From positions 1,392-65,391 of the forward strand of contig JAKSVT010000007.1 in NCBI GenBank assembly GCA_024407875.1: a stretch of DNA of 64,000 nt. Direction: 5' to 3'. This DNA is from Alphaproteobacteria bacterium (lineage in GTDB: Bacteria; Pseudomonadota; Alphaproteobacteria; CAAGCB01; CAG-977). The notes under the pieces are model-generated. The model did not search any database. It was not told where the DNA came from and saw nothing but the letters and a program-made list of their open reading frames with translations. Shown here in pieces: positions 1 through 64,000 of the stretch (position 1 is the first letter of the stretch; every line of letters starts with the position of its first letter). Position numbers and translations under genes: made by a program.

Positions 1-144
1 TGAAGATATAGCTTTCCCTGCTAATTTAACCAACATGATTACTGTAATACAGAAAGCAACAGCAACCCAAAACGTAGGATCTTCAAAAAATGATTCCTCA
101 TGATGTGCAGCAGCTTCTGCAGCGTGAGCAATAGAAATTATCAT
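1..144 (-). CDS. atpF: ATP synthase F0 subunit b, N-terminal part only; gene continues beyond window start
   Basis: Minus-strand ATG at 142-144 overlaps the upstream stop (ATGA). Translation MIISIAHAAEAAAHHEESFFEDPTFWVAVAFCITVIMLVKLAGK has the His/Ala-rich N-terminus plus TM helix typical of b subunits. Sits last in an atpB-atpE-atpF'-atpF order. Confidence 0.55.
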   Translation of the reverse strand, partial: MIISIAHAAEAAAHHEESFFEDPTFWVAVAFCITVIMLVKLAGKAISS

Positions 145-638
145 AAAATATCTCCAGAAATAGACTGTACTTTGTTTGAAATATCTGATTTTTGAATAGA
201 TATATTAGCACATTTCTTTATTAAAAGTTCAGTTAACTCTTCAGTTACTGATGAAACTTCTTTCAAAGCATCATTTTTTAATGATGCCAATTTTTCTTCG
301 TTTTCTTTAATTTGTTTTTCTAATTTTGCATTGAACTCTTCTTGAGCTTTCTTAACGGTTGCGTTAATTTCTTCCTGTGCAGCTTTAACAATTTCTGCAC
401 ATTTTTCATGCTTTTGTTCGTTCGTTGCATCATACTCTTTTTGACAGAGTTCAGCTTCAGACTTTAAGTCTTCAGTTTGCTTTATAAGCTTTTCTAGTTG
501 ATTTTGCCGAGCATCTACAGTTGCTTTCAATAAAGGTAATGCTACTTTCCATACAACAAGAAACATTGCTGTAAAGGTAACTAACATCCAAAATATTTGT
601 GTTGAAAAACACGTTGTATCAAACTGTGGCATCGGCAA
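141..638 (-). CDS. atpF2: ATP synthase F0 subunit b' (165 aa)
   Basis: N-terminal TM helix (FWMLVTFTAMFLVVW) followed by a long charged coiled-coil, sitting between atpE and atpF. This matches the alphaproteobacterial b' subunit. Confidence 0.65.
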   Translation of the reverse strand: MPMPQFDTTCFSTQIFWMLVTFTAMFLVVWKVALPLLKATVDARQNQLEKLIKQTEDLKSEAELCQKEYDATNEQKHEKCAEIVKAAQEEINATVKKAQEEFNAKLEKQIKENEEKLASLKNDALKEVSSVTEELTELLIKKCANISIQKSDISNKVQSISGDIL

Positions 639-661
639 AATCCCTAAAATTTAATTTGTAA

Positions 662-907
662 TTACAATACCAACATCATAATTGCGATAACTAAAGCATA
701 CAAAGCAATAGCTTCTGTTGCAGCGAAGCCGATCAAACCGAAAGCATTAACATCTTTCTTTACGTTTGGATTGCGACCAACTGTTTCAATTAAGGTCATC
801 CAAATCTTGGAAACGCCTTCTGCAGCGGCTTTCATACTTAATGCGCAGATACCACAAGCAAGAAACTTTGCTGCGTCAGCTACATATTTTAATACATCAG
901 CTTCCAT
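662..907 (-). CDS. atpE: ATP synthase F0 subunit c (81 aa)
   Basis: Two-helix hairpin proteolipid with the conserved loop and the GLIGFAATEAIALYALVIAIMML helix. Confidence 0.85.
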   Translation of the reverse strand: MEADVLKYVADAAKFLACGICALSMKAAAEGVSKIWMTLIETVGRNPNVKKDVNAFGLIGFAATEAIALYALVIAIMMLVL

Positions 908-946
908 TTTATTTTCCTTTCCTAAAAGCTAAAGTTATATAAAAAA

Positions 947-1675
947 TCAATGTGCGTGCAATGCATCACTTAAATAAACGCATGTGAGGATAGTATAAAC
1001 ATACGCTTGTAAAAATGCAATTGCCATTTCAAAAATAGTTAAACAAATAATGAATAAAAGAGGAATCCATCCTCCAATAAATCCTAAATCATATATAAAT
1101 CCGGCAATAACCTTTATCATGATATGGCCAACCATCATATTTACTGATAGACGGATGGTTAAGCTTAAAGGTTTGGAACAAAATGATATTACTTCAATTG
1201 GAACTAATATAGGTGCTAAAGCAATTGGTGTGCCTTTTGGAAAGAAGTTTGTAAACCAATTTAATCCTCTTCTTTTTAGACCAGCTACAACTGTAATCAA
1301 AATAGATAAAACAGACATAGAACCAACAGCAGCAAAGTGGCTTGTGTAAGTAAAACTATAAGGTAATAATCCCAAAAGATTGCCCATAGCTACGAATAAG
1401 AAAATTGTCATAATAAAAGGAACAAACTTCATTTCTGAAGGTCCTACCATTTCTGCCATCATTCCCCGTATTAATTCGTAAACCATTTCAGCTACGGATT
1501 GTAATTTTGTTGGATATTTTTGCTTTTTATGTAAAGCAACATAAAAGAAAACTGCTGTTACCAAAACACCTAAACACATAAACAAAGATGAATTAGTGAA
1601 TGAAATATTTACACCATTAACTTGTGGTAAATCTACTATTTCTTTAATCTTGAATTGTAACGTAGGATTGTGCAA
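947..1675 (-). CDS. atpB: ATP synthase F0 subunit a (242 aa)
   Basis: Polytopic membrane protein with the conserved LSLTIRLSVNMMVGH region (essential Arg helix) and a PYSFTYTSH motif. Confidence 0.9.
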   Translation of the reverse strand: MHNPTLQFKIKEIVDLPQVNGVNISFTNSSLFMCLGVLVTAVFFYVALHKKQKYPTKLQSVAEMVYELIRGMMAEMVGPSEMKFVPFIMTIFLFVAMGNLLGLLPYSFTYTSHFAAVGSMSVLSILITVVAGLKRRGLNWFTNFFPKGTPIALAPILVPIEVISFCSKPLSLTIRLSVNMMVGHIMIKVIAGFIYDLGFIGGWIPLLFIICLTIFEMAIAFLQAYVYTILTCVYLSDALHAH

Positions 1676-1680
1676 TTTCT

Positions 1681-2022
1681 TTATTCCTTTTCATTCAATG
1701 AATTATTCTTTTCATAATTGTTAATATAACGGATTGTGTTCAAAACTCCAGCAATACTTCCAATTAATAAAAAAATGCAGATGAAAATAGGTTTAGTTTC
1801 AAATTTATAATCTAGAAAATAACCTATAAGAAATCCGCAAATAATTCCTCCTAATAGTTCAGATACAACATTGAAAGCAATCCACATATACCTTCCAATT
1901 GAAGAACTAGACCTTTGATCAGTATTTTCATCAACGATATTCAAATCTTTTTTTGCTTTTTCCAACCGTTTTGAAATATCATCTAAATCTAACTTTTCTT
2001 TTGAATCACTATTCTTTGTCAT
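1681..2022 (-). CDS. AtpI/AtpZ-like small membrane protein preceding atpB (113 aa)
   Basis: Small two-TM protein immediately upstream of atpB on the same strand. This is the usual position of atpI in alphaproteobacterial F0 operons. Confidence 0.45.
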   Translation of the reverse strand: MTKNSDSKEKLDLDDISKRLEKAKKDLNIVDENTDQRSSSSIGRYMWIAFNVVSELLGGIICGFLIGYFLDYKFETKPIFICIFLLIGSIAGVLNTIRYINNYEKNNSLNEKE

Positions 2023-2065
2023 AATTACTCATAAAAATATTGTTTGTTATACAAAAAGTCAATTA

Positions 2066-2905
2066 TTATTTACTGTTTTCAGCTTGTTGAGTGTCTGAAG
2101 GTTCTTTTTGTGTTTCTTTTTCTTCGGTCTTTGTTGGATCAGGTTCTGGTTCAGGAATATAATTAGGATCAGATAATTTTGCTATAGTTTCTTCTATAGA
2201 TTGAATAGAAGGTAAACCAACTAAGTCTAAAGAATTCTTTCCTACTCTTATTACAACTGTAGGTGTTGCACGAATTTTATATTGCATAATATCTAAATTT
2301 TTAATTCTTTGGATTTCTTGCAATCCTTTTTCATTTGTTGCGCAAGCTTTCATTTCTTCTTCAGATAAACCGGCTAATTTTGCTAATGGAGCTAAAGCTT
2401 CTTGTAAATTTGGAGCTGTTGCCCACTGCATTTGGTTAGCATACAAAGTATCCATAAATGTAAAATAAGCATTATCATCTTTTAAACAATGAGCAACTAA
2501 TGAACCTGTCATAGCACGAATTTCTAAAGGAAAATCTTTCATAACTAATAAAGCTCTACCTGTATCAGCATAATCTTTCTTTAAAATAGGTAACAAGTTT
2601 TTATGCAAATTTACACAGTGAGGACATGTTAAAGATGTAAAAATAAACATTTTTACAGGTGCAGTCTTCAAACCAATTGTTCTTTCTGAAAAATTATAAT
2701 TAGGTTCAATAGATTTAGAATCTTCTACGAGAGCTTTAGGTTCTTGATTATCAGTTGTTCCTGATTTGTTATCTGTTTGTGATAGAATAACACGTTCTTT
2801 AGAGAAAAAACTTTTAATTTTATCAGTAAATGAATTTTCAGCCTTAGCTGATGTTGAAATAAGTATTAAAAATAAAGGTAATATTGTTAATAACTTCTTT
2901 TTCAT
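2066..2905 (-). CDS. DsbA-family thiol:disulfide oxidoreductase, secreted (279 aa)
   Basis: N-terminal signal peptide (LLTILPLFLILISTSAKA). CPHC thioredoxin active site in FTSLTCPHCVNLH context. Pro/Glu-rich low-complexity C-terminal tail. Confidence 0.7.
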   Translation of the reverse strand: MKKKLLTILPLFLILISTSAKAENSFTDKIKSFFSKERVILSQTDNKSGTTDNQEPKALVEDSKSIEPNYNFSERTIGLKTAPVKMFIFTSLTCPHCVNLHKNLLPILKKDYADTGRALLVMKDFPLEIRAMTGSLVAHCLKDDNAYFTFMDTLYANQMQWATAPNLQEALAPLAKLAGLSEEEMKACATNEKGLQEIQRIKNLDIMQYKIRATPTVVIRVGKNSLDLVGLPSIQSIEETIAKLSDPNYIPEPEPDPTKTEEKETQKEPSDTQQAENSK

Positions 2906-2965
2906 GGTTAATACCTCATACGTATAATTTTCTATATTTTTATATCTATTTTGTATTTTCGTAAA

Positions 2966-3493
2966 TTATTTTTTCTTAAATATTGCAATACTGAATTTTA
3001 AAAGGGCATTTTTTAATTCATCTGAAGTATTTTGGGGAATGTTTGCTTCAATTTTTTCAATATCATCGTTAGAAATCTCTTTTTTCTTTTCTTCTATAAT
3101 TTTATTTTTAGGAGAATTTATTGTTCCAATGATAGTTTTTATAGAAGAAATTCGATTCGGATTAATAAAAGAATTTGCTTTTGTTATAATGTTCTGCGAC
3201 AAAGCAATACATTGGGAACTATAAGCGTTAGAACTAACTTTTATGTATAAAATATAATCTTGTGTTAGTTTTGCTTTCTTTTTATTTGCCCAGTCAATGT
3301 CTAACTTTAAAGCTTCTGTGTTTGAAGAAAGTTCTTTCCCTACAATACTATCCCAATTTTTTATAATGTCTTTTAATAAAAAGTCTTTTTTATCTAAAAG
3401 GAAGGAGATAAATCTTCTCGTACAAGCACTTACTCTAACAAGGCCTTTTGTTGTATGTTCTTCTTTTACTTCATATTTTTTTTTATAACTCAT
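2966..3493 (-). CDS. Hypothetical protein, DUF721/DciA-like (175 aa)
   Basis: The W..IVG..L...T..L pattern ([19 protein letters not shown]) resembles the DUF721 family. The 4-nt overlap with tgt suggests co-transcription. Confidence 0.35.
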
Positions 3494-4581
3494 GAAAATG
3501 AACCTTTAGAAAATTCATCAAAATAATCATTTTTGATAGCATCTCTAATGTCTCTCATAAGATCTTGGTAATAAGTTAAATTATGCCATGTTAACAACAT
3601 TGAACCTAAGATTTCTCCGGCTCTAAATAAGTGATGGATATAGGCTCTTGAATAATGTTGGCAAGCAGGACATCTGCATTTATCATCAATAGGACGATCA
3701 TCGCTAATATGACATGCGTTTCTCATGTTTAAAATGCCATTTCTTGTAAAAGCTTGAGCTGTTCTACCTGATCTAGAAGGCATTACACAGTCAAACATAT
3801 CAATTCCGCGTTTTACAGCGCCAACAATGTCAGAAGGTCTTCCAACGCCCATTAAATAACGAGGCTTGTCATTAGGTAAATGAGGAGTTGTAAATGCTAT
3901 AGTTTTAAACATTAATTCTTGACCTTCTCCTACAGCTAATCCTCCTACAGCGTATCCATCGAAACCAATGTTTGTTAAGGCTTCACAAGATTTTATTCTT
4001 AAATCTTCATGTACCCCGCCTTGAACAATGCCAAATATTCCATAACCATCTCTGTCAATAAAAGCATCTTTTGATCTTTTTGCCCAACGCATAGATCTTT
4101 CTGTTGATTTTGCAACATATTCTCTTTCTGCAGGGTAAGGAGGACACTCATCAAAACACATAGTGATATTACTATCTAATTTGTATTGAATATCAACTGA
4201 GATTTCAGGAGAAAGTTTATGTAAACTCCCATCTAGATGAGATCTAAAATCAACACCTTCTTCTGTAATTTTTCTTAAAGAAGCTAAGGACATTACTTGG
4301 AAACCACCAGAATCTGTTAAGATTGGCTTGTTCCAATTCATGAATTTATGTAATCCTCCTAGCTGCTGAACTAAATCAGCACCAGGTCTTAACATTAAAT
4401 GATAAGTATTTCCTAATAAAATTTGAGCACCTGTTTCAGCAACAGATTCAGGCATCATAGCCTTAACTGTACCAATAGTTCCTACAGGCATAAAAGCAGG
4501 AGTTTCAATGTCTCCATGAGCTGTATGTAATATACCTAATCTCGAAGAATTGTATGTTTTTAATACATCATATTTTAGCAT
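3490..4581 (-). CDS. tgt: Queuine tRNA-ribosyltransferase (tRNA-guanine transglycosylase)
   Basis: Conserved [20 protein letters not shown] and [12 protein letters not shown] motifs. C-terminal zinc site [17 protein letters not shown]. Confidence 0.9.
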
Positions 4582-4602
4582 TTCTTTTCTACCGTATTAA
4601 TT

Positions 4603-4941
4603 TTATAAAATGTCAATTTTTCTTATCATTTTTAGTAGTTCATCAAAGTTATTATTCTTGTCTATGGAACTTGTATTATTGTTATTAATTAAATCTCTTA
4701 AAATATCTTCAATCATTTTTGATTCCAAAGATTTTAAAGCTGCTCTTGATGCTCTAATTTGTGTTAAGATATCTACATTATATCTGTCATTTTCTACCAT
4801 ATTTTTTATGCCTTCAATTTGGCCTAAAATACGGTTTAAACTCATTAAAGCTTTGTGCTTTTTGTCGTTATCAATTTGTTTTTGAATTGTATCTTCAGAA
4901 ACAAATAAAGGAAGGGCTTTTTCAGAGTTCATTTTTTTCAT
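4603..4941 (-). CDS. CsoR/RcnR/FrmR-family transcriptional repressor (DUF156), atypical (112 aa)
   Basis: LNRILGQIEGIKNMVENDRYNVDILTQIRASRAAL matches the family signature helix. The canonical Cys/His ligand positions are occupied by Asn/Ile/Leu and the protein contains no Cys. Confidence 0.6.
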   Translation of the reverse strand: MKKMNSEKALPLFVSEDTIQKQIDNDKKHKALMSLNRILGQIEGIKNMVENDRYNVDILTQIRASRAALKSLESKMIEDILRDLINNNNTSSIDKNNNFDELLKMIRKIDIL

Positions 4942-4959
4942 AGCTTTAACTTATACATA

Positions 4960-5991
4960 TTAGTTAGATTGTTGTAATAAATATTCTTCAGAAACAGTTT
5001 GGTCTAATTCTAAGAATTGAATTTCCTTACGAATAGGGGCAACTTTTATTGTTCCGGCTATGCCAGGTTTTGTTTTACCAATAGTTGGGAGTTTCATTAT
5101 TTCAGAAACAGCAATTCCAGGATGAACAAATATAGAATTTACAATTCTTTTTGTTAGCAATTGGTATAGATTTTCTGCGTATAATATAGTAAAGCCTGAA
5201 GTAGAAAGTTCAGCTTTAGTTTCTAATGGACGAAGTAGCTTGCTCCATGCTGAAGCTCCAAAACCACCGAATATAACTACAGGTTCATCTCGTGTTTTTG
5301 CAAAATAAGCCAATTCATTAATGTTATTACTTGCTTGAAAATAATGGTCTTTAGATTTCCAAGGTGAATTTTGTGAAGTAAGAACAATAGATAATTTTCT
5401 TTCTCCAACAATTCTTGATACCCAAATGCCGTTGTTATCACCAATTAAACCACGATTCGTTCCTGGTGTTTTTGACAATATTAATTGCATTTTTCCTTTT
5501 GTATCATAAGTTTGGTTTTGTAAAGCATAATTACCTTTAAAATTGTTGATTTCTCTATAAACGTCTGCAGGAACATTTGTCCACAATACAATATCAGAAT
5601 TATAGCTATCTAAAACTTCTTGTATTTTTATTATATCATGACGAGTTGCTCTTTTAAGGTCTTGGTACATAAATGTAAATGAGAAACTGTCTTCAGGTAG
5701 ATTTTTTGAATTGTTTACAAATTTGTAATGCGATGCAATGACAGTAACATTAATTATCATTACTATTAGATAAACACACATTTCGTAGTAATGTTTTTTT
5801 ATAACACACCAAATGCACATAAAAAAACACAGAACTAAAATTTGTATTTTAAATTCACCAATATGGTCAGCACTAAAATTTATTCCATTAAAAATTAAAC
5901 TGTATAATGTACAAAAGGGGAGCAAAACTAACATGATTAGAGAAAGTATTTTTTCTCTTTCAATAAATTTTCTTTTGGATAAATATCCCAT
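4960..5991 (-). CDS. Membrane-anchored protein, possible endonuclease/exonuclease/phosphatase (EEP) fold (343 aa)
   Basis: Three N-terminal TM helices followed by a soluble domain with a DIVLWTNVP segment resembling the EEP DIVxLQEV motif. Weak call. Confidence 0.3.
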   Translation of the reverse strand: MGYLSKRKFIEREKILSLIMLVLLPFCTLYSLIFNGINFSADHIGEFKIQILVLCFFMCIWCVIKKHYYEMCVYLIVMIINVTVIASHYKFVNNSKNLPEDSFSFTFMYQDLKRATRHDIIKIQEVLDSYNSDIVLWTNVPADVYREINNFKGNYALQNQTYDTKGKMQLILSKTPGTNRGLIGDNNGIWVSRIVGERKLSIVLTSQNSPWKSKDHYFQASNNINELAYFAKTRDEPVVIFGGFGASAWSKLLRPLETKAELSTSGFTILYAENLYQLLTKRIVNSIFVHPGIAVSEIMKLPTIGKTKPGIAGTIKVAPIRKEIQFLELDQTVSEEYLLQQSN

Positions 5992-6291
5992 TTCTTATGT
6001 CCTGTTATATAATAAAAAATACCTTACACGGTATATAACAATAATGATTTATATTTCAATAAAATTTTTGAAATAAATTATGCAAAATATTTTGTTTTAC
6101 AATAGGAATATTCAAGTAAGTTAGAAAATTTATATGCAAAAAAGGTGAGAAAATTCATAAATTTTTTTTCTTTTTATAAAAAAAAGCTGTTTTTTTAGAG
6201 AAATATTAAAAAAAGTGTTTATTTTTATAAACTATGTATTATAAAATCCTTTTTCAATTAGTCATGACAATTTATCTTTAAGGTTTTATAT

Positions 6292-7398
6292 ATGGAAACA
6301 CAGGCTCATCCACTGTTAGAATTAAAAAGTATAACAAAGTTTTTTGGTTCAAATAAAGTAATAGATGATTTAGATTTAAGTGTTTATGATGGTGAGTTTT
6401 TAACTTTACTTGGGCCATCAGGATGTGGAAAAACTACTTTATTAAGGTTAATTGGTGGTTTCGAACGACCTACAGGTGGACGTATATATATGGATGGAAC
6501 TGATATTACTTATACAGCTCCGCATAGAAGACCTGTTAATACTGTTTTTCAACAATATTCTTTATTCCCTCATATGAATGTTTTTGAAAATGTTGCATTT
6601 GGACTAAAAATGAAAAACCTCTCAAAAGATAAAATTGAAGAGGCAGTAAATTCATCTTTAAAAAAAGTTAAAATGGAGCATTTTGCTGATAGAATGCCAA
6701 TGGAATTGTCCTGTGGACAACAACAAAGAGTTTCTATTGCTAGAGCTTTTGTAAACAATCCAAAAATTTTATTATTAGATGAGCCTTTATCTGCATTAGA
6801 TTATAAATTACGTTGTGAAATGCAGTTAGAATTAAAGGAATTACAAAGAGATTTAGGAATTACATTCGTATTTGTAACCCATGATCAAGAAGAAGCTCTT
6901 TGCATGTCTGATAGAGTTGTTGTTTTAAATGAAGGTATGATAGAGCAAATAGGTTCACCAATCCAAATTTATGAAGAGCCAAAGAATTTATTTGTTGCTA
7001 ATTTCGTGGGTGAAATCAATGTTTTTGATGGTATAGTTGCAAGCACAACAGAAAAATATTTTACAGCTCTTGTAGCGGGAATGTCTTGTAAACTTAAAAA
7101 ACCTACAACTTTTGATGTAGAAAAAGGCTCTAAAATAAAAGTTTTATTAAGACCTGAAGATATGGTCATTGAAAAAATTAAAAAGCTTGATGAAGAATCT
7201 TCAAAATTACAAGGTGTAATCTCTCACTTAGTATATAAAGGAAGAACTATAGATTTGTGGATTCGTATGTCAGGTGGAATTATGGTTATGGCAACACAAT
7301 TCTTTAATGAAGATGATCCTGATATTATTTATTCAGTAGGGGATTTTGTTGATGTTTCTTGGATTGATGATTGGGAGGTAGTATTACCTGATGCATAA
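6292..7398 (+). CDS. potA: Spermidine/putrescine ABC transporter ATP-binding protein
   Basis: Walker A LLGPSGCGKTT. ABC signature LSCGQQQRVSIARAF. Walker B ILLLDEPLSALD. C-terminal TOBE-like domain. Confidence 0.85.
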   Translation: METQAHPLLELKSITKFFGSNKVIDDLDLSVYDGEFLTLLGPSGCGKTTLLRLIGGFERPTGGRIYMDGTDITYTAPHRRPVNTVFQQYSLFPHMNVFENVAFGLKMKNLSKDKIEEAVNSSLKKVKMEHFADRMPMELSCGQQQRVSIARAFVNNPKILLLDEPLSALDYKLRCEMQLELKELQRDLGITFVFVTHDQEEALCMSDRVVVLNEGMIEQIGSPIQIYEEPKNLFVANFVGEINVFDGIVASTTEKYFTALVAGMSCKLKKPTTFDVEKGSKIKVLLRPEDMVIEKIKKLDEESSKLQGVISHLVYKGRTIDLWIRMSGGIMVMATQFFNEDDPDIIYSVGDFVDVSWIDDWEVVLPDA

Positions 7399-8272
7399 AG
7401 CCAAGGATAATTTTTGTCGATCAATAATTCTCTATTTCATATTCATTTGGTTCTCTTTAATGATTGTGATGCCAAATATGCTTGTTGTTTTAGCAAGCTT
7501 TTTGACTAAGGATGAAACTTGGTATTTAAGATTACCTTTAAATTTAGATAATTATAGGGCTTTGTTTGATACTAATTTATGGATGTTGATAGCGAAGTCT
7601 ATTGGCTTAGCTTTATGTACGGGGCTAGCTTGTTTGTTAATAGGCTATCCTTTTGCGTATTTGATAGCAAAATTACCAAAAGAAAGACATTCTATATTCT
7701 TAATGCTTATTATGATTCCTTTTTGGACTAATTCTTTAGTTAGAAACTATGCTTTAGTTAGTGTGTTTAGTGATACCGGTTTAATTAATCAATGGCTTTT
7801 AAATTTAGGATTAATAAAAACTCCTATACATATATTGCATACTAATTTTGCTGTATTCTTTGGAATGACATATACATTATTACCATTTATGATTTTGCCT
7901 ATTTATGCAGTATTAGAAAAAATAGATAGATCTTTGGTTGAAGCTGCAAGAGATTTAGGTGCAAATAGTTTTGATGTTTTTAAAAAAATTATTATTCCTC
8001 TAAGCTTTTCAGGAATTGTAGCTGGATTTATTATGGTCTTTTTACCAGCATTAACATTGTTCTATGTTTCTGATATTTTAGGAGGTTCAAAAGTTCTTGT
8101 TTTAGGAAGTGTTATAAGAAATTATTTCCTTCCAGATCAATTAGGCGCTTTAAATGCAAATTGGCCTGTTGGTGCTGCAATTAGTGTGTCTTTGACATTA
8201 TCAATGCTTGTTTTGTTAACAATCTATTTTAAAAGTGGTAATACAGTCGAAGAGGAACAACAACTATGGTAA
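7391..8272 (+). CDS. potB: Spermidine/putrescine ABC transporter permease
   Basis: Six-TM permease with EAA-like loop (EAARDLGANSFDVFKKIIIPL), overlapping potA by a few nt. Confidence 0.8.
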   Translation: MHKAKDNFCRSIILYFIFIWFSLMIVMPNMLVVLASFLTKDETWYLRLPLNLDNYRALFDTNLWMLIAKSIGLALCTGLACLLIGYPFAYLIAKLPKERHSIFLMLIMIPFWTNSLVRNYALVSVFSDTGLINQWLLNLGLIKTPIHILHTNFAVFFGMTYTLLPFMILPIYAVLEKIDRSLVEAARDLGANSFDVFKKIIIPLSFSGIVAGFIMVFLPALTLFYVSDILGGSKVLVLGSVIRNYFLPDQLGALNANWPVGAAISVSLTLSMLVLLTIYFKSGNTVEEEQQLW

Positions 8273-9054
8273 AAAAACTTTTAAAATTATCATATATGTT
8301 ATTCGTAACGGCTGTTTTATACATGCCATTATTGGTTGTTTTAGTTATTTCCTTTAATGAAAAAAGTTTAGATGTTTCAAATTTAGGTCTTAAAGAATTT
8401 CATTTTACACCAAAATGGTACATATCTTTATTCGAAAACAAAGACTTAATTTATTCTGCTTTTAGATCTGTATGCTTAGCTGTTTCTTCTGCTACTATTT
8501 CGACTATAGTAGGAACTGTAATTGCTATTGCTCTTCATAGGTACAGATTTATTGGTCAAAAATTGGTTTATGGATCTTTATCCGTAATTATGATGACACC
8601 AGAAATTATTATTGGTATTTCTCTTGCTATGACCTTTATAATCATTGGTATTAAAATGGGATTTTGGTCATTACTATTAGCTCATACCGTTCTGTGCTTC
8701 CCTTATGTTACAATAACAGTATTATCAAGACTTAGATCTTTTAATAGAAGTCTAGCTGAAGCTGCTGCTGATTTAGGAGCTTCTGATATCGGAATTGCTA
8801 AAAATATATTATTGCCATTAATTATTCCTGCAATGTTCGCAGGTTGGCTTATGAGTTTTACTCTTTCACTAGATGATGTTATTGTTAGTTTCTTTGTTTC
8901 TAGTGATAAATATGAAATTTTACCGATGAAAATTTATTCAATGGTTCAAACAGGAATTCAACCTGATGTAAACGCTTTATGCTCAGTTATGTTCTTTATT
9001 ACGTTTATGGTTGTTGTTAGCGCTTATAGAATGGTTAGAAGTAAGCCTAATTAA
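8266..9054 (+). CDS. potC: Spermidine/putrescine ABC transporter permease
   Basis: Permease with EAA loop (AEAAADLGASDIGIAKNILLPL), overlapping potB. Confidence 0.8.
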   Translation: MVKKLLKLSYMLFVTAVLYMPLLVVLVISFNEKSLDVSNLGLKEFHFTPKWYISLFENKDLIYSAFRSVCLAVSSATISTIVGTVIAIALHRYRFIGQKLVYGSLSVIMMTPEIIIGISLAMTFIIIGIKMGFWSLLLAHTVLCFPYVTITVLSRLRSFNRSLAEAAADLGASDIGIAKNILLPLIIPAMFAGWLMSFTLSLDDVIVSFFVSSDKYEILPMKIYSMVQTGIQPDVNALCSVMFFITFMVVVSAYRMVRSKPN

Positions 9055-9204
9055 GATATTAGATAATTATCCAATTTTAGGCAAAAATATAAATAATCTA
9101 CGTATAAGAAATAATTTAAATATAAGTTTTTAGATAAACTTCCTTTACTTTTTGGCTGTAAGTCATTAAAATATATTCAATAATTTTTGTACAGGGGGCT
9201 ATAT

Positions 9205-9867
9205 ATGAATATATCTAAAGGCTTTTCTTTATTTTACGGAAGTAAAACTCTAGAACACAAAATTGATGAATTCCTAGATCGTATATCTGAAGCTGGCTTG
9301 ATTTATCGTAAAGCTTTAAGTGTTTATATGGATAATGGAGCTAGTGACGACTTCGTTGTTCATGCAGAACAAGTTGGATATATTGAAAGCCGAGCAGATG
9401 AACTTCGTAGAGAAATTGAAACAGGTCTTTATGAACAAAATTTAATTCCTGACTTAAGAGGTGATGTTTTAAGTTTGGTTGAAGATTTAGATGCTATTTT
9501 AAATGCTTATGACGGAAGTGGATATAGATTTTCTATTGAACAACCTGTATTCCCTGCAACATTGCATGTTGATATGGGGGCATTAGTTGAATCTGTTACT
9601 AATTCAGTAGAACAGATAACGATAGCATCAAGAACATTTTTTAGAGATTTTAATTCTTGCAGAGAATATATTCATAAAGTTCGTTTTTATGAAAGTGAAG
9701 CTGATAGAATTACAACAAAAATCAAACGTGCAATTTTCTCATCAGATTTGCCTTTAGCAAACAAAATGCACTTATGTAGTTTCGTTGATATGATTGATAA
9801 TTTGGCTGATATGGCTGAAGATATTACAGATAAATTAGCAATATACGTAATTAAGAGAGATAACTAA
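9205..9867 (+). CDS. DUF47 (PhoU-related) protein paired with the PiT phosphate transporter
   Basis: Helical protein of the DUF47/TIGR00153 type directly upstream of pit. ATG 9205 is preferred over the TTG at 9187 used by the ORF track because of the AGGGGG RBS 6 nt upstream. Confidence 0.6.
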   Translation: MNISKGFSLFYGSKTLEHKIDEFLDRISEAGLIYRKALSVYMDNGASDDFVVHAEQVGYIESRADELRREIETGLYEQNLIPDLRGDVLSLVEDLDAILNAYDGSGYRFSIEQPVFPATLHVDMGALVESVTNSVEQITIASRTFFRDFNSCREYIHKVRFYESEADRITTKIKRAIFSSDLPLANKMHLCSFVDMIDNLADMAEDITDKLAIYVIKRDN

Positions 9868-9886
9868 TTATATCGGAATATAAAAT

Positions 9887-11386
9887 ATGGGTATAACAGG
9901 ACTAGTTTTCTTAAGTAGTGGTTTGTTCTTAGGTTGGTCATTAGGGGCAAACGATGCTGCAAATATATTTGGTACAGCTGTTAGTACAAGAATGGTTAGA
10001 TTTAAAACAGCTGCAATTGTATGTAGTATATTTATAGCATTAGGTGCTGTAATCAGTGGTGTTGGTGCAGCTCATACATTAGGTAGTTTGGGTACTGTTA
10101 GTGCTATTGCGGGATCTTTTACTACGGCTTTGGCTGCTGCATTTACCGTTTATTCTATGATTAAATGTGGCTTGCCTGTTTCTGTTTCACAAGCTGTTGT
10201 TGGTTCTATTATTGGATGGAACTTGTTTACAGATTCTGTAACAGATGTAAACTCTGTAGTAAAGATTGCATCAACTTGGGCTGCTTGTCCTTTATTGTCA
10301 GCTATTGTTGCAGCATCAATTTATATGGCTTTAAATAAAACTGTAAGATCTGCAAAAGTTCATTTGTTAAGACGTGATTATTGCACACGAGTTGCTATGA
10401 TTTTGACAGGAGCTTTTGGTGCATATTCCTTAGGCGCAAACAACATGGCTAACGTTGTAGGTGTTTTCGTTCCAGTAGCTCCTTTCGTAGATTTTAATTT
10501 TGGATCATTTTCTTTCTCTGCTATTCAACAATTGTTTTTCGTCGGTTCAATAGCTACAGCAATTGGTGTATTTACTTATTCTCATAAAGTTATGGGAACT
10601 GTTGGAAAAGGATTGATGCCTTTATCACCATTTGCAGCTTGGGTAGTTGTTGTTGCACAATCCTTGGTATTGTTTATGTTTGCTTCTGAAGGTTTAGAAT
10701 ACTTCTTAGCAAGTCATCATATGCCGACAATTCCATTGGTACCAGTTTCTTCAACACAAGCAGTAGTAGGAGCTATTATTGGTATAGGATTATGCAAAGG
10801 AGCGGCCAAAAATATTAAATGGATTGTTGTTGGAAGAATTGTTTGTGGTTGGATAATTACTCCAATTATTGCTGCAACAATTTGTTTCTTTGCCTTATTC
10901 TTTATGCAAAATGTTTTTTCTCAGAAAGTCTATACTCCTAAGTTTTATGATTTGTCAGAAAAAGTAATTCAAAAGATTTCAGATAGTGAGAAGATTCCAT
11001 TTCATCAACTTATTTTATTAAAAGGTGAAAAATATAATTCAGGTAATGAATTTATTAAGGCAGCTAAAGAACGTGTTGGTAAAATAGATAGTGCTAAACA
11101 ACAGAGAATTTTAAATCTAGCAGAAAAAATTAATGTATTTATAGATTTAGAAAAAGCCAATAAGTTAGATCAAAATATTTTAACTCCAGAAAAAATTGAA
11201 CATGTAAAACAGTTAGCTGGATTGAAGTTTAGTTATCGTTGGGAATTACAAGACGCTTTAGTTAAAATTAGTCCAGATTGGAGCTACAAGTCTGAGAGCG
11301 TTTTGAATAAGAAATACAATAAAGAACTTTCTATTCAATTGAAAGAAGTTGAAAACTTATTTTCAGTTTGTGAAAACAAACGATAA
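9887..11386 (+). CDS. pit: Inorganic phosphate transporter, PiT family, with ~150-aa C-terminal soluble extension
   Basis: N-terminal GANDAANIFGTAVSTRMV and internal GANNMANVVG PiT repeats. The C-terminal ~150 residues are charged, helical and non-membrane. Confidence 0.85.
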   Translation: MGITGLVFLSSGLFLGWSLGANDAANIFGTAVSTRMVRFKTAAIVCSIFIALGAVISGVGAAHTLGSLGTVSAIAGSFTTALAAAFTVYSMIKCGLPVSVSQAVVGSIIGWNLFTDSVTDVNSVVKIASTWAACPLLSAIVAASIYMALNKTVRSAKVHLLRRDYCTRVAMILTGAFGAYSLGANNMANVVGVFVPVAPFVDFNFGSFSFSAIQQLFFVGSIATAIGVFTYSHKVMGTVGKGLMPLSPFAAWVVVVAQSLVLFMFASEGLEYFLASHHMPTIPLVPVSSTQAVVGAIIGIGLCKGAAKNIKWIVVGRIVCGWIITPIIAATICFFALFFMQNVFSQKVYTPKFYDLSEKVIQKISDSEKIPFHQLILLKGEKYNSGNEFIKAAKERVGKIDSAKQQRILNLAEKINVFIDLEKANKLDQNILTPEKIEHVKQLAGLKFSYRWELQDALVKISPDWSYKSESVLNKKYNKELSIQLKEVENLFSVCENKR

Positions 11387-11395
11387 TAATTTATA

Positions 11396-12436
11396 TTAAA
11401 TCAAATTGATTATGTCTTTACCTGTTAATAATGCACCTTCTATAGTGCAAGGGAGCTTTTTGTTCGTTTTATCGCCAACGAAATAAATACCATTTTTATA
11501 ATTTGGCTGATAAATAGTATTTTTTGTTTGCTTTAGTGTAGCATGTTTGTCAGCAATAACACGGTGTATGCTAGGAATAGGGGCTTGAGCTTTTGTAATT
11601 AGACATATATCATCCCAAACCTTCTTTGCAATATCTTCATTTTTAAGATTGTTTGCTGCACTTATAGTAGCTGATATTCCCCAATCTTTTTGAAATAACC
11701 AATCTGCTGTTTTGTTTATTAAACCAAGCATTTTTAAATTATTTGGTAATTTAATATCAGTTTTATAATGGATACTAATTATAGTTTCAAAATTCTTAGT
11801 AATTTTTGGTGATGAACATATAATTTTATCGCAGGAATTTAATTTATATGTTTTATTTTTGATTGTTAATAAATCTTTAGAATAGTTATTTACATTACAA
11901 GAAAAATTAAATTCTACTTTATCTTTAAGATAATTATATATAGGTAAAATAATTGATTTACTAAGGTTATCTTTAGCTAAATAAAAATTGTTATCTTTTG
12001 AAAATAATAATTTAAGGCAAGTGTTAAAATATAAAAATTTATTGGCTTCAGATTTGTCAGTGTTTAAAATAGATTTAATTGATAAAGGATATAACTTTAA
12101 AAATTTAAATGCATTTGGAATGACATTTTTTAATTTCATATCAATACTAGAAATCTTATTATTATCAAAATAACTTAATTTGCTACCAATATTAATGAGT
12201 TCATCGCTTTTATAATTACATGAATTCAATATTTCAAATAATGTATTGTTTGCCCCGCTAATTAAATGTGTTCCGTTATCTAAATAAGTATCAAAAGCCT
12301 TATCAAAAAACGAATAGCATCTTCCACCAACATGATTTGATGCTTCAAAAACAATAATATCTTTATAGCCTTTATTTAAAGCATAATAAGCAGTGCTTAA
12401 ACCTGATAATCCGGCACCAATTATGTATAAAGCCAT
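11396..12436 (-). CDS. hpnE: Squalene-associated FAD-dependent desaturase/reductase (HpnE-like amine oxidase)
   Basis: N-terminal Rossmann IIGAGLSGLSTAY plus GGRCYS segment. Located immediately downstream of the two squalene/phytoene-synthase-family genes. Confidence 0.55.
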   Translation of the reverse strand: MALYIIGAGLSGLSTAYYALNKGYKDIIVFEASNHVGGRCYSFFDKAFDTYLDNGTHLISGANNTLFEILNSCNYKSDELINIGSKLSYFDNNKISSIDMKLKNVIPNAFKFLKLYPLSIKSILNTDKSEANKFLYFNTCLKLLFSKDNNFYLAKDNLSKSIILPIYNYLKDKVEFNFSCNVNNYSKDLLTIKNKTYKLNSCDKIICSSPKITKNFETIISIHYKTDIKLPNNLKMLGLINKTADWLFQKDWGISATISAANNLKNEDIAKKVWDDICLITKAQAPIPSIHRVIADKHATLKQTKNTIYQPNYKNGIYFVGDKTNKKLPCTIEGALLTGKDIINLI

Positions 12437-12448
12437 TTTATTTTCCTA

Positions 12449-13315
12449 TTAAATACCAAATAAAGATATTTTTAATGCAGAAAGGAATAAAACTAATTTA
12501 GGGGTTCTTACTCGAGGTAATAAAATATCTAAGCCTCGTTTTTCTAATTTTTTTAAAATAAAGAAATAAGCATTGCCCATAATTACAGCAGGTTTCATAG
12601 CCCTTTTATTGATTTTGTTTAATAAGAAATTAGCTTCAGAAAATTTTGTAAAAGCTTCATTTGCTAATTTTTCTCTAATTAAACCAATATTTTTATTGTT
12701 TAAAATATCGCTTAATTTAGAATTATCATTAATTTTAATGCCAACATCTTCTAAATATTCATTAGGAATATAAAGTCTTCCTAATTCCATATCTTCATGC
12801 ATATCTCTTAAAATATTTGTTATTTGAACAGCATCTCCTAAAGTTAAAGCATATCTAATAGCATCTTGAGATGAATCTCCAAATATATATACAGATAAAA
12901 CTCCTACAGCTCCAGCAACTCGACGGGTATATAATTGTAATTCTGAAAAACTTGGAGCGCACATTCCGTCTGGAATATCCATTTCCATGCCATCTATTAA
13001 AGCTATAAATTCTTCTTTTGGTAGATTAAATTTTTTAACATAATAGACTAAATCTTTTGAAACAAAATGCTCAGGTTCTTCACCTTTATATATTTTATCT
13101 ATTTCGTTTCTCCAAAATTTAAGATTTGTTGATTTTTCTTCAATAGGAGCAGGTTCGTCTGCAATATCATCGATAATTCTACAAAATGCATATACAGCAA
13201 ACATTGCATTTCTTTTTTCTTTGCTTAAGAAACGCATAGCCCAATAAAAAGATGATCCAGATTGCTTTACTAATTCTGCGATTTCTTTTTCATTTTTTGC
13301 TTTTTCGTTACGCAT
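12449..13315 (-). CDS. hpnD: Presqualene diphosphate synthase (squalene/phytoene synthase family, HpnD-like)
   Basis: SSFYWAMRFL...AVYAFCRIIDDIAD matches the HpnD N-terminal signature with the first Asp-rich motif. A second DxxxD-like region (YIPNEYLEDVG) is present. Confidence 0.7.
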   Translation of the reverse strand: MRNEKAKNEKEIAELVKQSGSSFYWAMRFLSKEKRNAMFAVYAFCRIIDDIADEPAPIEEKSTNLKFWRNEIDKIYKGEEPEHFVSKDLVYYVKKFNLPKEEFIALIDGMEMDIPDGMCAPSFSELQLYTRRVAGAVGVLSVYIFGDSSQDAIRYALTLGDAVQITNILRDMHEDMELGRLYIPNEYLEDVGIKINDNSKLSDILNNKNIGLIREKLANEAFTKFSEANFLLNKINKRAMKPAVIMGNAYFFILKKLEKRGLDILLPRVRTPKLVLFLSALKISLFGI

Positions 13316-14187
13316 TTAATTTTTCTCCTAATAACCCCATCTAATATACCGTGTATAGTTGAAAATAACCAATCAGCTTTTGTTAAATCAACATGCTTTT
13401 TTAATATATCATTCTTTTTTAATCTATTAGAGAGTTTTTGAGCAAGTCTATAAATAACACAAATTTCCATTCTTAAACCACGGCTTTGCATTACTAAAGG
13501 TAAAGACGAGCCATCCACTAATAACCCATCAATACCTTCTATAACTTTGTTAAAAACTTTTCTTAAGTTTTCTGTTTCTGAAGACTTTCTCATTTCCTCA
13601 TAATCAATGCCAAATTCCTTAAACCAGTCTTTTGGAATATAAACACGATTTCTTGTTAATAAATCATCTTTGCAGTCTTGTAAGTGATTGTTTATTTGTA
13701 AAGCTGCACATAAAGCATCTGAAGGCCAATATGTACTTGGATTTTCTTTATGTAAATCCAACATATATCTGCCAACACTGCCAGCGGAATTTCTACAATA
13801 AGCTATTAAATCCATCCATGTATTATAAACAGTACCAATTGAATCTGCTCTAAAGGCTTTTAATAAATCTAGGGCATGTTGATTTGTTGTGCCTGTTTCT
13901 TCTAAGCTTTGTTTTAATAAATAAGCACAATTAGTATCTTCATTAGGTTCTTTATTGCCTAATAATACAGCTTCTAATTCATCTAAACGATCAAGTTTTT
14001 CTTGAGAAGATAATTGATCTGTATCAGCTATATCATCAGCGGTTCTTGCAAAGTTATAGAAATACATTACATGTTTTCTCAAATTAGGAGAAATCAATTT
14101 AGATCCAACAGGGAAATTTTCTTCTTTAGAGGTTTTGGATTGCTCTATTTTTTTTGAAATTTCACTCATTAAAGAGCTTCCTTCCAA
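13270..14187 (-). CDS. hpnC: Hydroxysqualene synthase (squalene/phytoene synthase family, HpnC-like)
   Basis: [12 protein letters not shown]...[14 protein letters not shown] matches the ENFPV signature typical of HpnC. A second motif [13 protein letters not shown] is present. Confidence 0.7.
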
Positions 14188-15506
14188 GCCTTTAATGCTT
14201 CTAAGGCTGCATCACTTTGAGCTTTCTTTCTGTCCATACCCTTTATCTTTTTCTTTCCAGGAGGAGGGAGAGGTGCAGGCATTAAGCCAAAATTTATGTT
14301 CATTGGTTGAAAACATTCTTCATTAGCATTTATAGTAATATGTCTTAACATAGAACCTAATGCTGTTTCTTGAGGAGGTAATATAATTTCTTTTCCTTGG
14401 TTTTCCCAGTAAGTAAATATACCGGCCATTAAACCAACAGAAGCACTTTCTACATAACCTTCACAACCGGTTACTTGCCCAGCAAATCTAATGTTTTTTT
14501 GTAATTTTAATCTAAGAGAAGTATCTAAAAGGTTAGGGGATTGTAAGAATGTATTTCTATGTATTCCTCCTAATCTTACAAATTCAGCATTTTCTAAACC
14601 TGGAATTTTTTGAAAAATTCTTTTTTGTTCACCATATGTTAGTTTTGTTTGAAAACCTACTAAATTTAATAAAGTTCCTTGTTTGTTCTCTTTTCTTAAT
14701 TGAACTACAGCATATGGACGAGTGTTCGTATGAGGATCTGTTAATCCAATTGGTTTCATAGGTCCAAAAGCTAAAGTTTCTTTTCCTCTTTGAGCCATAA
14801 CTTCAATAGGAAGACATCCTTCAAAATAAGGAGTGTTTACTTCCCAATCTTTAAATGTAATTTTTTGACCATTAATTAAGTCATCCACAAATTCTTCATA
14901 CTGCTTTTTTGTTAATGGGCAATTTATATAATCATCGCCATCACCTTTGTCATAGCGTGATTGTTTCCAAGCTTTTGATAAATCAACGGATTCTGCTGTG
15001 ACTATAGGTGCTATGGCATCAAAAAAATGAAGAATATTATCATTTGTAATATCTTTTAATTTATTTGCTAAAGCATCAGATGTTAATGGGCCTGTTGCAA
15101 TGATATATAAACCTTTATCAGCACTTGGAAGTTCTGTTAATTCTTCATTTTTAAAAGTAATGTTTGAAAATGAATGTAATTTATTTTCAATAAATTTTGA
15201 AAATTCAATTCTATCAACAGCAAGTGCTCCACCAGCAGGAACTTTTGTAGCATCTGCGGCTTGCATTATAAGCGAATCGCATTGACGCATTTCTTCATGT
15301 AATAAACCTACTGCATTATGTTCAAAATCATCTGAACGAAGAGAGTTTGAACAGACTAATTCAGCTAAATTGTTTGTTTTATGAGCTGGAGTTGTATTTA
15401 TTGGGCGCATTTCCTGTAATATAACATTTACGCCTCTTTTAGCTAATTGCCAAGCTGCTTCACAACCTGCTAGACCACCGCCAACAACTGTAACTGTATT
15501 AGACAT
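14169..15506 (-). CDS. trmFO: Methylenetetrahydrofolate--tRNA-(uracil-5-)-methyltransferase TrmFO
   Basis: N-terminal [25 protein letters not shown] motif. Overall length and conserved blocks ([13 protein letters not shown]) match TrmFO/Gid. Confidence 0.9.
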
Positions 15507-15614
15507 AAAAAGTTCCTTTGTAAAAATGAAATAAGAGGTTATATTGTATTTTGAATTGAGATTATATACTATATAATTGTTTTTGAAAAAAGATTTAATT
15601 TTGGGAGTTCTCTA

Positions 15615-16073
15615 ATGAATAATAAATTTATTCAATTACTTTGTGTTTTAGCTTTTTTGTATTTTCTTTTTGTACATATAATTCCAGCGTTTAATCATAA
15701 AGTTAGGGGAAAGAATGTTAAGTTTGTTTCTGCAGACGACTTAAACAAACAATTGTCTGAAAAACAAGATTTATTAATGATTGATATAAGAACTAGGGAT
15801 GAATTCTATAATATGTTTGGACATATAGATCATGCTATCAATTTACCTTATGGAGAATTCTTATTAAAGTTGTCTGAAAATATAGATAGTTTCACAGATT
15901 TTAAGAATACCAAAATTGTCATTATTGGCTTAAGAGATGAAAAAACAATTTATGATGCTTATAATGCTATAACTCAAAAAGGCTTTAATAATGTATATGT
16001 CTTAGAACATGGAATTTCAAATTGGTTGAGAGCTCAATATCCAACGGTAGAACGTAATGTCAAAAACAATTAA
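15615..16073 (+). CDS. Membrane-anchored rhodanese-domain protein (152 aa)
   Basis: N-terminal TM helix followed by a rhodanese-like segment (LMIDIRTRDEFYNMFGHIDHAINLPYGEF). No catalytic Cys is obvious. Confidence 0.55.
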   Translation: MNNKFIQLLCVLAFLYFLFVHIIPAFNHKVRGKNVKFVSADDLNKQLSEKQDLLMIDIRTRDEFYNMFGHIDHAINLPYGEFLLKLSENIDSFTDFKNTKIVIIGLRDEKTIYDAYNAITQKGFNNVYVLEHGISNWLRAQYPTVERNVKNN

Positions 16074-18324
16074 AATTATATTTTGTGCAGGTATAATTCT
16101 TTCATGTAGTGCTATAGCTTCAGTATTACCTCCTAATACTGTTGTTTATTTTTTACCTTCGAAAGATACGGCTCATGTAAATAATTTACAAGCCTCTGTT
16201 AATGAAGAAACTGTTCCAGGGGCTTTAAAAAGTTCTGTTTCAAATTTAGAAAGTATGGAACAGTCTGAACCATTAGGTATTGAAACAAAAGTCGGAGTTT
16301 CTTTAGTAGATAAGGAAAAAGAAATAACAGTTGATGAAGCCGCTGATATGGTTTTACAACCAACTAAAGTAATGATTATTCCTTATGATAAAGCGGGTAA
16401 AGTTAAAAGAAAAAAGGTAAAAATCAAAGAAGAAGATACTGTAAGTCCTGTATCTGTTCATATTTATCCTATAAAAAATTTAAAAAAGTTTGTTAAAGAA
16501 GAGCCTGTTGTAAAAAAAGAAAATAAATTTATTGTAGTTAAAGAAAAAACAAAAGATGTAAATGATATTCCATATGAAGAAGCAAAATGGACATCTTGGA
16601 TTGTAAAAGGTCTTGAAAATTGTGAAGGCTCAAAAGCCAATATGCTAAATACATTGGTTAAGCTTTTCGAAAATGACAAATTAACAGATGGCGAAACTGT
16701 ATGTTCTATGAAGCAAAAATTAGCAAAGCATTTGCAAAAGTGCCATCCATGGCCTGTTGAATACTATACACCAACAAATAATGACGTAAAACCTAATAAT
16801 GACGTTCAATTAAGTGTTGATATTTTAGGAAAAGAAATTAAAGGAAAAGAACAAGCCTGTGAATCTCTTGATTTGACTCATATAAATTTTGAAAAGATTG
16901 ATTTTCTAAAGTCGAATTTTAAAAATGAAATATTTGCAAATTCTTTCTTTAAGGAAGCTACATTTATAGATGCAGATTTAGCTGAAACGAATTTTGAAAA
17001 AGCTATATTAGATAAAGTTTTATTTAAAAATGTAAACTTAGAAAATGCTGTGTTGTCAAAAGCTTCATTTAAGTTTGCTAATTTTGATCACACGATTAGT
17101 GATAAAAACTATTTTAATCAAACAAATTTTGATAATGCTCAATTTAGAGACGTTGTATTTTCTTTTTCTGACTTTACAGATGCAAGTCTTCAAAATACAT
17201 ATTGGCAGGATGCTTTGGCAATTCGTATTAATTTGAACCAAGCTATTTTGTTTGATGCTGTATTCGATAATGTATTTATGGATACTGTTTTTGCAAACAA
17301 AACAGATTTTTCTAGATTAAAATGTAAAAAATGTTCCTTTGAAAGAGGAAAGTTTAACTATAGCAATTTTTATTCTGCAATATTCAATAATGTGAACTTT
17401 TCATGGGCATCTTTGCAAAATTCCGATTTTAAAGGATCAACATTTGATGGAAAAATAGTATTTGAACATGCGAACGTAGAAAGTGCAGATTTTTCAGAAG
17501 CAGACATATCTAAAGTTAAAGATATGAACTTATATAGAATAAGAAAAATTAAAATTGATGAGAATACAAAAACTCCAGATGTTTTTCCTGATTTTGAAGC
17601 AGTATCTTATGATGAAGAACTATTCAAAAATATGTTTAAGAGAAGATTTGAATGCTCTAAAAAATTCTGTGAAACTATAGCCTTAGGTAGAGTTAGCCAA
17701 GAGAATATAGCTGTAAAAGCAATGACTTATTTAGCATATGGATCTGATGATGAAAAAGATACTATGTGGAGTGTTTGTGCTTTAGGTTGTATAGCTGACA
17801 AAAATAAAGTTTTAGATCATGAATCTATTGATGCGTTAACAATGTTTGTCCGCTCTAAAATCCCATTTAGTTTAAAGGATGATTTGTTTTCATATCCAAA
17901 GGGATTTACCCCAGATGTTGATTTAGCTTTACGTATTTTAGTAGATAATTCAATAAAACATGATACAGGATATAATATTGATTTATCAGGCCTCGATTTA
18001 AGAAATTTTGATTTTTCTCACAGAGATTTAAGAAATATTTCTTTTGAAGGTTCAAATTTAAGTGGTGCTGACTTATCTTATTCTTTAACAGATTTTGAAT
18101 ATAGATTATTTAATCAAGTTGTTATCGATGAATTTACAAAGCTTCCTAAGAATATGAAGTTGTTTATGCCATTTAAACTTCCTGATGAAGGAATGCCTAA
18201 TTGGTGGAAACCTGAGACTATAGATGTATTGAAATATGGCGATACTTATTGGAATCAAATTATTGAGACTAAGCCGTTCTTAGATGAATATTTAACAGCT
18301 GTAAAACAGAAAGTTAAAGAATGA
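16057..18324 (+). CDS. Secreted pentapeptide-repeat protein (755 aa)
   Basis: N-terminal signal peptide, then a long run of A(D/N)LxxA-type pentapeptide repeats (ADLAETNFEKAILDKVLFKNVNLENAVLSKASFKFANF...), with a second block near the C-terminus (LSGLDLRNFDFSHRDLRNISFEGSNLSGADLSYS). Confidence 0.75.
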   Translation: MSKTIKIIFCAGIILSCSAIASVLPPNTVVYFLPSKDTAHVNNLQASVNEETVPGALKSSVSNLESMEQSEPLGIETKVGVSLVDKEKEITVDEAADMVLQPTKVMIIPYDKAGKVKRKKVKIKEEDTVSPVSVHIYPIKNLKKFVKEEPVVKKENKFIVVKEKTKDVNDIPYEEAKWTSWIVKGLENCEGSKANMLNTLVKLFENDKLTDGETVCSMKQKLAKHLQKCHPWPVEYYTPTNNDVKPNNDVQLSVDILGKEIKGKEQACESLDLTHINFEKIDFLKSNFKNEIFANSFFKEATFIDADLAETNFEKAILDKVLFKNVNLENAVLSKASFKFANFDHTISDKNYFNQTNFDNAQFRDVVFSFSDFTDASLQNTYWQDALAIRINLNQAILFDAVFDNVFMDTVFANKTDFSRLKCKKCSFERGKFNYSNFYSAIFNNVNFSWASLQNSDFKGSTFDGKIVFEHANVESADFSEADISKVKDMNLYRIRKIKIDENTKTPDVFPDFEAVSYDEELFKNMFKRRFECSKKFCETIALGRVSQENIAVKAMTYLAYGSDDEKDTMWSVCALGCIADKNKVLDHESIDALTMFVRSKIPFSLKDDLFSYPKGFTPDVDLALRILVDNSIKHDTGYNIDLSGLDLRNFDFSHRDLRNISFEGSNLSGADLSYSLTDFEYRLFNQVVIDEFTKLPKNMKLFMPFKLPDEGMPNWWKPETIDVLKYGDTYWNQIIETKPFLDEYLTAVKQKVKE

Positions 18325-19325
18325 AATATAAGTTATTATTAGCTTCATCAATTGTTGCATTATTACACAATAATGTTTGTTATGCAGCCAGCTATTCAGA
18401 GCTTTATAAAAAAGCTTTAGAAGGTGATGTTAATTCGGCAACTATGATTGGAGAAATGCTCTCTAAAGAAGCTAAATATGAAGATGCTGTAAAATGGCTA
18501 GAGCACTCAGCTCAAGCAGGTGATAGTAGGGCTGTTTATCAATTAGCTTTAATTGCAGAAAAAGTAAACGATGCAAATTATTCTGAAGAAAACTTGAGCC
18601 ATTTTTTAGACTTATTAAAAAAGTCAGCACAGATGGGTAATCTTGATGCTAATTTAAAGCTTGGAAAGGTTTATCAATTTGGGAGAAAAGGTGTTCAAAA
18701 AGATTTAAATCAAGCAAAAATATGGTATGAAAAGGCTGCAAATTTAGGATCTAATGAAGCTTTTCTACAATTAGATTTAATTTATCAACATAAAGGTGTT
18801 GATAGCTTTAATAAATTAAAAGAACAAGAAAATGTTGAATGGTTAAGAAAAACTATTAAAACAGGTAATGTTGATAGTATTGAAAATTTAACATCAATTT
18901 TAGAAAAAAAAGAAAATAAAACCCAAGAAGATTTAAAAGAAATAGCTGAGCTTTATAAGAAATCTGCTGAAGCTGGTAATATATATAGTGCAGAAAAGCT
19001 AGGCAATATATATTTGCTAGGAAAAGGCGTCGATAAAGATGAAAATAAAGCATTGCAATGGCTTAAAGTAGCAGGTTTGTCAGGTAATGCTAACGCTGCT
19101 AGAAAAATAGGCGAGATATATGCTAAAAAAGGCGATAATAACGATGAAGCTTTTGCATGGTTAGTAGTTGGATTATCAGCTTTATTTCCAGATGTTCAAG
19201 ACTTAACTAAAGTTTCTCCTGATCTAGAAGATTTGTTAAATAAAATGACTAGTGAAGAAGTCGAAAATGCTCAGAAAAATGCTGAAGAATTAGCTTTTAA
19301 AATAAAGTCTTCACAAAAGAAATGA
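18321..19325 (+). CDS. Secreted Sel1-repeat (TPR-like) protein (334 aa)
   Basis: Signal peptide (LLASSIVALLHNNVCYA). Multiple Sel1 repeats (AKIWYEKAANLGSNEAF, ALQWLKVAGLSGNANAARKIGEIYAKKG). Overlaps the preceding gene by 4 nt. Confidence 0.75.
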   Translation: MKYKLLLASSIVALLHNNVCYAASYSELYKKALEGDVNSATMIGEMLSKEAKYEDAVKWLEHSAQAGDSRAVYQLALIAEKVNDANYSEENLSHFLDLLKKSAQMGNLDANLKLGKVYQFGRKGVQKDLNQAKIWYEKAANLGSNEAFLQLDLIYQHKGVDSFNKLKEQENVEWLRKTIKTGNVDSIENLTSILEKKENKTQEDLKEIAELYKKSAEAGNIYSAEKLGNIYLLGKGVDKDENKALQWLKVAGLSGNANAARKIGEIYAKKGDNNDEAFAWLVVGLSALFPDVQDLTKVSPDLEDLLNKMTSEEVENAQKNAEELAFKIKSSQKK

Positions 19326-19337
19326 TTTTGCTTTTAA

Positions 19338-21128
19338 CTAATTGTTTGGGCAATTTGTAAAATCAACGTGATAAACAAGCCAAGGCAAAGGAATAGGATG
19401 ATATTCCGTAAATCCACAAGGAAGTTCAGTTCCTCTAATTAATATTGACGGTAAAACGTTTTTTGCAGGATCAAATAATTTGTAATATTCACGCATTCTC
19501 CAGTCAAAAGCTAATAAATTTTTCTTAGAAGGTTCTGCTAGATATAGAGCAATTGTCGACACTTGATGTTTCTTTAATAAGAAAATTACATTTTTTAAAT
19601 TTAAATCGTTAAATAAGTATATTTCATCGCTCATACCTTCAATATTTGAATGATATGGTGCTGTTACAACATTTTTACCAGTTCTCCAAATTGCATCAGG
19701 AGCAAAAGTTGTTTGAATTAATAAAGAACCTTCTTTTTTTGATAAAGCAGGGATAATTCTTTCTACTCTGTCATATAAAGAATTTTGTATTCCTATAAAA
19801 AGGACTTTATAGGAACTAAAGAATATAAGATTTATAGCAAGGAAGTAGCAAATAATAATAGTATTTTTATAAATTCTTTTTGTTATATATTCAGAAATAT
19901 TTTTTGATTTAAATAAAATGTTCAATGATAGAACAAATGGTACAAACATAAATGTACTAGCTAATCTACTAAAACGAATGGTGTAGCAAGTCTGAATTGT
20001 AAAAGCGAGTAAAGGGATAAAGCATATGAATAAAATCTTTTTTTGCTTTTGATCAGCTTTTTTATAAACAAATAATGATAATAATAATGAGATAAATGGT
20101 GGAATTAAACAAGATTGAACGGTTTCTTGTTTTCTTAATGCTGGTTGCATTTCTATAACAAATCTTAGCCAATATTTGTTTAAAAATTCAGGAAACCAAG
20201 GCTCAAGTATTTGTTGCGGGTCATAAATGAAGAATAATGTAATTACTGATGTTAAAGATAAAACAAAGATTAAAAGAATACGATACAATATCTTAGAAAT
20301 ATTATAGTTCTTTTCAATAAAATCACAGACAAATAAAACTACAGATGTGAATATTGAGATTGTAACATATAGAAAGGAGAGTCTGTTATTATCAGGGTAG
20401 AAAAAACCTTTATAAGGATAATTACAACAAAGAAATACAAAATTGCCTATTGTAAAAGAATAAATAAATTTAGTTATTATTTGTAAATCTAGTTTTTTAT
20501 AACACCATAATAGCAATAAAGGTATTAACATTATGTATGTAAGGAATAATCCTTCTATTGATGCCCATAAGCCTAAAGATGCTGATATGCCGGCTATTAT
20601 AGAATATTTGCTGTTATCAAGAGCTTTAATTAAACCTCCTATTGTAATAATTGCAAATAGGGTAGTTAAAGAATGATGATCAGGTTTTGATATTAAATAC
20701 GTTTCTATGATTGCAGGCTGAATTAAATAAAATACAAGAGCTAAAAATCTATATAATAAAGGAACTGTTGATTTTAATGACCAAATAATACTGATTGCAG
20801 ATAATATCAAAAGAAGTGTTTGTAATGAGGCTCCGCCATAAAAAACGGCTTCTTTAAGAGGATAAATTAAAAATAATGGTAATGAAGCAATAATCCAAAA
20901 TATATCAGGTAATCTGGTAAAATGAAGTATTTCACCAAAAGGGTAATTAGTATGTGTGTAAATGTTTTCCAACCATTTATGATTAGTCAATAAATCTAAA
21001 ACTCTAATAGCATGAGTATAGTTATCTGTATCAACATATCTGCTGTTAAAGAAGCATAGGCACATTATTTGAACAGCCAAAGCCATTAAAATAACAATAG
21101 GATATTCAAATTTTTGGAAAAATTTCAT
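19338..21128 (-). CDS. Large polytopic membrane protein, possible GT-C-type glycosyltransferase (596 aa)
   Basis: About 12 predicted TM helices with an early acidic motif (YVDTDNY) and a C-terminal soluble domain, an architecture reminiscent of ArnT/PMT/STT3-like enzymes. No firm motif match. Confidence 0.3.
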   Translation of the reverse strand: MKFFQKFEYPIVILMALAVQIMCLCFFNSRYVDTDNYTHAIRVLDLLTNHKWLENIYTHTNYPFGEILHFTRLPDIFWIIASLPLFLIYPLKEAVFYGGASLQTLLLILSAISIIWSLKSTVPLLYRFLALVFYLIQPAIIETYLISKPDHHSLTTLFAIITIGGLIKALDNSKYSIIAGISASLGLWASIEGLFLTYIMLIPLLLLWCYKKLDLQIITKFIYSFTIGNFVFLCCNYPYKGFFYPDNNRLSFLYVTISIFTSVVLFVCDFIEKNYNISKILYRILLIFVLSLTSVITLFFIYDPQQILEPWFPEFLNKYWLRFVIEMQPALRKQETVQSCLIPPFISLLLSLFVYKKADQKQKKILFICFIPLLAFTIQTCYTIRFSRLASTFMFVPFVLSLNILFKSKNISEYITKRIYKNTIIICYFLAINLIFFSSYKVLFIGIQNSLYDRVERIIPALSKKEGSLLIQTTFAPDAIWRTGKNVVTAPYHSNIEGMSDEIYLFNDLNLKNVIFLLKKHQVSTIALYLAEPSKKNLLAFDWRMREYYKLFDPAKNVLPSILIRGTELPCGFTEYHPIPLPWLVYHVDFTNCPNN

Positions 21129-22546
21129 TATTTCGAACCGCCAACAGTAATCTTTTTAATTCTAATTGTTGGTTGTCCAACTCCTACAGGAACCATTTGT
21201 CCAGCTTTCCCACAAGAACCAATTCCAGGATCTAAGCATAAATCATTACCAATCATATCGACATTATTCATAACTTCAATTCCACTTCCTATTAAAGTAG
21301 CATCTTTAATAGGAGCTGTTATTTTACCATTTTCAATCAAATAAGCTTCAGCGGTTGTAAATACAAATTTACCTGATGTAATATCAACTTGACCACCATG
21401 GAATGATTTGGCATAAATACCATTTTTTACAGAACTTATTATTTCTTCAGGATTTTTGTCTCCATTTTCCATAAATGTATTTGTCATTCTGACGACAGGA
21501 GAATATTTATATGATGTTCTTCTGCCATTGCCTGTTAAAGGCTTGTTCATTAATTTAGCATTTATACGATCTGTCATATAGTTCTTTAAAATGCCATCTT
21601 CGATTAGAACAGTTCTTGATGATGGAGTTCCTTCGTCATCTATATTTATAGAACCTCTCAATGAATTAATAGTACCATCGTCAACAATTGTAATGCCTTT
21701 TGCTGTTACTTGCTCTCCGATTTTGTTTGAAAATACAGAAGTTCCTTTTCTATTAAAGTCTCCTTCTAGTCCATGGCCAACAGCTTCATGTAATAAAACA
21801 CCACTGAAACTGTTACCAAGAACAACAGGCATTTCTCCAATAGGAGCTTTTTTAGCATCGAAACCCATTAAAGAAAGTCTTACAGCTTCATCGGATATAT
21901 GTTTCCAATTGCTTTCTTGTAATAATTTTTCGTATTCATATCGGCCTCCTAAACCAGAAGATCCTGAATACGATTCATTATTATTTTTGGATACAACATT
22001 TACTCTTAAATTTACTTGAGGCCTAATGTCAAAAGTTTTAAAACCATCAGCTCTAATAATATAAATAACTTTCCAACCACCAGACAAAGAAATAGAGGCT
22101 TGAGACACTTTGTTGTTCTGCTTTCTAACGTAATCGTTTATTTCATAAAGCAGTTTAACTTTTTTATCGAAGTCTATGTTTTCAAAAGGATTTTCTTTTG
22201 TATACAGGTCGTGTTTGTCTAATAATTTTGGTAAAAATTTAGGACTGTTAGACGTTAGAGGTTTTAAATTTTCACTAGCGTCTAATAAGCTCTTTTTAGT
22301 TATATTATCAGATATAGCAGTAATAGATTTGTCGTCACTAATGCCACGAAGACAAAAACCTTTGTCAATATTGTAAGAAGAACTTTTTATTATGTTTTGA
22401 TCAAGGTATAAGTGCTCACTAATAGAATATTCAAGGAAAAGCTCCCCATCATCTAATTTTTGTAATGTATTAGTTGTAATTTTTGTTGCTTCGTCAATTG
22501 ACAATTCATTAAACAAAAGATTCGCAGTGTTTTGATCAATATCCAT
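21128..22546 (-). CDS. tldD: Metalloprotease TldD (peptidase U62)
   Basis: Conserved HEAVGHGLEGDFNRKGTS block and a Gly-rich C-terminal region typical of TldD. Confidence 0.85.
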   Translation of the reverse strand: MDIDQNTANLLFNELSIDEATKITTNTLQKLDDGELFLEYSISEHLYLDQNIIKSSSYNIDKGFCLRGISDDKSITAISDNITKKSLLDASENLKPLTSNSPKFLPKLLDKHDLYTKENPFENIDFDKKVKLLYEINDYVRKQNNKVSQASISLSGGWKVIYIIRADGFKTFDIRPQVNLRVNVVSKNNNESYSGSSGLGGRYEYEKLLQESNWKHISDEAVRLSLMGFDAKKAPIGEMPVVLGNSFSGVLLHEAVGHGLEGDFNRKGTSVFSNKIGEQVTAKGITIVDDGTINSLRGSINIDDEGTPSSRTVLIEDGILKNYMTDRINAKLMNKPLTGNGRRTSYKYSPVVRMTNTFMENGDKNPEEIISSVKNGIYAKSFHGGQVDITSGKFVFTTAEAYLIENGKITAPIKDATLIGSGIEVMNNVDMIGNDLCLDPGIGSCGKAGQMVPVGVGQPTIRIKKITVGGSK

Positions 22547-22567
22547 AATGATTTCCTTAAAACTAAA

Positions 22568-23761
22568 TTAGTCTAGTTGATAAACTAACATTTTTAAATA
22601 AGCTGTTTCTGGTAATTGTGGATGAACAGGGTGGTCAGGGCCAGCTCCTGCTTGATATATTAATTTTCCTGTTTTTCCAGCTTCTATTATTCCTCTTGAA
22701 CATTCTTCGAAAAATTCGTCAGGCTTTACATGGTGTGAGCATGATCCTAAAGCTAAAAATCCATCATGTTCAACAATTCGTGCTGCTAAATGAGCCATCT
22801 TTCTATAGCCTCTTAATCCTGCTTGAATATCTTTTTTGTTCTTAGCAAAAGCAGGAGGATCGCAAATTACTACACCAAATTTTTCTTTGTCTTGATAGAA
22901 ATTTTCTAAAACATCAAAGGAATTGTCTTTTATCCAAGAAACTTTGTCAGTTACATTGTTCTTTTCTGCTGCTAACTTTGCTAAATTAAGAGCTGTTTCA
23001 GAACGGTCGATTCCAATAACTTCTTTTGCTCTTCCTATTGCTGTATGTAAAGCAAAGCCTCCTGCATAAGTGTAAAAATCAACGCATCTTTTGTTTGGAG
23101 CTAATTTGCCAATAAAAGATCTGTTTTCTCTTTGGTCGTAGAACCAGCCTGTCTTTTGTCCATCTTTTAAATCAGCAAAGAAATAAATTCCGTTTTCTCT
23201 AACAGGGACAACGTCAGGTAAATTTCCTTTTACAACTTCATATAAAGGTTCCAATCCTTCTAAAGCTCTAGCATTGCTTTCTGCTCTTAAAACAATACAT
23301 TTTGGATTTAAAACTTTATCTAAAGCGTTAACGATTTGCGTCTTTAATAATTCCATACCAGCTGTGTTTATTTGGACAGCTATAATATCATCAAATCTGT
23401 CTACAATTAATCCAGGAAGTCCATCAGCTTCAGAGTGAATTAATCTATAAAAAGGAGAATTAATCAAAGCGTTTCTAACAAAAAGAGCTTTGTTTAATTT
23501 TTTTACTATAAAATCTTCATTTATTTCTGTTTGAATATCACCAGCAAATTTTCTAAATGCAATTAAAGAATGCATATTAAAAGAGCCAACGCCCATAAAT
23601 GTATTTTGAGCATCAAAAAGCTTTACGATTGTTCCTGATGGTATTTGTTTTGTTTCTTGAGTCATATCAATTTCGTTAGAATAAACCCAAGGAGAACCTG
23701 ATTTTATACGACGATTTGCGCCTTGTTTTAATTTTATTTCAGGTATAAGTAAATTTTTCAT
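22568..23761 (-). CDS. rlmI: 23S rRNA (cytosine-C5) methyltransferase RlmI-like (PUA plus class I SAM-MTase)
   Basis: N-terminal PUA-like LKQGANRRIKSGSPWVYSNEI. SAM-binding FYTYAGGFALH and DPPAFAKNKKD motifs. Confidence 0.75.
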   Translation of the reverse strand: MKNLLIPEIKLKQGANRRIKSGSPWVYSNEIDMTQETKQIPSGTIVKLFDAQNTFMGVGSFNMHSLIAFRKFAGDIQTEINEDFIVKKLNKALFVRNALINSPFYRLIHSEADGLPGLIVDRFDDIIAVQINTAGMELLKTQIVNALDKVLNPKCIVLRAESNARALEGLEPLYEVVKGNLPDVVPVRENGIYFFADLKDGQKTGWFYDQRENRSFIGKLAPNKRCVDFYTYAGGFALHTAIGRAKEVIGIDRSETALNLAKLAAEKNNVTDKVSWIKDNSFDVLENFYQDKEKFGVVICDPPAFAKNKKDIQAGLRGYRKMAHLAARIVEHDGFLALGSCSHHVKPDEFFEECSRGIIEAGKTGKLIYQAGAGPDHPVHPQLPETAYLKMLVYQLD

Positions 23762-23809
23762 AGAGTTTCCTTTATAAATTAATTAAAATGATTTTCGCAC
23801 AAGTATATC

Positions 23810-25879
23810 ATGATAGAGGGTAAGATGTCCAAAAAAGAAAAAAGATTTTCTGCAGGCCAGATTTTATTTAATCAGGGCAAGCCTTGTCAATACGTTTATA
23901 ACCTAATAATGGGGCAAGTAGAACTATTTACCATAAAAAATGGTAAAGAGGTTGTAATAAGAACCGTTGATAAAGATGAATCTTTTGGTAATGAAGATGC
24001 TTTAAGTGGTGTATATGGATATTCTGCTCGTGCAAAGTCTACAACTTTAGTTATAGAACAACCAACCAGAGAGTATATTTCAGAACTTGAACAACATGGC
24101 CAATTAGCTCCTTCAAAAAAGAATGAAAATGTTCAGGAAAGTGCTTTAGATGATTTTAATTTTGATATCGAAACAAAGGCTGAGCCTGAACGTAGACCAA
24201 GGCCTATTAGGTCAGGAAGAGATGGAGCAAGACCGCCTAGAAGAGGATTAGGAAGATCTGAGGATAAAATAGAGGATAATTCATTTGATTTTTCGGATTC
24301 TGATTCTAATAGCAATAAGCCAATAGTAAGTTCAAATAATAGTCCGTTAGTAAAAGTAAATGAGAAATTTTCTATAGCTCCTGCGCCAAATACAATTGTT
24401 GATTTAAAACCACAGCATTTTAAAACCGAAATAAAGAATCCAACTTTAGCTAGATGGTTTAGAGATGGTAGCAAAAAGGAAAATGTAACTTACGGTCCGG
24501 TTCTTTTGTTAGCTTCAATTGAAAGAGATATCAATGGAGATATTGTAAATCACATTTATAGCATTTTAAGACAAGTTCCGAATTTACAGGTAAAAATAGT
24601 AGATAAATACATTTCAGATCCAAGCTATTCAAGAGCTTCATTACAAATGCAATCATGGTTGGAGATGCATGAAGCTGATTTCGGTATGTATGCAACATTA
24701 GATAATGCAGGAAGAATATTGGAAATTTACTTAGTAAATCCAACTTACAATAACAAAGAAAAGTTCTATACGAGATTTTTCTTGCCTGTAGATATGGATG
24801 ATAAATGCAATGCTTTGTTAAAAGCTTTTACTGTAAGCGTTATTAATCCAACAAGATTAGAAGCTGAACAAATAGTTAGATTTTATTTGCCAAATTCAGT
24901 AAAAGAGATTTCTTCGTATGCTGGAGAACCTTTGGTTGGGTTAAACCCTGAAGATGCTGCTGTTAATATGGTTGTTTATGCAAATATTTTGTCAATGCTA
25001 ACAATTTATGGCTGGATTGAAAACAAATATGATGAAGCTTATAAAGTTTATAAAAAAGCTATAGATAAGTTACCTATATTTACGTCAGAATATGTTTTTG
25101 CTAGACGTCAATTGGGGTTAATGTGTCAATTAAATGCTGAACAAAATCAAAATGTTGAAAATTATATAGAAGCTGAACATTGTTTTAGTGCTGCATTAAA
25201 AACAGTTTCAAGACATAAACAACCTGATTTGTATGGCGATTTAAACCTAAGAGTTGGAAAAGTTAGACAACAAATTGCAAGTTATTCAGGTAAGGGCACT
25301 GATTTTGCTGATGCTATGCAGTCATATAGAGACGCTTTGACAGTTTTAAGAGTTTATAAAGATGTTGAAAAATGGGCCGATGCTGTAAATGGCCTTGCTA
25401 AAACAATGCAAATATTTTCTTCATATAGCTCAAAAACTATATTGTTAAGTAAATCTATTGAATTATATGAGATGGAAATTAACTTAATTGATAAAGAAAA
25501 ATATCCATTACTTTGGGCAAGAGCTTCGAATAACTTAGCTTCAGCGTTGTTTTTATTGTCTGATAGAGAAAATCAAAATCCAAGTCTATTAAGAAGAGCT
25601 GTTGAGGCCTTTTCTAATGCATTATCTGTATATGAGAATGAAGGCGCTGAAAAAATGGCAGATATTACTCAGCGCAATTTAAAACGAGCAGAGTTATCTT
25701 TAAAAGATGTAGAAAGCGAGTTAGAAAAGAAAGAAAACTGGTTTGATGATTTAATTGAGGACTTGAATAATAAAGAAAAAACGACTGAAGAAGTAAAAGA
25801 AGATGCTGAGGAAAAACCTGAAGAGCCTTTAGTATTTGAAAAAATAACAGTTTTCGATGAGCTCGATGAAGAAGAATAA
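23810..25879 (+). CDS. Multidomain protein: N-terminal cyclic-nucleotide-binding-like domain, Arg/Pro-rich disordered linker, C-terminal TPR-like helical repeats (689 aa)
   Basis: FSAGQILFNQGKPCQYVYNLIMGQVELF...ESFGNEDAL resembles cNMP-binding beta-roll. Linker RRPRPIRSGRDGARPPRRGLGRS. Acidic C-terminal tail. Confidence 0.4.
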   Translation: MIEGKMSKKEKRFSAGQILFNQGKPCQYVYNLIMGQVELFTIKNGKEVVIRTVDKDESFGNEDALSGVYGYSARAKSTTLVIEQPTREYISELEQHGQLAPSKKNENVQESALDDFNFDIETKAEPERRPRPIRSGRDGARPPRRGLGRSEDKIEDNSFDFSDSDSNSNKPIVSSNNSPLVKVNEKFSIAPAPNTIVDLKPQHFKTEIKNPTLARWFRDGSKKENVTYGPVLLLASIERDINGDIVNHIYSILRQVPNLQVKIVDKYISDPSYSRASLQMQSWLEMHEADFGMYATLDNAGRILEIYLVNPTYNNKEKFYTRFFLPVDMDDKCNALLKAFTVSVINPTRLEAEQIVRFYLPNSVKEISSYAGEPLVGLNPEDAAVNMVVYANILSMLTIYGWIENKYDEAYKVYKKAIDKLPIFTSEYVFARRQLGLMCQLNAEQNQNVENYIEAEHCFSAALKTVSRHKQPDLYGDLNLRVGKVRQQIASYSGKGTDFADAMQSYRDALTVLRVYKDVEKWADAVNGLAKTMQIFSSYSSKTILLSKSIELYEMEINLIDKEKYPLLWARASNNLASALFLLSDRENQNPSLLRRAVEAFSNALSVYENEGAEKMADITQRNLKRAELSLKDVESELEKKENWFDDLIEDLNNKEKTTEEVKEDAEEKPEEPLVFEKITVFDELDEEE

Positions 25880-25901
25880 TTTTTATAAATGAGAATAAAT
25901 T

Positions 25902-27713
25902 ATGAATTTAAATCCAATTGATATAGGGATTATAGTTTCCTTTTTGGTAATTACGTTTATTATAGGTTTTTCAACTACTCATTCTTCTGGTAAAAATAAA
26001 GAAGAATTCTTTTTAGGTGGTAGATCAATGCCTTGGTGGCTTTTAGGCTTTTCAATGGTAGCGACTACATTTAGTGTAGATACACCTAATTTAGTTACAA
26101 ATTTAGTTAGAACAGGAGGGGTTAGCTCAAATTGGAGTTGGTGGGCGATGCTTCCTGGTGGAATGCTTACTGTTTTCTTGTATGCAAATTTGTGGAGAAG
26201 AAGTGAAGTATTAACAGATATAGAATTTTATGAACTTAGATATTCAGGAAAATTGGCTACATTTTTAAGAAAATTTCGTACAGTTTTTATAGGATTATTC
26301 TTTACGATTATTTCTATAGCTAACATTACATTGGCCTTAATTAAAGTATGTGGTGTCGTTTTAAATTTTTCTCCGATATTGACAATTGTTATTGCAATGG
26401 GAATTACAACAGCTTTTTCTGCAGCTGGTGGATTAAAGGGCGTTTTGTTAAGTGATATGCTGTTATTTGTCCTAGCTATGATAGCATCTGTTGTATCAGC
26501 AATTTTTGTTGTCAATTTGCCAGAAATTGGTGGATTGTCAACGATGATTCAAAAACTAGCTCAAAGTCCAGAAAATGTCAATAAGATGGGAATAGTTAGT
26601 TTTGGATCCGTCTCTGATTTTATATCGATGTTTTTAATTCCTATTTCTTTGGTTTGGTGGAGTGTGTGGTATGCTGGAGCTGAACCGGGAGGTGGAAGTT
26701 TTGTTGCACAAAGAATGTTAGCAGCAAAAGACGAAAATCACGCAGTAAAGGCAACTTTGTTCTTTAATATATTACATTATAGCATTCGTCCGTGGCCTTG
26801 GATGTTGGTGGCTTTGGCTTCTTTGGTGTTGTATCCAAATCATGAAGCTCTAGTTTTGGCATTAAAAGGAGTTGTTCCTGAACATCAAATTGGAGCAGAT
26901 GTAGCATATTCTTTAATGATAAATAAAATTCCTCATGGATGGTTAGGCTTAGTTATAACGTCGATGGTTGCAGCGTATGTTTCGACATTATCTACTTTAT
27001 TGAATTTATCATCAGGATATTTCGTAAATGATTTATATGTTAGGTTTATAAATCCAGCAGCATCTTCAAAAAAACAAGTTTTTGTTGGAAGGTTTGTAAC
27101 TGTTGTTATTGCTGTATTAAGTGCTGTTTTTTCTTTGTTTTTAAACAATGCATTAGATGTATTTCAATTTTTGTTATCATTTGGTGCAGGGACAGGCTTA
27201 ATCTTTATGCTTAGATGGTTCTGGTGGCGTATAAACGCTTTATCGGAATTAATTGCTATGATTAGTGCTTTTGTTTTCTCTATTTATTTTACTTTTGTTC
27301 ATCAGCACATTTTCCCAAATGTTGAGATTTCTTGGGCGTTTTCTTTAGTTTTACAAACAATTCTTGTAACAATATGCTGGGTTGTAGCTGCATATTTGGG
27401 ACCTAAAACTGATAAAGATACATTGATAAAGTTTTATAAAAAAACAAAACCTGCTGGATACGGATGGAATTATGTAATTAAATTAGCAAAGGAAGAGAAT
27501 ATTGATGTTGAAGTATCTAAGAAAAGCCTGTTAAAAAAATCTGTTTTTGCTGCTTTTTGTGGAACAGTAATGATTTACTCAATTTTGTTTTTAAGTGGTG
27601 AATTTATTTATGGTAGGACATTAAGTGGCATTTTATATTCACTTTTGTTTGTTGCTACATTTTATTTAACTCTATATATGATGAAAAATATTAGAAAAGA
27701 TATTAACAAATAA
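25902..27713 (+). CDS. Sodium:solute symporter family (SSF) transporter (603 aa)
   Basis: About 13 TM helices, with the SSF-like block GGRSMPWWLLGFSMVATTFSVDTPNLV. Confidence 0.65.
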   Translation: MNLNPIDIGIIVSFLVITFIIGFSTTHSSGKNKEEFFLGGRSMPWWLLGFSMVATTFSVDTPNLVTNLVRTGGVSSNWSWWAMLPGGMLTVFLYANLWRRSEVLTDIEFYELRYSGKLATFLRKFRTVFIGLFFTIISIANITLALIKVCGVVLNFSPILTIVIAMGITTAFSAAGGLKGVLLSDMLLFVLAMIASVVSAIFVVNLPEIGGLSTMIQKLAQSPENVNKMGIVSFGSVSDFISMFLIPISLVWWSVWYAGAEPGGGSFVAQRMLAAKDENHAVKATLFFNILHYSIRPWPWMLVALASLVLYPNHEALVLALKGVVPEHQIGADVAYSLMINKIPHGWLGLVITSMVAAYVSTLSTLLNLSSGYFVNDLYVRFINPAASSKKQVFVGRFVTVVIAVLSAVFSLFLNNALDVFQFLLSFGAGTGLIFMLRWFWWRINALSELIAMISAFVFSIYFTFVHQHIFPNVEISWAFSLVLQTILVTICWVVAAYLGPKTDKDTLIKFYKKTKPAGYGWNYVIKLAKEENIDVEVSKKSLLKKSVFAAFCGTVMIYSILFLSGEFIYGRTLSGILYSLLFVATFYLTLYMMKNIRKDINK

Positions 27714-27741
27714 TAGTTTTTCTTTTCGTTTTTATAAAAAA

Positions 27742-27770
27742 CTCCACTATAAAAAGTGGAGATTTTTTTT
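27742..27770. terminator. Bidirectional rho-independent terminator between convergent genes
   Basis: Stem CTCCACT (27742-27748) / AGTGGAG (27755-27761) with loop ATAAAA, flanked by an A-run upstream and T8 downstream. Confidence 0.5.
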
Positions 27771-27784
27771 GAAATTTTTAAGTT

Positions 27785-28522
27785 TTATTGAATTAAATTA
27801 TTTAATAAAATTCGTATGTTATCAAAAGAAGTTAATGTAATATATAAAATAACTGTAATATAAACACTTAAGCCATAAGAACCTTCTCTACTTCGTTTTA
27901 TGTATAAACTAATGGCAAAAGGAATTATTGAAACGATAATAACAAAAACTAAACCAGTTATTCCAAACCAAGATCCTATACCTGCTAATAACTTAACATC
28001 GCCACCGCCAAGTTTTTCGGGTAAAAATGAGTGAGTTAAAGCACTTGTTATCATAGGAATAATGTAGCCACATATTGCTCCAATAATTGATGCTTCAGGT
28101 GATATGCCTGATAATTGATAAGTTGCAGCAAAAAAACCTAAAATTATTGAAGGAACAGTTAATACATCAGGTAAAATACTGAATTTTTCATCAATTGCTG
28201 ACATTAATGCTAACATCAAAATTAAAAATGTAATGAATGGATAATTAGGACAAAAATAGTTTGTTAAAAGAACTGTAATTGTTCCTATAATGCACGAAAT
28301 AAAGCAGTTTACTATAAGCTTTGACCATAATTTCTTTCTTAATTTTTGGCGTTTTTCATCTTTAGCTTTTGAAAATTTTGGAAAATGAAAAGATTTAACA
28401 AAAGCAGTTCCTGCATCAGCAGGCATAAATTTGCCATATCTTCGAGCAAAAAGAGGAATGCAAAAATAAAAAACTGAACAAATTAATATTAATGTGGAAA
28501 AATTCATAACTTTATCTTTCAA
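27785..28522 (-). CDS. Prepilin peptidase, A24 family (245 aa)
   Basis: Polytopic membrane protein with the conserved GGGDVKLLAGIGSWFG motif and a second Asp region typical of type IV prepilin/Tad peptidases. Confidence 0.6.
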   Translation of the reverse strand: MKDKVMNFSTLILICSVFYFCIPLFARRYGKFMPADAGTAFVKSFHFPKFSKAKDEKRQKLRKKLWSKLIVNCFISCIIGTITVLLTNYFCPNYPFITFLILMLALMSAIDEKFSILPDVLTVPSIILGFFAATYQLSGISPEASIIGAICGYIIPMITSALTHSFLPEKLGGGDVKLLAGIGSWFGITGLVFVIIVSIIPFAISLYIKRSREGSYGLSVYITVILYITLTSFDNIRILLNNLIQ

Positions 28523-28587
28523 ACTAAATATTTAGAAGTATAATATCATTTTAGTTAACAGTCGAGAGTTTTAACGAAAGATTTAAT

Positions 28588-29514
28588 ATGAGTTGTTTAT
28601 TTGACAAAGTTACTTTTATTGGTATGGGGCTGATAGGATCTTCTTTAGCTAGAGTTTTAAAAAATAATAATTTATGTAATAAAATAATTGCAGTTACAAG
28701 AAATCCTGAAACCAAAGATAAAATTTTAAGTTTAAATTTAGCTGATGAAGTTTTTTTTGAAGCAAAAGAAGCCGTAAAAGATAGTGATATTGTTATTATT
28801 GCAACGCCAGTTAGTTCTATAATTAAAATTATTCCTGATATTGAAGGATTTATGAAAAAGGGAGCTATTTTAACGGATGTAGGCTCTGTTAAAGGTTCAA
28901 TTGCTAGTATAAAGGTTTCTAATAATATTCATTTTATTCCAGCTCATCCTATTGCAGGTACCGAAAAATCTGGTCCAGAAAATGGTTTTGCCGAACTTTT
29001 TGAAAACAGGTGGTGTATTATTACGCCATTAGATAGAAAAGATAATGAATATAAAAATTCATTAGATTTGGTATGTGAAATGTGGAAAATTGCAGGGATG
29101 CGAGTCGAAATTATGGACCCTAAAAGACATGATATGGTTATGGCTTTAATGTCCCATTTGCCACACTTAATAGCGTATACAATTGTAGGTACAGCAGCAG
29201 ATTTAGAAGAAAACTCCGGCCATGATGTTTTAAAATATGCAGCAGGAGGTTTTAGAGATTTTACGAGAATTGCAGGTTCTGACCCTGTTATGTGGAGAGA
29301 TATTTTCTTTAATAACACAGAAGCAGTATTAGAATGTTGTCAAAGGTTCAATGAAGATTTGACTATGCTTCAAAAAGCAATTAGATATAAGGATAGCGAT
29401 TCATTGTTAAAGTGGTTTGAGAGAACAAGACAAATTCGAAGAGAAGTTGTTGAGTATGGTCAAGCTCAACCAGAAAATGAAAAAATATTGTTAAAAGGTA
29501 AAAAGGTGAACTAA
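28588..29514 (+). CDS. tyrC: Prephenate/arogenate (cyclohexadienyl) dehydrogenase
   Basis: N-terminal NAD-binding FIGMGLIGSSLARVL. Catalytic HPIAGTE block. Confidence 0.8.
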   Translation: MSCLFDKVTFIGMGLIGSSLARVLKNNNLCNKIIAVTRNPETKDKILSLNLADEVFFEAKEAVKDSDIVIIATPVSSIIKIIPDIEGFMKKGAILTDVGSVKGSIASIKVSNNIHFIPAHPIAGTEKSGPENGFAELFENRWCIITPLDRKDNEYKNSLDLVCEMWKIAGMRVEIMDPKRHDMVMALMSHLPHLIAYTIVGTAADLEENSGHDVLKYAAGGFRDFTRIAGSDPVMWRDIFFNNTEAVLECCQRFNEDLTMLQKAIRYKDSDSLLKWFERTRQIRREVVEYGQAQPENEKILLKGKKVN

Positions 29515-30464
29515 TGAGAATTACTTATCAAGGAATTATTGGATGCTTTTCATCTATGGTATGCGAAAAATATTTTCCAAACGATGTCCATCGCAGTTGT
29601 TTATCTTTTTCTGATGCAATAAATGCCGTTTGCAATGATGAGGCTGATGTAGCTGTTATTCCTGTTGAAAATTCAACAGCAGGTCGTGTGGCTGAAGTTT
29701 ATGGTATTTTACCAGAAGCAAATTTATCTATTATTGGTGAAGCTTTTTTACCAATTCATCATTGTTTAATGATGCCTACAAAGTTCGTTAAAGGAATTCC
29801 TCCTCAAAATTTAACAGAAGAAGAACTTTTGGAATGGAAAAAAACACCATTAACAGATATCGAAATTTCTAAATTTGCTAATCACATTATAGAAGTAAGA
29901 TCTCATCCACAAGGCTTATTACAATGCAATAAGTTTTTGGAAAAAGAACTTCCTAATGCTCGTAAAAAAGAATGGTGGGATACAGCAGGTTCTGCACGTG
30001 ATTTAGCTAGAGAAATGACACCAAATGTTGCTGTTATTGCTCCTAAAGGTGCAGAAAGATATAATATGACAATATTAAAGGAAAATATTGAGGATTTAAA
30101 AAATAATACAACTCGCTTTTTATTCTTAAGAAAAACAGCTTTAAATCCAGAAGAATTGTCTAATAAGCCTTTAATTACAACATTGTTGTTTAGAACAATG
30201 CATAAAGCAGGTGCTTTAGTAGAAGCATTGCAAATATTTAAAAAATATAATATTAATATGACGAAATTAGAAACTTATATGACCGGAACATATCATTCAG
30301 AGCCTGTTTTCTATGTTGATGTTGCAATGAATCAATTTGATGAAAAAGGAAGAGCTATATTAAGTGAACTGAAAGAAAAGACATTAGAATGTCAAATTTT
30401 GGGAACTTATGAGACATCAGATATGCGTAGCAGAGAATTAGGTTTCTTACCTGTTGAAGAGTAA
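29514..30464 (+). CDS. pheA: Prephenate dehydratase with C-terminal ACT domain
   Basis: VAVIPVENSTAGRV PDT motif. C-terminal ACT-like regulatory domain. Start codon overlaps the tyrC stop. Confidence 0.8.
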   Translation: MRITYQGIIGCFSSMVCEKYFPNDVHRSCLSFSDAINAVCNDEADVAVIPVENSTAGRVAEVYGILPEANLSIIGEAFLPIHHCLMMPTKFVKGIPPQNLTEEELLEWKKTPLTDIEISKFANHIIEVRSHPQGLLQCNKFLEKELPNARKKEWWDTAGSARDLAREMTPNVAVIAPKGAERYNMTILKENIEDLKNNTTRFLFLRKTALNPEELSNKPLITTLLFRTMHKAGALVEALQIFKKYNINMTKLETYMTGTYHSEPVFYVDVAMNQFDEKGRAILSELKEKTLECQILGTYETSDMRSRELGFLPVEE

Positions 30465-30468
30465 AATT

Positions 30469-30609
30469 ATGACAAGTAAAGACGAAAAATTTGAAAAACA
30501 AGCTCAAATGCTTAAAAAGAATTTGATTTTAAGAAAAAAACAGTTAGCAGACAGAGAAAAACTAAAAGAAGAATTAAAAAATAAAAAAGAAAGTTCTGAA
30601 AATAACTGA
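30469..30609 (+). CDS. Small charged helical ORF (46 aa) between pheA and murA
   Basis: ATG 30469 to TGA 30607-30609. Translation MTSKDEKFEKQAQMLKKNLILRKKQLADREKLKEELKNKKESSENN. Below the 60-aa ORF-track cutoff. No recognisable family. Confidence 0.2.
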   Translation: MTSKDEKFEKQAQMLKKNLILRKKQLADREKLKEELKNKKESSENN

Positions 30610-30630
30610 TTTAATTAAGGATAACAGATT

Positions 30631-31905
30631 ATGGATCGTATTAAAATAGAAGGCGGATATCCTTTACATGGAACTATTTCAATTAGTGGAGCTAAAAATG
30701 CAGCTTTACCATTAATGGCATCGGCTCTTTTAACTGATGAAGTTCTAACGCTTACTAATTTACCTCATTTAGCTGATATTATGACAATGGCTCAATTGTT
30801 AGCTGGACATGGCGTAAAGTTAACTATGACGGATGAAGATAGAGGGACATTTCAATTTGATGGTTCAAACATCTTTAATTTAAAGGCTCCTTATGACATA
30901 GTTCGTAAAATGAGAGCTTCTGTTTTGGTTTTAGGCCCTTTAACTGCTAGATATGGTAGAGCTAAAGTTTCTTTGCCTGGTGGATGCGCAATTGGAGCAA
31001 GACCTGTTGATATTCATTTAGCTGCCTTAGAAAAAATGGGAGCTGAAATTCAAATTAAGGAAGGTTATATAGTAGCTCATGCAAAAGATGGACATTTAAA
31101 TGGTGCAGATATTACTTTCCCAAAGGTAACTGTAGGTGGTACAGAAAATATTCTTATGGCAGCAACGCTTGCAAAAGGGCAAACTATTTTGCGTAATGCT
31201 GCTTGTGAACCTGAAATTTCCGATTTAGCCGAATGTTTAGTTAAAATGGGAGCTGATATTACAGGTATTGGTACAAATACACTTGTAATTAATGGAAAAG
31301 AAAAATTGCATGGAGCAACTCACAAAGTTATAGCAGATAGAATTGAGGCAGCTTCTTATGCAATTGCCGCAGCAATAACAAGAGGTCGTATTGAGTTTAA
31401 AAATGCTAATTTAAAAGATTTAACAGCTGTTGTTCGTATTTTGGTTGATTGTGGTGTTAACATGATTGAAACTGAAGACGGCTTTATAGCTGATGCTCAA
31501 GATGCATATTTAATTGGTACTGATGTTATGACAGAACCTTATCCAGGTTTCCCAACAGATGTTCAGGCTCAATTAACTGCATTACTAGCTACAGCAGGGG
31601 GAGCTTCTTTAATTACAGAAACAATTTTCGAAAATAGATTTATGCATGTGCCAGAACTCGCAAGAATGGGAGCAAATATTAATGTTCATGGTCCATCTTC
31701 AGCTATTGTTAGAGGTGTTCCAAAACTATCTGGTGCTGAAGTTATGGCTACAGATTTAAGAGCTTCAATGTGTTTAGTTTTAGCAGGTTTAGTTGCGACT
31801 GGCACGACAATTATTAACAGAGTATATCATTTGGATCGTGGTTATGAACATTTAGAAGAAAAACTTACAGCTTGTGGTGCTCATATAGAAAGACTTACAG
31901 ATTAA
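30631..31905 (+). CDS. murA: UDP-N-acetylglucosamine 1-carboxyvinyltransferase
   Basis: [28 protein letters not shown]-terminus and the catalytic Cys loop region [15 protein letters not shown]. Confidence 0.92.
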
Positions 31906-31920
31906 TAATAGGCGTTACTT

Positions 31921-32583
31921 ATGATTAATAATGAAACAAAGCCAAATATTATAATAGCTTTGCCAAAGGGTAGGATTTTGGATGAAATTATGCCTTTTTT
32001 TGAAAAGGCTAATATTATTCCAGAAAGCGCTTTTTTCGACAAGGATTCAAGATTATTAAGATTTAAAACAAATAAAAGTAATGTTGAGATTATTCGTGTA
32101 CGTAGTTTCGATGTCGCAACATTTGTTGCTTTTGGTGCTGCCCAGATAGGTGTATGTGGAGATGATGTTTTAGAAGAGTTTAAATATTCAGAAATTTACT
32201 CTCCAATAGATTTCAATGTTGGTAAATGTCATATGGCTGTGGCAGCTCCTGTTGATTTTAATGAAAAAAGTGAATTTGAAAAAATAGGGCATATTAGAAT
32301 AGCAACAAAATATCCTAATATAACAATGAATTACTATCAACAAAAAGGCATTCAAGTTGAATGTGTAAAATTATCAGGAGCTATGGAATTAGCACCAACG
32401 GTTGGTTTATGCCATAGAATTGTTGATGTCGTATCTTCAGGAGCAACTTTAAAAGCAAATGGTTTAATAGAACTTGAACATATTATGGATGTTTCAGCTA
32501 AACTAATTGTAAATAGAAGTTTCTTAAAAGCTTCTCCAAAAGTAATGAAAGATTATATAGATCTATTTAAATCAACTTTATAG
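31921..32583 (+). CDS. hisG: ATP phosphoribosyltransferase (short form)
   Basis: IIALPKGRILDE N-terminal motif and the DVVSSGATLKANGL PRPP-binding block. Confidence 0.85.
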   Translation: MINNETKPNIIIALPKGRILDEIMPFFEKANIIPESAFFDKDSRLLRFKTNKSNVEIIRVRSFDVATFVAFGAAQIGVCGDDVLEEFKYSEIYSPIDFNVGKCHMAVAAPVDFNEKSEFEKIGHIRIATKYPNITMNYYQQKGIQVECVKLSGAMELAPTVGLCHRIVDVVSSGATLKANGLIELEHIMDVSAKLIVNRSFLKASPKVMKDYIDLFKSTL

Positions 32584-32603
32584 TGATATTAAAGGAAAAT
32601 AAG

Positions 32604-33896
32604 ATGACTTTTTTTGTGAATGTAAATAGTGAAAATTTTGATAAAGAATTCAAAGCTTTTTTATCAAAAAAGAGAGAAAATGAAAAAGATGTTTCAGATG
32701 TTGTTTCTAATATTATAAATGATGTTAGAGATAATGGAGATAAAGCTCTTTTTGAATACACAAAAAAGTTCGATAAGCTTGATTTAAACAAGGATACTGT
32801 AAAAGTATCTAGAGAAGAAATAGATAATGCAATAAAGCAATGTGATAAAGATGTTTTAGATGCTTTATATTTGGCTGCTGAAAGAATTGAAGCTTTTCAT
32901 AACGGTCAAATGCCAGAAAATAAAGTTTATCAAGATGAAAATGATATGTTGTTGGGGTGGCGTTGGACACCTGTTCAATCTGTTGGGCTATATGTTCCTG
33001 GTGGTACAGCTGCATATCCATCATCAGTATTAATGAATGCTGTTCCTGCTAAAGTCGCTGGTGTAAAACGTATTGTTATGGTCGTTCCTTCTCCAAATGG
33101 TCAATTAAATCCTTTAGTCTTAGCAGCGGCAGATTGTGTTGGCGTTGATGAAATTTATAAAGTTGGTGGGGCTCAAGCTATTGCTGCTTTAGCTTATGGT
33201 ACAGAAAGCATTGATAAGGTAGATTTAATTACAGGACCAGGAAATGCTTATGTTGCAGCAGCAAAAAGACAAGTTTTTGGTAGAGTTGGTATTGATATGA
33301 TTGCTGGACCTTCAGAAATTATGGTTGTTGCTGACAAAACTGCAAATTTAAAATGGTTGGCTGCAGACTTGTTAAGTCAATCTGAACATGATGCTTCAGC
33401 ACAATCTATTCTTGTAACTGATAGTAAAGAAATATTTGAAAATATAAATGCTGAAGTTGAGGCTCAATTAGAAAAACTAGAACGCAAAGATATAGCAAAA
33501 GCGGCTTGGGAAAATAATGGGGCAGTTTTCTTTGTTGATGATGTCATGAAAGATGCTGGATATCTAGTAGATCAAGTAGCTCCTGAACACTTAGAATTAG
33601 TTGTAAAAGAACCTGAAGAATTAAGCAGATATATTCATAATGCTGGAGCTATTTTCTTAGGAGATTTAACCCCTGAAGCTATAGGTGATTATGTTGGAGG
33701 ACCAAATCATGTATTGCCAACAGCTAGAAGTGCTAAGTTCTCATCAGGATTAGGTGTTCAGACTTTTATGAAGAGAACGACTTTGTTAAAATGTTCTAAA
33801 AAAGCTTTAAAACAAATTGGCAATGCTGCAGTTCTTTTGGGAAATGCTGAGGGATTAGGTGCCCACGCTAATTCTGTAAAGGTAAGATTAGATTAA
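32604..33896 (+). CDS. hisD: Histidinol dehydrogenase
   Basis: Conserved blocks GPGNAYVAAAKRQVFGRVGIDMIAGPSE and SEHDASAQSILVT. ATG 32604 preferred over the ORF-track start 32583 because of an AAGGA RBS. Confidence 0.9.
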   Translation: MTFFVNVNSENFDKEFKAFLSKKRENEKDVSDVVSNIINDVRDNGDKALFEYTKKFDKLDLNKDTVKVSREEIDNAIKQCDKDVLDALYLAAERIEAFHNGQMPENKVYQDENDMLLGWRWTPVQSVGLYVPGGTAAYPSSVLMNAVPAKVAGVKRIVMVVPSPNGQLNPLVLAAADCVGVDEIYKVGGAQAIAALAYGTESIDKVDLITGPGNAYVAAAKRQVFGRVGIDMIAGPSEIMVVADKTANLKWLAADLLSQSEHDASAQSILVTDSKEIFENINAEVEAQLEKLERKDIAKAAWENNGAVFFVDDVMKDAGYLVDQVAPEHLELVVKEPEELSRYIHNAGAIFLGDLTPEAIGDYVGGPNHVLPTARSAKFSSGLGVQTFMKRTTLLKCSKKALKQIGNAAVLLGNAEGLGAHANSVKVRLD

Positions 33897-34471
33897 ACTT
33901 CCGATTGTGTGTTTGATACTAAATATGGAGAAATGCCTTGAGAGTTCAAGGCTGCGGCCCATTTACAATCAATAGGTTGATCAAATAAAATATCTGTTGT
34001 TGCCGGAATTGGAAGCCAAGAATTACTTTTTAACTCTTGTTCTAATTGTCCTTTACCCCAACCTGTATAGCCTAAAATAATTAGATATTTCTCAGGACCT
34101 TTGTTATATGCAATGTCTTGAATTACACCTGTTGTAAAAGAAAATGAATAATTACTGTCAATAGCAAGAGTTCCTTTGCTTTTGTATTCAGGAGTATGTA
34201 ATACAAAACCTCTTGTTGGATCCATAGGACCTCCACTTAGAATATTTATATCTTTTTTCTCGGGCAAATCTAATAATTTTAATTGGGAAGCTAAATCTTT
34301 AAATGTAAATTCTGGAATTATTTTGTTAATAACTAATCCCATTGCACCATTTTCATTGTGTAGACAAATGTATATTACTTTCTTAGAAAATACAGGATCT
34401 ACCATTCCTGGCATAGCAACTAAAAATTGTCCTGTTAATGAAAACATATTAATCTCCTTAATTTGTTTCAT
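33893..34471 (-). CDS. yqgE: YqgE/AlgH family protein (UPF0301)
   Basis: QFLVAMPGMVDPVFSKKVIYICLHNENGAMGLVINK matches the family N-terminal signature. Confidence 0.8.
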   Translation of the reverse strand: MKQIKEINMFSLTGQFLVAMPGMVDPVFSKKVIYICLHNENGAMGLVINKIIPEFTFKDLASQLKLLDLPEKKDINILSGGPMDPTRGFVLHTPEYKSKGTLAIDSNYSFSFTTGVIQDIAYNKGPEKYLIILGYTGWGKGQLEQELKSNSWLPIPATTDILFDQPIDCKWAAALNSQGISPYLVSNTQSEV

Positions 34472-34596
34472 TTTAGATTAAAGTTATTAACAATAAATAT
34501 ATTTTTTAGAAAAAAGCTGTTAAAAAAATTTTTCTTTTTTTATTTGATGTAAAATAGTAATCTTATATCAATTAAAGTCGGTATAAGAGGTTTGTA

Positions 34597-36870
34597 ATGC
34601 GCTTTTTGGTTTCTATAGTGTCTTTCTTTGTAATTTTGCTTACAAGTGTTAAAAGTAATGCCGAAGTAATTCCTATGACTTACGGAGATTTGGCTATATA
34701 TAAAGCTTTGCCAAAAAAAGAAAAACTTTCATTTTTAAGAGAATTTTACAAGAAGAATAAAGCTGTAGGTGCGACAGATGGTGAAATTTTAAATGAAATT
34801 GTTAAAATTGATGAGGTAAGAGATAATAAAATTACAAAACTGTTAGCAAAGCTTTCAAAACAAGCTGAAGATATAGATGACTATATTGATTTAGAAGTAG
34901 CTTTTATTAACAAACAAATTGAGAGTGTTCATCCCGATAAAGACAATATCTATGTTGATAAAAAAGATATAAAAACTTGGAAAAATATTAAAAATGTTGT
35001 ACCTGAAGGTCATCCGATTAAAGAATATTTTCATGAATTGTCTTCAAATAAAGGATATTCTAACATAATACGTGGAAAATTTGGAGATATTCAAATTATA
35101 TCATGTTCTTTATTAGATGATAAACAAGAAGAATTCTTTTCTGGAATATATTTAAAATTAAATGATGGGTACTATCTAAAGTCTAATGATGATAAGTGGG
35201 TTGATATAGATTTATCAAAATCAAAAAATTATGCTTTGCAAAAAATGTACTATCCTATGCCTAATTATATAAGGGAAGGTAAGTTTGTAGGTTATACTGG
35301 AGAATTTATAATTCCTTTTAAAGGGAAAATATTAAGTAAAGCAAAAGAGGTTTTAATTGATCCTAGTTTTAATTTTACTTTTTGTAAAGATGAGGAATGT
35401 TTTTCAGAAGATTTGCCAAATATAAATTACACTCCTTATATAACATCATTTCAACCAACAACTTGTTCTATGATTCAGCAAGAATATGTTAAGGTTCCAG
35501 AAAATAATAATTCAAAAATTAAGCTAATTACATCTAAAATTAGTAAAAGTGATAAAAGCCTCTATATTCTTATTGAAAACGATAATACTATAAAGCGTAA
35601 AGTTAACCTTTATATTATTGATGATTTACAATTGAAATTTGGTAAACCTGTAATTTCTATGAAAAATAATAAATTATTGTATAGATATACAATTTTAAAT
35701 TACGATGATATAGACCTATCAAAAGGTTTAGACTTTGCATTATACTTTGAACATCAAAAACTAACATCGAAAGTAGATGTAAAAGCTGAACTGGTAGATG
35801 TGTTTAAGTATAAGGAAAAATTTAATTTAATTAATTTTATGAAAATAGTTATTTTAGGAATTCCTTTCGTATTAATTACGCCATTTTCGTTATTTATTTT
35901 ATCGTTGTTTTTTATAAAATTATCTAATTCATCAGAAAATTCAGAAAACTTTTTTAATGGACTATTTGATAGTTTAAAAATTGCATTTCCTTTAGGTCTG
36001 TTCTTGTGCTATGTGCCTCAACTAAAAGATATGCTGTTCTTGAATATTGGTGTTATTAATATCTTTATGACTTTAACTTTGCTGTTTTTAATTTATTTCG
36101 TCAAATTTATTAATCACGTTAATCAAAATGAATGGACAGCTAGTTTCCAAAAAACAGGTTTTTATTTTGGAATTTTGTTTGCATGTTTGGTTTTAATTGA
36201 TCCTCAAGTATTTTTGTATGATTATATATACGATATTTTACAGGATAATATCCTTCTATACGGGTTATCTTTAATAATTCCTTTTGTTATAGGTTTGTGT
36301 TTTGTTTTCTTGGTTCCAGTAACTGCAAAAATTTCAAATAAATCGAGTTCTATTTTAAGAAAAATGGTTCTTTATCCTTTGATTTTTATGATAATTAATT
36401 ACATTTGTTTAATTATAATCAGAACAAATATTGCTATTGGACTAAGTGCTTTAATTGTAAATATTGTTATTGTTGTAGCTTGTTTTAAATTAAAAGATAA
36501 ACATATTGCTTTAGCACTAGGTTTGCTTCTCTGTGTGGGGCTGAATTTGCTTAAATTTGATAATGCAAATAACTTTGATGAGGCAATATTAACTAGTGAT
36601 AAAAAAGTTATAATTAGTGTCCATAAAAAAGATTGCTTTGCTTGTAAGCTCAATGATTTTTCAATAAATTATTTTGTGAAAAAACACCAAGTTGAAAACA
36701 ATAAATTTGAATTTGTTAAAATGGACTATGATTCAGAAATAGTTAAAAGCCTTTTGGGGGCATCTTTTTATAATCATCCTGTTATGAATATTATATTGTC
36801 TAATAAGGAAAAATTGATAAAGGTTGTAAAAGGAACAAAATTAATTTGGAATGTTCAGACATTAGAATAG
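34597..36870 (+). CDS. Large secreted/membrane protein with central multi-TM region and C-terminal CxxC thioredoxin-like segment, possibly DsbD-like (757 aa)
   Basis: Signal peptide. About 400-aa N-terminal soluble domain. About 8 TM helices containing single Cys residues. C-terminal HKKDCFACKL motif. Lies immediately upstream of the T6SS locus. Confidence 0.3.
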   Translation: MRFLVSIVSFFVILLTSVKSNAEVIPMTYGDLAIYKALPKKEKLSFLREFYKKNKAVGATDGEILNEIVKIDEVRDNKITKLLAKLSKQAEDIDDYIDLEVAFINKQIESVHPDKDNIYVDKKDIKTWKNIKNVVPEGHPIKEYFHELSSNKGYSNIIRGKFGDIQIISCSLLDDKQEEFFSGIYLKLNDGYYLKSNDDKWVDIDLSKSKNYALQKMYYPMPNYIREGKFVGYTGEFIIPFKGKILSKAKEVLIDPSFNFTFCKDEECFSEDLPNINYTPYITSFQPTTCSMIQQEYVKVPENNNSKIKLITSKISKSDKSLYILIENDNTIKRKVNLYIIDDLQLKFGKPVISMKNNKLLYRYTILNYDDIDLSKGLDFALYFEHQKLTSKVDVKAELVDVFKYKEKFNLINFMKIVILGIPFVLITPFSLFILSLFFIKLSNSSENSENFFNGLFDSLKIAFPLGLFLCYVPQLKDMLFLNIGVINIFMTLTLLFLIYFVKFINHVNQNEWTASFQKTGFYFGILFACLVLIDPQVFLYDYIYDILQDNILLYGLSLIIPFVIGLCFVFLVPVTAKISNKSSSILRKMVLYPLIFMIINYICLIIIRTNIAIGLSALIVNIVIVVACFKLKDKHIALALGLLLCVGLNLLKFDNANNFDEAILTSDKKVIISVHKKDCFACKLNDFSINYFVKKHQVENNKFEFVKMDYDSEIVKSLLGASFYNHPVMNIILSNKEKLIKVVKGTKLIWNVQTLE

Positions 36871-37089
36871 CAAATCATTAAACGAATAATTAATCTCTTG
36901 TTTAAAGAACATTCGGATAAGATTTTTGTTATTTATTGTTTGTTGGATTTTAACAAACAGTGGGGTCATTTTTAAATAAAATATACTTAGAGTGGTATTC
37001 CTATTGAATTCACCTATATCAAAATTTTAAATTATATCAGCAAAAAGTAGTCGTAAATGTGATTTTTTGCTTTTAATATTTGATTTTAT
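36871..37089 (+). promoter_or_regulatory. Candidate promoter/operator region upstream of tssA
   Basis: A 219-bp AT-rich intergenic region containing an 8-bp inverted repeat TGTTTGTT-N7-AACAAACA (36937-36959) and a sigma70-like TTGAAT-N17-TTAAAT (37004-37032). Such matches are common by chance at this AT content. Confidence 0.2.
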
Positions 37090-38169
37090 TTGATAATATC
37101 TATTCCAGAATTTTTTAATTTTTTTAGTAGGTGCAAATTGTCTGAATTTGATGATTTAAAACAAGTATTAAGTGCTGATAATAAAACTGGAGAAAATATG
37201 GAGTATGATGCTCTATATTTGGATTTGGAAAATTTAGTAAAACATGATGAAGATAATGCGCCAGACTGGCGAAAATTAAAGAAGAACTGTCTTGAATTAT
37301 GGAAAAAGACAAGAGATTTAAGAGTAGCGTCCTATCTTTGTGTTGCAGAGACTTTGATTAACGGCTTTGAAGGTCTAGCTAATGGATTAGATTTAATCCA
37401 TTGGTTGATTAATGAATGTTGGGAGGACCTCTATCCAAGATTAGATCCTGATGATGATAATGATCCTCTAGAAAGAATAAATATATTGTCTTTGTTATCT
37501 CCAGAACCGGGCGCTTTTGATGATGCTGTTATGTTACCATCTAAAATTCGTTTATTTAAATTGATGCCAAATTTAAAATACACTTTGCGAGACGTCATGA
37601 TTTTAAATGGCGAAATTGATGGTGAATTAGATTTTGATATGAATTTGGTTAACGCAGAAATTCGTTCTCAGCCTCATGGTGCATTAAAAAATCAATTAGA
37701 TTTAATCAATAAGATAATAGATACCTTAAAACTAATTGAAAATACTATTGAAGAAAAGATTGCTGGCAAATATCCTTTAAAGATGGAAACTTTGAATAAA
37801 GATATTATGAGAATTAAACGTTTGCTAGACAGTCAAATATCTTTGAGTGATGGTGAAGAAATTAATGAAAATGAGGTTCAATCAATGGATGCTTCTGATG
37901 ATAGTGCAAAGGTTGAACAAATTAGTTCTGTTCAAATGAATAATATTTCTAATATAGCAAATGCAAAAATTAAGACAAGAGCAGACGCTTTGTTGCTTTT
38001 GAGAAAAAGTATGGAATATTTTCAGTCGGAAGAGCCAACAAGCCCAGTTCCTTATTTGTTACAAAGAGCTATGCGTGTTGCTGAAATGAATTTTATGGAT
38101 TTACTCCAAGATATTGCTCCTGATGCTTTGTCAAGAGGACGTGATGTTTTAGGTGTTAAGGAAGAATAA
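37090..38169 (+). CDS. tssA: Type VI secretion protein TssA (ImpA N-terminal domain)
   Basis: ImpA_N-like block LSADNKTGENMEYDALYLDLENLV...WRKLKKNCLELWKKTRDLRVASYLCVAE...WEDLYP. The true start codon is uncertain (a TTG near 37138 is possible). Confidence 0.7.
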   Translation: MIISIPEFFNFFSRCKLSEFDDLKQVLSADNKTGENMEYDALYLDLENLVKHDEDNAPDWRKLKKNCLELWKKTRDLRVASYLCVAETLINGFEGLANGLDLIHWLINECWEDLYPRLDPDDDNDPLERINILSLLSPEPGAFDDAVMLPSKIRLFKLMPNLKYTLRDVMILNGEIDGELDFDMNLVNAEIRSQPHGALKNQLDLINKIIDTLKLIENTIEEKIAGKYPLKMETLNKDIMRIKRLLDSQISLSDGEEINENEVQSMDASDDSAKVEQISSVQMNNISNIANAKIKTRADALLLLRKSMEYFQSEEPTSPVPYLLQRAMRVAEMNFMDLLQDIAPDALSRGRDVLGVKEE

Positions 38170-38210
38170 GAATTTTTATAGATGTTTTGATAGTGTGAAA
38201 GGAAAAAACA

Positions 38211-38744
38211 ATGGCTTCAAATAATAGTGGTCAAAAATTTATAGGAAAAAATCGTGCTCCACGTGTTCAAGTTGAATATGATGTTGAATTGTATGGTGCA
38301 GAGAAGAAAGTTAATTTACCTTTTGTTATGGGTGTAATGTCTGATTTATCTGGCAAACCAGCAGAACCACTACCAAAGGTAGAAGATCGTAAAATGATGG
38401 AAATCGATGCTGACAACTTTGATGATAGACTTAAAAGTGTAAAACCTCGTGTAGCTTTTAATGTTCCTAACGTTTTATCAGGTGAAGGAAACTTAGCTGT
38501 TGATATGACATTTGAAAACATGGAAGACTTTTCTCCAGCAGCTGTTGCAAAGAAAGTTGATGGTTTAAAGGAATTGTTGCAAGCTCGTCAAGAATTAGCT
38601 AATTTACTTTCTTACATGGATGGTAAATCTGGTGCAGAAGATTTAATTAATAAGATTTTAGAAGATCCTGCATTATTAAAGGCTTTATCACAAAAAGCTA
38701 AAGAAAAAGAAGTTGCTGAAGAAAAAGCAGAAGATAAAGAATAG
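38211..38744 (+). CDS. tssB: Type VI secretion sheath small subunit TssB/VipA
   Basis: RVQVEYDVELYGAEKKVNLPFVMGVMSDLSG is the canonical TssB core. Confidence 0.9.
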   Translation: MASNNSGQKFIGKNRAPRVQVEYDVELYGAEKKVNLPFVMGVMSDLSGKPAEPLPKVEDRKMMEIDADNFDDRLKSVKPRVAFNVPNVLSGEGNLAVDMTFENMEDFSPAAVAKKVDGLKELLQARQELANLLSYMDGKSGAEDLINKILEDPALLKALSQKAKEKEVAEEKAEDKE

Positions 38745-38765
38745 TTTTTAGGAGATTTTTTAATT

Positions 38766-40253
38766 ATGGCTAATGAAACACAACAATTAGATCAAGCAAA
38801 AACAGAAACATTGGAAATGTCTGATTTTGAAAAACTCTTAGACCAAGAGTTTAAGCCAAAATCAGAAGAAGCAAATACTGCTGTTAAAAACGCTGTTTCT
38901 ACTTTAGCATCTCAAGCTTTACAAAATGCAGCATTAGTTTCAGATAATTCAATTAAGACAATTGAAGGAATTATTGCTGAATTAGATAAGAAAATTTCTG
39001 AACAAGTAAATTTAATTATTCACCACAAGGATTTCTCTACATTAGAAGGTGCTTGGCGTGGTTTGAATTATTTGGTTTCAAATACACAAACAAGTGAATC
39101 AATGAAAATTCGTGTTTTGAATATTTCTAAAAGTGATATTGCTAAAACATTGAAGAAATATAAGGGAACAGCTTGGGATCAAAGCCCATTGTTTAAGAAG
39201 TTATATGAAGAAGAATATGGTACAGCTGGTGGTGAACCATTTGGTTGCTTAATTGGTGACTACTATTTTAACCATAGTGCTCCAGATTTGGAAATCTTGA
39301 AGGGCGTAGCACAAATTGCTGCTGCTTCTCATATGCCTTTCGTTTCTGCTTCAGATCCTTCTATTATGAATATGGACTCATGGCAAGAATTAGCAAATCC
39401 TCGTGATATTACAAAGATTTTCTCAACACCAGAATATGCTGCATGGCGTTCTTTCAGAGATTCTGAAGATAGTCGTTATGTTGCATTGGCAATGCCACGT
39501 GTTTTAAGCCGTATGCCTTATGGTTCTAAAACAAATCCTGTAGAAGAATTCAATTTTGAAGAAGATACAGGTGCTGGTTCAAGTGATAAATATAACTGGA
39601 TGAATGCAGCTTATGCAATGGGTGCAAACATCAATCGTTCTTTCACAAATTATGGTTGGTGTGCAAACATTCGTGGTGTAGAATCTGGTGGTGCTGTTGA
39701 AGGATTGCCTACACATACATTCCCTACAGATGATGGTGGTGTAGCTATGAAGTGTCCTACAGAAGTTGCTATTACAGATCGCCGTGAAGCTGAATTATCA
39801 GCAAATGGTTTCTTACCATTAGTTCACTGGAAAAATACAGACTATGCTGTATTCTTAGGTGGTCAAACAGTAAATAAACCAAAAGAATATGATAATGCTG
39901 ATGCAACAGCTAATGCTGCTTTATCTGCACGTTTGCCTTACATTTTTGCAACAAGCCGTTTTGCTCATTACTTAAAATGTATTGTTCGTGATAAGGTAGG
40001 TTCTTTTAAAGAAAAAGAAGATATGCAAAGCTGGTTGAGTGATTGGATTTCTAATTACGTAACAGCAGATGCTCATGCTTCTGAAGAAGTAAAAGCTAAA
40101 TATCCTTTAGCAGAAGCAAAAGTTGAAGTTGATACTATTGAAGGTCAACCAGGATACTATTCAGCAAAATTCTATTTAAGACCACATTACCAATTAGAAG
40201 GTTTAACAACTTCATTAAGATTGGTAACTAAAGTTCCAAGTGGAAATAAATAA
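38766..40253 (+). CDS. tssC: Type VI secretion sheath large subunit TssC/VipB
   Basis: 495 aa with conserved TssC blocks (WRGLNYLV, GCLIGDYYF, ALAMPRVLSRMPYG, NGFLPLVHWKNTDYAVF). Confidence 0.92.
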   Translation: MANETQQLDQAKTETLEMSDFEKLLDQEFKPKSEEANTAVKNAVSTLASQALQNAALVSDNSIKTIEGIIAELDKKISEQVNLIIHHKDFSTLEGAWRGLNYLVSNTQTSESMKIRVLNISKSDIAKTLKKYKGTAWDQSPLFKKLYEEEYGTAGGEPFGCLIGDYYFNHSAPDLEILKGVAQIAAASHMPFVSASDPSIMNMDSWQELANPRDITKIFSTPEYAAWRSFRDSEDSRYVALAMPRVLSRMPYGSKTNPVEEFNFEEDTGAGSSDKYNWMNAAYAMGANINRSFTNYGWCANIRGVESGGAVEGLPTHTFPTDDGGVAMKCPTEVAITDRREAELSANGFLPLVHWKNTDYAVFLGGQTVNKPKEYDNADATANAALSARLPYIFATSRFAHYLKCIVRDKVGSFKEKEDMQSWLSDWISNYVTADAHASEEVKAKYPLAEAKVEVDTIEGQPGYYSAKFYLRPHYQLEGLTTSLRLVTKVPSGNK

Positions 40254-40268
40254 TATTTAATTTGTATG

Positions 40269-40327
40269 CCTTTGCTAGATAAGATCGTTTATAACGAAAA
40301 TTTCTAGCAAAGGATTTTTTTGTTTTT
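40269..40327 (+). terminator. Rho-independent terminator/attenuator after tssC
   Basis: An 11-bp perfect stem CCTTTGCTAGA (40269-40279) / TCTAGCAAAGG (40303-40313) followed by ATTTTTTTGTTTTT. Confidence 0.5.
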
Positions 40328-40362
40328 ATGTTTTGTTGTATAGGATTTTTTGTTCCTAATTC

Positions 40363-40890
40363 TTGTTTATTAAAGGGGTTTTTATGAATAATCAGTTTTT
40401 GAAAAATAAACAAGAAGCTTTGTATCTACCGTGCCTACTTCACAGATTAACAGATTTAAATCCTGAAGAAAAAAAAGAAAATGTATTACCAGGTGTTTAT
40501 ATCAGCAATTTAAAAAAAGATATTTTTGAAAATATTGAGATGATATTAAATTCTAAAACTCATCCTCAAGATGCTGATGTAAATAATATATCTGAAATTG
40601 AAAACAGTGTTTTGTTTTATGGCCTTAAAGATTGTTGTGGAAAATCTTATTCTAAAGATAGTTCTGAAAAAATTAGAGATGAGATTGAGCTTCAAATTAA
40701 ATTGTTTGAACCTCGTATAAATCCAGATACTTTAAATGTAGAGATCGTTGAAAATAAAGAGGCAGAAAAACCTTTTTTAATGTTTAGTATTTCAGGAAAT
40801 GTTGAGGTCGGAGAACTTTCTGAAGAAATAGTATTTTTATCTAAATTAAATTTAGAAACCGGTGAAACAAATATAAAATTTAAAGATTAA
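40363..40890 (+). CDS. tssE: Type VI secretion baseplate protein TssE (gp25/GPW-like)
   Basis: LLHRLTDLNPEE corresponds to the LLDRLTD signature of TssE/gp25 lysozyme-like proteins. Size and position (before tssF) fit. Confidence 0.6.
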   Translation: MFIKGVFMNNQFLKNKQEALYLPCLLHRLTDLNPEEKKENVLPGVYISNLKKDIFENIEMILNSKTHPQDADVNNISEIENSVLFYGLKDCCGKSYSKDSSEKIRDEIELQIKLFEPRINPDTLNVEIVENKEAEKPFLMFSISGNVEVGELSEEIVFLSKLNLETGETNIKFKD

Positions 40891-40903
40891 GTGGGGATGT
40901 AAT

Positions 40904-42703
40904 ATGGATTTTCTTGAATATTATCGTGAAAATCTTAGTTATTTGAGAACATTAGGCGCTGAATTTGCAAATGAATTTCCGAAAATTGCAAATAGATTGA
41001 ATATTAATCAATTTGATTGTGCTGATCCGTATGTAGAAAGACTTCTTGAAGGAACAGCTTTCTTGTCTGCTCGTGTTGAAAAAAAATTAGATGATGGCCA
41101 TAAGAGATTTTTAGAATCTATCTTATCAACAACATCTCCAGATGTTTTATGTCCTGTTGTTTCCGGTGCTGTTTTCGAATTAGAACCTAATTCAATTCAA
41201 GAAAAGAAAGATTTTATCGTAAAATCAGAAACAAAAATCAATGTTAAAATTCCAAAAATTAGTACGCCATGTACGTTCTCAACTATTTGGGATACAAACT
41301 TAATAGCCGCAACAGTTTCAAATGCAGAATATATAACAAGGGATTTAGCGGATTATAATTTAGATGAACAATGTGAGGCAGCTTTACATTTTACTTTAAG
41401 TCCAATTAAAGATAAAGGTAAAGGCCGTTTAATTTATGATAAACTTCATTTGTATTTTAATTCTTCAGATGTTGTAGCTTCAACGTTGTTACGTCAATGC
41501 CAGACTGATTTTGTCGGTGTTTATATTTCTAATGATGGAAAAAATTTTGTAAATTTAAATGATGTAAAAATTAAAGTTCCTGCTGCTGATCTAGATTCTA
41601 CAATATTTTCTATATATAAAGGAAATGCAAAAGGGCTAAGAGTTTTACAAAACTATATGTTGTATCCTTCATTTTTTAAATTTATTAGTCTTGAATGTGA
41701 TACTTTTTCTTGGGCTATAGAAAATAATACATTAGATGTTTTGATAACATTTAACCGAAGAGAAAATGAATTAATTAATGAAATTCGTAGTGATAGCGTA
41801 AAAGTAAATTGTGTTCCTACTCTTAATCTATTTAAAAAACGTTCAGATAGAATTGTCCTTGATAAAGATTCTTACGAATTGCATGTATTTCCAGAAAAAA
41901 TGAGGGCTCGAGATTTCGAAATCATTTACATTTATAAAATGGAATTTTATAACGAATTAAATGAAGAATTGTTTGATGCTTCTAGCTTTTATGATGAACA
42001 TTTAAAAGAAAAAGATAAGAGAAATTTTTATAGTATTCATAGAAGAAGAAGTTTGTTTGATAAAAAGGCTACTTTAAGATCTTCTTATTCTGGTACAGAA
42101 GTCTTTGCTTCGGTATCAGGTAATGCTGTGGATATGCAACCTATTAATCAATATCTTGCAGATATGGTTTGCTCAAATAGAGATTTGCCTTTATTAGTCA
42201 CAAATACTTCTGAAATTGAAATAAATGAAAAAAATATAAATTCAGCAAAATTTGTTTCGATGCCTACAAGACCTAATTATCCTTTAATTGATAGTGGTAA
42301 AGAAAATGATTGGGTTAAAGTTTCTCATGTTATGATGAATATTTCTAGCATAATGTGGGAGAATGGAACACTACCTTTAAGTATATTTAAGGATATTATT
42401 AAAAATTATAACTCACGTTCTGTAGATGAATTGGCACGCTTGTTAGAGGGTATTGTTGATTTGCATGGAGAACCTACAACATTTAGATTTATAAAAAATG
42501 GAAATGTATTCTTTGAAACTGGTTGGAAAATAAGTTTTACTTTAAATGAAAATTCTTATGCAGGCTTAGGCTTTTATACTTTTGGTGTGATTATAGCTGA
42601 AATGCTTAAATCTTTTTCTTCTTTGAATGCATTGGTAGAGATTGAATTTTTAACACAACAATCTGGATTAATTAAAACATGGCGGACATCGGAAAATATA
42701 TAA
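40904..42703 (+). CDS. tssF: Type VI secretion baseplate protein TssF
   Basis: N-terminus MDFLEYYRENLSYLRTLGAEFANEFPKIANRL matches the conserved TssF start. About 600 aa. Confidence 0.85.
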   Translation: MDFLEYYRENLSYLRTLGAEFANEFPKIANRLNINQFDCADPYVERLLEGTAFLSARVEKKLDDGHKRFLESILSTTSPDVLCPVVSGAVFELEPNSIQEKKDFIVKSETKINVKIPKISTPCTFSTIWDTNLIAATVSNAEYITRDLADYNLDEQCEAALHFTLSPIKDKGKGRLIYDKLHLYFNSSDVVASTLLRQCQTDFVGVYISNDGKNFVNLNDVKIKVPAADLDSTIFSIYKGNAKGLRVLQNYMLYPSFFKFISLECDTFSWAIENNTLDVLITFNRRENELINEIRSDSVKVNCVPTLNLFKKRSDRIVLDKDSYELHVFPEKMRARDFEIIYIYKMEFYNELNEELFDASSFYDEHLKEKDKRNFYSIHRRRSLFDKKATLRSSYSGTEVFASVSGNAVDMQPINQYLADMVCSNRDLPLLVTNTSEIEINEKNINSAKFVSMPTRPNYPLIDSGKENDWVKVSHVMMNISSIMWENGTLPLSIFKDIIKNYNSRSVDELARLLEGIVDLHGEPTTFRFIKNGNVFFETGWKISFTLNENSYAGLGFYTFGVIIAEMLKSFSSLNALVEIEFLTQQSGLIKTWRTSENI

Positions 42704-43749
42704 AAGTTGTATCCCGTAAATTAAAACAGGGAATTTCCGAACCAGATTTTTTTGAATTGGTTCGTCGGTTTGAGCAAAATTATAAAGATTTGCCAAGAAT
42801 AGGTTGTGCAAAAAGACCAACACAAGAAAAAATAAGGTTTGGTCAAGCTCCTTTTTTGAATTTCCCAGCTAATAATATATCGGAAATACGTACAGATAAA
42901 GGTTATTGTGATGCAATTATAATGACTTATTTCTTTGGTTTGTTAGGTGTTAATGGACCTATGCCATTAGAATTTACGAACTATGTATTTCAAAGATCTC
43001 ATAATTTTTATGATCAAACATGGCGTAGATTTTTGGATATAATTCATCATAGAATGATAACTTTGTTCTACTATGCTTGGGCAAAGAATGAACAAGCAGT
43101 AAGCTTTGATAGAAAAGACGATGATTTAATAACAACAATAATTAAATCGTTGGCTGGCGTTAGTTCTAAAAATGAAGACGTAAATGATGATTTATATTAT
43201 TTAAGTGCAGGAAATTGCAATTTTTTTGGTTCTTTTATTAAAAGTAAAACAGGTCTTGAACAAGTATTAAGAGGATTTTTTCATTCTGATATAAGAGTAA
43301 AAGAATTTGTTCCTTTTATGTACCCAATTCCAGAACAACATAGATGTAAATTAGGAAATTTTGAGACATCAATATTAGGAAACAATATCCAAATTGGTCG
43401 CTCTTATATGACTATTTCTAAGAAATTTAAAATTTTTATAGGCCCTTGTGATTTTAATTTTTCAAAAGATTTTATGCCAGGGTTTAAAAAGTTTGAATTG
43501 TTAATAAGAATAATAAATAAATATTTAAGCCGACCTTATGATTACGATATAGATTTAGAAATAAATTCAAAGACTTTACCTAAAGCAAAATTAGGTGATG
43601 TAAATGCTTCAACTTTAGGTTATAATTGTTGGCTAGGAAAAATTGATACAAATAAAAATGTAAATTTAAATATTGATGCAGGAAGAATTGCTTTAAAACA
43701 ACATATGGCATCAATTAAACATAAAAGGAGTATGAAATGGGCAAGTTAA
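42679..43749 (+). CDS. tssG: Type VI secretion baseplate protein TssG
   Basis: EPDFFELVRRFEQ matches the TssG N-terminal FDFFQAVRLLE signature. Overlaps tssF. Confidence 0.8.
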   Translation: MADIGKYIKVVSRKLKQGISEPDFFELVRRFEQNYKDLPRIGCAKRPTQEKIRFGQAPFLNFPANNISEIRTDKGYCDAIIMTYFFGLLGVNGPMPLEFTNYVFQRSHNFYDQTWRRFLDIIHHRMITLFYYAWAKNEQAVSFDRKDDDLITTIIKSLAGVSSKNEDVNDDLYYLSAGNCNFFGSFIKSKTGLEQVLRGFFHSDIRVKEFVPFMYPIPEQHRCKLGNFETSILGNNIQIGRSYMTISKKFKIFIGPCDFNFSKDFMPGFKKFELLIRIINKYLSRPYDYDIDLEINSKTLPKAKLGDVNASTLGYNCWLGKIDTNKNVNLNIDAGRIALKQHMASIKHKRSMKWAS

Positions 43750-46385
43750 AACGTGTTCAAATGTTTGCAAAGTTAAACGCTGTTGCTTATAAGGCTATTG
43801 AAAGCGCTACGATTTTATGCAAAACAAGAGGAAACCCTTATGTAGAATGTGTTCATTGGGTTAACCAAATTATAATGGGTGATAATAATGATTTTCATGC
43901 CATTATTAAATATTTTGCTTTGGATGAAGCTAAATTGGCAAAAGATTTGACAAGAGCCATGGATGCTTTACCTCGTGGAGCAACATCAATTTCTGATTTT
44001 TCAAGTACAATTGAACATGTTATCAAAGAAGCTTGGATGACAACATCTTTGGTATTTAGTGAAGGAGCTATCCGTACAGGACACGTTATGTGTGCAATGA
44101 AATCTAATCAAGATATTGCACGTTTGCTTCATGAAATGAGTGATGAATTTGTTAAAATTAATGGCGATTTATTAGTTGAAAAATTCAAAGAAATTGTAAA
44201 AGATTCTTCTGAACAATCTGTTGTTGTATCAGGCGGAGATTCTGCTGCTACAGGCCAAGCTGGTCAATTAATGGGTAATGCTCAAATGGGTAAGGGTGAA
44301 GCGTTAAAACTTTACACTGTTGATATGACAGAACAAGCTAAGTCTGGAAAATCTGATCCTATTGTTGGTAGAGATGCTGAAATTCGTAAGATTATTGATA
44401 TCTTAATGCGCCGTCGCCAAAACAATCCAATTTTAACAGGTGATGCTGGCGTTGGTAAAACTGCCGTTGTAGAAGGATTTGCTCAACGTTTAGCTGCTGG
44501 CGATGTTCCTGATTGCTTAAAGGGTACAATTTTAAGATCATTAGATATTGGCTTGCTTCAAGCTGGTGCAAGTATGAAAGGTGAGTTTGAAAATCGTTTA
44601 AAACAAGTAATTGAAGAAGTACAATCTTCAGAAACACCAATTATTTTGTTTATTGATGAAGCTCATACTTTGATTGGTGCTGGTGGCCAAGCTGGTCAAA
44701 ATGATGCTGCTAATTTGTTAAAGCCTGCTTTAGCTCGTGGTCAATTGCGTTGTATTGCAGCAACAACTTGGGCTGAGTATGTAAAATATTTTGAAAAAGA
44801 CCCTGCATTAACACGTAGATTCCAAAATATTTTGGTGGATGAACCTGATGATGATAAAGCTACTCAAATGATGAGAGGTATTTCTGGAGCTTTAGAAAAA
44901 CATCACAAGGTATTGATTTTAGATGAAGCTTTATCTTCAGCTGTTAAATTATCTCGTAGATATATTCCAGCTCGTCAATTGCCTGACAAAGCTGTAAGTA
45001 TTTTGGATACTGCTTGCGCAAGAGTTGCTTTGTCTCAAAATTCAGATCCTGCAGAATTAGAATTCTGTAAACGTAAAATACAGGCTTTAGAGTTAGAACA
45101 AGAAATTTTAAATCGTGAACAAACAGAAGGTTGTAATCATGAAGAAAAGTTAGCATCTATTAAAGCTGAAATAGAAAAGCAAAATGTTAAAAAAGAAGAA
45201 TTAGAAAAACGTTTAGATGCTGAAAAGAAACTTGTTGAAGAATGTCGTAAATTACGTGATGATTTAAGAGAAAAAGGTTCTTCTGACGAAACAATTCGTG
45301 AAAAATTGTTAGAAAAACAAAAAGAATTGGCAACATTACAAGGTGAAGATCCTTTAGTATTGCCACAAGTTGATACTCAAGCTGTTTCAACAATTATTTC
45401 TGAATGGACAGGTATTCCATTAGGAAGAATGGTTAAGAATGAAATTCAGTCGGTATTGAATTTAGGCGATGAAATGAACAAACGTGTTATCGGACAAAAA
45501 CACGGTTTGGATTTGATAGCACGTCGTGTTATGACTGCAAGAGCATCATTAGCAGATCCTAATAGACCTATTGCTGTTATTATGTTAGCCGGACCAAGTG
45601 GTGTTGGTAAAACAGAAACAGCTTTAGCTCTTGCTGAACAAATGTACGGTTCTGAACAAAATATTGTAACGATTAATATGTCAGAATTCCAAGAAGCTCA
45701 TACTGTATCAACATTGAAAGGAGCTCCTCCGGGATATGTAGGATATGGTGAAGGTGGCGTTTTAACAGAAGCTGTTAGACGTAAGCCTTACAGTGTTGTT
45801 TTATTGGATGAAGTTGAAAAAGCTCATCCTGATGTTCATGAAATATTCTTCCAAGTATTTGATAAAGGTCAAATGGAAGACGGAGCAGGGCGTTTAATTA
45901 ACTTCAGAAACACAGTTATTATTTTAACAACAAATGTTGGTGATAATGCTATTTGTGATTTGTGTGAAGATGAAGATAATTTGCCTGATATGTCAGTATT
46001 AGAAGAAGCTGTAAGACCTGCTATGATGAAGGTTTTCCCAGCTGCTTTGTTAGGACGTATTTCTATAGTTCCTTATTATCCTTTAGGCAAAAAAGCTTTA
46101 TATTCAATTATTGATTTGAAATTAGCTAAAGTTCAAAAGAGAGTTAAAGAAAATTATCATGCTGAATTAACTTATACAGATAATGTAAGAAATGAAATTA
46201 TTAGACGTTGTAATAATGTTGCTTCAGGTGCTCGTTTGATTGATGCTATAATCAATAATGACTTATTGCCAGAGATTTCAGCTTCATTTTTACGCAATAC
46301 AATGGAAGGTCATGTTATGAAAAAAGCCATTGTTGATGCTAAGGATGAAAATTTCACTTATAGCTTTGAAAATAAGGATGAGTAA
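43737..46385 (+). CDS. clpV: Type VI secretion ATPase ClpV/TssH (AAA+ ClpB-like)
   Basis: Clp N-domain. Two AAA+ modules (GDAGVGKTAVVEG and GPSGVGKTETALALAE Walker A motifs), middle coiled-coil, VVLLDEVEKAHPDV Walker B. No ClpP-binding loop is evident. Confidence 0.92.
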   Translation: MGKLKRVQMFAKLNAVAYKAIESATILCKTRGNPYVECVHWVNQIIMGDNNDFHAIIKYFALDEAKLAKDLTRAMDALPRGATSISDFSSTIEHVIKEAWMTTSLVFSEGAIRTGHVMCAMKSNQDIARLLHEMSDEFVKINGDLLVEKFKEIVKDSSEQSVVVSGGDSAATGQAGQLMGNAQMGKGEALKLYTVDMTEQAKSGKSDPIVGRDAEIRKIIDILMRRRQNNPILTGDAGVGKTAVVEGFAQRLAAGDVPDCLKGTILRSLDIGLLQAGASMKGEFENRLKQVIEEVQSSETPIILFIDEAHTLIGAGGQAGQNDAANLLKPALARGQLRCIAATTWAEYVKYFEKDPALTRRFQNILVDEPDDDKATQMMRGISGALEKHHKVLILDEALSSAVKLSRRYIPARQLPDKAVSILDTACARVALSQNSDPAELEFCKRKIQALELEQEILNREQTEGCNHEEKLASIKAEIEKQNVKKEELEKRLDAEKKLVEECRKLRDDLREKGSSDETIREKLLEKQKELATLQGEDPLVLPQVDTQAVSTIISEWTGIPLGRMVKNEIQSVLNLGDEMNKRVIGQKHGLDLIARRVMTARASLADPNRPIAVIMLAGPSGVGKTETALALAEQMYGSEQNIVTINMSEFQEAHTVSTLKGAPPGYVGYGEGGVLTEAVRRKPYSVVLLDEVEKAHPDVHEIFFQVFDKGQMEDGAGRLINFRNTVIILTTNVGDNAICDLCEDEDNLPDMSVLEEAVRPAMMKVFPAALLGRISIVPYYPLGKKALYSIIDLKLAKVQKRVKENYHAELTYTDNVRNEIIRRCNNVASGARLIDAIINNDLLPEISASFLRNTMEGHVMKKAIVDAKDENFTYSFENKDE

Positions 46386-46476
46386 TTTTTTTATGTATTA
46401 TTGTAACCTTATTAAACTAAAAACGTTTAATTGGTAGAATAATATATAACAAACTCTATAAATAAGGAGATGTGAT

Positions 46477-46770
46477 ATGCCAACACCAGTTGCTACTATT
46501 GCTAATTTAACAGCTACAGGAGATGTAATCGTCGGACCAGGTGGAATTACTACAATGGTTAAAGGATTGCCTGTTGCTTGTATGGGAGATGCTGTTACTG
46601 GACCTATGTGTATAGGAGCAATTACGATGACTACTGCCTTAAACAAATTAGCAAAAGGTCGTCCAATTGCAAATTTAGGTTCTATGGTTACAGGTATAAA
46701 TCCTGCTGCTTTTGGAGCTCCAATGGCTACGGCAGTTGCTGTTTGTCCTAATGTTAATGAGATTGTTTAA
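46477..46770 (+). CDS. PAAR-like spike-tip protein (97 aa), atypical
   Basis: Three P-x-A/C-x-x-G repeats (LPVACMGD, GPMCIGA, RPIANLGS) in a small hydrophobic beta-rich protein, located between clpV and vgrG. Confidence 0.5.
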   Translation: MPTPVATIANLTATGDVIVGPGGITTMVKGLPVACMGDAVTGPMCIGAITMTTALNKLAKGRPIANLGSMVTGINPAAFGAPMATAVAVCPNVNEIV

Positions 46771-46831
46771 TTTTTATTCGGATAAAGCGTTATTAAAGTA
46801 GAAAGATAAAAATAATATAAGGAATAAAAAA

Positions 46832-48028
46832 ATGAACTCAAATGAAAATGAATTATTAAAATTATCTTTTGTTGATAAAAAATTAGAAGATTTTTATTTA
46901 TATAATATCGACTTAGAGGAAAACCTTAGTTTTGATTATAAAGCTACTTGTATCGCTTTGTCTGAAAAGCCTCATACAGTTGAGGAATTAAAAGAAGTTC
47001 TTGGATTTAAAGCAGACATACAAATTATTCAATTTGATGAACGTCAAAATTCAAGAAAAAGATATTTATCAGGTGTTGTCACATCAATTGAACATTTAGG
47101 ACTTTTCTGCAGATTAGAAAAATCTGAGGTTTTTGCATATAAATTTACTGTTGAACCTCAAGTTGCTGTTCTTAAAAATGTTATAAAGCTACAAGCTTAT
47201 AACAATACTAATGTTTATGATGTTATTAATGAAGTTTCTCAACAATATGGGTTAGGCTTTATTTTAAACGAAAATTATATTTTAAAAGATGATTACATTC
47301 CTAAATGTAATTATAATCAAAATGAAGTATCAACATACCATTTCTTAAAAGAAATTTTTGAAATGTATGGCCTATCTTTATGCTATAATCATTCTAAAGA
47401 TGCTACTCAAGTATTTGTTACAAATGGAAACAAGGTTCCAGTAGCTTCTGCTCTTGAGTTTTCTAAGGGTAAAGATGACGTTGAAAAACCTTATAATATT
47501 GATTTATACAAGTATAAAAATGATGATGATGCTAATTTGTTGCATATGGATCAATGGAATATGAAAACTTCACTTGGAGTTGATGGTGTACGTTTGTTAG
47601 AAACATATCCTAATTCGAATGTAAGTGGAGAAGAATGGAAAACAAAAGGCTTTGAGGATAAGAAAAGATTTGTTGAATATACAAGACATTTCCATATGTA
47701 TGCCTATGGATGCACCAAAGAAGAAGTTGATAAAGATGTAAAAACTATATTAGAAGCTCAACAAAGAAGAAATGATATTAATAAAGATTTGTGGCAAGGA
47801 AAAGCTTCAAATATAATGTTAATGCCTGGTAGATTAATAAAAGTATTTCATGCTTATTCCAATAAAGACAATAGTGCTTTATTTGCTCTGATTAATAAAA
47901 CACATTTAAATGTTTATGCTAGATTCCCAACTAATTTAGCTCAATTGGTAGATCTAGAAAAATCAAATAAATTTGAAGTAAGCATTGAAGCAATGAATTA
48001 TAGTGAAGAAAAGAGATTTGTTGGATAG
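46832..48028 (+). CDS. vgrG: VgrG N-terminal half (gp27-like hub domain) encoded as a separate ORF (398 aa)
   Basis: VgrG/gp27-like blocks (RYLSGVVTSIEHLG, VYDVINEVSQQYGLGFI). Ends with tandem TAG TAG stops (48026-48031) in the same frame as the downstream gp5-like ORF. Confidence 0.7.
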   Translation: MNSNENELLKLSFVDKKLEDFYLYNIDLEENLSFDYKATCIALSEKPHTVEELKEVLGFKADIQIIQFDERQNSRKRYLSGVVTSIEHLGLFCRLEKSEVFAYKFTVEPQVAVLKNVIKLQAYNNTNVYDVINEVSQQYGLGFILNENYILKDDYIPKCNYNQNEVSTYHFLKEIFEMYGLSLCYNHSKDATQVFVTNGNKVPVASALEFSKGKDDVEKPYNIDLYKYKNDDDANLLHMDQWNMKTSLGVDGVRLLETYPNSNVSGEEWKTKGFEDKKRFVEYTRHFHMYAYGCTKEEVDKDVKTILEAQQRRNDINKDLWQGKASNIMLMPGRLIKVFHAYSNKDNSALFALINKTHLNVYARFPTNLAQLVDLEKSNKFEVSIEAMNYSEEKRFVG

Positions 48029-48040
48029 TAGGAGTTTTTC

Positions 48041-50581
48041 ATGAATTTAAAAGAAATGATTGTTTGCGGTGTAAACGGAGAAATTTCAGGAAAAGTTAGT
48101 TCACAAAAGGCAAATGATAAATTTTCATTCTATGCAAAGATTGATGATAATCAAAAAAATCCTTTTGTTATTAAATACATGATGCCAGTTGGTGGTGTAA
48201 CCAATGGGCTATATAGATTTCCAAAAGTAGGAGAAAAAGTTTTAGTATCAGAAGAAGGCGAAACAAGATATTTAATGGGATATCTTCCTAATTCTTTAAG
48301 TCAAGATTTTGATACAACTAATGAAACTGATACAGCTTATAAAAATGAAGGATTAGTTTTACGTTATAAAAAATCAGGCTCTAATAATTCAAATAAAGAA
48401 TATTCAGAGATTGGTTTTTATTCTAAGCAAAGTGACTTTTTAACGTCTCCAACAGAATTAAAAGATGAAAAAACAAAAATAAAGAAGATAATTGAAGATG
48501 ATTATGAGTATTATGTAAACACAAAAGACCCGTTGATTGCAGAGATAAGAGCTAATACTAAGAAAAATTTGGATAAATTTGGTCAACGTTCGAACGATTT
48601 CAATTTAGATCCTTTAAAAGGGGCGTTTGTTAATGCTCTTGTTGATTATAAAGTAGGGAATAAGATTGCAACTCTAAATATGGATAGTGTGGAGCTTTAT
48701 TCTACGGGAGATATTCAGTCAAAAGCTCAGAATATAAACGAATTGTTCGGCCAACGTTTATCATTAAGGTCTTCTTTCTTAAATGATGAAAATATACATA
48801 TAGACGATAAAGCAGTTCCATTAAAGAAAGATTTAAAAACAAAAGGTGAACTTTTAAAAGCAAAATCGAAAGAACTTATTTCAATTGAAAAGGAAATTGA
48901 AAAACTTCAAGAAGAGAAGTATGAGAAAAAGCAAAAGAAAGAGAATACAAGCAATATCGATAGTGCAATAAATACTAAAGTATCAAATTTAGAAAAATTA
49001 GGAGAACAATATAACAATTTAAGTAAAGAGATTGCTAAGCTCAAAAATGATATCAAATCAAAGAACGGAAAAAATATTCAGTTGTTTGATTATAGAAAAT
49101 CTGATGTAACAAAAGGTAGTATAGCAATAGTAGCCGACAATGAAATTTCGATAAATGCTAGGTCTGGAATTACTTTATCTGTTGGTGCTATAAAACTAAA
49201 GATTTCTCCGACGGGTGTTGATATTACATGTAATAGGGTAAATGGTGTAGGTAGAGGTGTTTTTGATAGTACTTTTAGTATGAAGCAAAATGGTTCTGTT
49301 TTGCTAACAGGTTCTACTGTAGGTATTTCAGGAACAAGATCTGTTTCAGTTGGAGATGGATTAGGCGGAAGATTATCTACAGAATTAGGAAACGTTGATA
49401 TAAAAGGTGGTTCAATATCAACTTCTACACAGAGTGCTTTTGTGATGACACAAAACTTAGCATGGTATCTTAATGACTTTGCTCATCAAATCACGGCTCT
49501 TTGTGAAAGTAATCCTACTAGATCATGGGCAAGAGATGTAACTGCAGATAGTTCTTGGGGGGCTGCTTTAAAAACAATTAAAAAGGTTATTGGTGTAGCA
49601 AATAAAGTTGCTCCTACAGGAGCCAAAACTGCAAACAATGATGTTAGACATGAAGCTATGGATGCAGTATCAAGATTAATCTCATTAATGTTAATAATAT
49701 TAGATAATGTTAAAAATGTTTTGATTGAAAAGAAAGTTAATAACAAACTAGCTATTAATTATAATCTCGAAACAGGAAAATTTAATACTTATGACAATAG
49801 ATTTGATTATGAAATGGCATTCGCTGTTTGTGAAGCTACGCTAATAACAACAATTATGTCATTGACAATTCTTTCTGCTAAAGAGGCTTATTTTCATCAA
49901 GCTTCTATTAAATATACTCAAGCCGGAAGTTTAGTTTTAGACTCTAAAGGTTATTATCAAGATTCTATACTAGCAAAAACAGCTAGAGCTGTACTTGCTG
50001 GTATTGCTAAACTTCAAGCTAAAAAGGAGGCTCATGATTCTAATAATGGTAATCCTGCTTTAACCAATGAAGAGGAGGAGTTCCTCAATAATCATAGAGA
50101 AACTAATATAAACGATAAAAAGACAGCATACGAAACTGCTCTTATTGAAGAGAAAAAAGCAGAAGATGATTTTAAAGCAGATCCTACTAATGCTACTAAA
50201 GAAACTGCTTATAAGAATGCTCTGGCAGAACGTAAGAGAAAAGAAAGAGAATATAGAGAGGTTAACAAATACCATGGAATAGTAGCAGGTGAAGATTATT
50301 ATTTAGGAAGGACTTTGTATAAGTCATATCAATTAGAAGGGGATGTTGTAAATGGATATACTGTTAAATGGGGTTCTATTTCAGATATAATTAAAAATGC
50401 TAAAGAAAGAGATGATGATGGTAATGAGTTTACAAATCGATTCACACAGTTAAATAATACTACTGCGATTTTAGGCTGGATTAATGATGCAGCAACTATA
50501 TGGGGGGCTTTCTCTTTAGCTTATTGTGATTACTATAATGTGATAACTCCTGAAACAAGGTCTAAATTAATTGAATTATAA
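48041..50581 (+). CDS. vgrG: VgrG C-terminal half: gp5-like OB-fold, coiled-coil insertion, beta-helix repeats, and ~380-aa uncharacterised C-terminal extension (846 aa)
   Basis: RFPKVGEKVLVSEEGETRYLMGYLPN is the gp5 OB-fold signature. Later GSIAIVADNEISINARSGITLSVGAIKLKISPTGVDI beta-helix-like repeats. AGGAG RBS 6 nt upstream of the ATG. Confidence 0.7.
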   Translation: MNLKEMIVCGVNGEISGKVSSQKANDKFSFYAKIDDNQKNPFVIKYMMPVGGVTNGLYRFPKVGEKVLVSEEGETRYLMGYLPNSLSQDFDTTNETDTAYKNEGLVLRYKKSGSNNSNKEYSEIGFYSKQSDFLTSPTELKDEKTKIKKIIEDDYEYYVNTKDPLIAEIRANTKKNLDKFGQRSNDFNLDPLKGAFVNALVDYKVGNKIATLNMDSVELYSTGDIQSKAQNINELFGQRLSLRSSFLNDENIHIDDKAVPLKKDLKTKGELLKAKSKELISIEKEIEKLQEEKYEKKQKKENTSNIDSAINTKVSNLEKLGEQYNNLSKEIAKLKNDIKSKNGKNIQLFDYRKSDVTKGSIAIVADNEISINARSGITLSVGAIKLKISPTGVDITCNRVNGVGRGVFDSTFSMKQNGSVLLTGSTVGISGTRSVSVGDGLGGRLSTELGNVDIKGGSISTSTQSAFVMTQNLAWYLNDFAHQITALCESNPTRSWARDVTADSSWGAALKTIKKVIGVANKVAPTGAKTANNDVRHEAMDAVSRLISLMLIILDNVKNVLIEKKVNNKLAINYNLETGKFNTYDNRFDYEMAFAVCEATLITTIMSLTILSAKEAYFHQASIKYTQAGSLVLDSKGYYQDSILAKTARAVLAGIAKLQAKKEAHDSNNGNPALTNEEEEFLNNHRETNINDKKTAYETALIEEKKAEDDFKADPTNATKETAYKNALAERKRKEREYREVNKYHGIVAGEDYYLGRTLYKSYQLEGDVVNGYTVKWGSISDIIKNAKERDDDGNEFTNRFTQLNNTTAILGWINDAATIWGAFSLAYCDYYNVITPETRSKLIEL

Positions 50582-50596
50582 GAAGGAAAATAGAAA

Positions 50597-50989
50597 ATGG
50601 CTTTAGATGAAGATGATAAATTAGTAATAAAAGCTGTTGTAGAGCCAATAATTGATACAGTAGGTATAGAATTGTTAACAGCAGCTGTAAATGCTGGTAT
50701 AAAAAAATTATCTGCAACAAATGTTGAAGAAAGTGATTTATCAGGTAAGAGAGATTTAAAACCTTCAGAACAAGAGGTTACAATAAGTAAAACAGAGACA
50801 GCAGCTTCAGAAACAGAAGGCAAATTGTCTAAAGATGGTGTGTCTGCTCAACATGGTGATATTGAAGCTTCAGAAACGACGGCTGTAGCACAAGGAGCTG
50901 AAGCAACAGCTTTAGAATCTGGTGCCCAAGCTGTAAGAACGAAAGCAGGTGCTTCAGATATTGAAGCAAAAGCTTTGAAGATAACCTGA
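50597..50989 (+). CDS. Hypothetical Ala/Thr/Glu-rich protein downstream of vgrG (130 aa)
   Basis: In operon position immediately after vgrG. Low-complexity acidic sequence. Not Hcp-like. Confidence 0.3.
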   Translation: MALDEDDKLVIKAVVEPIIDTVGIELLTAAVNAGIKKLSATNVEESDLSGKRDLKPSEQEVTISKTETAASETEGKLSKDGVSAQHGDIEASETTAVAQGAEATALESGAQAVRTKAGASDIEAKALKIT

Positions 50990-51021
50990 TATTTGCTATT
51001 GTATAATTTAAGGAATAAACA

Positions 51022-52200
51022 ATGAGTGATAATTTAAGCTGGACAAAACGTCATTTCGTCTTATTGAGATATCTTGAATTAAAAGATGTAATTGAAAAAG
51101 AACAATATAAGAAAAGACCAGATTTACAAGAATTCTATGAAAATAGAAAAAGTGTAGAAGATATAATTTGGCATTTTGCTGATAAATCTCGTTATAAATG
51201 TGCTTGTGATTTGCTTGCATATTCTTCAAATAGAAGAGCTGTAATTTGGTGGTTGTATTTATGTGTATTATCATTATTTGAAGAATTTAAAATTAAGCCA
51301 AATATGGATAGAGATATAGAAGATATAGCAAAATCTTTTAAACCTGTTGTTCCCGATTTTGCAAAAATAGAACCCCCAAAACCAACTGATGGACAAATTC
51401 AAGAATTGGAAAATGATTTGGCTGAAATAAAATCTGCAGTAGCTTCTGTTAGAGAACTTGTAAACCCTGAAGTTATGGCAGAAGTTGATGAAGCTATGGA
51501 TTATGCTAACCAATTGTTTAAAGATAAATATGGTTCTTTTCCATTAGATTTAATTAAAAAACAATTGGAAAATCAAAAAGATCCTATGCCAATAGATCCA
51601 GAATCTCCAATTTATAAAGCTGCAGATGAGTTGGAACAAAAATTACAAGCTGTTCGTAAAAAGACTATTGATACTATTAAATCTGTTATTCCTCCAACAA
51701 TTCCGGAGCACGATAAAAAAATTATGGATGATGCTTTGCGTGCTGTATATAAATGGGTTATTTCTCCTGATGAAATAAATTCAAAAATTTGTTTGGATGC
51801 AGGTAATGAGTGTCCAGATAAGCCTGCAGGTCTACTAGCATTATCTGCTTTTTGGGCCGGTGGAAATTTAATGCCTGGTTCACAACAAGTCGTTCCAACA
51901 CCTCCAGGTCTTGCTGCAAATGGAGCATGCCAGGTTTTATTAATGTGCTCTTTAGCAAAAGGTGGAATAAGAGACGTAAAAGAACGCTTTAAACTCTATT
52001 TTGAGATAGGCGTTGATGTTATGATTGGTAAAAATGTATGGGATGATATTGTAGAAGTTAACCAGAAGAAATCTGCTGTTTATGATAAAATCCATGTTGA
52101 TAAAGAGAAATTAGAAAAAAATACAAACAATGAAAATATAATGCCTTCTGAAAATGTTTCTAATTTGAAATATTCTAGATGGAAACCTGATATTAAATAA
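51022..52200 (+). CDS. Hypothetical protein, T6SS-associated by position (392 aa)
   Basis: Coding-like, co-oriented, between vgrG and the terminator before tssJ. No recognised family. Confidence 0.35.
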   Translation: MSDNLSWTKRHFVLLRYLELKDVIEKEQYKKRPDLQEFYENRKSVEDIIWHFADKSRYKCACDLLAYSSNRRAVIWWLYLCVLSLFEEFKIKPNMDRDIEDIAKSFKPVVPDFAKIEPPKPTDGQIQELENDLAEIKSAVASVRELVNPEVMAEVDEAMDYANQLFKDKYGSFPLDLIKKQLENQKDPMPIDPESPIYKAADELEQKLQAVRKKTIDTIKSVIPPTIPEHDKKIMDDALRAVYKWVISPDEINSKICLDAGNECPDKPAGLLALSAFWAGGNLMPGSQQVVPTPPGLAANGACQVLLMCSLAKGGIRDVKERFKLYFEIGVDVMIGKNVWDDIVEVNQKKSAVYDKIHVDKEKLEKNTNNENIMPSENVSNLKYSRWKPDIK

Positions 52201-52220
52201 ATTGTTCTGACTTATTTATG

Positions 52221-52278
52221 GCTATATTTCATTTAAATAGAAAATATTACTAAAGAAATGAAATATAGCTTTTTTATT
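52221..52278 (+). terminator. Rho-independent terminator-like hairpin after the vgrG-associated genes
   Basis: A 14-bp stem GCTATATTTCATTT (52221-52234) / AAATGAAATATAGC (52256-52269) with ~21-nt loop, followed by TTTTTTATT. Confidence 0.45.
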
Positions 52279-52529
52279 GTTAATATATTTAAAACAATAT
52301 ACGAGACAGTTTTTTAGGCAATTAAAATCTGCGGTATTTTAGTAATCATTAGAGCTTTTCTATAGCTTTAAATACGACTTTTTTCTGTTTAAACAATCTA
52401 TATTTTTTTAATCAAAAATTAATTTATTTTGTTGCTAAATCTTTTAAAAAAATATAAATATATCAAATAAGTGTTAATGTATTATTAACATTGTTTTTTG
52501 TTGTGTAAATTCTAAGGAAATGTTTAAGG

Positions 52530-53186
52530 ATGAAACATATATTCTATTTGTTGTTAATAAGTACTGTTATGTTAACGGGGTGCTATACAAAATGTGGAAT
52601 GGTTGCAGGCTTTGCTCCTAAACTAAAATCTTCTTATTCAAATAGATATCCTACGGTAGAACTTGATTATATGGCTATAACAGAGGATGAAGCCGTTGAA
52701 TTGTCGAGTATTTCTGTTGAGGAATATTTTTCTTTTTCTCAATTACGTAAATCTTTAAATCCATATACTATAGTTTTATCTTCCGAAGAAACAGAACCTC
52801 AAGAAATGCTTACAAAAGTTGATAATTGGGATAATTGGTTAGATAAAAACCCTGAAAAAATAGCTGTTGTTGTTAATATTCCAAAATTGGTTCAAAAAGA
52901 AAAAACAGATAAAGATAAAAACAAAGATAGTCGTCTTTTAATATATCCTTTAAAGAAAAGCTGGTTTTCTCCAAGAACGGATTATTTAGAAATTCGTCCT
53001 GGAAATGTTATAAAAATAGCTACTAGACCTGTTGATCCTGAAGCAAAAACCAAGAAAATAGCAAAACAAGAAAAAGAAGATGCTATTAAGAAAGCTGAAG
53101 AAGAACAAAAACAAGAAGAAATTAAACAAGCTGAAGAACGTAAGAAAAAGCGTAAATGCAGAAAAGTTAGATGTAAAGTAATGTAA
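52530..53186 (+). CDS. tssJ: TssJ-like outer-membrane lipoprotein with polybasic Cys-containing C-terminal tail (218 aa)
   Basis: Lipobox LLISTVMLTGC. Located directly upstream of tssK-tssL-tssM (conserved tssJKLM order). Unusual C-terminal KKKRKCRKVRCKVM. Confidence 0.5.
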   Translation: MKHIFYLLLISTVMLTGCYTKCGMVAGFAPKLKSSYSNRYPTVELDYMAITEDEAVELSSISVEEYFSFSQLRKSLNPYTIVLSSEETEPQEMLTKVDNWDNWLDKNPEKIAVVVNIPKLVQKEKTDKDKNKDSRLLIYPLKKSWFSPRTDYLEIRPGNVIKIATRPVDPEAKTKKIAKQEKEDAIKKAEEEQKQEEIKQAEERKKKRKCRKVRCKVM

Positions 53187-53204
53187 TTTTTAGGAATTAA
53201 GATA

Positions 53205-54587
53205 ATGCGTTTTGATGAAAGTATACACTGGAATAATGGTTTATTTATGCAGCCTCATCATTTGCAATATATGCAAAGATATATAGATTCTATGGCTCAT
53301 GCTAATAGACAATTAATATCTTCATATCCATATGGATTGATTGATTTTGTCCCTGATTTGGATGCTTTGTCTGGGGATAGAGTTGTAATAAAACGCTTAT
53401 CAGCTGTTATGCCTGATGGAACAGAAATTAGCCAACCAGGTAATTGTGTTATTCATCCTTTAGATTTAAAAAATGTTTTAAATGAACAAGTTTCATCATT
53501 TAAGGTTTATTTAGGTATCCCAGTTTGGTCTGAATTTGATGCAAACTTATCTGAAAATGAGAAGAATGAAAAGAAACGTAGATTTTTAACTGTTGAAAAA
53601 TCTATTAGAGATGAAAATACTGGGGATGACGAAATATCTGTTGTTACAAGAAGATTAAATGTTTCATTGTTAACAGAATTCGATGATATGGAGGATATGG
53701 TTACTATCCCTCTTATGAAAATTAATGTTCTTATTAATGATAACGCAGAAAAACGTCTTGAATGTGATGAAAAATTCATTCCTCCATTTATTGTTGTTTC
53801 AAATGATAGTTCTTTAGTTTCATTAGTTTCTAATTTAATGTCTGAAGTACGTCGTTGCAGAGATAAATTATTAAACGATTTGATGTTAACAAAGTTTACA
53901 TCAGAAAACTTTTCTGGAGCTGAAGCTTATAACACATTACAATATCGTGTTTTAAATTTATATGAAAACAGGTTATCAATGGAGATTTCTGGATGTAAAA
54001 TATCTCCATTTGAATTGTATTTTGAATTAAGATCTTTCTTAGCAGAATTAATGGGACTTCATCCATTAAATGAAATTAAAGAGATTCAAAATTACAATCA
54101 CTTAGATTGTTCTCCTCAATTTTATGAATTAGTAAATGATATTCAATCAATGATTATGTCTGAAGGTGGAGCAAGTTATATTGCTTTGAAACTTAATCCA
54201 ATTGATGATGGAGATTATTTATTTACAGAAATTCAAACACAACACATTGTAAAAGCTAGTGAATTTTATTTGGCTGTTCGTGCAGATTTAGAAGATCGTA
54301 GAGTTATTCAAGCTTTAGAAAAAGGTGATACATTTAAGATAATTAATCCAAGAGCAAAGATGATGCGTATTCGTGGTATCAAATTATCTGAAATGAGATA
54401 TCCTCCAAGATTTTTGCCAAATTTAAACAATACACTTTGGTTTAAACTTGACGTAGAAGAAACCCCTAAAACATGGCAAGATATTTGTTCTGAACATGGG
54501 ATTCTTGTTGATTATGCTAAGGATTTATTCCCAAGCTTAGAAGCTACTTTATTCTTAACAATTGTTGATTCTGAAACAAGGAATTAG
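53205..54587 (+). CDS. tssK: Type VI secretion baseplate protein TssK
   Basis: N-terminus MRFDESIHWNNGLFMQPHHLQYMQRY matches the conserved TssK start (W-EG-L-PQHFQ). Confidence 0.85.
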   Translation: MRFDESIHWNNGLFMQPHHLQYMQRYIDSMAHANRQLISSYPYGLIDFVPDLDALSGDRVVIKRLSAVMPDGTEISQPGNCVIHPLDLKNVLNEQVSSFKVYLGIPVWSEFDANLSENEKNEKKRRFLTVEKSIRDENTGDDEISVVTRRLNVSLLTEFDDMEDMVTIPLMKINVLINDNAEKRLECDEKFIPPFIVVSNDSSLVSLVSNLMSEVRRCRDKLLNDLMLTKFTSENFSGAEAYNTLQYRVLNLYENRLSMEISGCKISPFELYFELRSFLAELMGLHPLNEIKEIQNYNHLDCSPQFYELVNDIQSMIMSEGGASYIALKLNPIDDGDYLFTEIQTQHIVKASEFYLAVRADLEDRRVIQALEKGDTFKIINPRAKMMRIRGIKLSEMRYPPRFLPNLNNTLWFKLDVEETPKTWQDICSEHGILVDYAKDLFPSLEATLFLTIVDSETRN

Positions 54588-54590
54588 TTA

Positions 54591-55424
54591 ATGTCCGCTT
54601 TAGAAAATATTTGTCGTCCAATATTAATTAGTATGTGTAATTATTGGCAACTTATTGAAAATAATCAATCTGTTGACAAAGATACTTTTAAAAAAGAAAT
54701 AAGATCTTTAATTAGTGAAGCCAGAGAAACAGCTAATAAATCTCCTTCATTAGAAAGAGAATTTTCTCGTGTTGAAAAGCCTTTGATTTTCTTCGTTGAC
54801 TATATGGTTAAAGAAGGAAATTTTCCATTTAAAAATGAATGGAGAGAAATAGGGCGTGAATATAATGAACTTTCAGGCGATGAAAAATTCTTTGATATGT
54901 TAACAGAAACTTTGGATGACCCAGATTCTGCGAACAGTTTAGAAATTTTCTATAATGTTATGGGATTAGGGTTTAGTGGTATTTACCAAAACGATCCTGA
55001 ATATCTTGAACGTAGAATGAAGGTTTGTGCATCTCGTTTTGATACTAATAGTTTAGATTTGACTAAAGAAGAAATTATAAAAGTTGATGAAACAATTTTA
55101 GATAAAAAAGTGATTCCTAATGAAAAACAAATGTTTAAAGTTAGAAATTTGGTTTTCTTCTGCTTGTTTGTAATGCTTGTTACTTTTGGAGTCAATTTGT
55201 GGAAATTCTTATCTGTTACGTATGAATATAGAGATGCTTTAGATAGGGCTGTGGATGCATCTATACCAAACTCAATTATTGTTGATAGTAGAAATAGACA
55301 CCGTGCAAAAAAACAAACATTTTCAAATGAAAAAAGCAGTAAAAAAGATAAGGCTTTTTTAGAAGAAAATAAGAATCGTAAACAACTGAAGAAAAAGAAT
55401 AGAAATAATTTGGAGGAAAACTAA
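54591..55424 (+). CDS. tssL: Type VI secretion membrane protein TssL (DotU/IcmH family)
   Basis: Cytoplasmic DotU-like domain followed by a single C-terminal TM helix (LVFFCLFVMLVTFGVNLW). No OmpA/peptidoglycan-binding extension. Confidence 0.75.
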   Translation: MSALENICRPILISMCNYWQLIENNQSVDKDTFKKEIRSLISEARETANKSPSLEREFSRVEKPLIFFVDYMVKEGNFPFKNEWREIGREYNELSGDEKFFDMLTETLDDPDSANSLEIFYNVMGLGFSGIYQNDPEYLERRMKVCASRFDTNSLDLTKEEIIKVDETILDKKVIPNEKQMFKVRNLVFFCLFVMLVTFGVNLWKFLSVTYEYRDALDRAVDASIPNSIIVDSRNRHRAKKQTFSNEKSSKKDKAFLEENKNRKQLKKKNRNNLEEN

Positions 55425-55425
55425 G

Positions 55426-58400
55426 ATGGATAAGTCTTTAGCTGCCGTAAAGAATGTTAAAACTCCAGATTTATCATCCATTCCAACATGGATGTATTGG
55501 GTAATTGGTATACTTGTTGCCGTAGTTCTTATATTTTTAGTTGTTTTACCATTTCTTAGAAAAATTCGTCGCAAACAAATTAAAGTAAAAGAAACTACAG
55601 AAATCAAAAAAGATTTGATGATTTGGCATCACCTTGCTCAGTTGGTTAGAGGTGGATCTGCACATCAAAAAGCAAAGAAAGTTTTGTCTGATCAAATAGC
55701 AAACATCGATATAGCTTTTGAAAAAGGTATGAAGATGTTGTCTGATCACAACAGAAATGTTAATAATCAACCGTGTTATTTAATTGTTGGCGAACCTATG
55801 AGTGGTAAGTCAACATTGCTTCGTAATAGTGAACAAGAATTAGTTGTTTCAAAAGAAGAAGAAAGAGACGAAGAAAGTAATAAGGGGGAAGCTCTTCGTT
55901 TGTGGATGGGAGCCAAATCTTTAACTTATGATATTGGTGGTCATATTTTCTTCGATAGATGGATGGAAGGCTCTAGTGCTGAATGGAGCTATATTGCAAA
56001 GATAATTTCTAAAAAACGTCGTAAAAAACCTCTAGATGGTGTTATTTTAACTATTCCTGCTGACGCTTTATTAGCCGATGATGATGGATTAACACAACAA
56101 AAAGCTGTTTTAATGTCAACAGAATTAGGTCAATTATTGCATACTTTAGGTATGTATATGCCTTGTTATGTAGTTGTTACTAAAACAGATATGGTTAACG
56201 GCTTTAGTGAATATATGATGTCCATTGCAGAAGATTTGCGTTCTCAAATTTTTGGATGGGTAAATGATGATCCAAAAGCAAGATATGATGTAGATAAATT
56301 TAATATTTTCTGGAAAGACTTGTTATATAGATTGCGCAAAGGTTGTGCTAAAAACATGATTTCCAAAAACGTTACATCTCGTTTGACAGGATATGCAAAC
56401 AAAATGGAAATCAATGGTAAAATATTCGTATTTCCTGATAACTTTGCAAAAATGTATAAAAACATATCTACTTATCTAAAAGCTATTTTTGGCGAGGGTA
56501 ATTATTATGGTGCAGGAAACGCTTTGTTTGAAGGCTTGTTCTTCACATCTGCTGTAGAAGGTGATTTTACATTAAGTCCGGATTTAGCGATGATTTGCGA
56601 ACAAAAAATTGATGATATGCCAGTTGTGCATGAACATAAAATGAATTCAAAACCTTTATTTATTAAAGATTTACTTCAAAAAGTAATATTTAAGAATTCT
56701 GTTAATGCTGCATTCACACAAGTTAAAAAAGCAAAATTAAATATACCTAAATATGTTGCATGTTTTTGTATGCTTTTAATTGGAGGATTGTGGGCTTTTA
56801 GAGGAGTTTCTAAAAATGTTGATTTTGAAACAGCCTTACAACCAAAAATTTTATACTTGCAAACTTTAACTGACATGATGAAAAGTGGGGGTGTATTTAA
56901 TTCTCCTCTTATAAAGAAAACTGAAGAAGGTCAATATGTTTTGAATTCAGATCCTGTTGAAAATATGGATATTTCAAGACTTCATTTCTTCTTTGAAGCA
57001 TTTACAGAAAGAGAATCAAAAATTGTAGCACCGTTTGGCTTTAAATTAGCAAGTCTTTTTGTTTTTGGTTTTGAAAAGAGTATGGGATATGACGATTTTG
57101 CTATAATTATAAACCAATTGTTTGGCTTTATGATTAGAACTCCATTAATTAAATTAGTTGGAGACAAAATCGATTCTGAAGGAACAAATGCTCATTTAAC
57201 TGTAAGGAAAAAAGGGGCTGTTGCATCTTATTCTTTATTAAATGAAGTAAGATTTGAAGATTTTACAGATTTATTTGCTGATAAAAAGGCTTTTGATGTT
57301 TCAAACATGATGTATTATTTAATGCCTGAAATTTCAGCAGATACTATTAATATCTTAGATGCTTATTTGCCTCAATATGATGAAAAGTATACAGGAACAT
57401 TTGATTCAACATATCTTTATACTGAAGATTATTCTAGATCTTTAAAAAAAGGTGTTTCTTCAATATTAAATTCTTGGAATGATTTAACAGCATATCCAAG
57501 TAGTTCTTTTTCAAAAATTAGAACATTAATCAAGAATACTAGACTTTTAGAAAGCTCTTATGCTGATATCAATCACCGTGTAAATGTTATGGAAAGTGCT
57601 CAATCTTTAGAAGAACTTACACAACAAATTAATTCTCTTGTTGATTTATTAAAAGAACAAGAAAATCGTACGGAAACTATTATATTAACATATAAAAACT
57701 TACTTTCTTTAACGGATACAAAGAAAATCGATGTTTCTAAAGAAGAAAGTAAATCTATGGGAACAGAAGATTTAGCTGTTAGAATGTTGTTAAATAAAGC
57801 TACTGACGAATATAAGAATCATTTAAAAACAGACTTTTCTTTCTTAATAGATAACGCAGATGAATTATCTTCAGAAGAATTTACAGTTTCTGATATTCGT
57901 AAATCATTGCCTAGAATTAGAAAAAATATCTTAATAGAGATTGACGCTAAGAAAAAAGAAATGAGTAAAGGTTTAAATGACTTTAGAAATAAACCTTTAT
58001 TACAATGGCAATTTGTTGAAAAAGAAGGTGCTTCTAATTATACCTATCATATTCTTTATGATGGCTATAAATACTTAGATAACCTAGAAATTCCTACACG
58101 TGCTAAATTGCTAGAAAATGATTTTAGAACAAATTGGTCTAGAGCAAATAGATCTATTCGTGATGTTAATGCTGATTTTGAAGATTTTATGGAAATTTAT
58201 TCTAAGAGTGAAAATTTAAAACCTCAATTAGATTTAATGAAACGTGTTTACGATTTGTTCTTTGCTTTAATTAAGTATTCAATTGTTGATACAGAATTAT
58301 CTAAACTTCCTGAAACTGTAAGCGAGTTGTATAGTTATGTCGAACAAAAATCTGAAGAAAATCAAGTATTTGGATTTACAGAAGATTTAGCAAGAGAAAC

Positions 58401-59802
58401 TATGGGAGACTTACGTTATTTGAAAGGCTATGATCCTAAGGAATTTAGTAAAACTTTAGGGGATTTGTTTAAGTTCGCTCACCAAATTATGAATGCACAA
58501 AAGTCAAAAACAGACAAAAATAATGAAAAAGATAAACAACAACAAATTTCACAATTGTTTACTAAGGAATTCCAACATTACAAAAAATCTTTAGAGGTTT
58601 TTGAAGGATATTTGGATGATTATATTCGTTATTGGGGTGGATATTCTGATCGCGTATATGTTCCAGCAAAAGATTGGCATGAATTTAAGGTTCGTTTGAA
58701 GGTATTAAAAGCTTATAAGATTAACTCGTTATTACAACAAGTTTATTCTCAATGCTTAACTATTTTGAAATCAGTAGATGAATCTTTGATTTCAGATCAC
58801 TTGAAGCAAAAGAAGAAAGCTTTATTAGATTTGTTAAGTGATAAAATTAGTATCATGACACCTTTGTTTACAGATGCTGGTGAAAAGACTTTGTTAGGAT
58901 GGTCTGAATTACCAAACAGTTCTGAACAAGCTTGGGAGCAAATTTCTTCAACTTCAGATGCTACATTAAAAGAAACGTTGTTTAACGTATATTCAAAGAC
59001 ACCTCGTAGTAAGATTTCTTGGTGGAATGAATTTATTGATAATGGTATTGCTCTTTTAAAACATGAAAATGAGAAACGTATTGAAAATAATTATGTAGAT
59101 TTAATTAAGTCTATGAATATGTTCCCATTATGTAAGAATTGTCAAACAAAGGGTGTTATTAACGTTAATGATATGAAGAAATTAACTACATTACTTTCTT
59201 CTAGTGTTTCTGTTCCAAAAGCAAAAGAAGACGAAGAAAGCGGTAATGATAGTAAAGAAGAGTTGTTTGATAGAAAACTTAACTTGTTTAAAGATTTGAA
59301 GACAATTGATTGGGCAAAAGAAATCTTAACAGTTGCAAAGCAATTACAAAATACCAAAAAGCCTTTGTCTTGGACTTTGTATCAAGCAGGTGTTGAAAAT
59401 CAAACAGGTTTATTAGAAGAAAATGAACTCTCTGCAATTAACAGATTCCGTTATGTTGAAGTTGTAACTGGTAAAAAGACTAAACGTTATAGCACAGCTG
59501 CAATGAAAGATAGTGCAATCGGTAGAGGTAAAGCTGAAGATAAGTTGATTATTAACTTCTATAAATATTCAACAGATACTAAACCTGAGATTTCTTTGAG
59601 ATATAACACCACTTGGGCTATCTTTAAGATCTATTTGGCTAATGGTGCTATTTCTGATCCTGCTGAAGATAAAGTTTATATTCCTTTGAATATTGTTGAT
59701 AAAGACGGCACAAAGTATAAGTATTTTGTAACTGTTAAATTTAACAATGAAATCTTAAAAGCGGATGAATGGCCAACCAAGAAGAATTGGAATAAAAAAT
59801 AG
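55426..59802 (+). CDS. tssM: Type VI secretion membrane protein TssM (IcmF family), 1458 aa
   Basis: N-terminal TM helix, Walker A GEPMSGKST, a later TM segment (YVACFCMLLIGGLWAF), and a large C-terminal periplasmic domain. Start overlaps the tssL stop. Confidence 0.9.
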   Translation: MDKSLAAVKNVKTPDLSSIPTWMYWVIGILVAVVLIFLVVLPFLRKIRRKQIKVKETTEIKKDLMIWHHLAQLVRGGSAHQKAKKVLSDQIANIDIAFEKGMKMLSDHNRNVNNQPCYLIVGEPMSGKSTLLRNSEQELVVSKEEERDEESNKGEALRLWMGAKSLTYDIGGHIFFDRWMEGSSAEWSYIAKIISKKRRKKPLDGVILTIPADALLADDDGLTQQKAVLMSTELGQLLHTLGMYMPCYVVVTKTDMVNGFSEYMMSIAEDLRSQIFGWVNDDPKARYDVDKFNIFWKDLLYRLRKGCAKNMISKNVTSRLTGYANKMEINGKIFVFPDNFAKMYKNISTYLKAIFGEGNYYGAGNALFEGLFFTSAVEGDFTLSPDLAMICEQKIDDMPVVHEHKMNSKPLFIKDLLQKVIFKNSVNAAFTQVKKAKLNIPKYVACFCMLLIGGLWAFRGVSKNVDFETALQPKILYLQTLTDMMKSGGVFNSPLIKKTEEGQYVLNSDPVENMDISRLHFFFEAFTERESKIVAPFGFKLASLFVFGFEKSMGYDDFAIIINQLFGFMIRTPLIKLVGDKIDSEGTNAHLTVRKKGAVASYSLLNEVRFEDFTDLFADKKAFDVSNMMYYLMPEISADTINILDAYLPQYDEKYTGTFDSTYLYTEDYSRSLKKGVSSILNSWNDLTAYPSSSFSKIRTLIKNTRLLESSYADINHRVNVMESAQSLEELTQQINSLVDLLKEQENRTETIILTYKNLLSLTDTKKIDVSKEESKSMGTEDLAVRMLLNKATDEYKNHLKTDFSFLIDNADELSSEEFTVSDIRKSLPRIRKNILIEIDAKKKEMSKGLNDFRNKPLLQWQFVEKEGASNYTYHILYDGYKYLDNLEIPTRAKLLENDFRTNWSRANRSIRDVNADFEDFMEIYSKSENLKPQLDLMKRVYDLFFALIKYSIVDTELSKLPETVSELYSYVEQKSEENQVFGFTEDLARETMGDLRYLKGYDPKEFSKTLGDLFKFAHQIMNAQKSKTDKNNEKDKQQQISQLFTKEFQHYKKSLEVFEGYLDDYIRYWGGYSDRVYVPAKDWHEFKVRLKVLKAYKINSLLQQVYSQCLTILKSVDESLISDHLKQKKKALLDLLSDKISIMTPLFTDAGEKTLLGWSELPNSSEQAWEQISSTSDATLKETLFNVYSKTPRSKISWWNEFIDNGIALLKHENEKRIENNYVDLIKSMNMFPLCKNCQTKGVINVNDMKKLTTLLSSSVSVPKAKEDEESGNDSKEELFDRKLNLFKDLKTIDWAKEILTVAKQLQNTKKPLSWTLYQAGVENQTGLLEENELSAINRFRYVEVVTGKKTKRYSTAAMKDSAIGRGKAEDKLIINFYKYSTDTKPEISLRYNTTWAIFKIYLANGAISDPAEDKVYIPLNIVDKDGTKYKYFVTVKFNNEILKADEWPTKKNWNKK

Positions 59803-59822
59803 TTCATCATTAGGCTGCTAAT

Positions 59823-62800
59823 ATGATTATTAAATTACATAGACTTAGAGGAAGATTTTTAGCATTATTATTAGTAATGCTGTCTTCCAATGTCTATGCT
59901 CAAGATTGTAGTAATTCAAACAATATTTGCGGAAAAATAGCTAATAATCCAAGTCTTATTGATAGTGGCTATGAAGTAGATACTTTTTTAAAAGTAAAAG
60001 AACTAAAAGCAAATTTAGGAAATATATATGGCGCCTTTATATATAATAACAAAATGGAAGATGTTAGTGTTAAGCCTGGCACAGGAGTGGCTTTGTTTGG
60101 ATTAAGCGCAGATGTTTCTAAATTTGAAATTGGTGCAGCAAATATTCAAGGTGGGCTTTTATATAATTCAGGTAGTCTAAATATAGTAAATGGTTTTGAT
60201 TTTATAAAAAATGAAGATAAATTTTTTATAACTTCTGCTAGATTGTTAGAAGGTGGATATTTATATAATTCAGGAAAAATAAATAACAATGCTCCTAAAT
60301 TTAAATTAAATTCTAATGTTTTATCTAATGGAGATGTTCACGGAGGATTTATTTATAATTCAGGGACAATTAATAACGTTTCTTTTGATGCAAGTGTAGC
60401 AATTACTGATAAAGTTATATTAGTTCGTGCGACAGGAAATTTATTAGGTGGTGTTGTTTATAATACGGGTACAATAACTAATGTAGGTGAAGAAACTAAA
60501 AGTGTAGTAGCACAGTCAAATACAGCTTCTGCTATAGGAGGATTTATTTATAACGAAGGTACATTAGTAATTGATTCAGATTTGATAGCCAATCAGGTTA
60601 AAGCAAATTCAGGAAGTGGTTTTGGCGGAGCTGCAGCAAATGATGTTGGTGTTCTTACATTTAAATCTAAATCATTCAAAAATAACGCTGCATATGCTAA
60701 TATAAATTCATATGGTGGTGCTATATTTAATGGTAAAGTAAGTTCTGCTAAAGTTGATAAAGGTAGAAAAATTGAATTTGATTATCAAGGTGGAGATACA
60801 ACTTTTGAAAATAATTTTGCTCAAGCTAATATAGGAGCTGCTTATGGCGGAGCTATTTTAAACAGTACAGATCCTGCTGACACTACTAAGATTTATACAG
60901 TTGATTTTAAAGGTAAAAAATATATATTTACACAGAATTATACAGAAGCTAAGGTAAATTATTCTGGAGGTGGGGCCATCTCAAATGATGGAATTATAAA
61001 CTTTAATAGTACAGGAATCTTGGAATTTACCCAAAATTATTCAATAAGTAATAATAATAAACCACAACAATCAAATAAAATTGTTGCATCAGTTACTGCT
61101 TCTGGTGGAGCTATTGATAATGATGGAAATATTAATTTTGCTTCTAGCGTTACAAATGTAAATTTTTCAAAAAATTATACTAAAGGTTATGCTGCTTTTG
61201 GTGGAGCTATGTCTTCTGATAAAAGCATAAAAAGAGGTGTGATAACAACAACCATAAGTACAATTTTTAATTTCGAAGAGAATTATGCTTCTGGTTCTGA
61301 ATTTGCCTACGGTGGCGCTATTGCAAATACAGGAACAATTAGCACTTTAAAAGGTACTTTTTCAAAAAATTATGCTGATGCAGGGAAAAAAGCCTATGGT
61401 GGCGCTATTGCAAATGTTTCAGGCTCAATAACTTTTGAAGATACAAATTTTGAATATAACTACGCAATTTCTAAAGATGTTGCGATGGGTGGTGCTATAT
61501 ATAACGAAAACGGTAACATTATTATAAAAGCAGTAGGAACAGACGTGCTTTTTAAAAATAATTATGTTGTTGGAAAAAATTCAGTTTTTGGTGGAGCTAT
61601 ATACAATAACAAAGAAATACAGTTATTACCAGCAGCTGATAAAAGTATAGGATTTTCAGTTTGGGAAGGAAGCACAGATTCATTAAAAGACAAGGGAAAA
61701 TTTACTACAAATGATATTTATAATGATGGCGTTTTGAAACTAGGCGACGCTAAAAACAGTTTTTCTGGTTCGATTAGTTTTTATACTGATGTTTTGGGAA
61801 ATGGATCTATAGAAGTAAATGGGGCAAATGTTGTTATTAATGATGTTAAATTTAATCAGAAAAATTTAACTATAAATTCAGGTTCTGTTTTAGCATCATT
61901 AAAATCTTTTAATATTTCTAATACTATTGTTAATAATGCTAGTTTATCACTAAATGGAATAGGTGTGATAAATAACATATCAGGTTCAGGAACTTTAACT
62001 CTTACACCTGAAACAAAATCAGATAAAAAAGAAGAAAACAAAATTACTATTAAAGGAAATATAGGAAACAAAATTGTTGTTAGCGGTGCTGTTGGAGGAG
62101 CTACAGATCCTGTTAATGTATATAACGAAGGAACTATTCTTAACGATTTGACGATAAAGAGTGGCTCTTTATATAATAAAAATATAATCCAGGGGAAAGT
62201 TGACATAAAGGCCAATGCTTATTTAGTTGTTAACGGTAATTCAAAAATATATGGAGATATTTTAGGTGAAGATGATTCAACGCTTGCTGTTTTAGAAAAA
62301 AATAACTTGTTTAAGAATAATCAAATAAATGTTTCTAATGCGATTTTCGATCATGCTTATGCAAAGATTGATACGAACGATTTTTTCATAAAAAATAGTT
62401 TTGTTCTTGATTCTGAACTTGATTTTATTAATAAAGAAATAACAACTTCTAAATTTGAAAATATATTTTTTCAAAACGCAAATTTTGCAATAGATGTGGA
62501 TTTAGAAGAATTAGAAATGGACCAATTTTCTATTGGTAGTTTAAGTTCTAGTTCTGTCAGCAGTCGTTTTATTATTTCTAATGTTAATTTGATGACAGAT
62601 ACAAAACAAGAATCTGTAACTATTCCTTTGTTTGTTGATACAGATCAGGCTGTTTTAAATGCTTTAAAAAACAAAGTTTCAACTAATATTAAAAAGCCTA
62701 TTTATTCAAGAATATATAAATATGATGTTTCTTTTGTAAATAATAGCACAGATTTGCTTTTTAGACGTTATAAAGGAAACAAACCTTCAGATTTTAACCC

Positions 62801-63740
62801 ATATACATATTCAAATGTGGTAACAGCGCAATCTTTAATGTCCTTACAAACAAATATTGCTAATACAGCAATGGCTGCGTTAGATACTGTAACTTTTAGT
62901 ATGAGTTCCTCTAAAATATCCGGATTAAATGGTGGAGATGAGGAAGAAAATGAACCTTTAAGATTAGGTAATAGTTGGTATAAGCTTATTGGGTTTAATG
63001 AAGATCTTAAATTTAAAGATTTTGAAAATGTAAAATCCAAAACAGGCTCAATAATTGCTGGTATAAATACTGAAGATATCGAAATCGGCGACGGAGATAT
63101 GTTGTTTGGTGCCTATGTTGGTGGTGTTTTGGGTAAGCAAAAATATACGAATAATGAAAACTCTCAAAAGGGTGCATATTTTGGTCTTAACTCTTCATTA
63201 TTCTACGATCAATTCTATATTCAATCCAACTTTACTTATGGTTTTGTAAAAACAGACAATAAGAATATGTATGGAACAGATAAAATTGATTCAACATGGT
63301 ATAATGTAACTTTAAAAACGGGGTACAATATCCCTTTGGATGTTTTTGAAAGATGGACATTACAACCAAATTTAGCATTCGGACTTACAAGAGTAAAAAC
63401 CAAGGACTATACTTCTAAATCAGGAATAAAATTTGAGCCTGGTAAAAGTAAAGCTTATAATATTGATCCTGGTGTAAAACTCTCAAGAGAAATGAGTGAA
63501 AATTGGCATTTCTTTGCAACGTATAAACGATCATATATCAAGAATAAAAGTAAAGAAACTGTAGTTGATAAAGATGTTTATTTGCCTAAGTTAGCTCTCA
63601 AGTCTTATAAAGAAATTGGGGCTGGTATAGATGTTGATTTGAATGAAGATTGGACAATGAATTTAAATGTTAACCATAGGTCCGGAGATATTGAAGGATG
63701 GAATGGCAGTTTAACATTTAACTATTATTTCTCTCTATAA
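59823..63740 (+). CDS. Autotransporter with polymorphic-membrane-protein (Pmp)-like GGA[ILV]/FxxN repeats (1305 aa)
   Basis: Signal peptide (LALLLVMLSSNVYAQD). At least 12 repeats of GGAI/GGFI-Y/F-N-x-G-x-I (for example GGAIYNENGNIIIK, GGAIANTGTIS). C-terminal ~280 aa has alternating amphipathic strands ending ...SLTFNYYFSL, consistent with a beta-barrel translocator. Only 20 nt downstream of tssM. Confidence 0.75.
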   Translation: MIIKLHRLRGRFLALLLVMLSSNVYAQDCSNSNNICGKIANNPSLIDSGYEVDTFLKVKELKANLGNIYGAFIYNNKMEDVSVKPGTGVALFGLSADVSKFEIGAANIQGGLLYNSGSLNIVNGFDFIKNEDKFFITSARLLEGGYLYNSGKINNNAPKFKLNSNVLSNGDVHGGFIYNSGTINNVSFDASVAITDKVILVRATGNLLGGVVYNTGTITNVGEETKSVVAQSNTASAIGGFIYNEGTLVIDSDLIANQVKANSGSGFGGAAANDVGVLTFKSKSFKNNAAYANINSYGGAIFNGKVSSAKVDKGRKIEFDYQGGDTTFENNFAQANIGAAYGGAILNSTDPADTTKIYTVDFKGKKYIFTQNYTEAKVNYSGGGAISNDGIINFNSTGILEFTQNYSISNNNKPQQSNKIVASVTASGGAIDNDGNINFASSVTNVNFSKNYTKGYAAFGGAMSSDKSIKRGVITTTISTIFNFEENYASGSEFAYGGAIANTGTISTLKGTFSKNYADAGKKAYGGAIANVSGSITFEDTNFEYNYAISKDVAMGGAIYNENGNIIIKAVGTDVLFKNNYVVGKNSVFGGAIYNNKEIQLLPAADKSIGFSVWEGSTDSLKDKGKFTTNDIYNDGVLKLGDAKNSFSGSISFYTDVLGNGSIEVNGANVVINDVKFNQKNLTINSGSVLASLKSFNISNTIVNNASLSLNGIGVINNISGSGTLTLTPETKSDKKEENKITIKGNIGNKIVVSGAVGGATDPVNVYNEGTILNDLTIKSGSLYNKNIIQGKVDIKANAYLVVNGNSKIYGDILGEDDSTLAVLEKNNLFKNNQINVSNAIFDHAYAKIDTNDFFIKNSFVLDSELDFINKEITTSKFENIFFQNANFAIDVDLEELEMDQFSIGSLSSSSVSSRFIISNVNLMTDTKQESVTIPLFVDTDQAVLNALKNKVSTNIKKPIYSRIYKYDVSFVNNSTDLLFRRYKGNKPSDFNPYTYSNVVTAQSLMSLQTNIANTAMAALDTVTFSMSSSKISGLNGGDEEENEPLRLGNSWYKLIGFNEDLKFKDFENVKSKTGSIIAGINTEDIEIGDGDMLFGAYVGGVLGKQKYTNNENSQKGAYFGLNSSLFYDQFYIQSNFTYGFVKTDNKNMYGTDKIDSTWYNVTLKTGYNIPLDVFERWTLQPNLAFGLTRVKTKDYTSKSGIKFEPGKSKAYNIDPGVKLSREMSENWHFFATYKRSYIKNKSKETVVDKDVYLPKLALKSYKEIGAGIDVDLNEDWTMNLNVNHRSGDIEGWNGSLTFNYYFSL

Positions 63741-63744
63741 TAAC

Positions 63745-63975
63745 TTAATGTAGTATATTAGGAACTTTTCTGAACTTATTGTTTTTTAATATTTCTTTAT
63801 TAGAAAAATCAATACCTATCAGATAAGGAAGATTTAACATTTGATATTTTAATAATTCTTTGTTTTGAAAATATAATTTTCTATAAAGTTCTTTATCGGA
63901 TTTAGGCAAGTTAACAAAAGTTTTTGCAAAATAAGAGTAAACATTCATTTGTTGAATATGTAGTAATTTATCCAT
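63745..63975 (-). CDS. Hypothetical small ORF at window edge (76 aa)
   Basis: ORF-track only. AT-rich, no recognisable features. Could be spurious. Confidence 0.15.
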   Translation of the reverse strand: MDKLLHIQQMNVYSYFAKTFVNLPKSDKELYRKLYFQNKELLKYQMLNLPYLIGIDFSNKEILKNNKFRKVPNILH

Positions 63976-64000
63976 TTTGTTAAAATAGTGATTTACTAAA

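Follow-up and report, generated by a model that had tools for sequence, protein, structure and literature searches.

Attack by a type VI secretion system (T6SS) requires cell contact, and to our knowledge it is understood for very few systems, TasL foremost among them, how attackers establish and select these contacts where the surroundings are viscous or flow, as in gut mucus. Neither autotransporters nor adhesins are mentioned in a review of 2026 on the accessory factors of the T6SS. The locus described here raises the question of whether an autotransporter that is encoded directly behind T6SS membrane-complex genes serves such contacts or is only a neighbor of the cluster. The window (the whole stretch of DNA that was analysed, 64,000 nucleotides of contig JAKSVT010000007.1) belongs to an alphaproteobacterial MAG (GCA_024407875.1), for which a gut-type habitat is suggested by the sources of its T6SS relatives (rumen, horse faeces, human gut and termite gut). 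The genes and the junction preceding the autotransporter gene are as follows.

52530..53186, + strand: tssJ-like lipoprotein gene, with a lipobox in the N-terminus MKHIFYLLLISTVMLTGC
53205..54587, + strand: tssK (PF05936, 206.6 bits)
54591..55424, + strand: tssL (DotU; PF09850, 60.5 bits)
55426..59802, + strand: divergent tssM, encoding 1458 aa (PF14331, IcmF-related_N, 133 bits, the sole domain recognised)
59803..59822, + strand: tssM–autotransporter junction of 20 nt, with a weak AGG Shine-Dalgarno sequence and no hairpin

The tssJ-like gene, which has the same position in relatives (39-44% identity), opens a tight suboperon and is preceded by a gap of 329 nt that is rich in A and T. The five genes, from tssJ through tssK, tssL and tssM to the autotransporter gene, are separated by gaps of 18, 3, 1 and 20 nt, and the autotransporter gene is the last + strand gene, with a convergent gene ending just past its stop codon. 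The tssM stop codon (TAG) is at 59800-59802 and the ATG of the autotransporter gene at 59823; the RNA fold of the junction between them (-7.1 kcal/mol, z -0.05) gives no hairpin, and no terminator-like site is found in it. This is in agreement with the earlier note, which had placed the gene 20 nt downstream of tssM and apparently inside the T6SS transcription unit, and the spacing suggests that cotranscription with tssJ-K-L-M is likely. The sigma-70-like matches between 50 and 64 kb (67, versus 77 expected from shuffles, none of them notable 5' of the autotransporter gene) are uninformative, and a promoter within the 3' end of tssM is conceivable. The Pfam scan of the window TssM recognises neither PF06761 nor PF06744, and its homologues are 42-47% identical in gut alphaproteobacterial MAGs and 30-34% identical in termite-gut Treponema.

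The autotransporter reading frame (59823..63740, + strand) is intact and codes for 1305 aa from an ATG start codon; a start upstream of 59823 is impossible because of an in-frame TAG at 59811-59813, between the tssM stop codon and this ATG. The protein is identical to NCBI entry MCQ2914196.1, from an Alphaproteobacteria MAG, for which an autotransporter annotation already existed. Its parts are as follows.

59823..59900, + strand: Sec-type signal peptide, aa 1-26, read by eye from the sequence
60150..61727, + strand: Pmp-type repeat region, aa 110-635 (motif counts versus shuffles, PF02415, AF2)
61728..62777, + strand: C-terminal part of the passenger, aa 636-985, of low model quality up to about aa 860 and beta-rich thereafter
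62799..62927, + strand: predicted linker alpha-helix, aa 993-1035 (AF2 model residues 888-930)
62970..63734, + strand: predicted 12-stranded outer-membrane beta-barrel, aa 1050-1304 (AF2 model residues 945-1199, PF03797, TIGR01414, Foldseek)

The N-terminus, MIIKLHRLRGRFLALLLVMLSSNVYA followed by QD, has a positively charged n-region rich in K and R, the hydrophobic core FLALLLVMLS and, ahead of the probable cleavage site, V-Y-A, so that the signal peptide proposed earlier is borne out by its Sec-type features, as judged by inspection. The GC content of the gene (29.7%) and its GC3 (15.3%) equal the composition of the T6SS genes (GC3 12-22%), and a recent horizontal acquisition is unsupported. 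Phase variation has also been considered and rejected, since neither homopolymer tracts (A/T of at least 8, G/C of at least 6) nor meaningful DNA tandem repeats are found in or before the gene.

When the whole-length protein is compared with Pfam and NCBIfam by hmmscan, zero matches are obtained, and only fragments score; this is attributed to the composition filter of HMMER acting on a protein that is rich in N, G, S, I and K. The same effect probably explains the dash that most homologues show in the precomputed Pfam column. With the C-terminal 305 residues (aa 1001-1305), PF03797 scores 59.5 bits (cut-off 26) and TIGR01414 scores 53 bits (cut-off 16), which upholds the earlier claim of a C-terminal autotransporter domain. 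The barrel prediction that had been proposed as a check gives the same picture: in the AF2 model a long helix is followed by 12 long strands (pLDDT about 77-93), and the best Foldseek match is the BrkA beta domain (E 6.5e-11, TM 0.81-0.85), followed by EspP, AIDA-I, Hbp, NalP and EstA, all of them solved autotransporter beta domains. The architecture predicted here (Sec signal, beta-helical passenger, linker helix and 12-stranded C-terminal barrel) is that of the type Va proteins BrkA, EspP, AIDA-I, NalP and Hbp, although the sequence identity with the solved type Va barrels is 12-15%. Together, the model and the profile matches indicate that the window gene encodes a classical monomeric type Va autotransporter.

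The passenger had been described as Pmp-like, after the polymorphic membrane proteins of Chlamydiae. In Pmps, each unit, of at least 27-30 residues, has one pair of GGA[ILV] and FxxN motifs, and the units are modelled as the rungs of a regular beta-helix (PMC10715098, PMC11166332). In the window protein, aa 110-635 contain 15 tandem units of 29-46 aa each with the pattern GG[A/x][ILV]xN...FxxN. Strict GGA[ILV] is found 8 times (shuffle mean 0.2, maximum 2, 2000 shuffles), GG.[ILVAM].[NS] 16 times (mean 0.7, maximum 5) and FxxN 20 times (mean 8.5, maximum 19). The profile search proposed earlier finds PF02415 above its cut-off of 20.6 on aa 461-620 (28.3 bits), with 12.8-14.6 bits on other fragments and 14.4 bits on the 659-aa N-terminal piece, whereas TIGR01376 reaches 15.7 versus a cut-off of 15; these matches to the Pmp families are above threshold yet marginal, and they vary with the fragment that is scanned. 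The Pmp middle domain, PF07548, which chlamydial Pmps carry together with PF02415 repeats and PF03797, has no match on fragments spanning aa 621-1046 (E<=1) or on larger pieces (E<=10). The repeats are predicted to form a regular beta-helix, with pLDDT values mostly of 80-95 over aa 106-603, and the pLDDT then falls below 50 at model residues 499-755 (aa 604-860), beta structure being seen again at residues 749-877. No Pfam family, PF07548 included, is detected in aa 636-985, and a sequence search of the passenger against the PDB gives no match. The beta-helix is predicted with good confidence over aa 106-603, and the passenger would be displayed at the cell surface.

The likeness to chlamydial Pmps thus concerns the overall autotransporter architecture and the GGA[ILV]/FxxN repeats, which are modelled as rungs. 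The differences are that GG[FLVY] replaces GGA in many units, that PF07548 is undetected, that the host is an alphaproteobacterium and that there is a single gene within the window, as opposed to a paralogous family. The protein has a Pmp-type repeat passenger and is not a strict chlamydial Pmp; the earlier term Pmp-like holds for the repeats alone.

The nearest database homologues of this autotransporter are 25-31% identical, and none of them is linked to a T6SS. The window lineage is without a close relative, its best TssM match being 47% identical and its best autotransporter match being in the range just given. By tblastn, an orthologue downstream of tssM, where the earlier note had proposed to look for conservation, is found in none of 80 TssM loci; Pfam scans of the ORFs downstream of tssM revealed autotransporters of other subfamilies in related lineages. 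An autotransporter is joined to the divergent T6SS cluster in three of the five alphaproteobacterial lineages (the window lineage, B and C), five being a small sample. In lineage B, where the TssM proteins are 70-76% identical to one another and 42-43% identical to the window TssM, an autotransporter of another subfamily directly follows tssM in at least five species (L006/L124, L007, L013, L118/L119 and L123). In lineage C (L042 and L116), a 1378-aa autotransporter is encoded inside the cluster, between a DUF6931 gene and tssJ. With regard to repeated capture of such genes, at least two unrelated autotransporter subfamilies and two insertion sites are seen. No autotransporter is found at the cluster in lineage A (L005, L010, L011, L055, L085 and L086) and in lineage E (L117).

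Within lineages, the identity of the autotransporters versus that of TssM is 94% versus 84%, 66% versus 70% and 76-80% versus 71%; by these sequence identities, the autotransporters are conserved to the same degree as TssM. In L123, two more autotransporters, of protease type, follow the first one. A second barrel HMM, seeded on these two proteins, which the first HMM had missed, recovers all known autotransporters. The alphaproteobacterial loci that were scanned amount to 417 kb, and all autotransporter barrels recognised in them are contiguous with the T6SS cluster, none being found by the barrel HMMs elsewhere in the flanks. More than 90 non-alphaproteobacterial loci with the same TssM type contain no autotransporter within 10 kb, and the second HMM likewise finds none in non-alphaproteobacterial loci; a metagenome scan with the TssM alignment adds 31 loci and no further autotransporter-bearing lineage. 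The autotransporters of different lineages belong to different subfamilies and are not orthologous, and distant relatives of both autotransporter subfamilies are located in unrelated contexts, which suggests, from the sequences, that autotransporters have been recruited to this cluster and do not descend from one inherited gene. The earlier remark that the pairing is unusual is strengthened by the attachment of autotransporters to the same T6SS type in several related lineages, and as these are different autotransporters in the same cluster, the pairing is probably not accidental.

In the type Va pathway, export by Sec is followed by insertion of the barrel via BAM, the passenger emerges and the helix stays in the pore. 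The window protein, probably produced from one transcript with the T6SS membrane-complex genes, would be exported by Sec, BAM would place its C-terminal 12-stranded barrel in the outer membrane, and the passenger would emerge and fold as a long beta-helix with Pmp-type GGA[ILV]/FxxN rungs, leaving the helix in the pore. As a surface adhesin it could keep target cells, whether competing bacteria or host epithelium, at a distance short enough for the contact-dependent T6SS to fire effectively. By analogy with known systems, an adhesin that assists T6SS contact is the best guess, to which a probability of about 0.4 is given. For C. pneumoniae Pmps it has been found that the repeat motifs mediate host-cell adhesion (PMC2997323). 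TasL, a lipoprotein of the T6SS2 cluster of Vibrio fischeri, has been shown experimentally to mediate the cell-cell contact for killing (PMC9040878), and it resembles the window protein in being a large surface protein whose gene is embedded in a T6SS cluster; the same role is proposed here, although TasL is a lipoprotein, homology with an autotransporter is not expected, and the role is experimental for TasL and inferred for the window protein. The type V gene bimA of Burkholderia pseudomallei is located and coregulated, by VirAG, with T6SS-5 (PMC6439308), but BimA is trimeric (type Vc), polymerises actin inside host cells and belongs to a neighboring operon, unlike the window gene, which directly follows tssM. 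Salmonella SPI-6 is a T6SS island that also bears the safABCD fimbriae and the invasin PagN (PMC13101988). It resembles the window in the company of adhesin genes and a T6SS, in this case on one genomic island, but its adhesins are of other classes and have their own transcription units (pagN is monocistronic).

The functional coupling or coordinated expression of the autotransporter and the T6SS is inferred, and it is quite conceivable, at somewhat less than even odds, that the protein is an adhesin that serves colonisation or aggregation independently, encoded at a permissive and variable 3' boundary of the T6SS cluster where surface-protein genes have been inserted repeatedly and are inherited with the cluster. 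The gene after tssM indeed varies by lineage, encoding MatE, a P-type ATPase, HydF, an AI-2E transporter or an autotransporter; the cluster autotransporters come from different subfamilies, with their closest relatives elsewhere in genomes; and the two additional protease-type genes of L123 resemble an adhesin/autotransporter islet. In addition, a strong GC-rich, terminator-like hairpin (-21 to -28 kcal/mol, z -4.4 to -6.0) separates tssM from the autotransporter gene in most lineage-B genomes, and transcription there may therefore be at least partly separate. An uncoupled neighbor is less easily reconciled with the recurrence of one protein class in or beside the cluster, at two insertion points and in three of the five lineages, with its retention in at least five lineage-B species at the conservation level of TssM, with the hairpin-free gaps of 20-21 nt in both the window and L123, and with the lack of other autotransporters in the flanks of the T6SS loci.

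It is improbable, but in keeping with some precedents, that the autotransporter serves interactions with self or kin, for example by auto-aggregation of siblings that alters T6SS exposure or organises microcolonies, or as a recognition tag. Chlamydial Pmps build homomeric and heteromeric oligomers (PMC8326573), and cell-aggregating autotransporter and fimbrial adhesins change the outcome of T6SS competition (PMC11005336; bioRxiv 10.64898/2026.03.26.714566), but the sequence of the window protein does not discriminate self-binding from target-binding. A structural or biogenesis part of the divergent T6SS, such as an outer-membrane anchor or channel that compensates for the unusual C-terminus of TssM, would fit the position right after the membrane-complex genes and a TssM without recognisable PF06761 and PF06744. 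This role is disfavoured as very unlikely and has been rejected, because lineages A and E, which share the T6SS gene set and the divergent TssM, and all the non-alphaproteobacterial relatives (more than 90 loci, within 10 kb) lack the autotransporter; moreover, a TssJ-like lipoprotein is present and the cluster autotransporters are non-orthologous across lineages.

The adhesin that assists T6SS contact could be part of a wider pattern, in which a distinct gut-associated T6SS subtype, marked by a TssM of 1450 aa that lacks the usual C-terminal domains, would have taken up autotransporter adhesins repeatedly, as targeting modules encoded in cis; the type V adhesin would then determine the range of cells within reach of the type VI injector. 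This extension is doubtful; if true, it would be the first case in which a single operon couples type V functionally to type VI secretion. If the linkage is merely positional, the window gene, which in itself is a real and fairly ordinary surface-adhesin gene, would be another divergent Pmp-repeat autotransporter. Should these autotransporters act as factors of contact or of specificity, they would connect two secretion pathways that are mostly considered apart, and they would provide a readable genomic marker of the target range of uncultured gut bacteria.

The T6SS cluster of the window occupies 37090-59802, with every gene on the + strand, and it is directly followed by the autotransporter gene, which is one unbroken ORF of 1305 codons. 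The order of the genes is given here.

From 37090 (+): tssA, tssB, tssC, tssE, tssF, tssG and clpV
46477-46770 (+): PAAR-like small ORF (97 aa) between clpV and vgrG; PF05488 24.4 bits (cut-off 27), E 3.4e-5; an equivalent gene is called in locus L117
Next (+): short vgrG
48041-50581 (+): 846-aa protein, no family matched
50597-50989 (+): conserved 130-aa protein
51022-52200 (+): DUF6931 protein
52201-52529: 329 nt, very AT-rich, the largest gap within the cluster
Next (+): tssJ-like lipoprotein gene (LTGC lipobox), tssK, tssL
55426-59802 (+): tssM (1458 aa)
59823-63740 (+): autotransporter gene

In the window TssM, PF14331 (IcmF-related N) alone is recognised, and not PF06761 and PF06744; no Hcp (tube protein) family is recognised among the scanned ORFs of 37090-59802. 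The 130-aa protein is rich in Ala, Thr, Glu and Lys, the DUF6931 protein always comes next and a variable large protein precedes it; this module, present twice in lineage-B relatives, possibly has an effector or adaptor role. A 757-aa ORF without matched Pfam family (34597-36870, +) lies just 5' of tssA, between housekeeping his/aro genes and the cluster, and has the lowest G+C content of the region (25.5%).

The stop codon TAG of tssM is at 59800-59802, and the gap to the autotransporter start at 59823, on the same strand, is exactly 20 nt, as the earlier note had it. The length of 1305 aa is likewise correct: the ORF is intact and identical to MCQ2914196.1 ([quoted passage not shown]), the gene 5' of it being MCQ2914195.1, "type VI secretion system protein". 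A start codon farther upstream is impossible because of the in-frame TAG at 59811-59813, and a 3.9-kb ORF in DNA having a G+C content of ~30%, as found across the whole window, is not due to chance.

The 20-nt junction contains a weak AGG sequence as ribosome-binding site; neither a stable hairpin (RNA fold -7.1 kcal/mol, z -0.05) nor a terminator-like or notable promoter-like match is found in it. The tssJ-like, tssK, tssL, tssM and autotransporter genes are separated by 18, 3, 1 and 20 nt, after the 329-nt gap, which would be the obvious place for a candidate internal promoter of this run. The GC (29.7%) and GC3 (15.3%) of the autotransporter gene are the same as those of the T6SS genes. Given this spacing, the simplest reading is that the autotransporter gene is probably co-transcribed with the membrane-complex genes; it is the final gene of the + run, since a convergent gene stops a few bases from its stop codon. 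Neither homopolymer tracts nor tandem DNA repeats that would point to phase variation are found.

By inspection, residues 1-26 (MIIKLHRLRGRFLALLLVMLSSNVYA) resemble an ordinary Sec signal peptide, in agreement with the signal peptide of the earlier note. The repeat region (residues 110-635) is made up of 15 units in tandem, 29-46 residues long and each starting with GG[A/F/L/V/Y][ILVAM]xN, with FxxN[YFA] also present from unit six onward. The Pmp-type GGA[ILV]/FxxN repeats are thus borne out, with GGA[ILV] occurring 8 times, far above shuffled sequences (mean 0.2, maximum 2), GG.[ILVAM].[NS] 16 times (mean 0.7, maximum 5) and FxxN 20 times (mean 8.5, maximum 19). When aligned with 22 distant homologues, the consensus is GGAIYNxxGxIxxIxGxFxxNYAxxxxxxAxGGAIYN, recognisable by sequence as the paired GGAI/FxxN motif known as a beta-helix rung in the chlamydial Pmps (PMC10715098, PMC11166332).

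The full-length protein matches no family of Pfam or NCBIfam at E<=10 by hmmscan. Most of its homologues (P0002-P0120) are also marked "-" in the precomputed Pfam column, and N/G/S-rich repeat proteins appear to be systematically under-annotated by whole-protein scans. When fragments are scanned, residues 1001-1305 match PF03797 (59.5 bits, cut-off 26), the autotransporter profile proposed by the earlier note, and TIGR01414 (53 bits, cut-off 16). The Chlam_PMP profile PF02415 is above its cut-off of 20.6 for residues 461-620 (28.3 bits), but below it for the other fragments (12.8-14.6 bits); residues 461-620 also match TIGR01376 (15.7 bits, cut-off 15). The term "Pmp-like" therefore holds for the paired repeat motifs, which are shared with chlamydial Pmps, but not for strict membership of that family, as the Pmp middle domain PF07548 is not matched by any scanned fragment.

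The AlphaFold2 model (residues 106-1305, 23-sequence alignment, mean pLDDT 69.8) predicts a regular beta-helix for residues 106-603 (pLDDT mostly 80-95), an unreliable region (604-860, pLDDT <50), a beta-rich segment to about residue 985, a 43-residue helix (993-1035) and twelve long strands (1050-1304). This is the predicted barrel, and the best Foldseek matches in the PDB are solved autotransporter translocators, namely BrkA (E 6.5e-11, TM 0.81-0.85), followed by EspP, AIDA-I, Hbp, NalP and EstA; for the passenger, a PDB search finds no sequence relative among solved structures. The protein is an autotransporter, of type Va, with a Pmp-type repeat passenger.

The window TssM is one of a divergent family of ~1450-aa proteins, with homologues that are 40-47% identical in other Alphaproteobacteria MAGs (rumen, horse faeces, human gut), 30-34% in termite-gut Treponema and ~25% in Mucispirillum, Victivallales, Succinivibrionaceae and others. 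Nearly all full-length homologues are from anaerobes that live in the gut or with a host and belong to unrelated phyla, Sutterella among them, and this TssM looks like the mark of a distinct T6SS subtype spread horizontally among gut bacteria. The alphaproteobacterial loci keep the order vgrG ... DUF6931, tssJ-like, tssK, tssL, tssM, and fall into five lineages by TssM identities.

Lineages of alphaproteobacterial TssM loci (L numbers are loci in other genomes)
A: L005, L010, L011, L055, L085, L086; G+C 52-55%; no autotransporter, transporters or opposite-strand genes after tssM
B: L006/L124, L007, L013, L118/L119, L123; G+C 47-56%; autotransporter of 1439-2062 aa immediately 3' of tssM
C: L042, L116; G+C 34-36%; 1378-aa autotransporter within the cluster
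D: window; G+C 30%; window autotransporter, 20 nt after tssM
E: L117; G+C 44%; no autotransporter, AI-2E transporter after tssM

L011 (CAVCSV010000011.1, G+C 53%) is filed as "Limosilactobacillus gorillae" and carries a Gram-negative T6SS cluster, with a TssM ~47% identical to that of the window and split over three ORFs; the contig is almost certainly alphaproteobacterial and mis-binned.

The lineage-B autotransporters (PF03797 116 bits in L013) are 59-80% identical between species. In most lineage-B loci the gap after tssM is 55-62 nt and contains a strong, conserved, GC-rich hairpin with a run of A on one side and a run of T on the other (L013 14417-14470, L006 14381-14441, L007 10972-11025, L118 14441-14501, L124 7556-7614; the three that were folded have -21 to -28 kcal/mol and z -4.4 to -6.0), which could be a terminator or attenuator setting the ratio of autotransporter to T6SS expression. 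The hairpin is absent in the window and in L123, where the gap of 21 nt is too short for it and where three autotransporter genes follow tssM in tandem (10001-23558), an L013-type gene (2062 aa) and then two with a subtilase domain (Peptidase_S8; 1137 and 1172 aa). In L007 the autotransporter is in two ORFs (11026-13446; 349 aa and an open-ended 447 aa), matching residues 1-347 and 361-772 of that of L013, which means a pseudogene or else a fault in the assembly. The lineage-C autotransporter (PF03797 95 bits; two copies, 94% identical) sits between the DUF6931 gene and the tssJ-like gene.

The lineage-B and lineage-C proteins have an extended-signal-like N-terminus in common and their barrels show 30% identity, whereas the window protein has a plain signal peptide and Pmp repeats, and no BLAST link is found between its barrel and theirs. 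Conservation next to tssM, as raised by the earlier note, is thus seen in lineage B, but with a different subfamily, and not in lineages A and E. The closest homologues of the window autotransporter are 25-31% identical over most of its length, and the three with examined contigs are in contexts unrelated to T6SS, so its family is not generally T6SS-linked; remoter relatives of the lineage-B autotransporter are not T6SS-linked either. Two independently seeded barrel HMMs find no autotransporter in ~95 non-alphaproteobacterial TssM loci, nor away from the cluster in the flanks of the alphaproteobacterial loci. Within lineages the autotransporter is conserved to the same degree as TssM (94% versus 84%, 66% versus 70% and 76-80% versus 71% identity).

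The class of the protein, its domain layout and its position are established, and so is the recurrent attachment of autotransporter genes to this T6SS type, stable within lineages, with at least two subfamilies and two insertion points involved. What the earlier note observed is confirmed, and its interpretation is supported in part. The probability of an autotransporter gene being next after tssM in two of five lineages by chance is very roughly 0.01 if as many as 3% of genes encode autotransporters, a reasoned figure rather than a computed test, which leaves out the third lineage with its autotransporter inside the cluster.

As to function, we infer that the autotransporter would be a surface adhesin, expressed along with the T6SS membrane complex and securing contact with the cells under T6SS attack. 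This is favoured because the Pmp repeats of Chlamydia act as adhesion motifs (PMC2997323) and because in Vibrio fischeri T6SS2 the contact job is done by TasL, a cluster-encoded surface lipoprotein (PMC9040878). Equally serious is the explanation that the 3' edge of the cluster merely tolerates insertions of surface-protein genes, which are later co-inherited, in agreement with the variable genes 3' of tssM, the lineage-B hairpins and the lineages A and E without autotransporter. It is also possible that the protein acts in self-aggregation or kin interaction. A structural part of the T6SS is unlikely, since an autotransporter is missing from many T6SSs of this type and a TssJ-like lipoprotein is already present.

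The window protein is a divergent newcomer to a well-known class, already labelled as an autotransporter by the NCBI pipeline, and adhesin genes near T6SS loci have precedents, such as bimA of B. pseudomallei, in an operon with virAG adjoining T6SS-5 (PMC6439308), and the saf fimbriae and pagN of SPI-6 (PMC13101988). In the open-access literature no report is found of a classical autotransporter as the last gene of a tssJKLM unit, or of recurrent autotransporter capture by one T6SS subtype, and the words "autotransporter", "adhesin" and "adhesion" occur nowhere in the text of a 2026 review of T6SS accessory factors. The carriers are currently uncultured. The window gene is ordinary by itself; its recurrent linkage to this T6SS is a real and testable lead.
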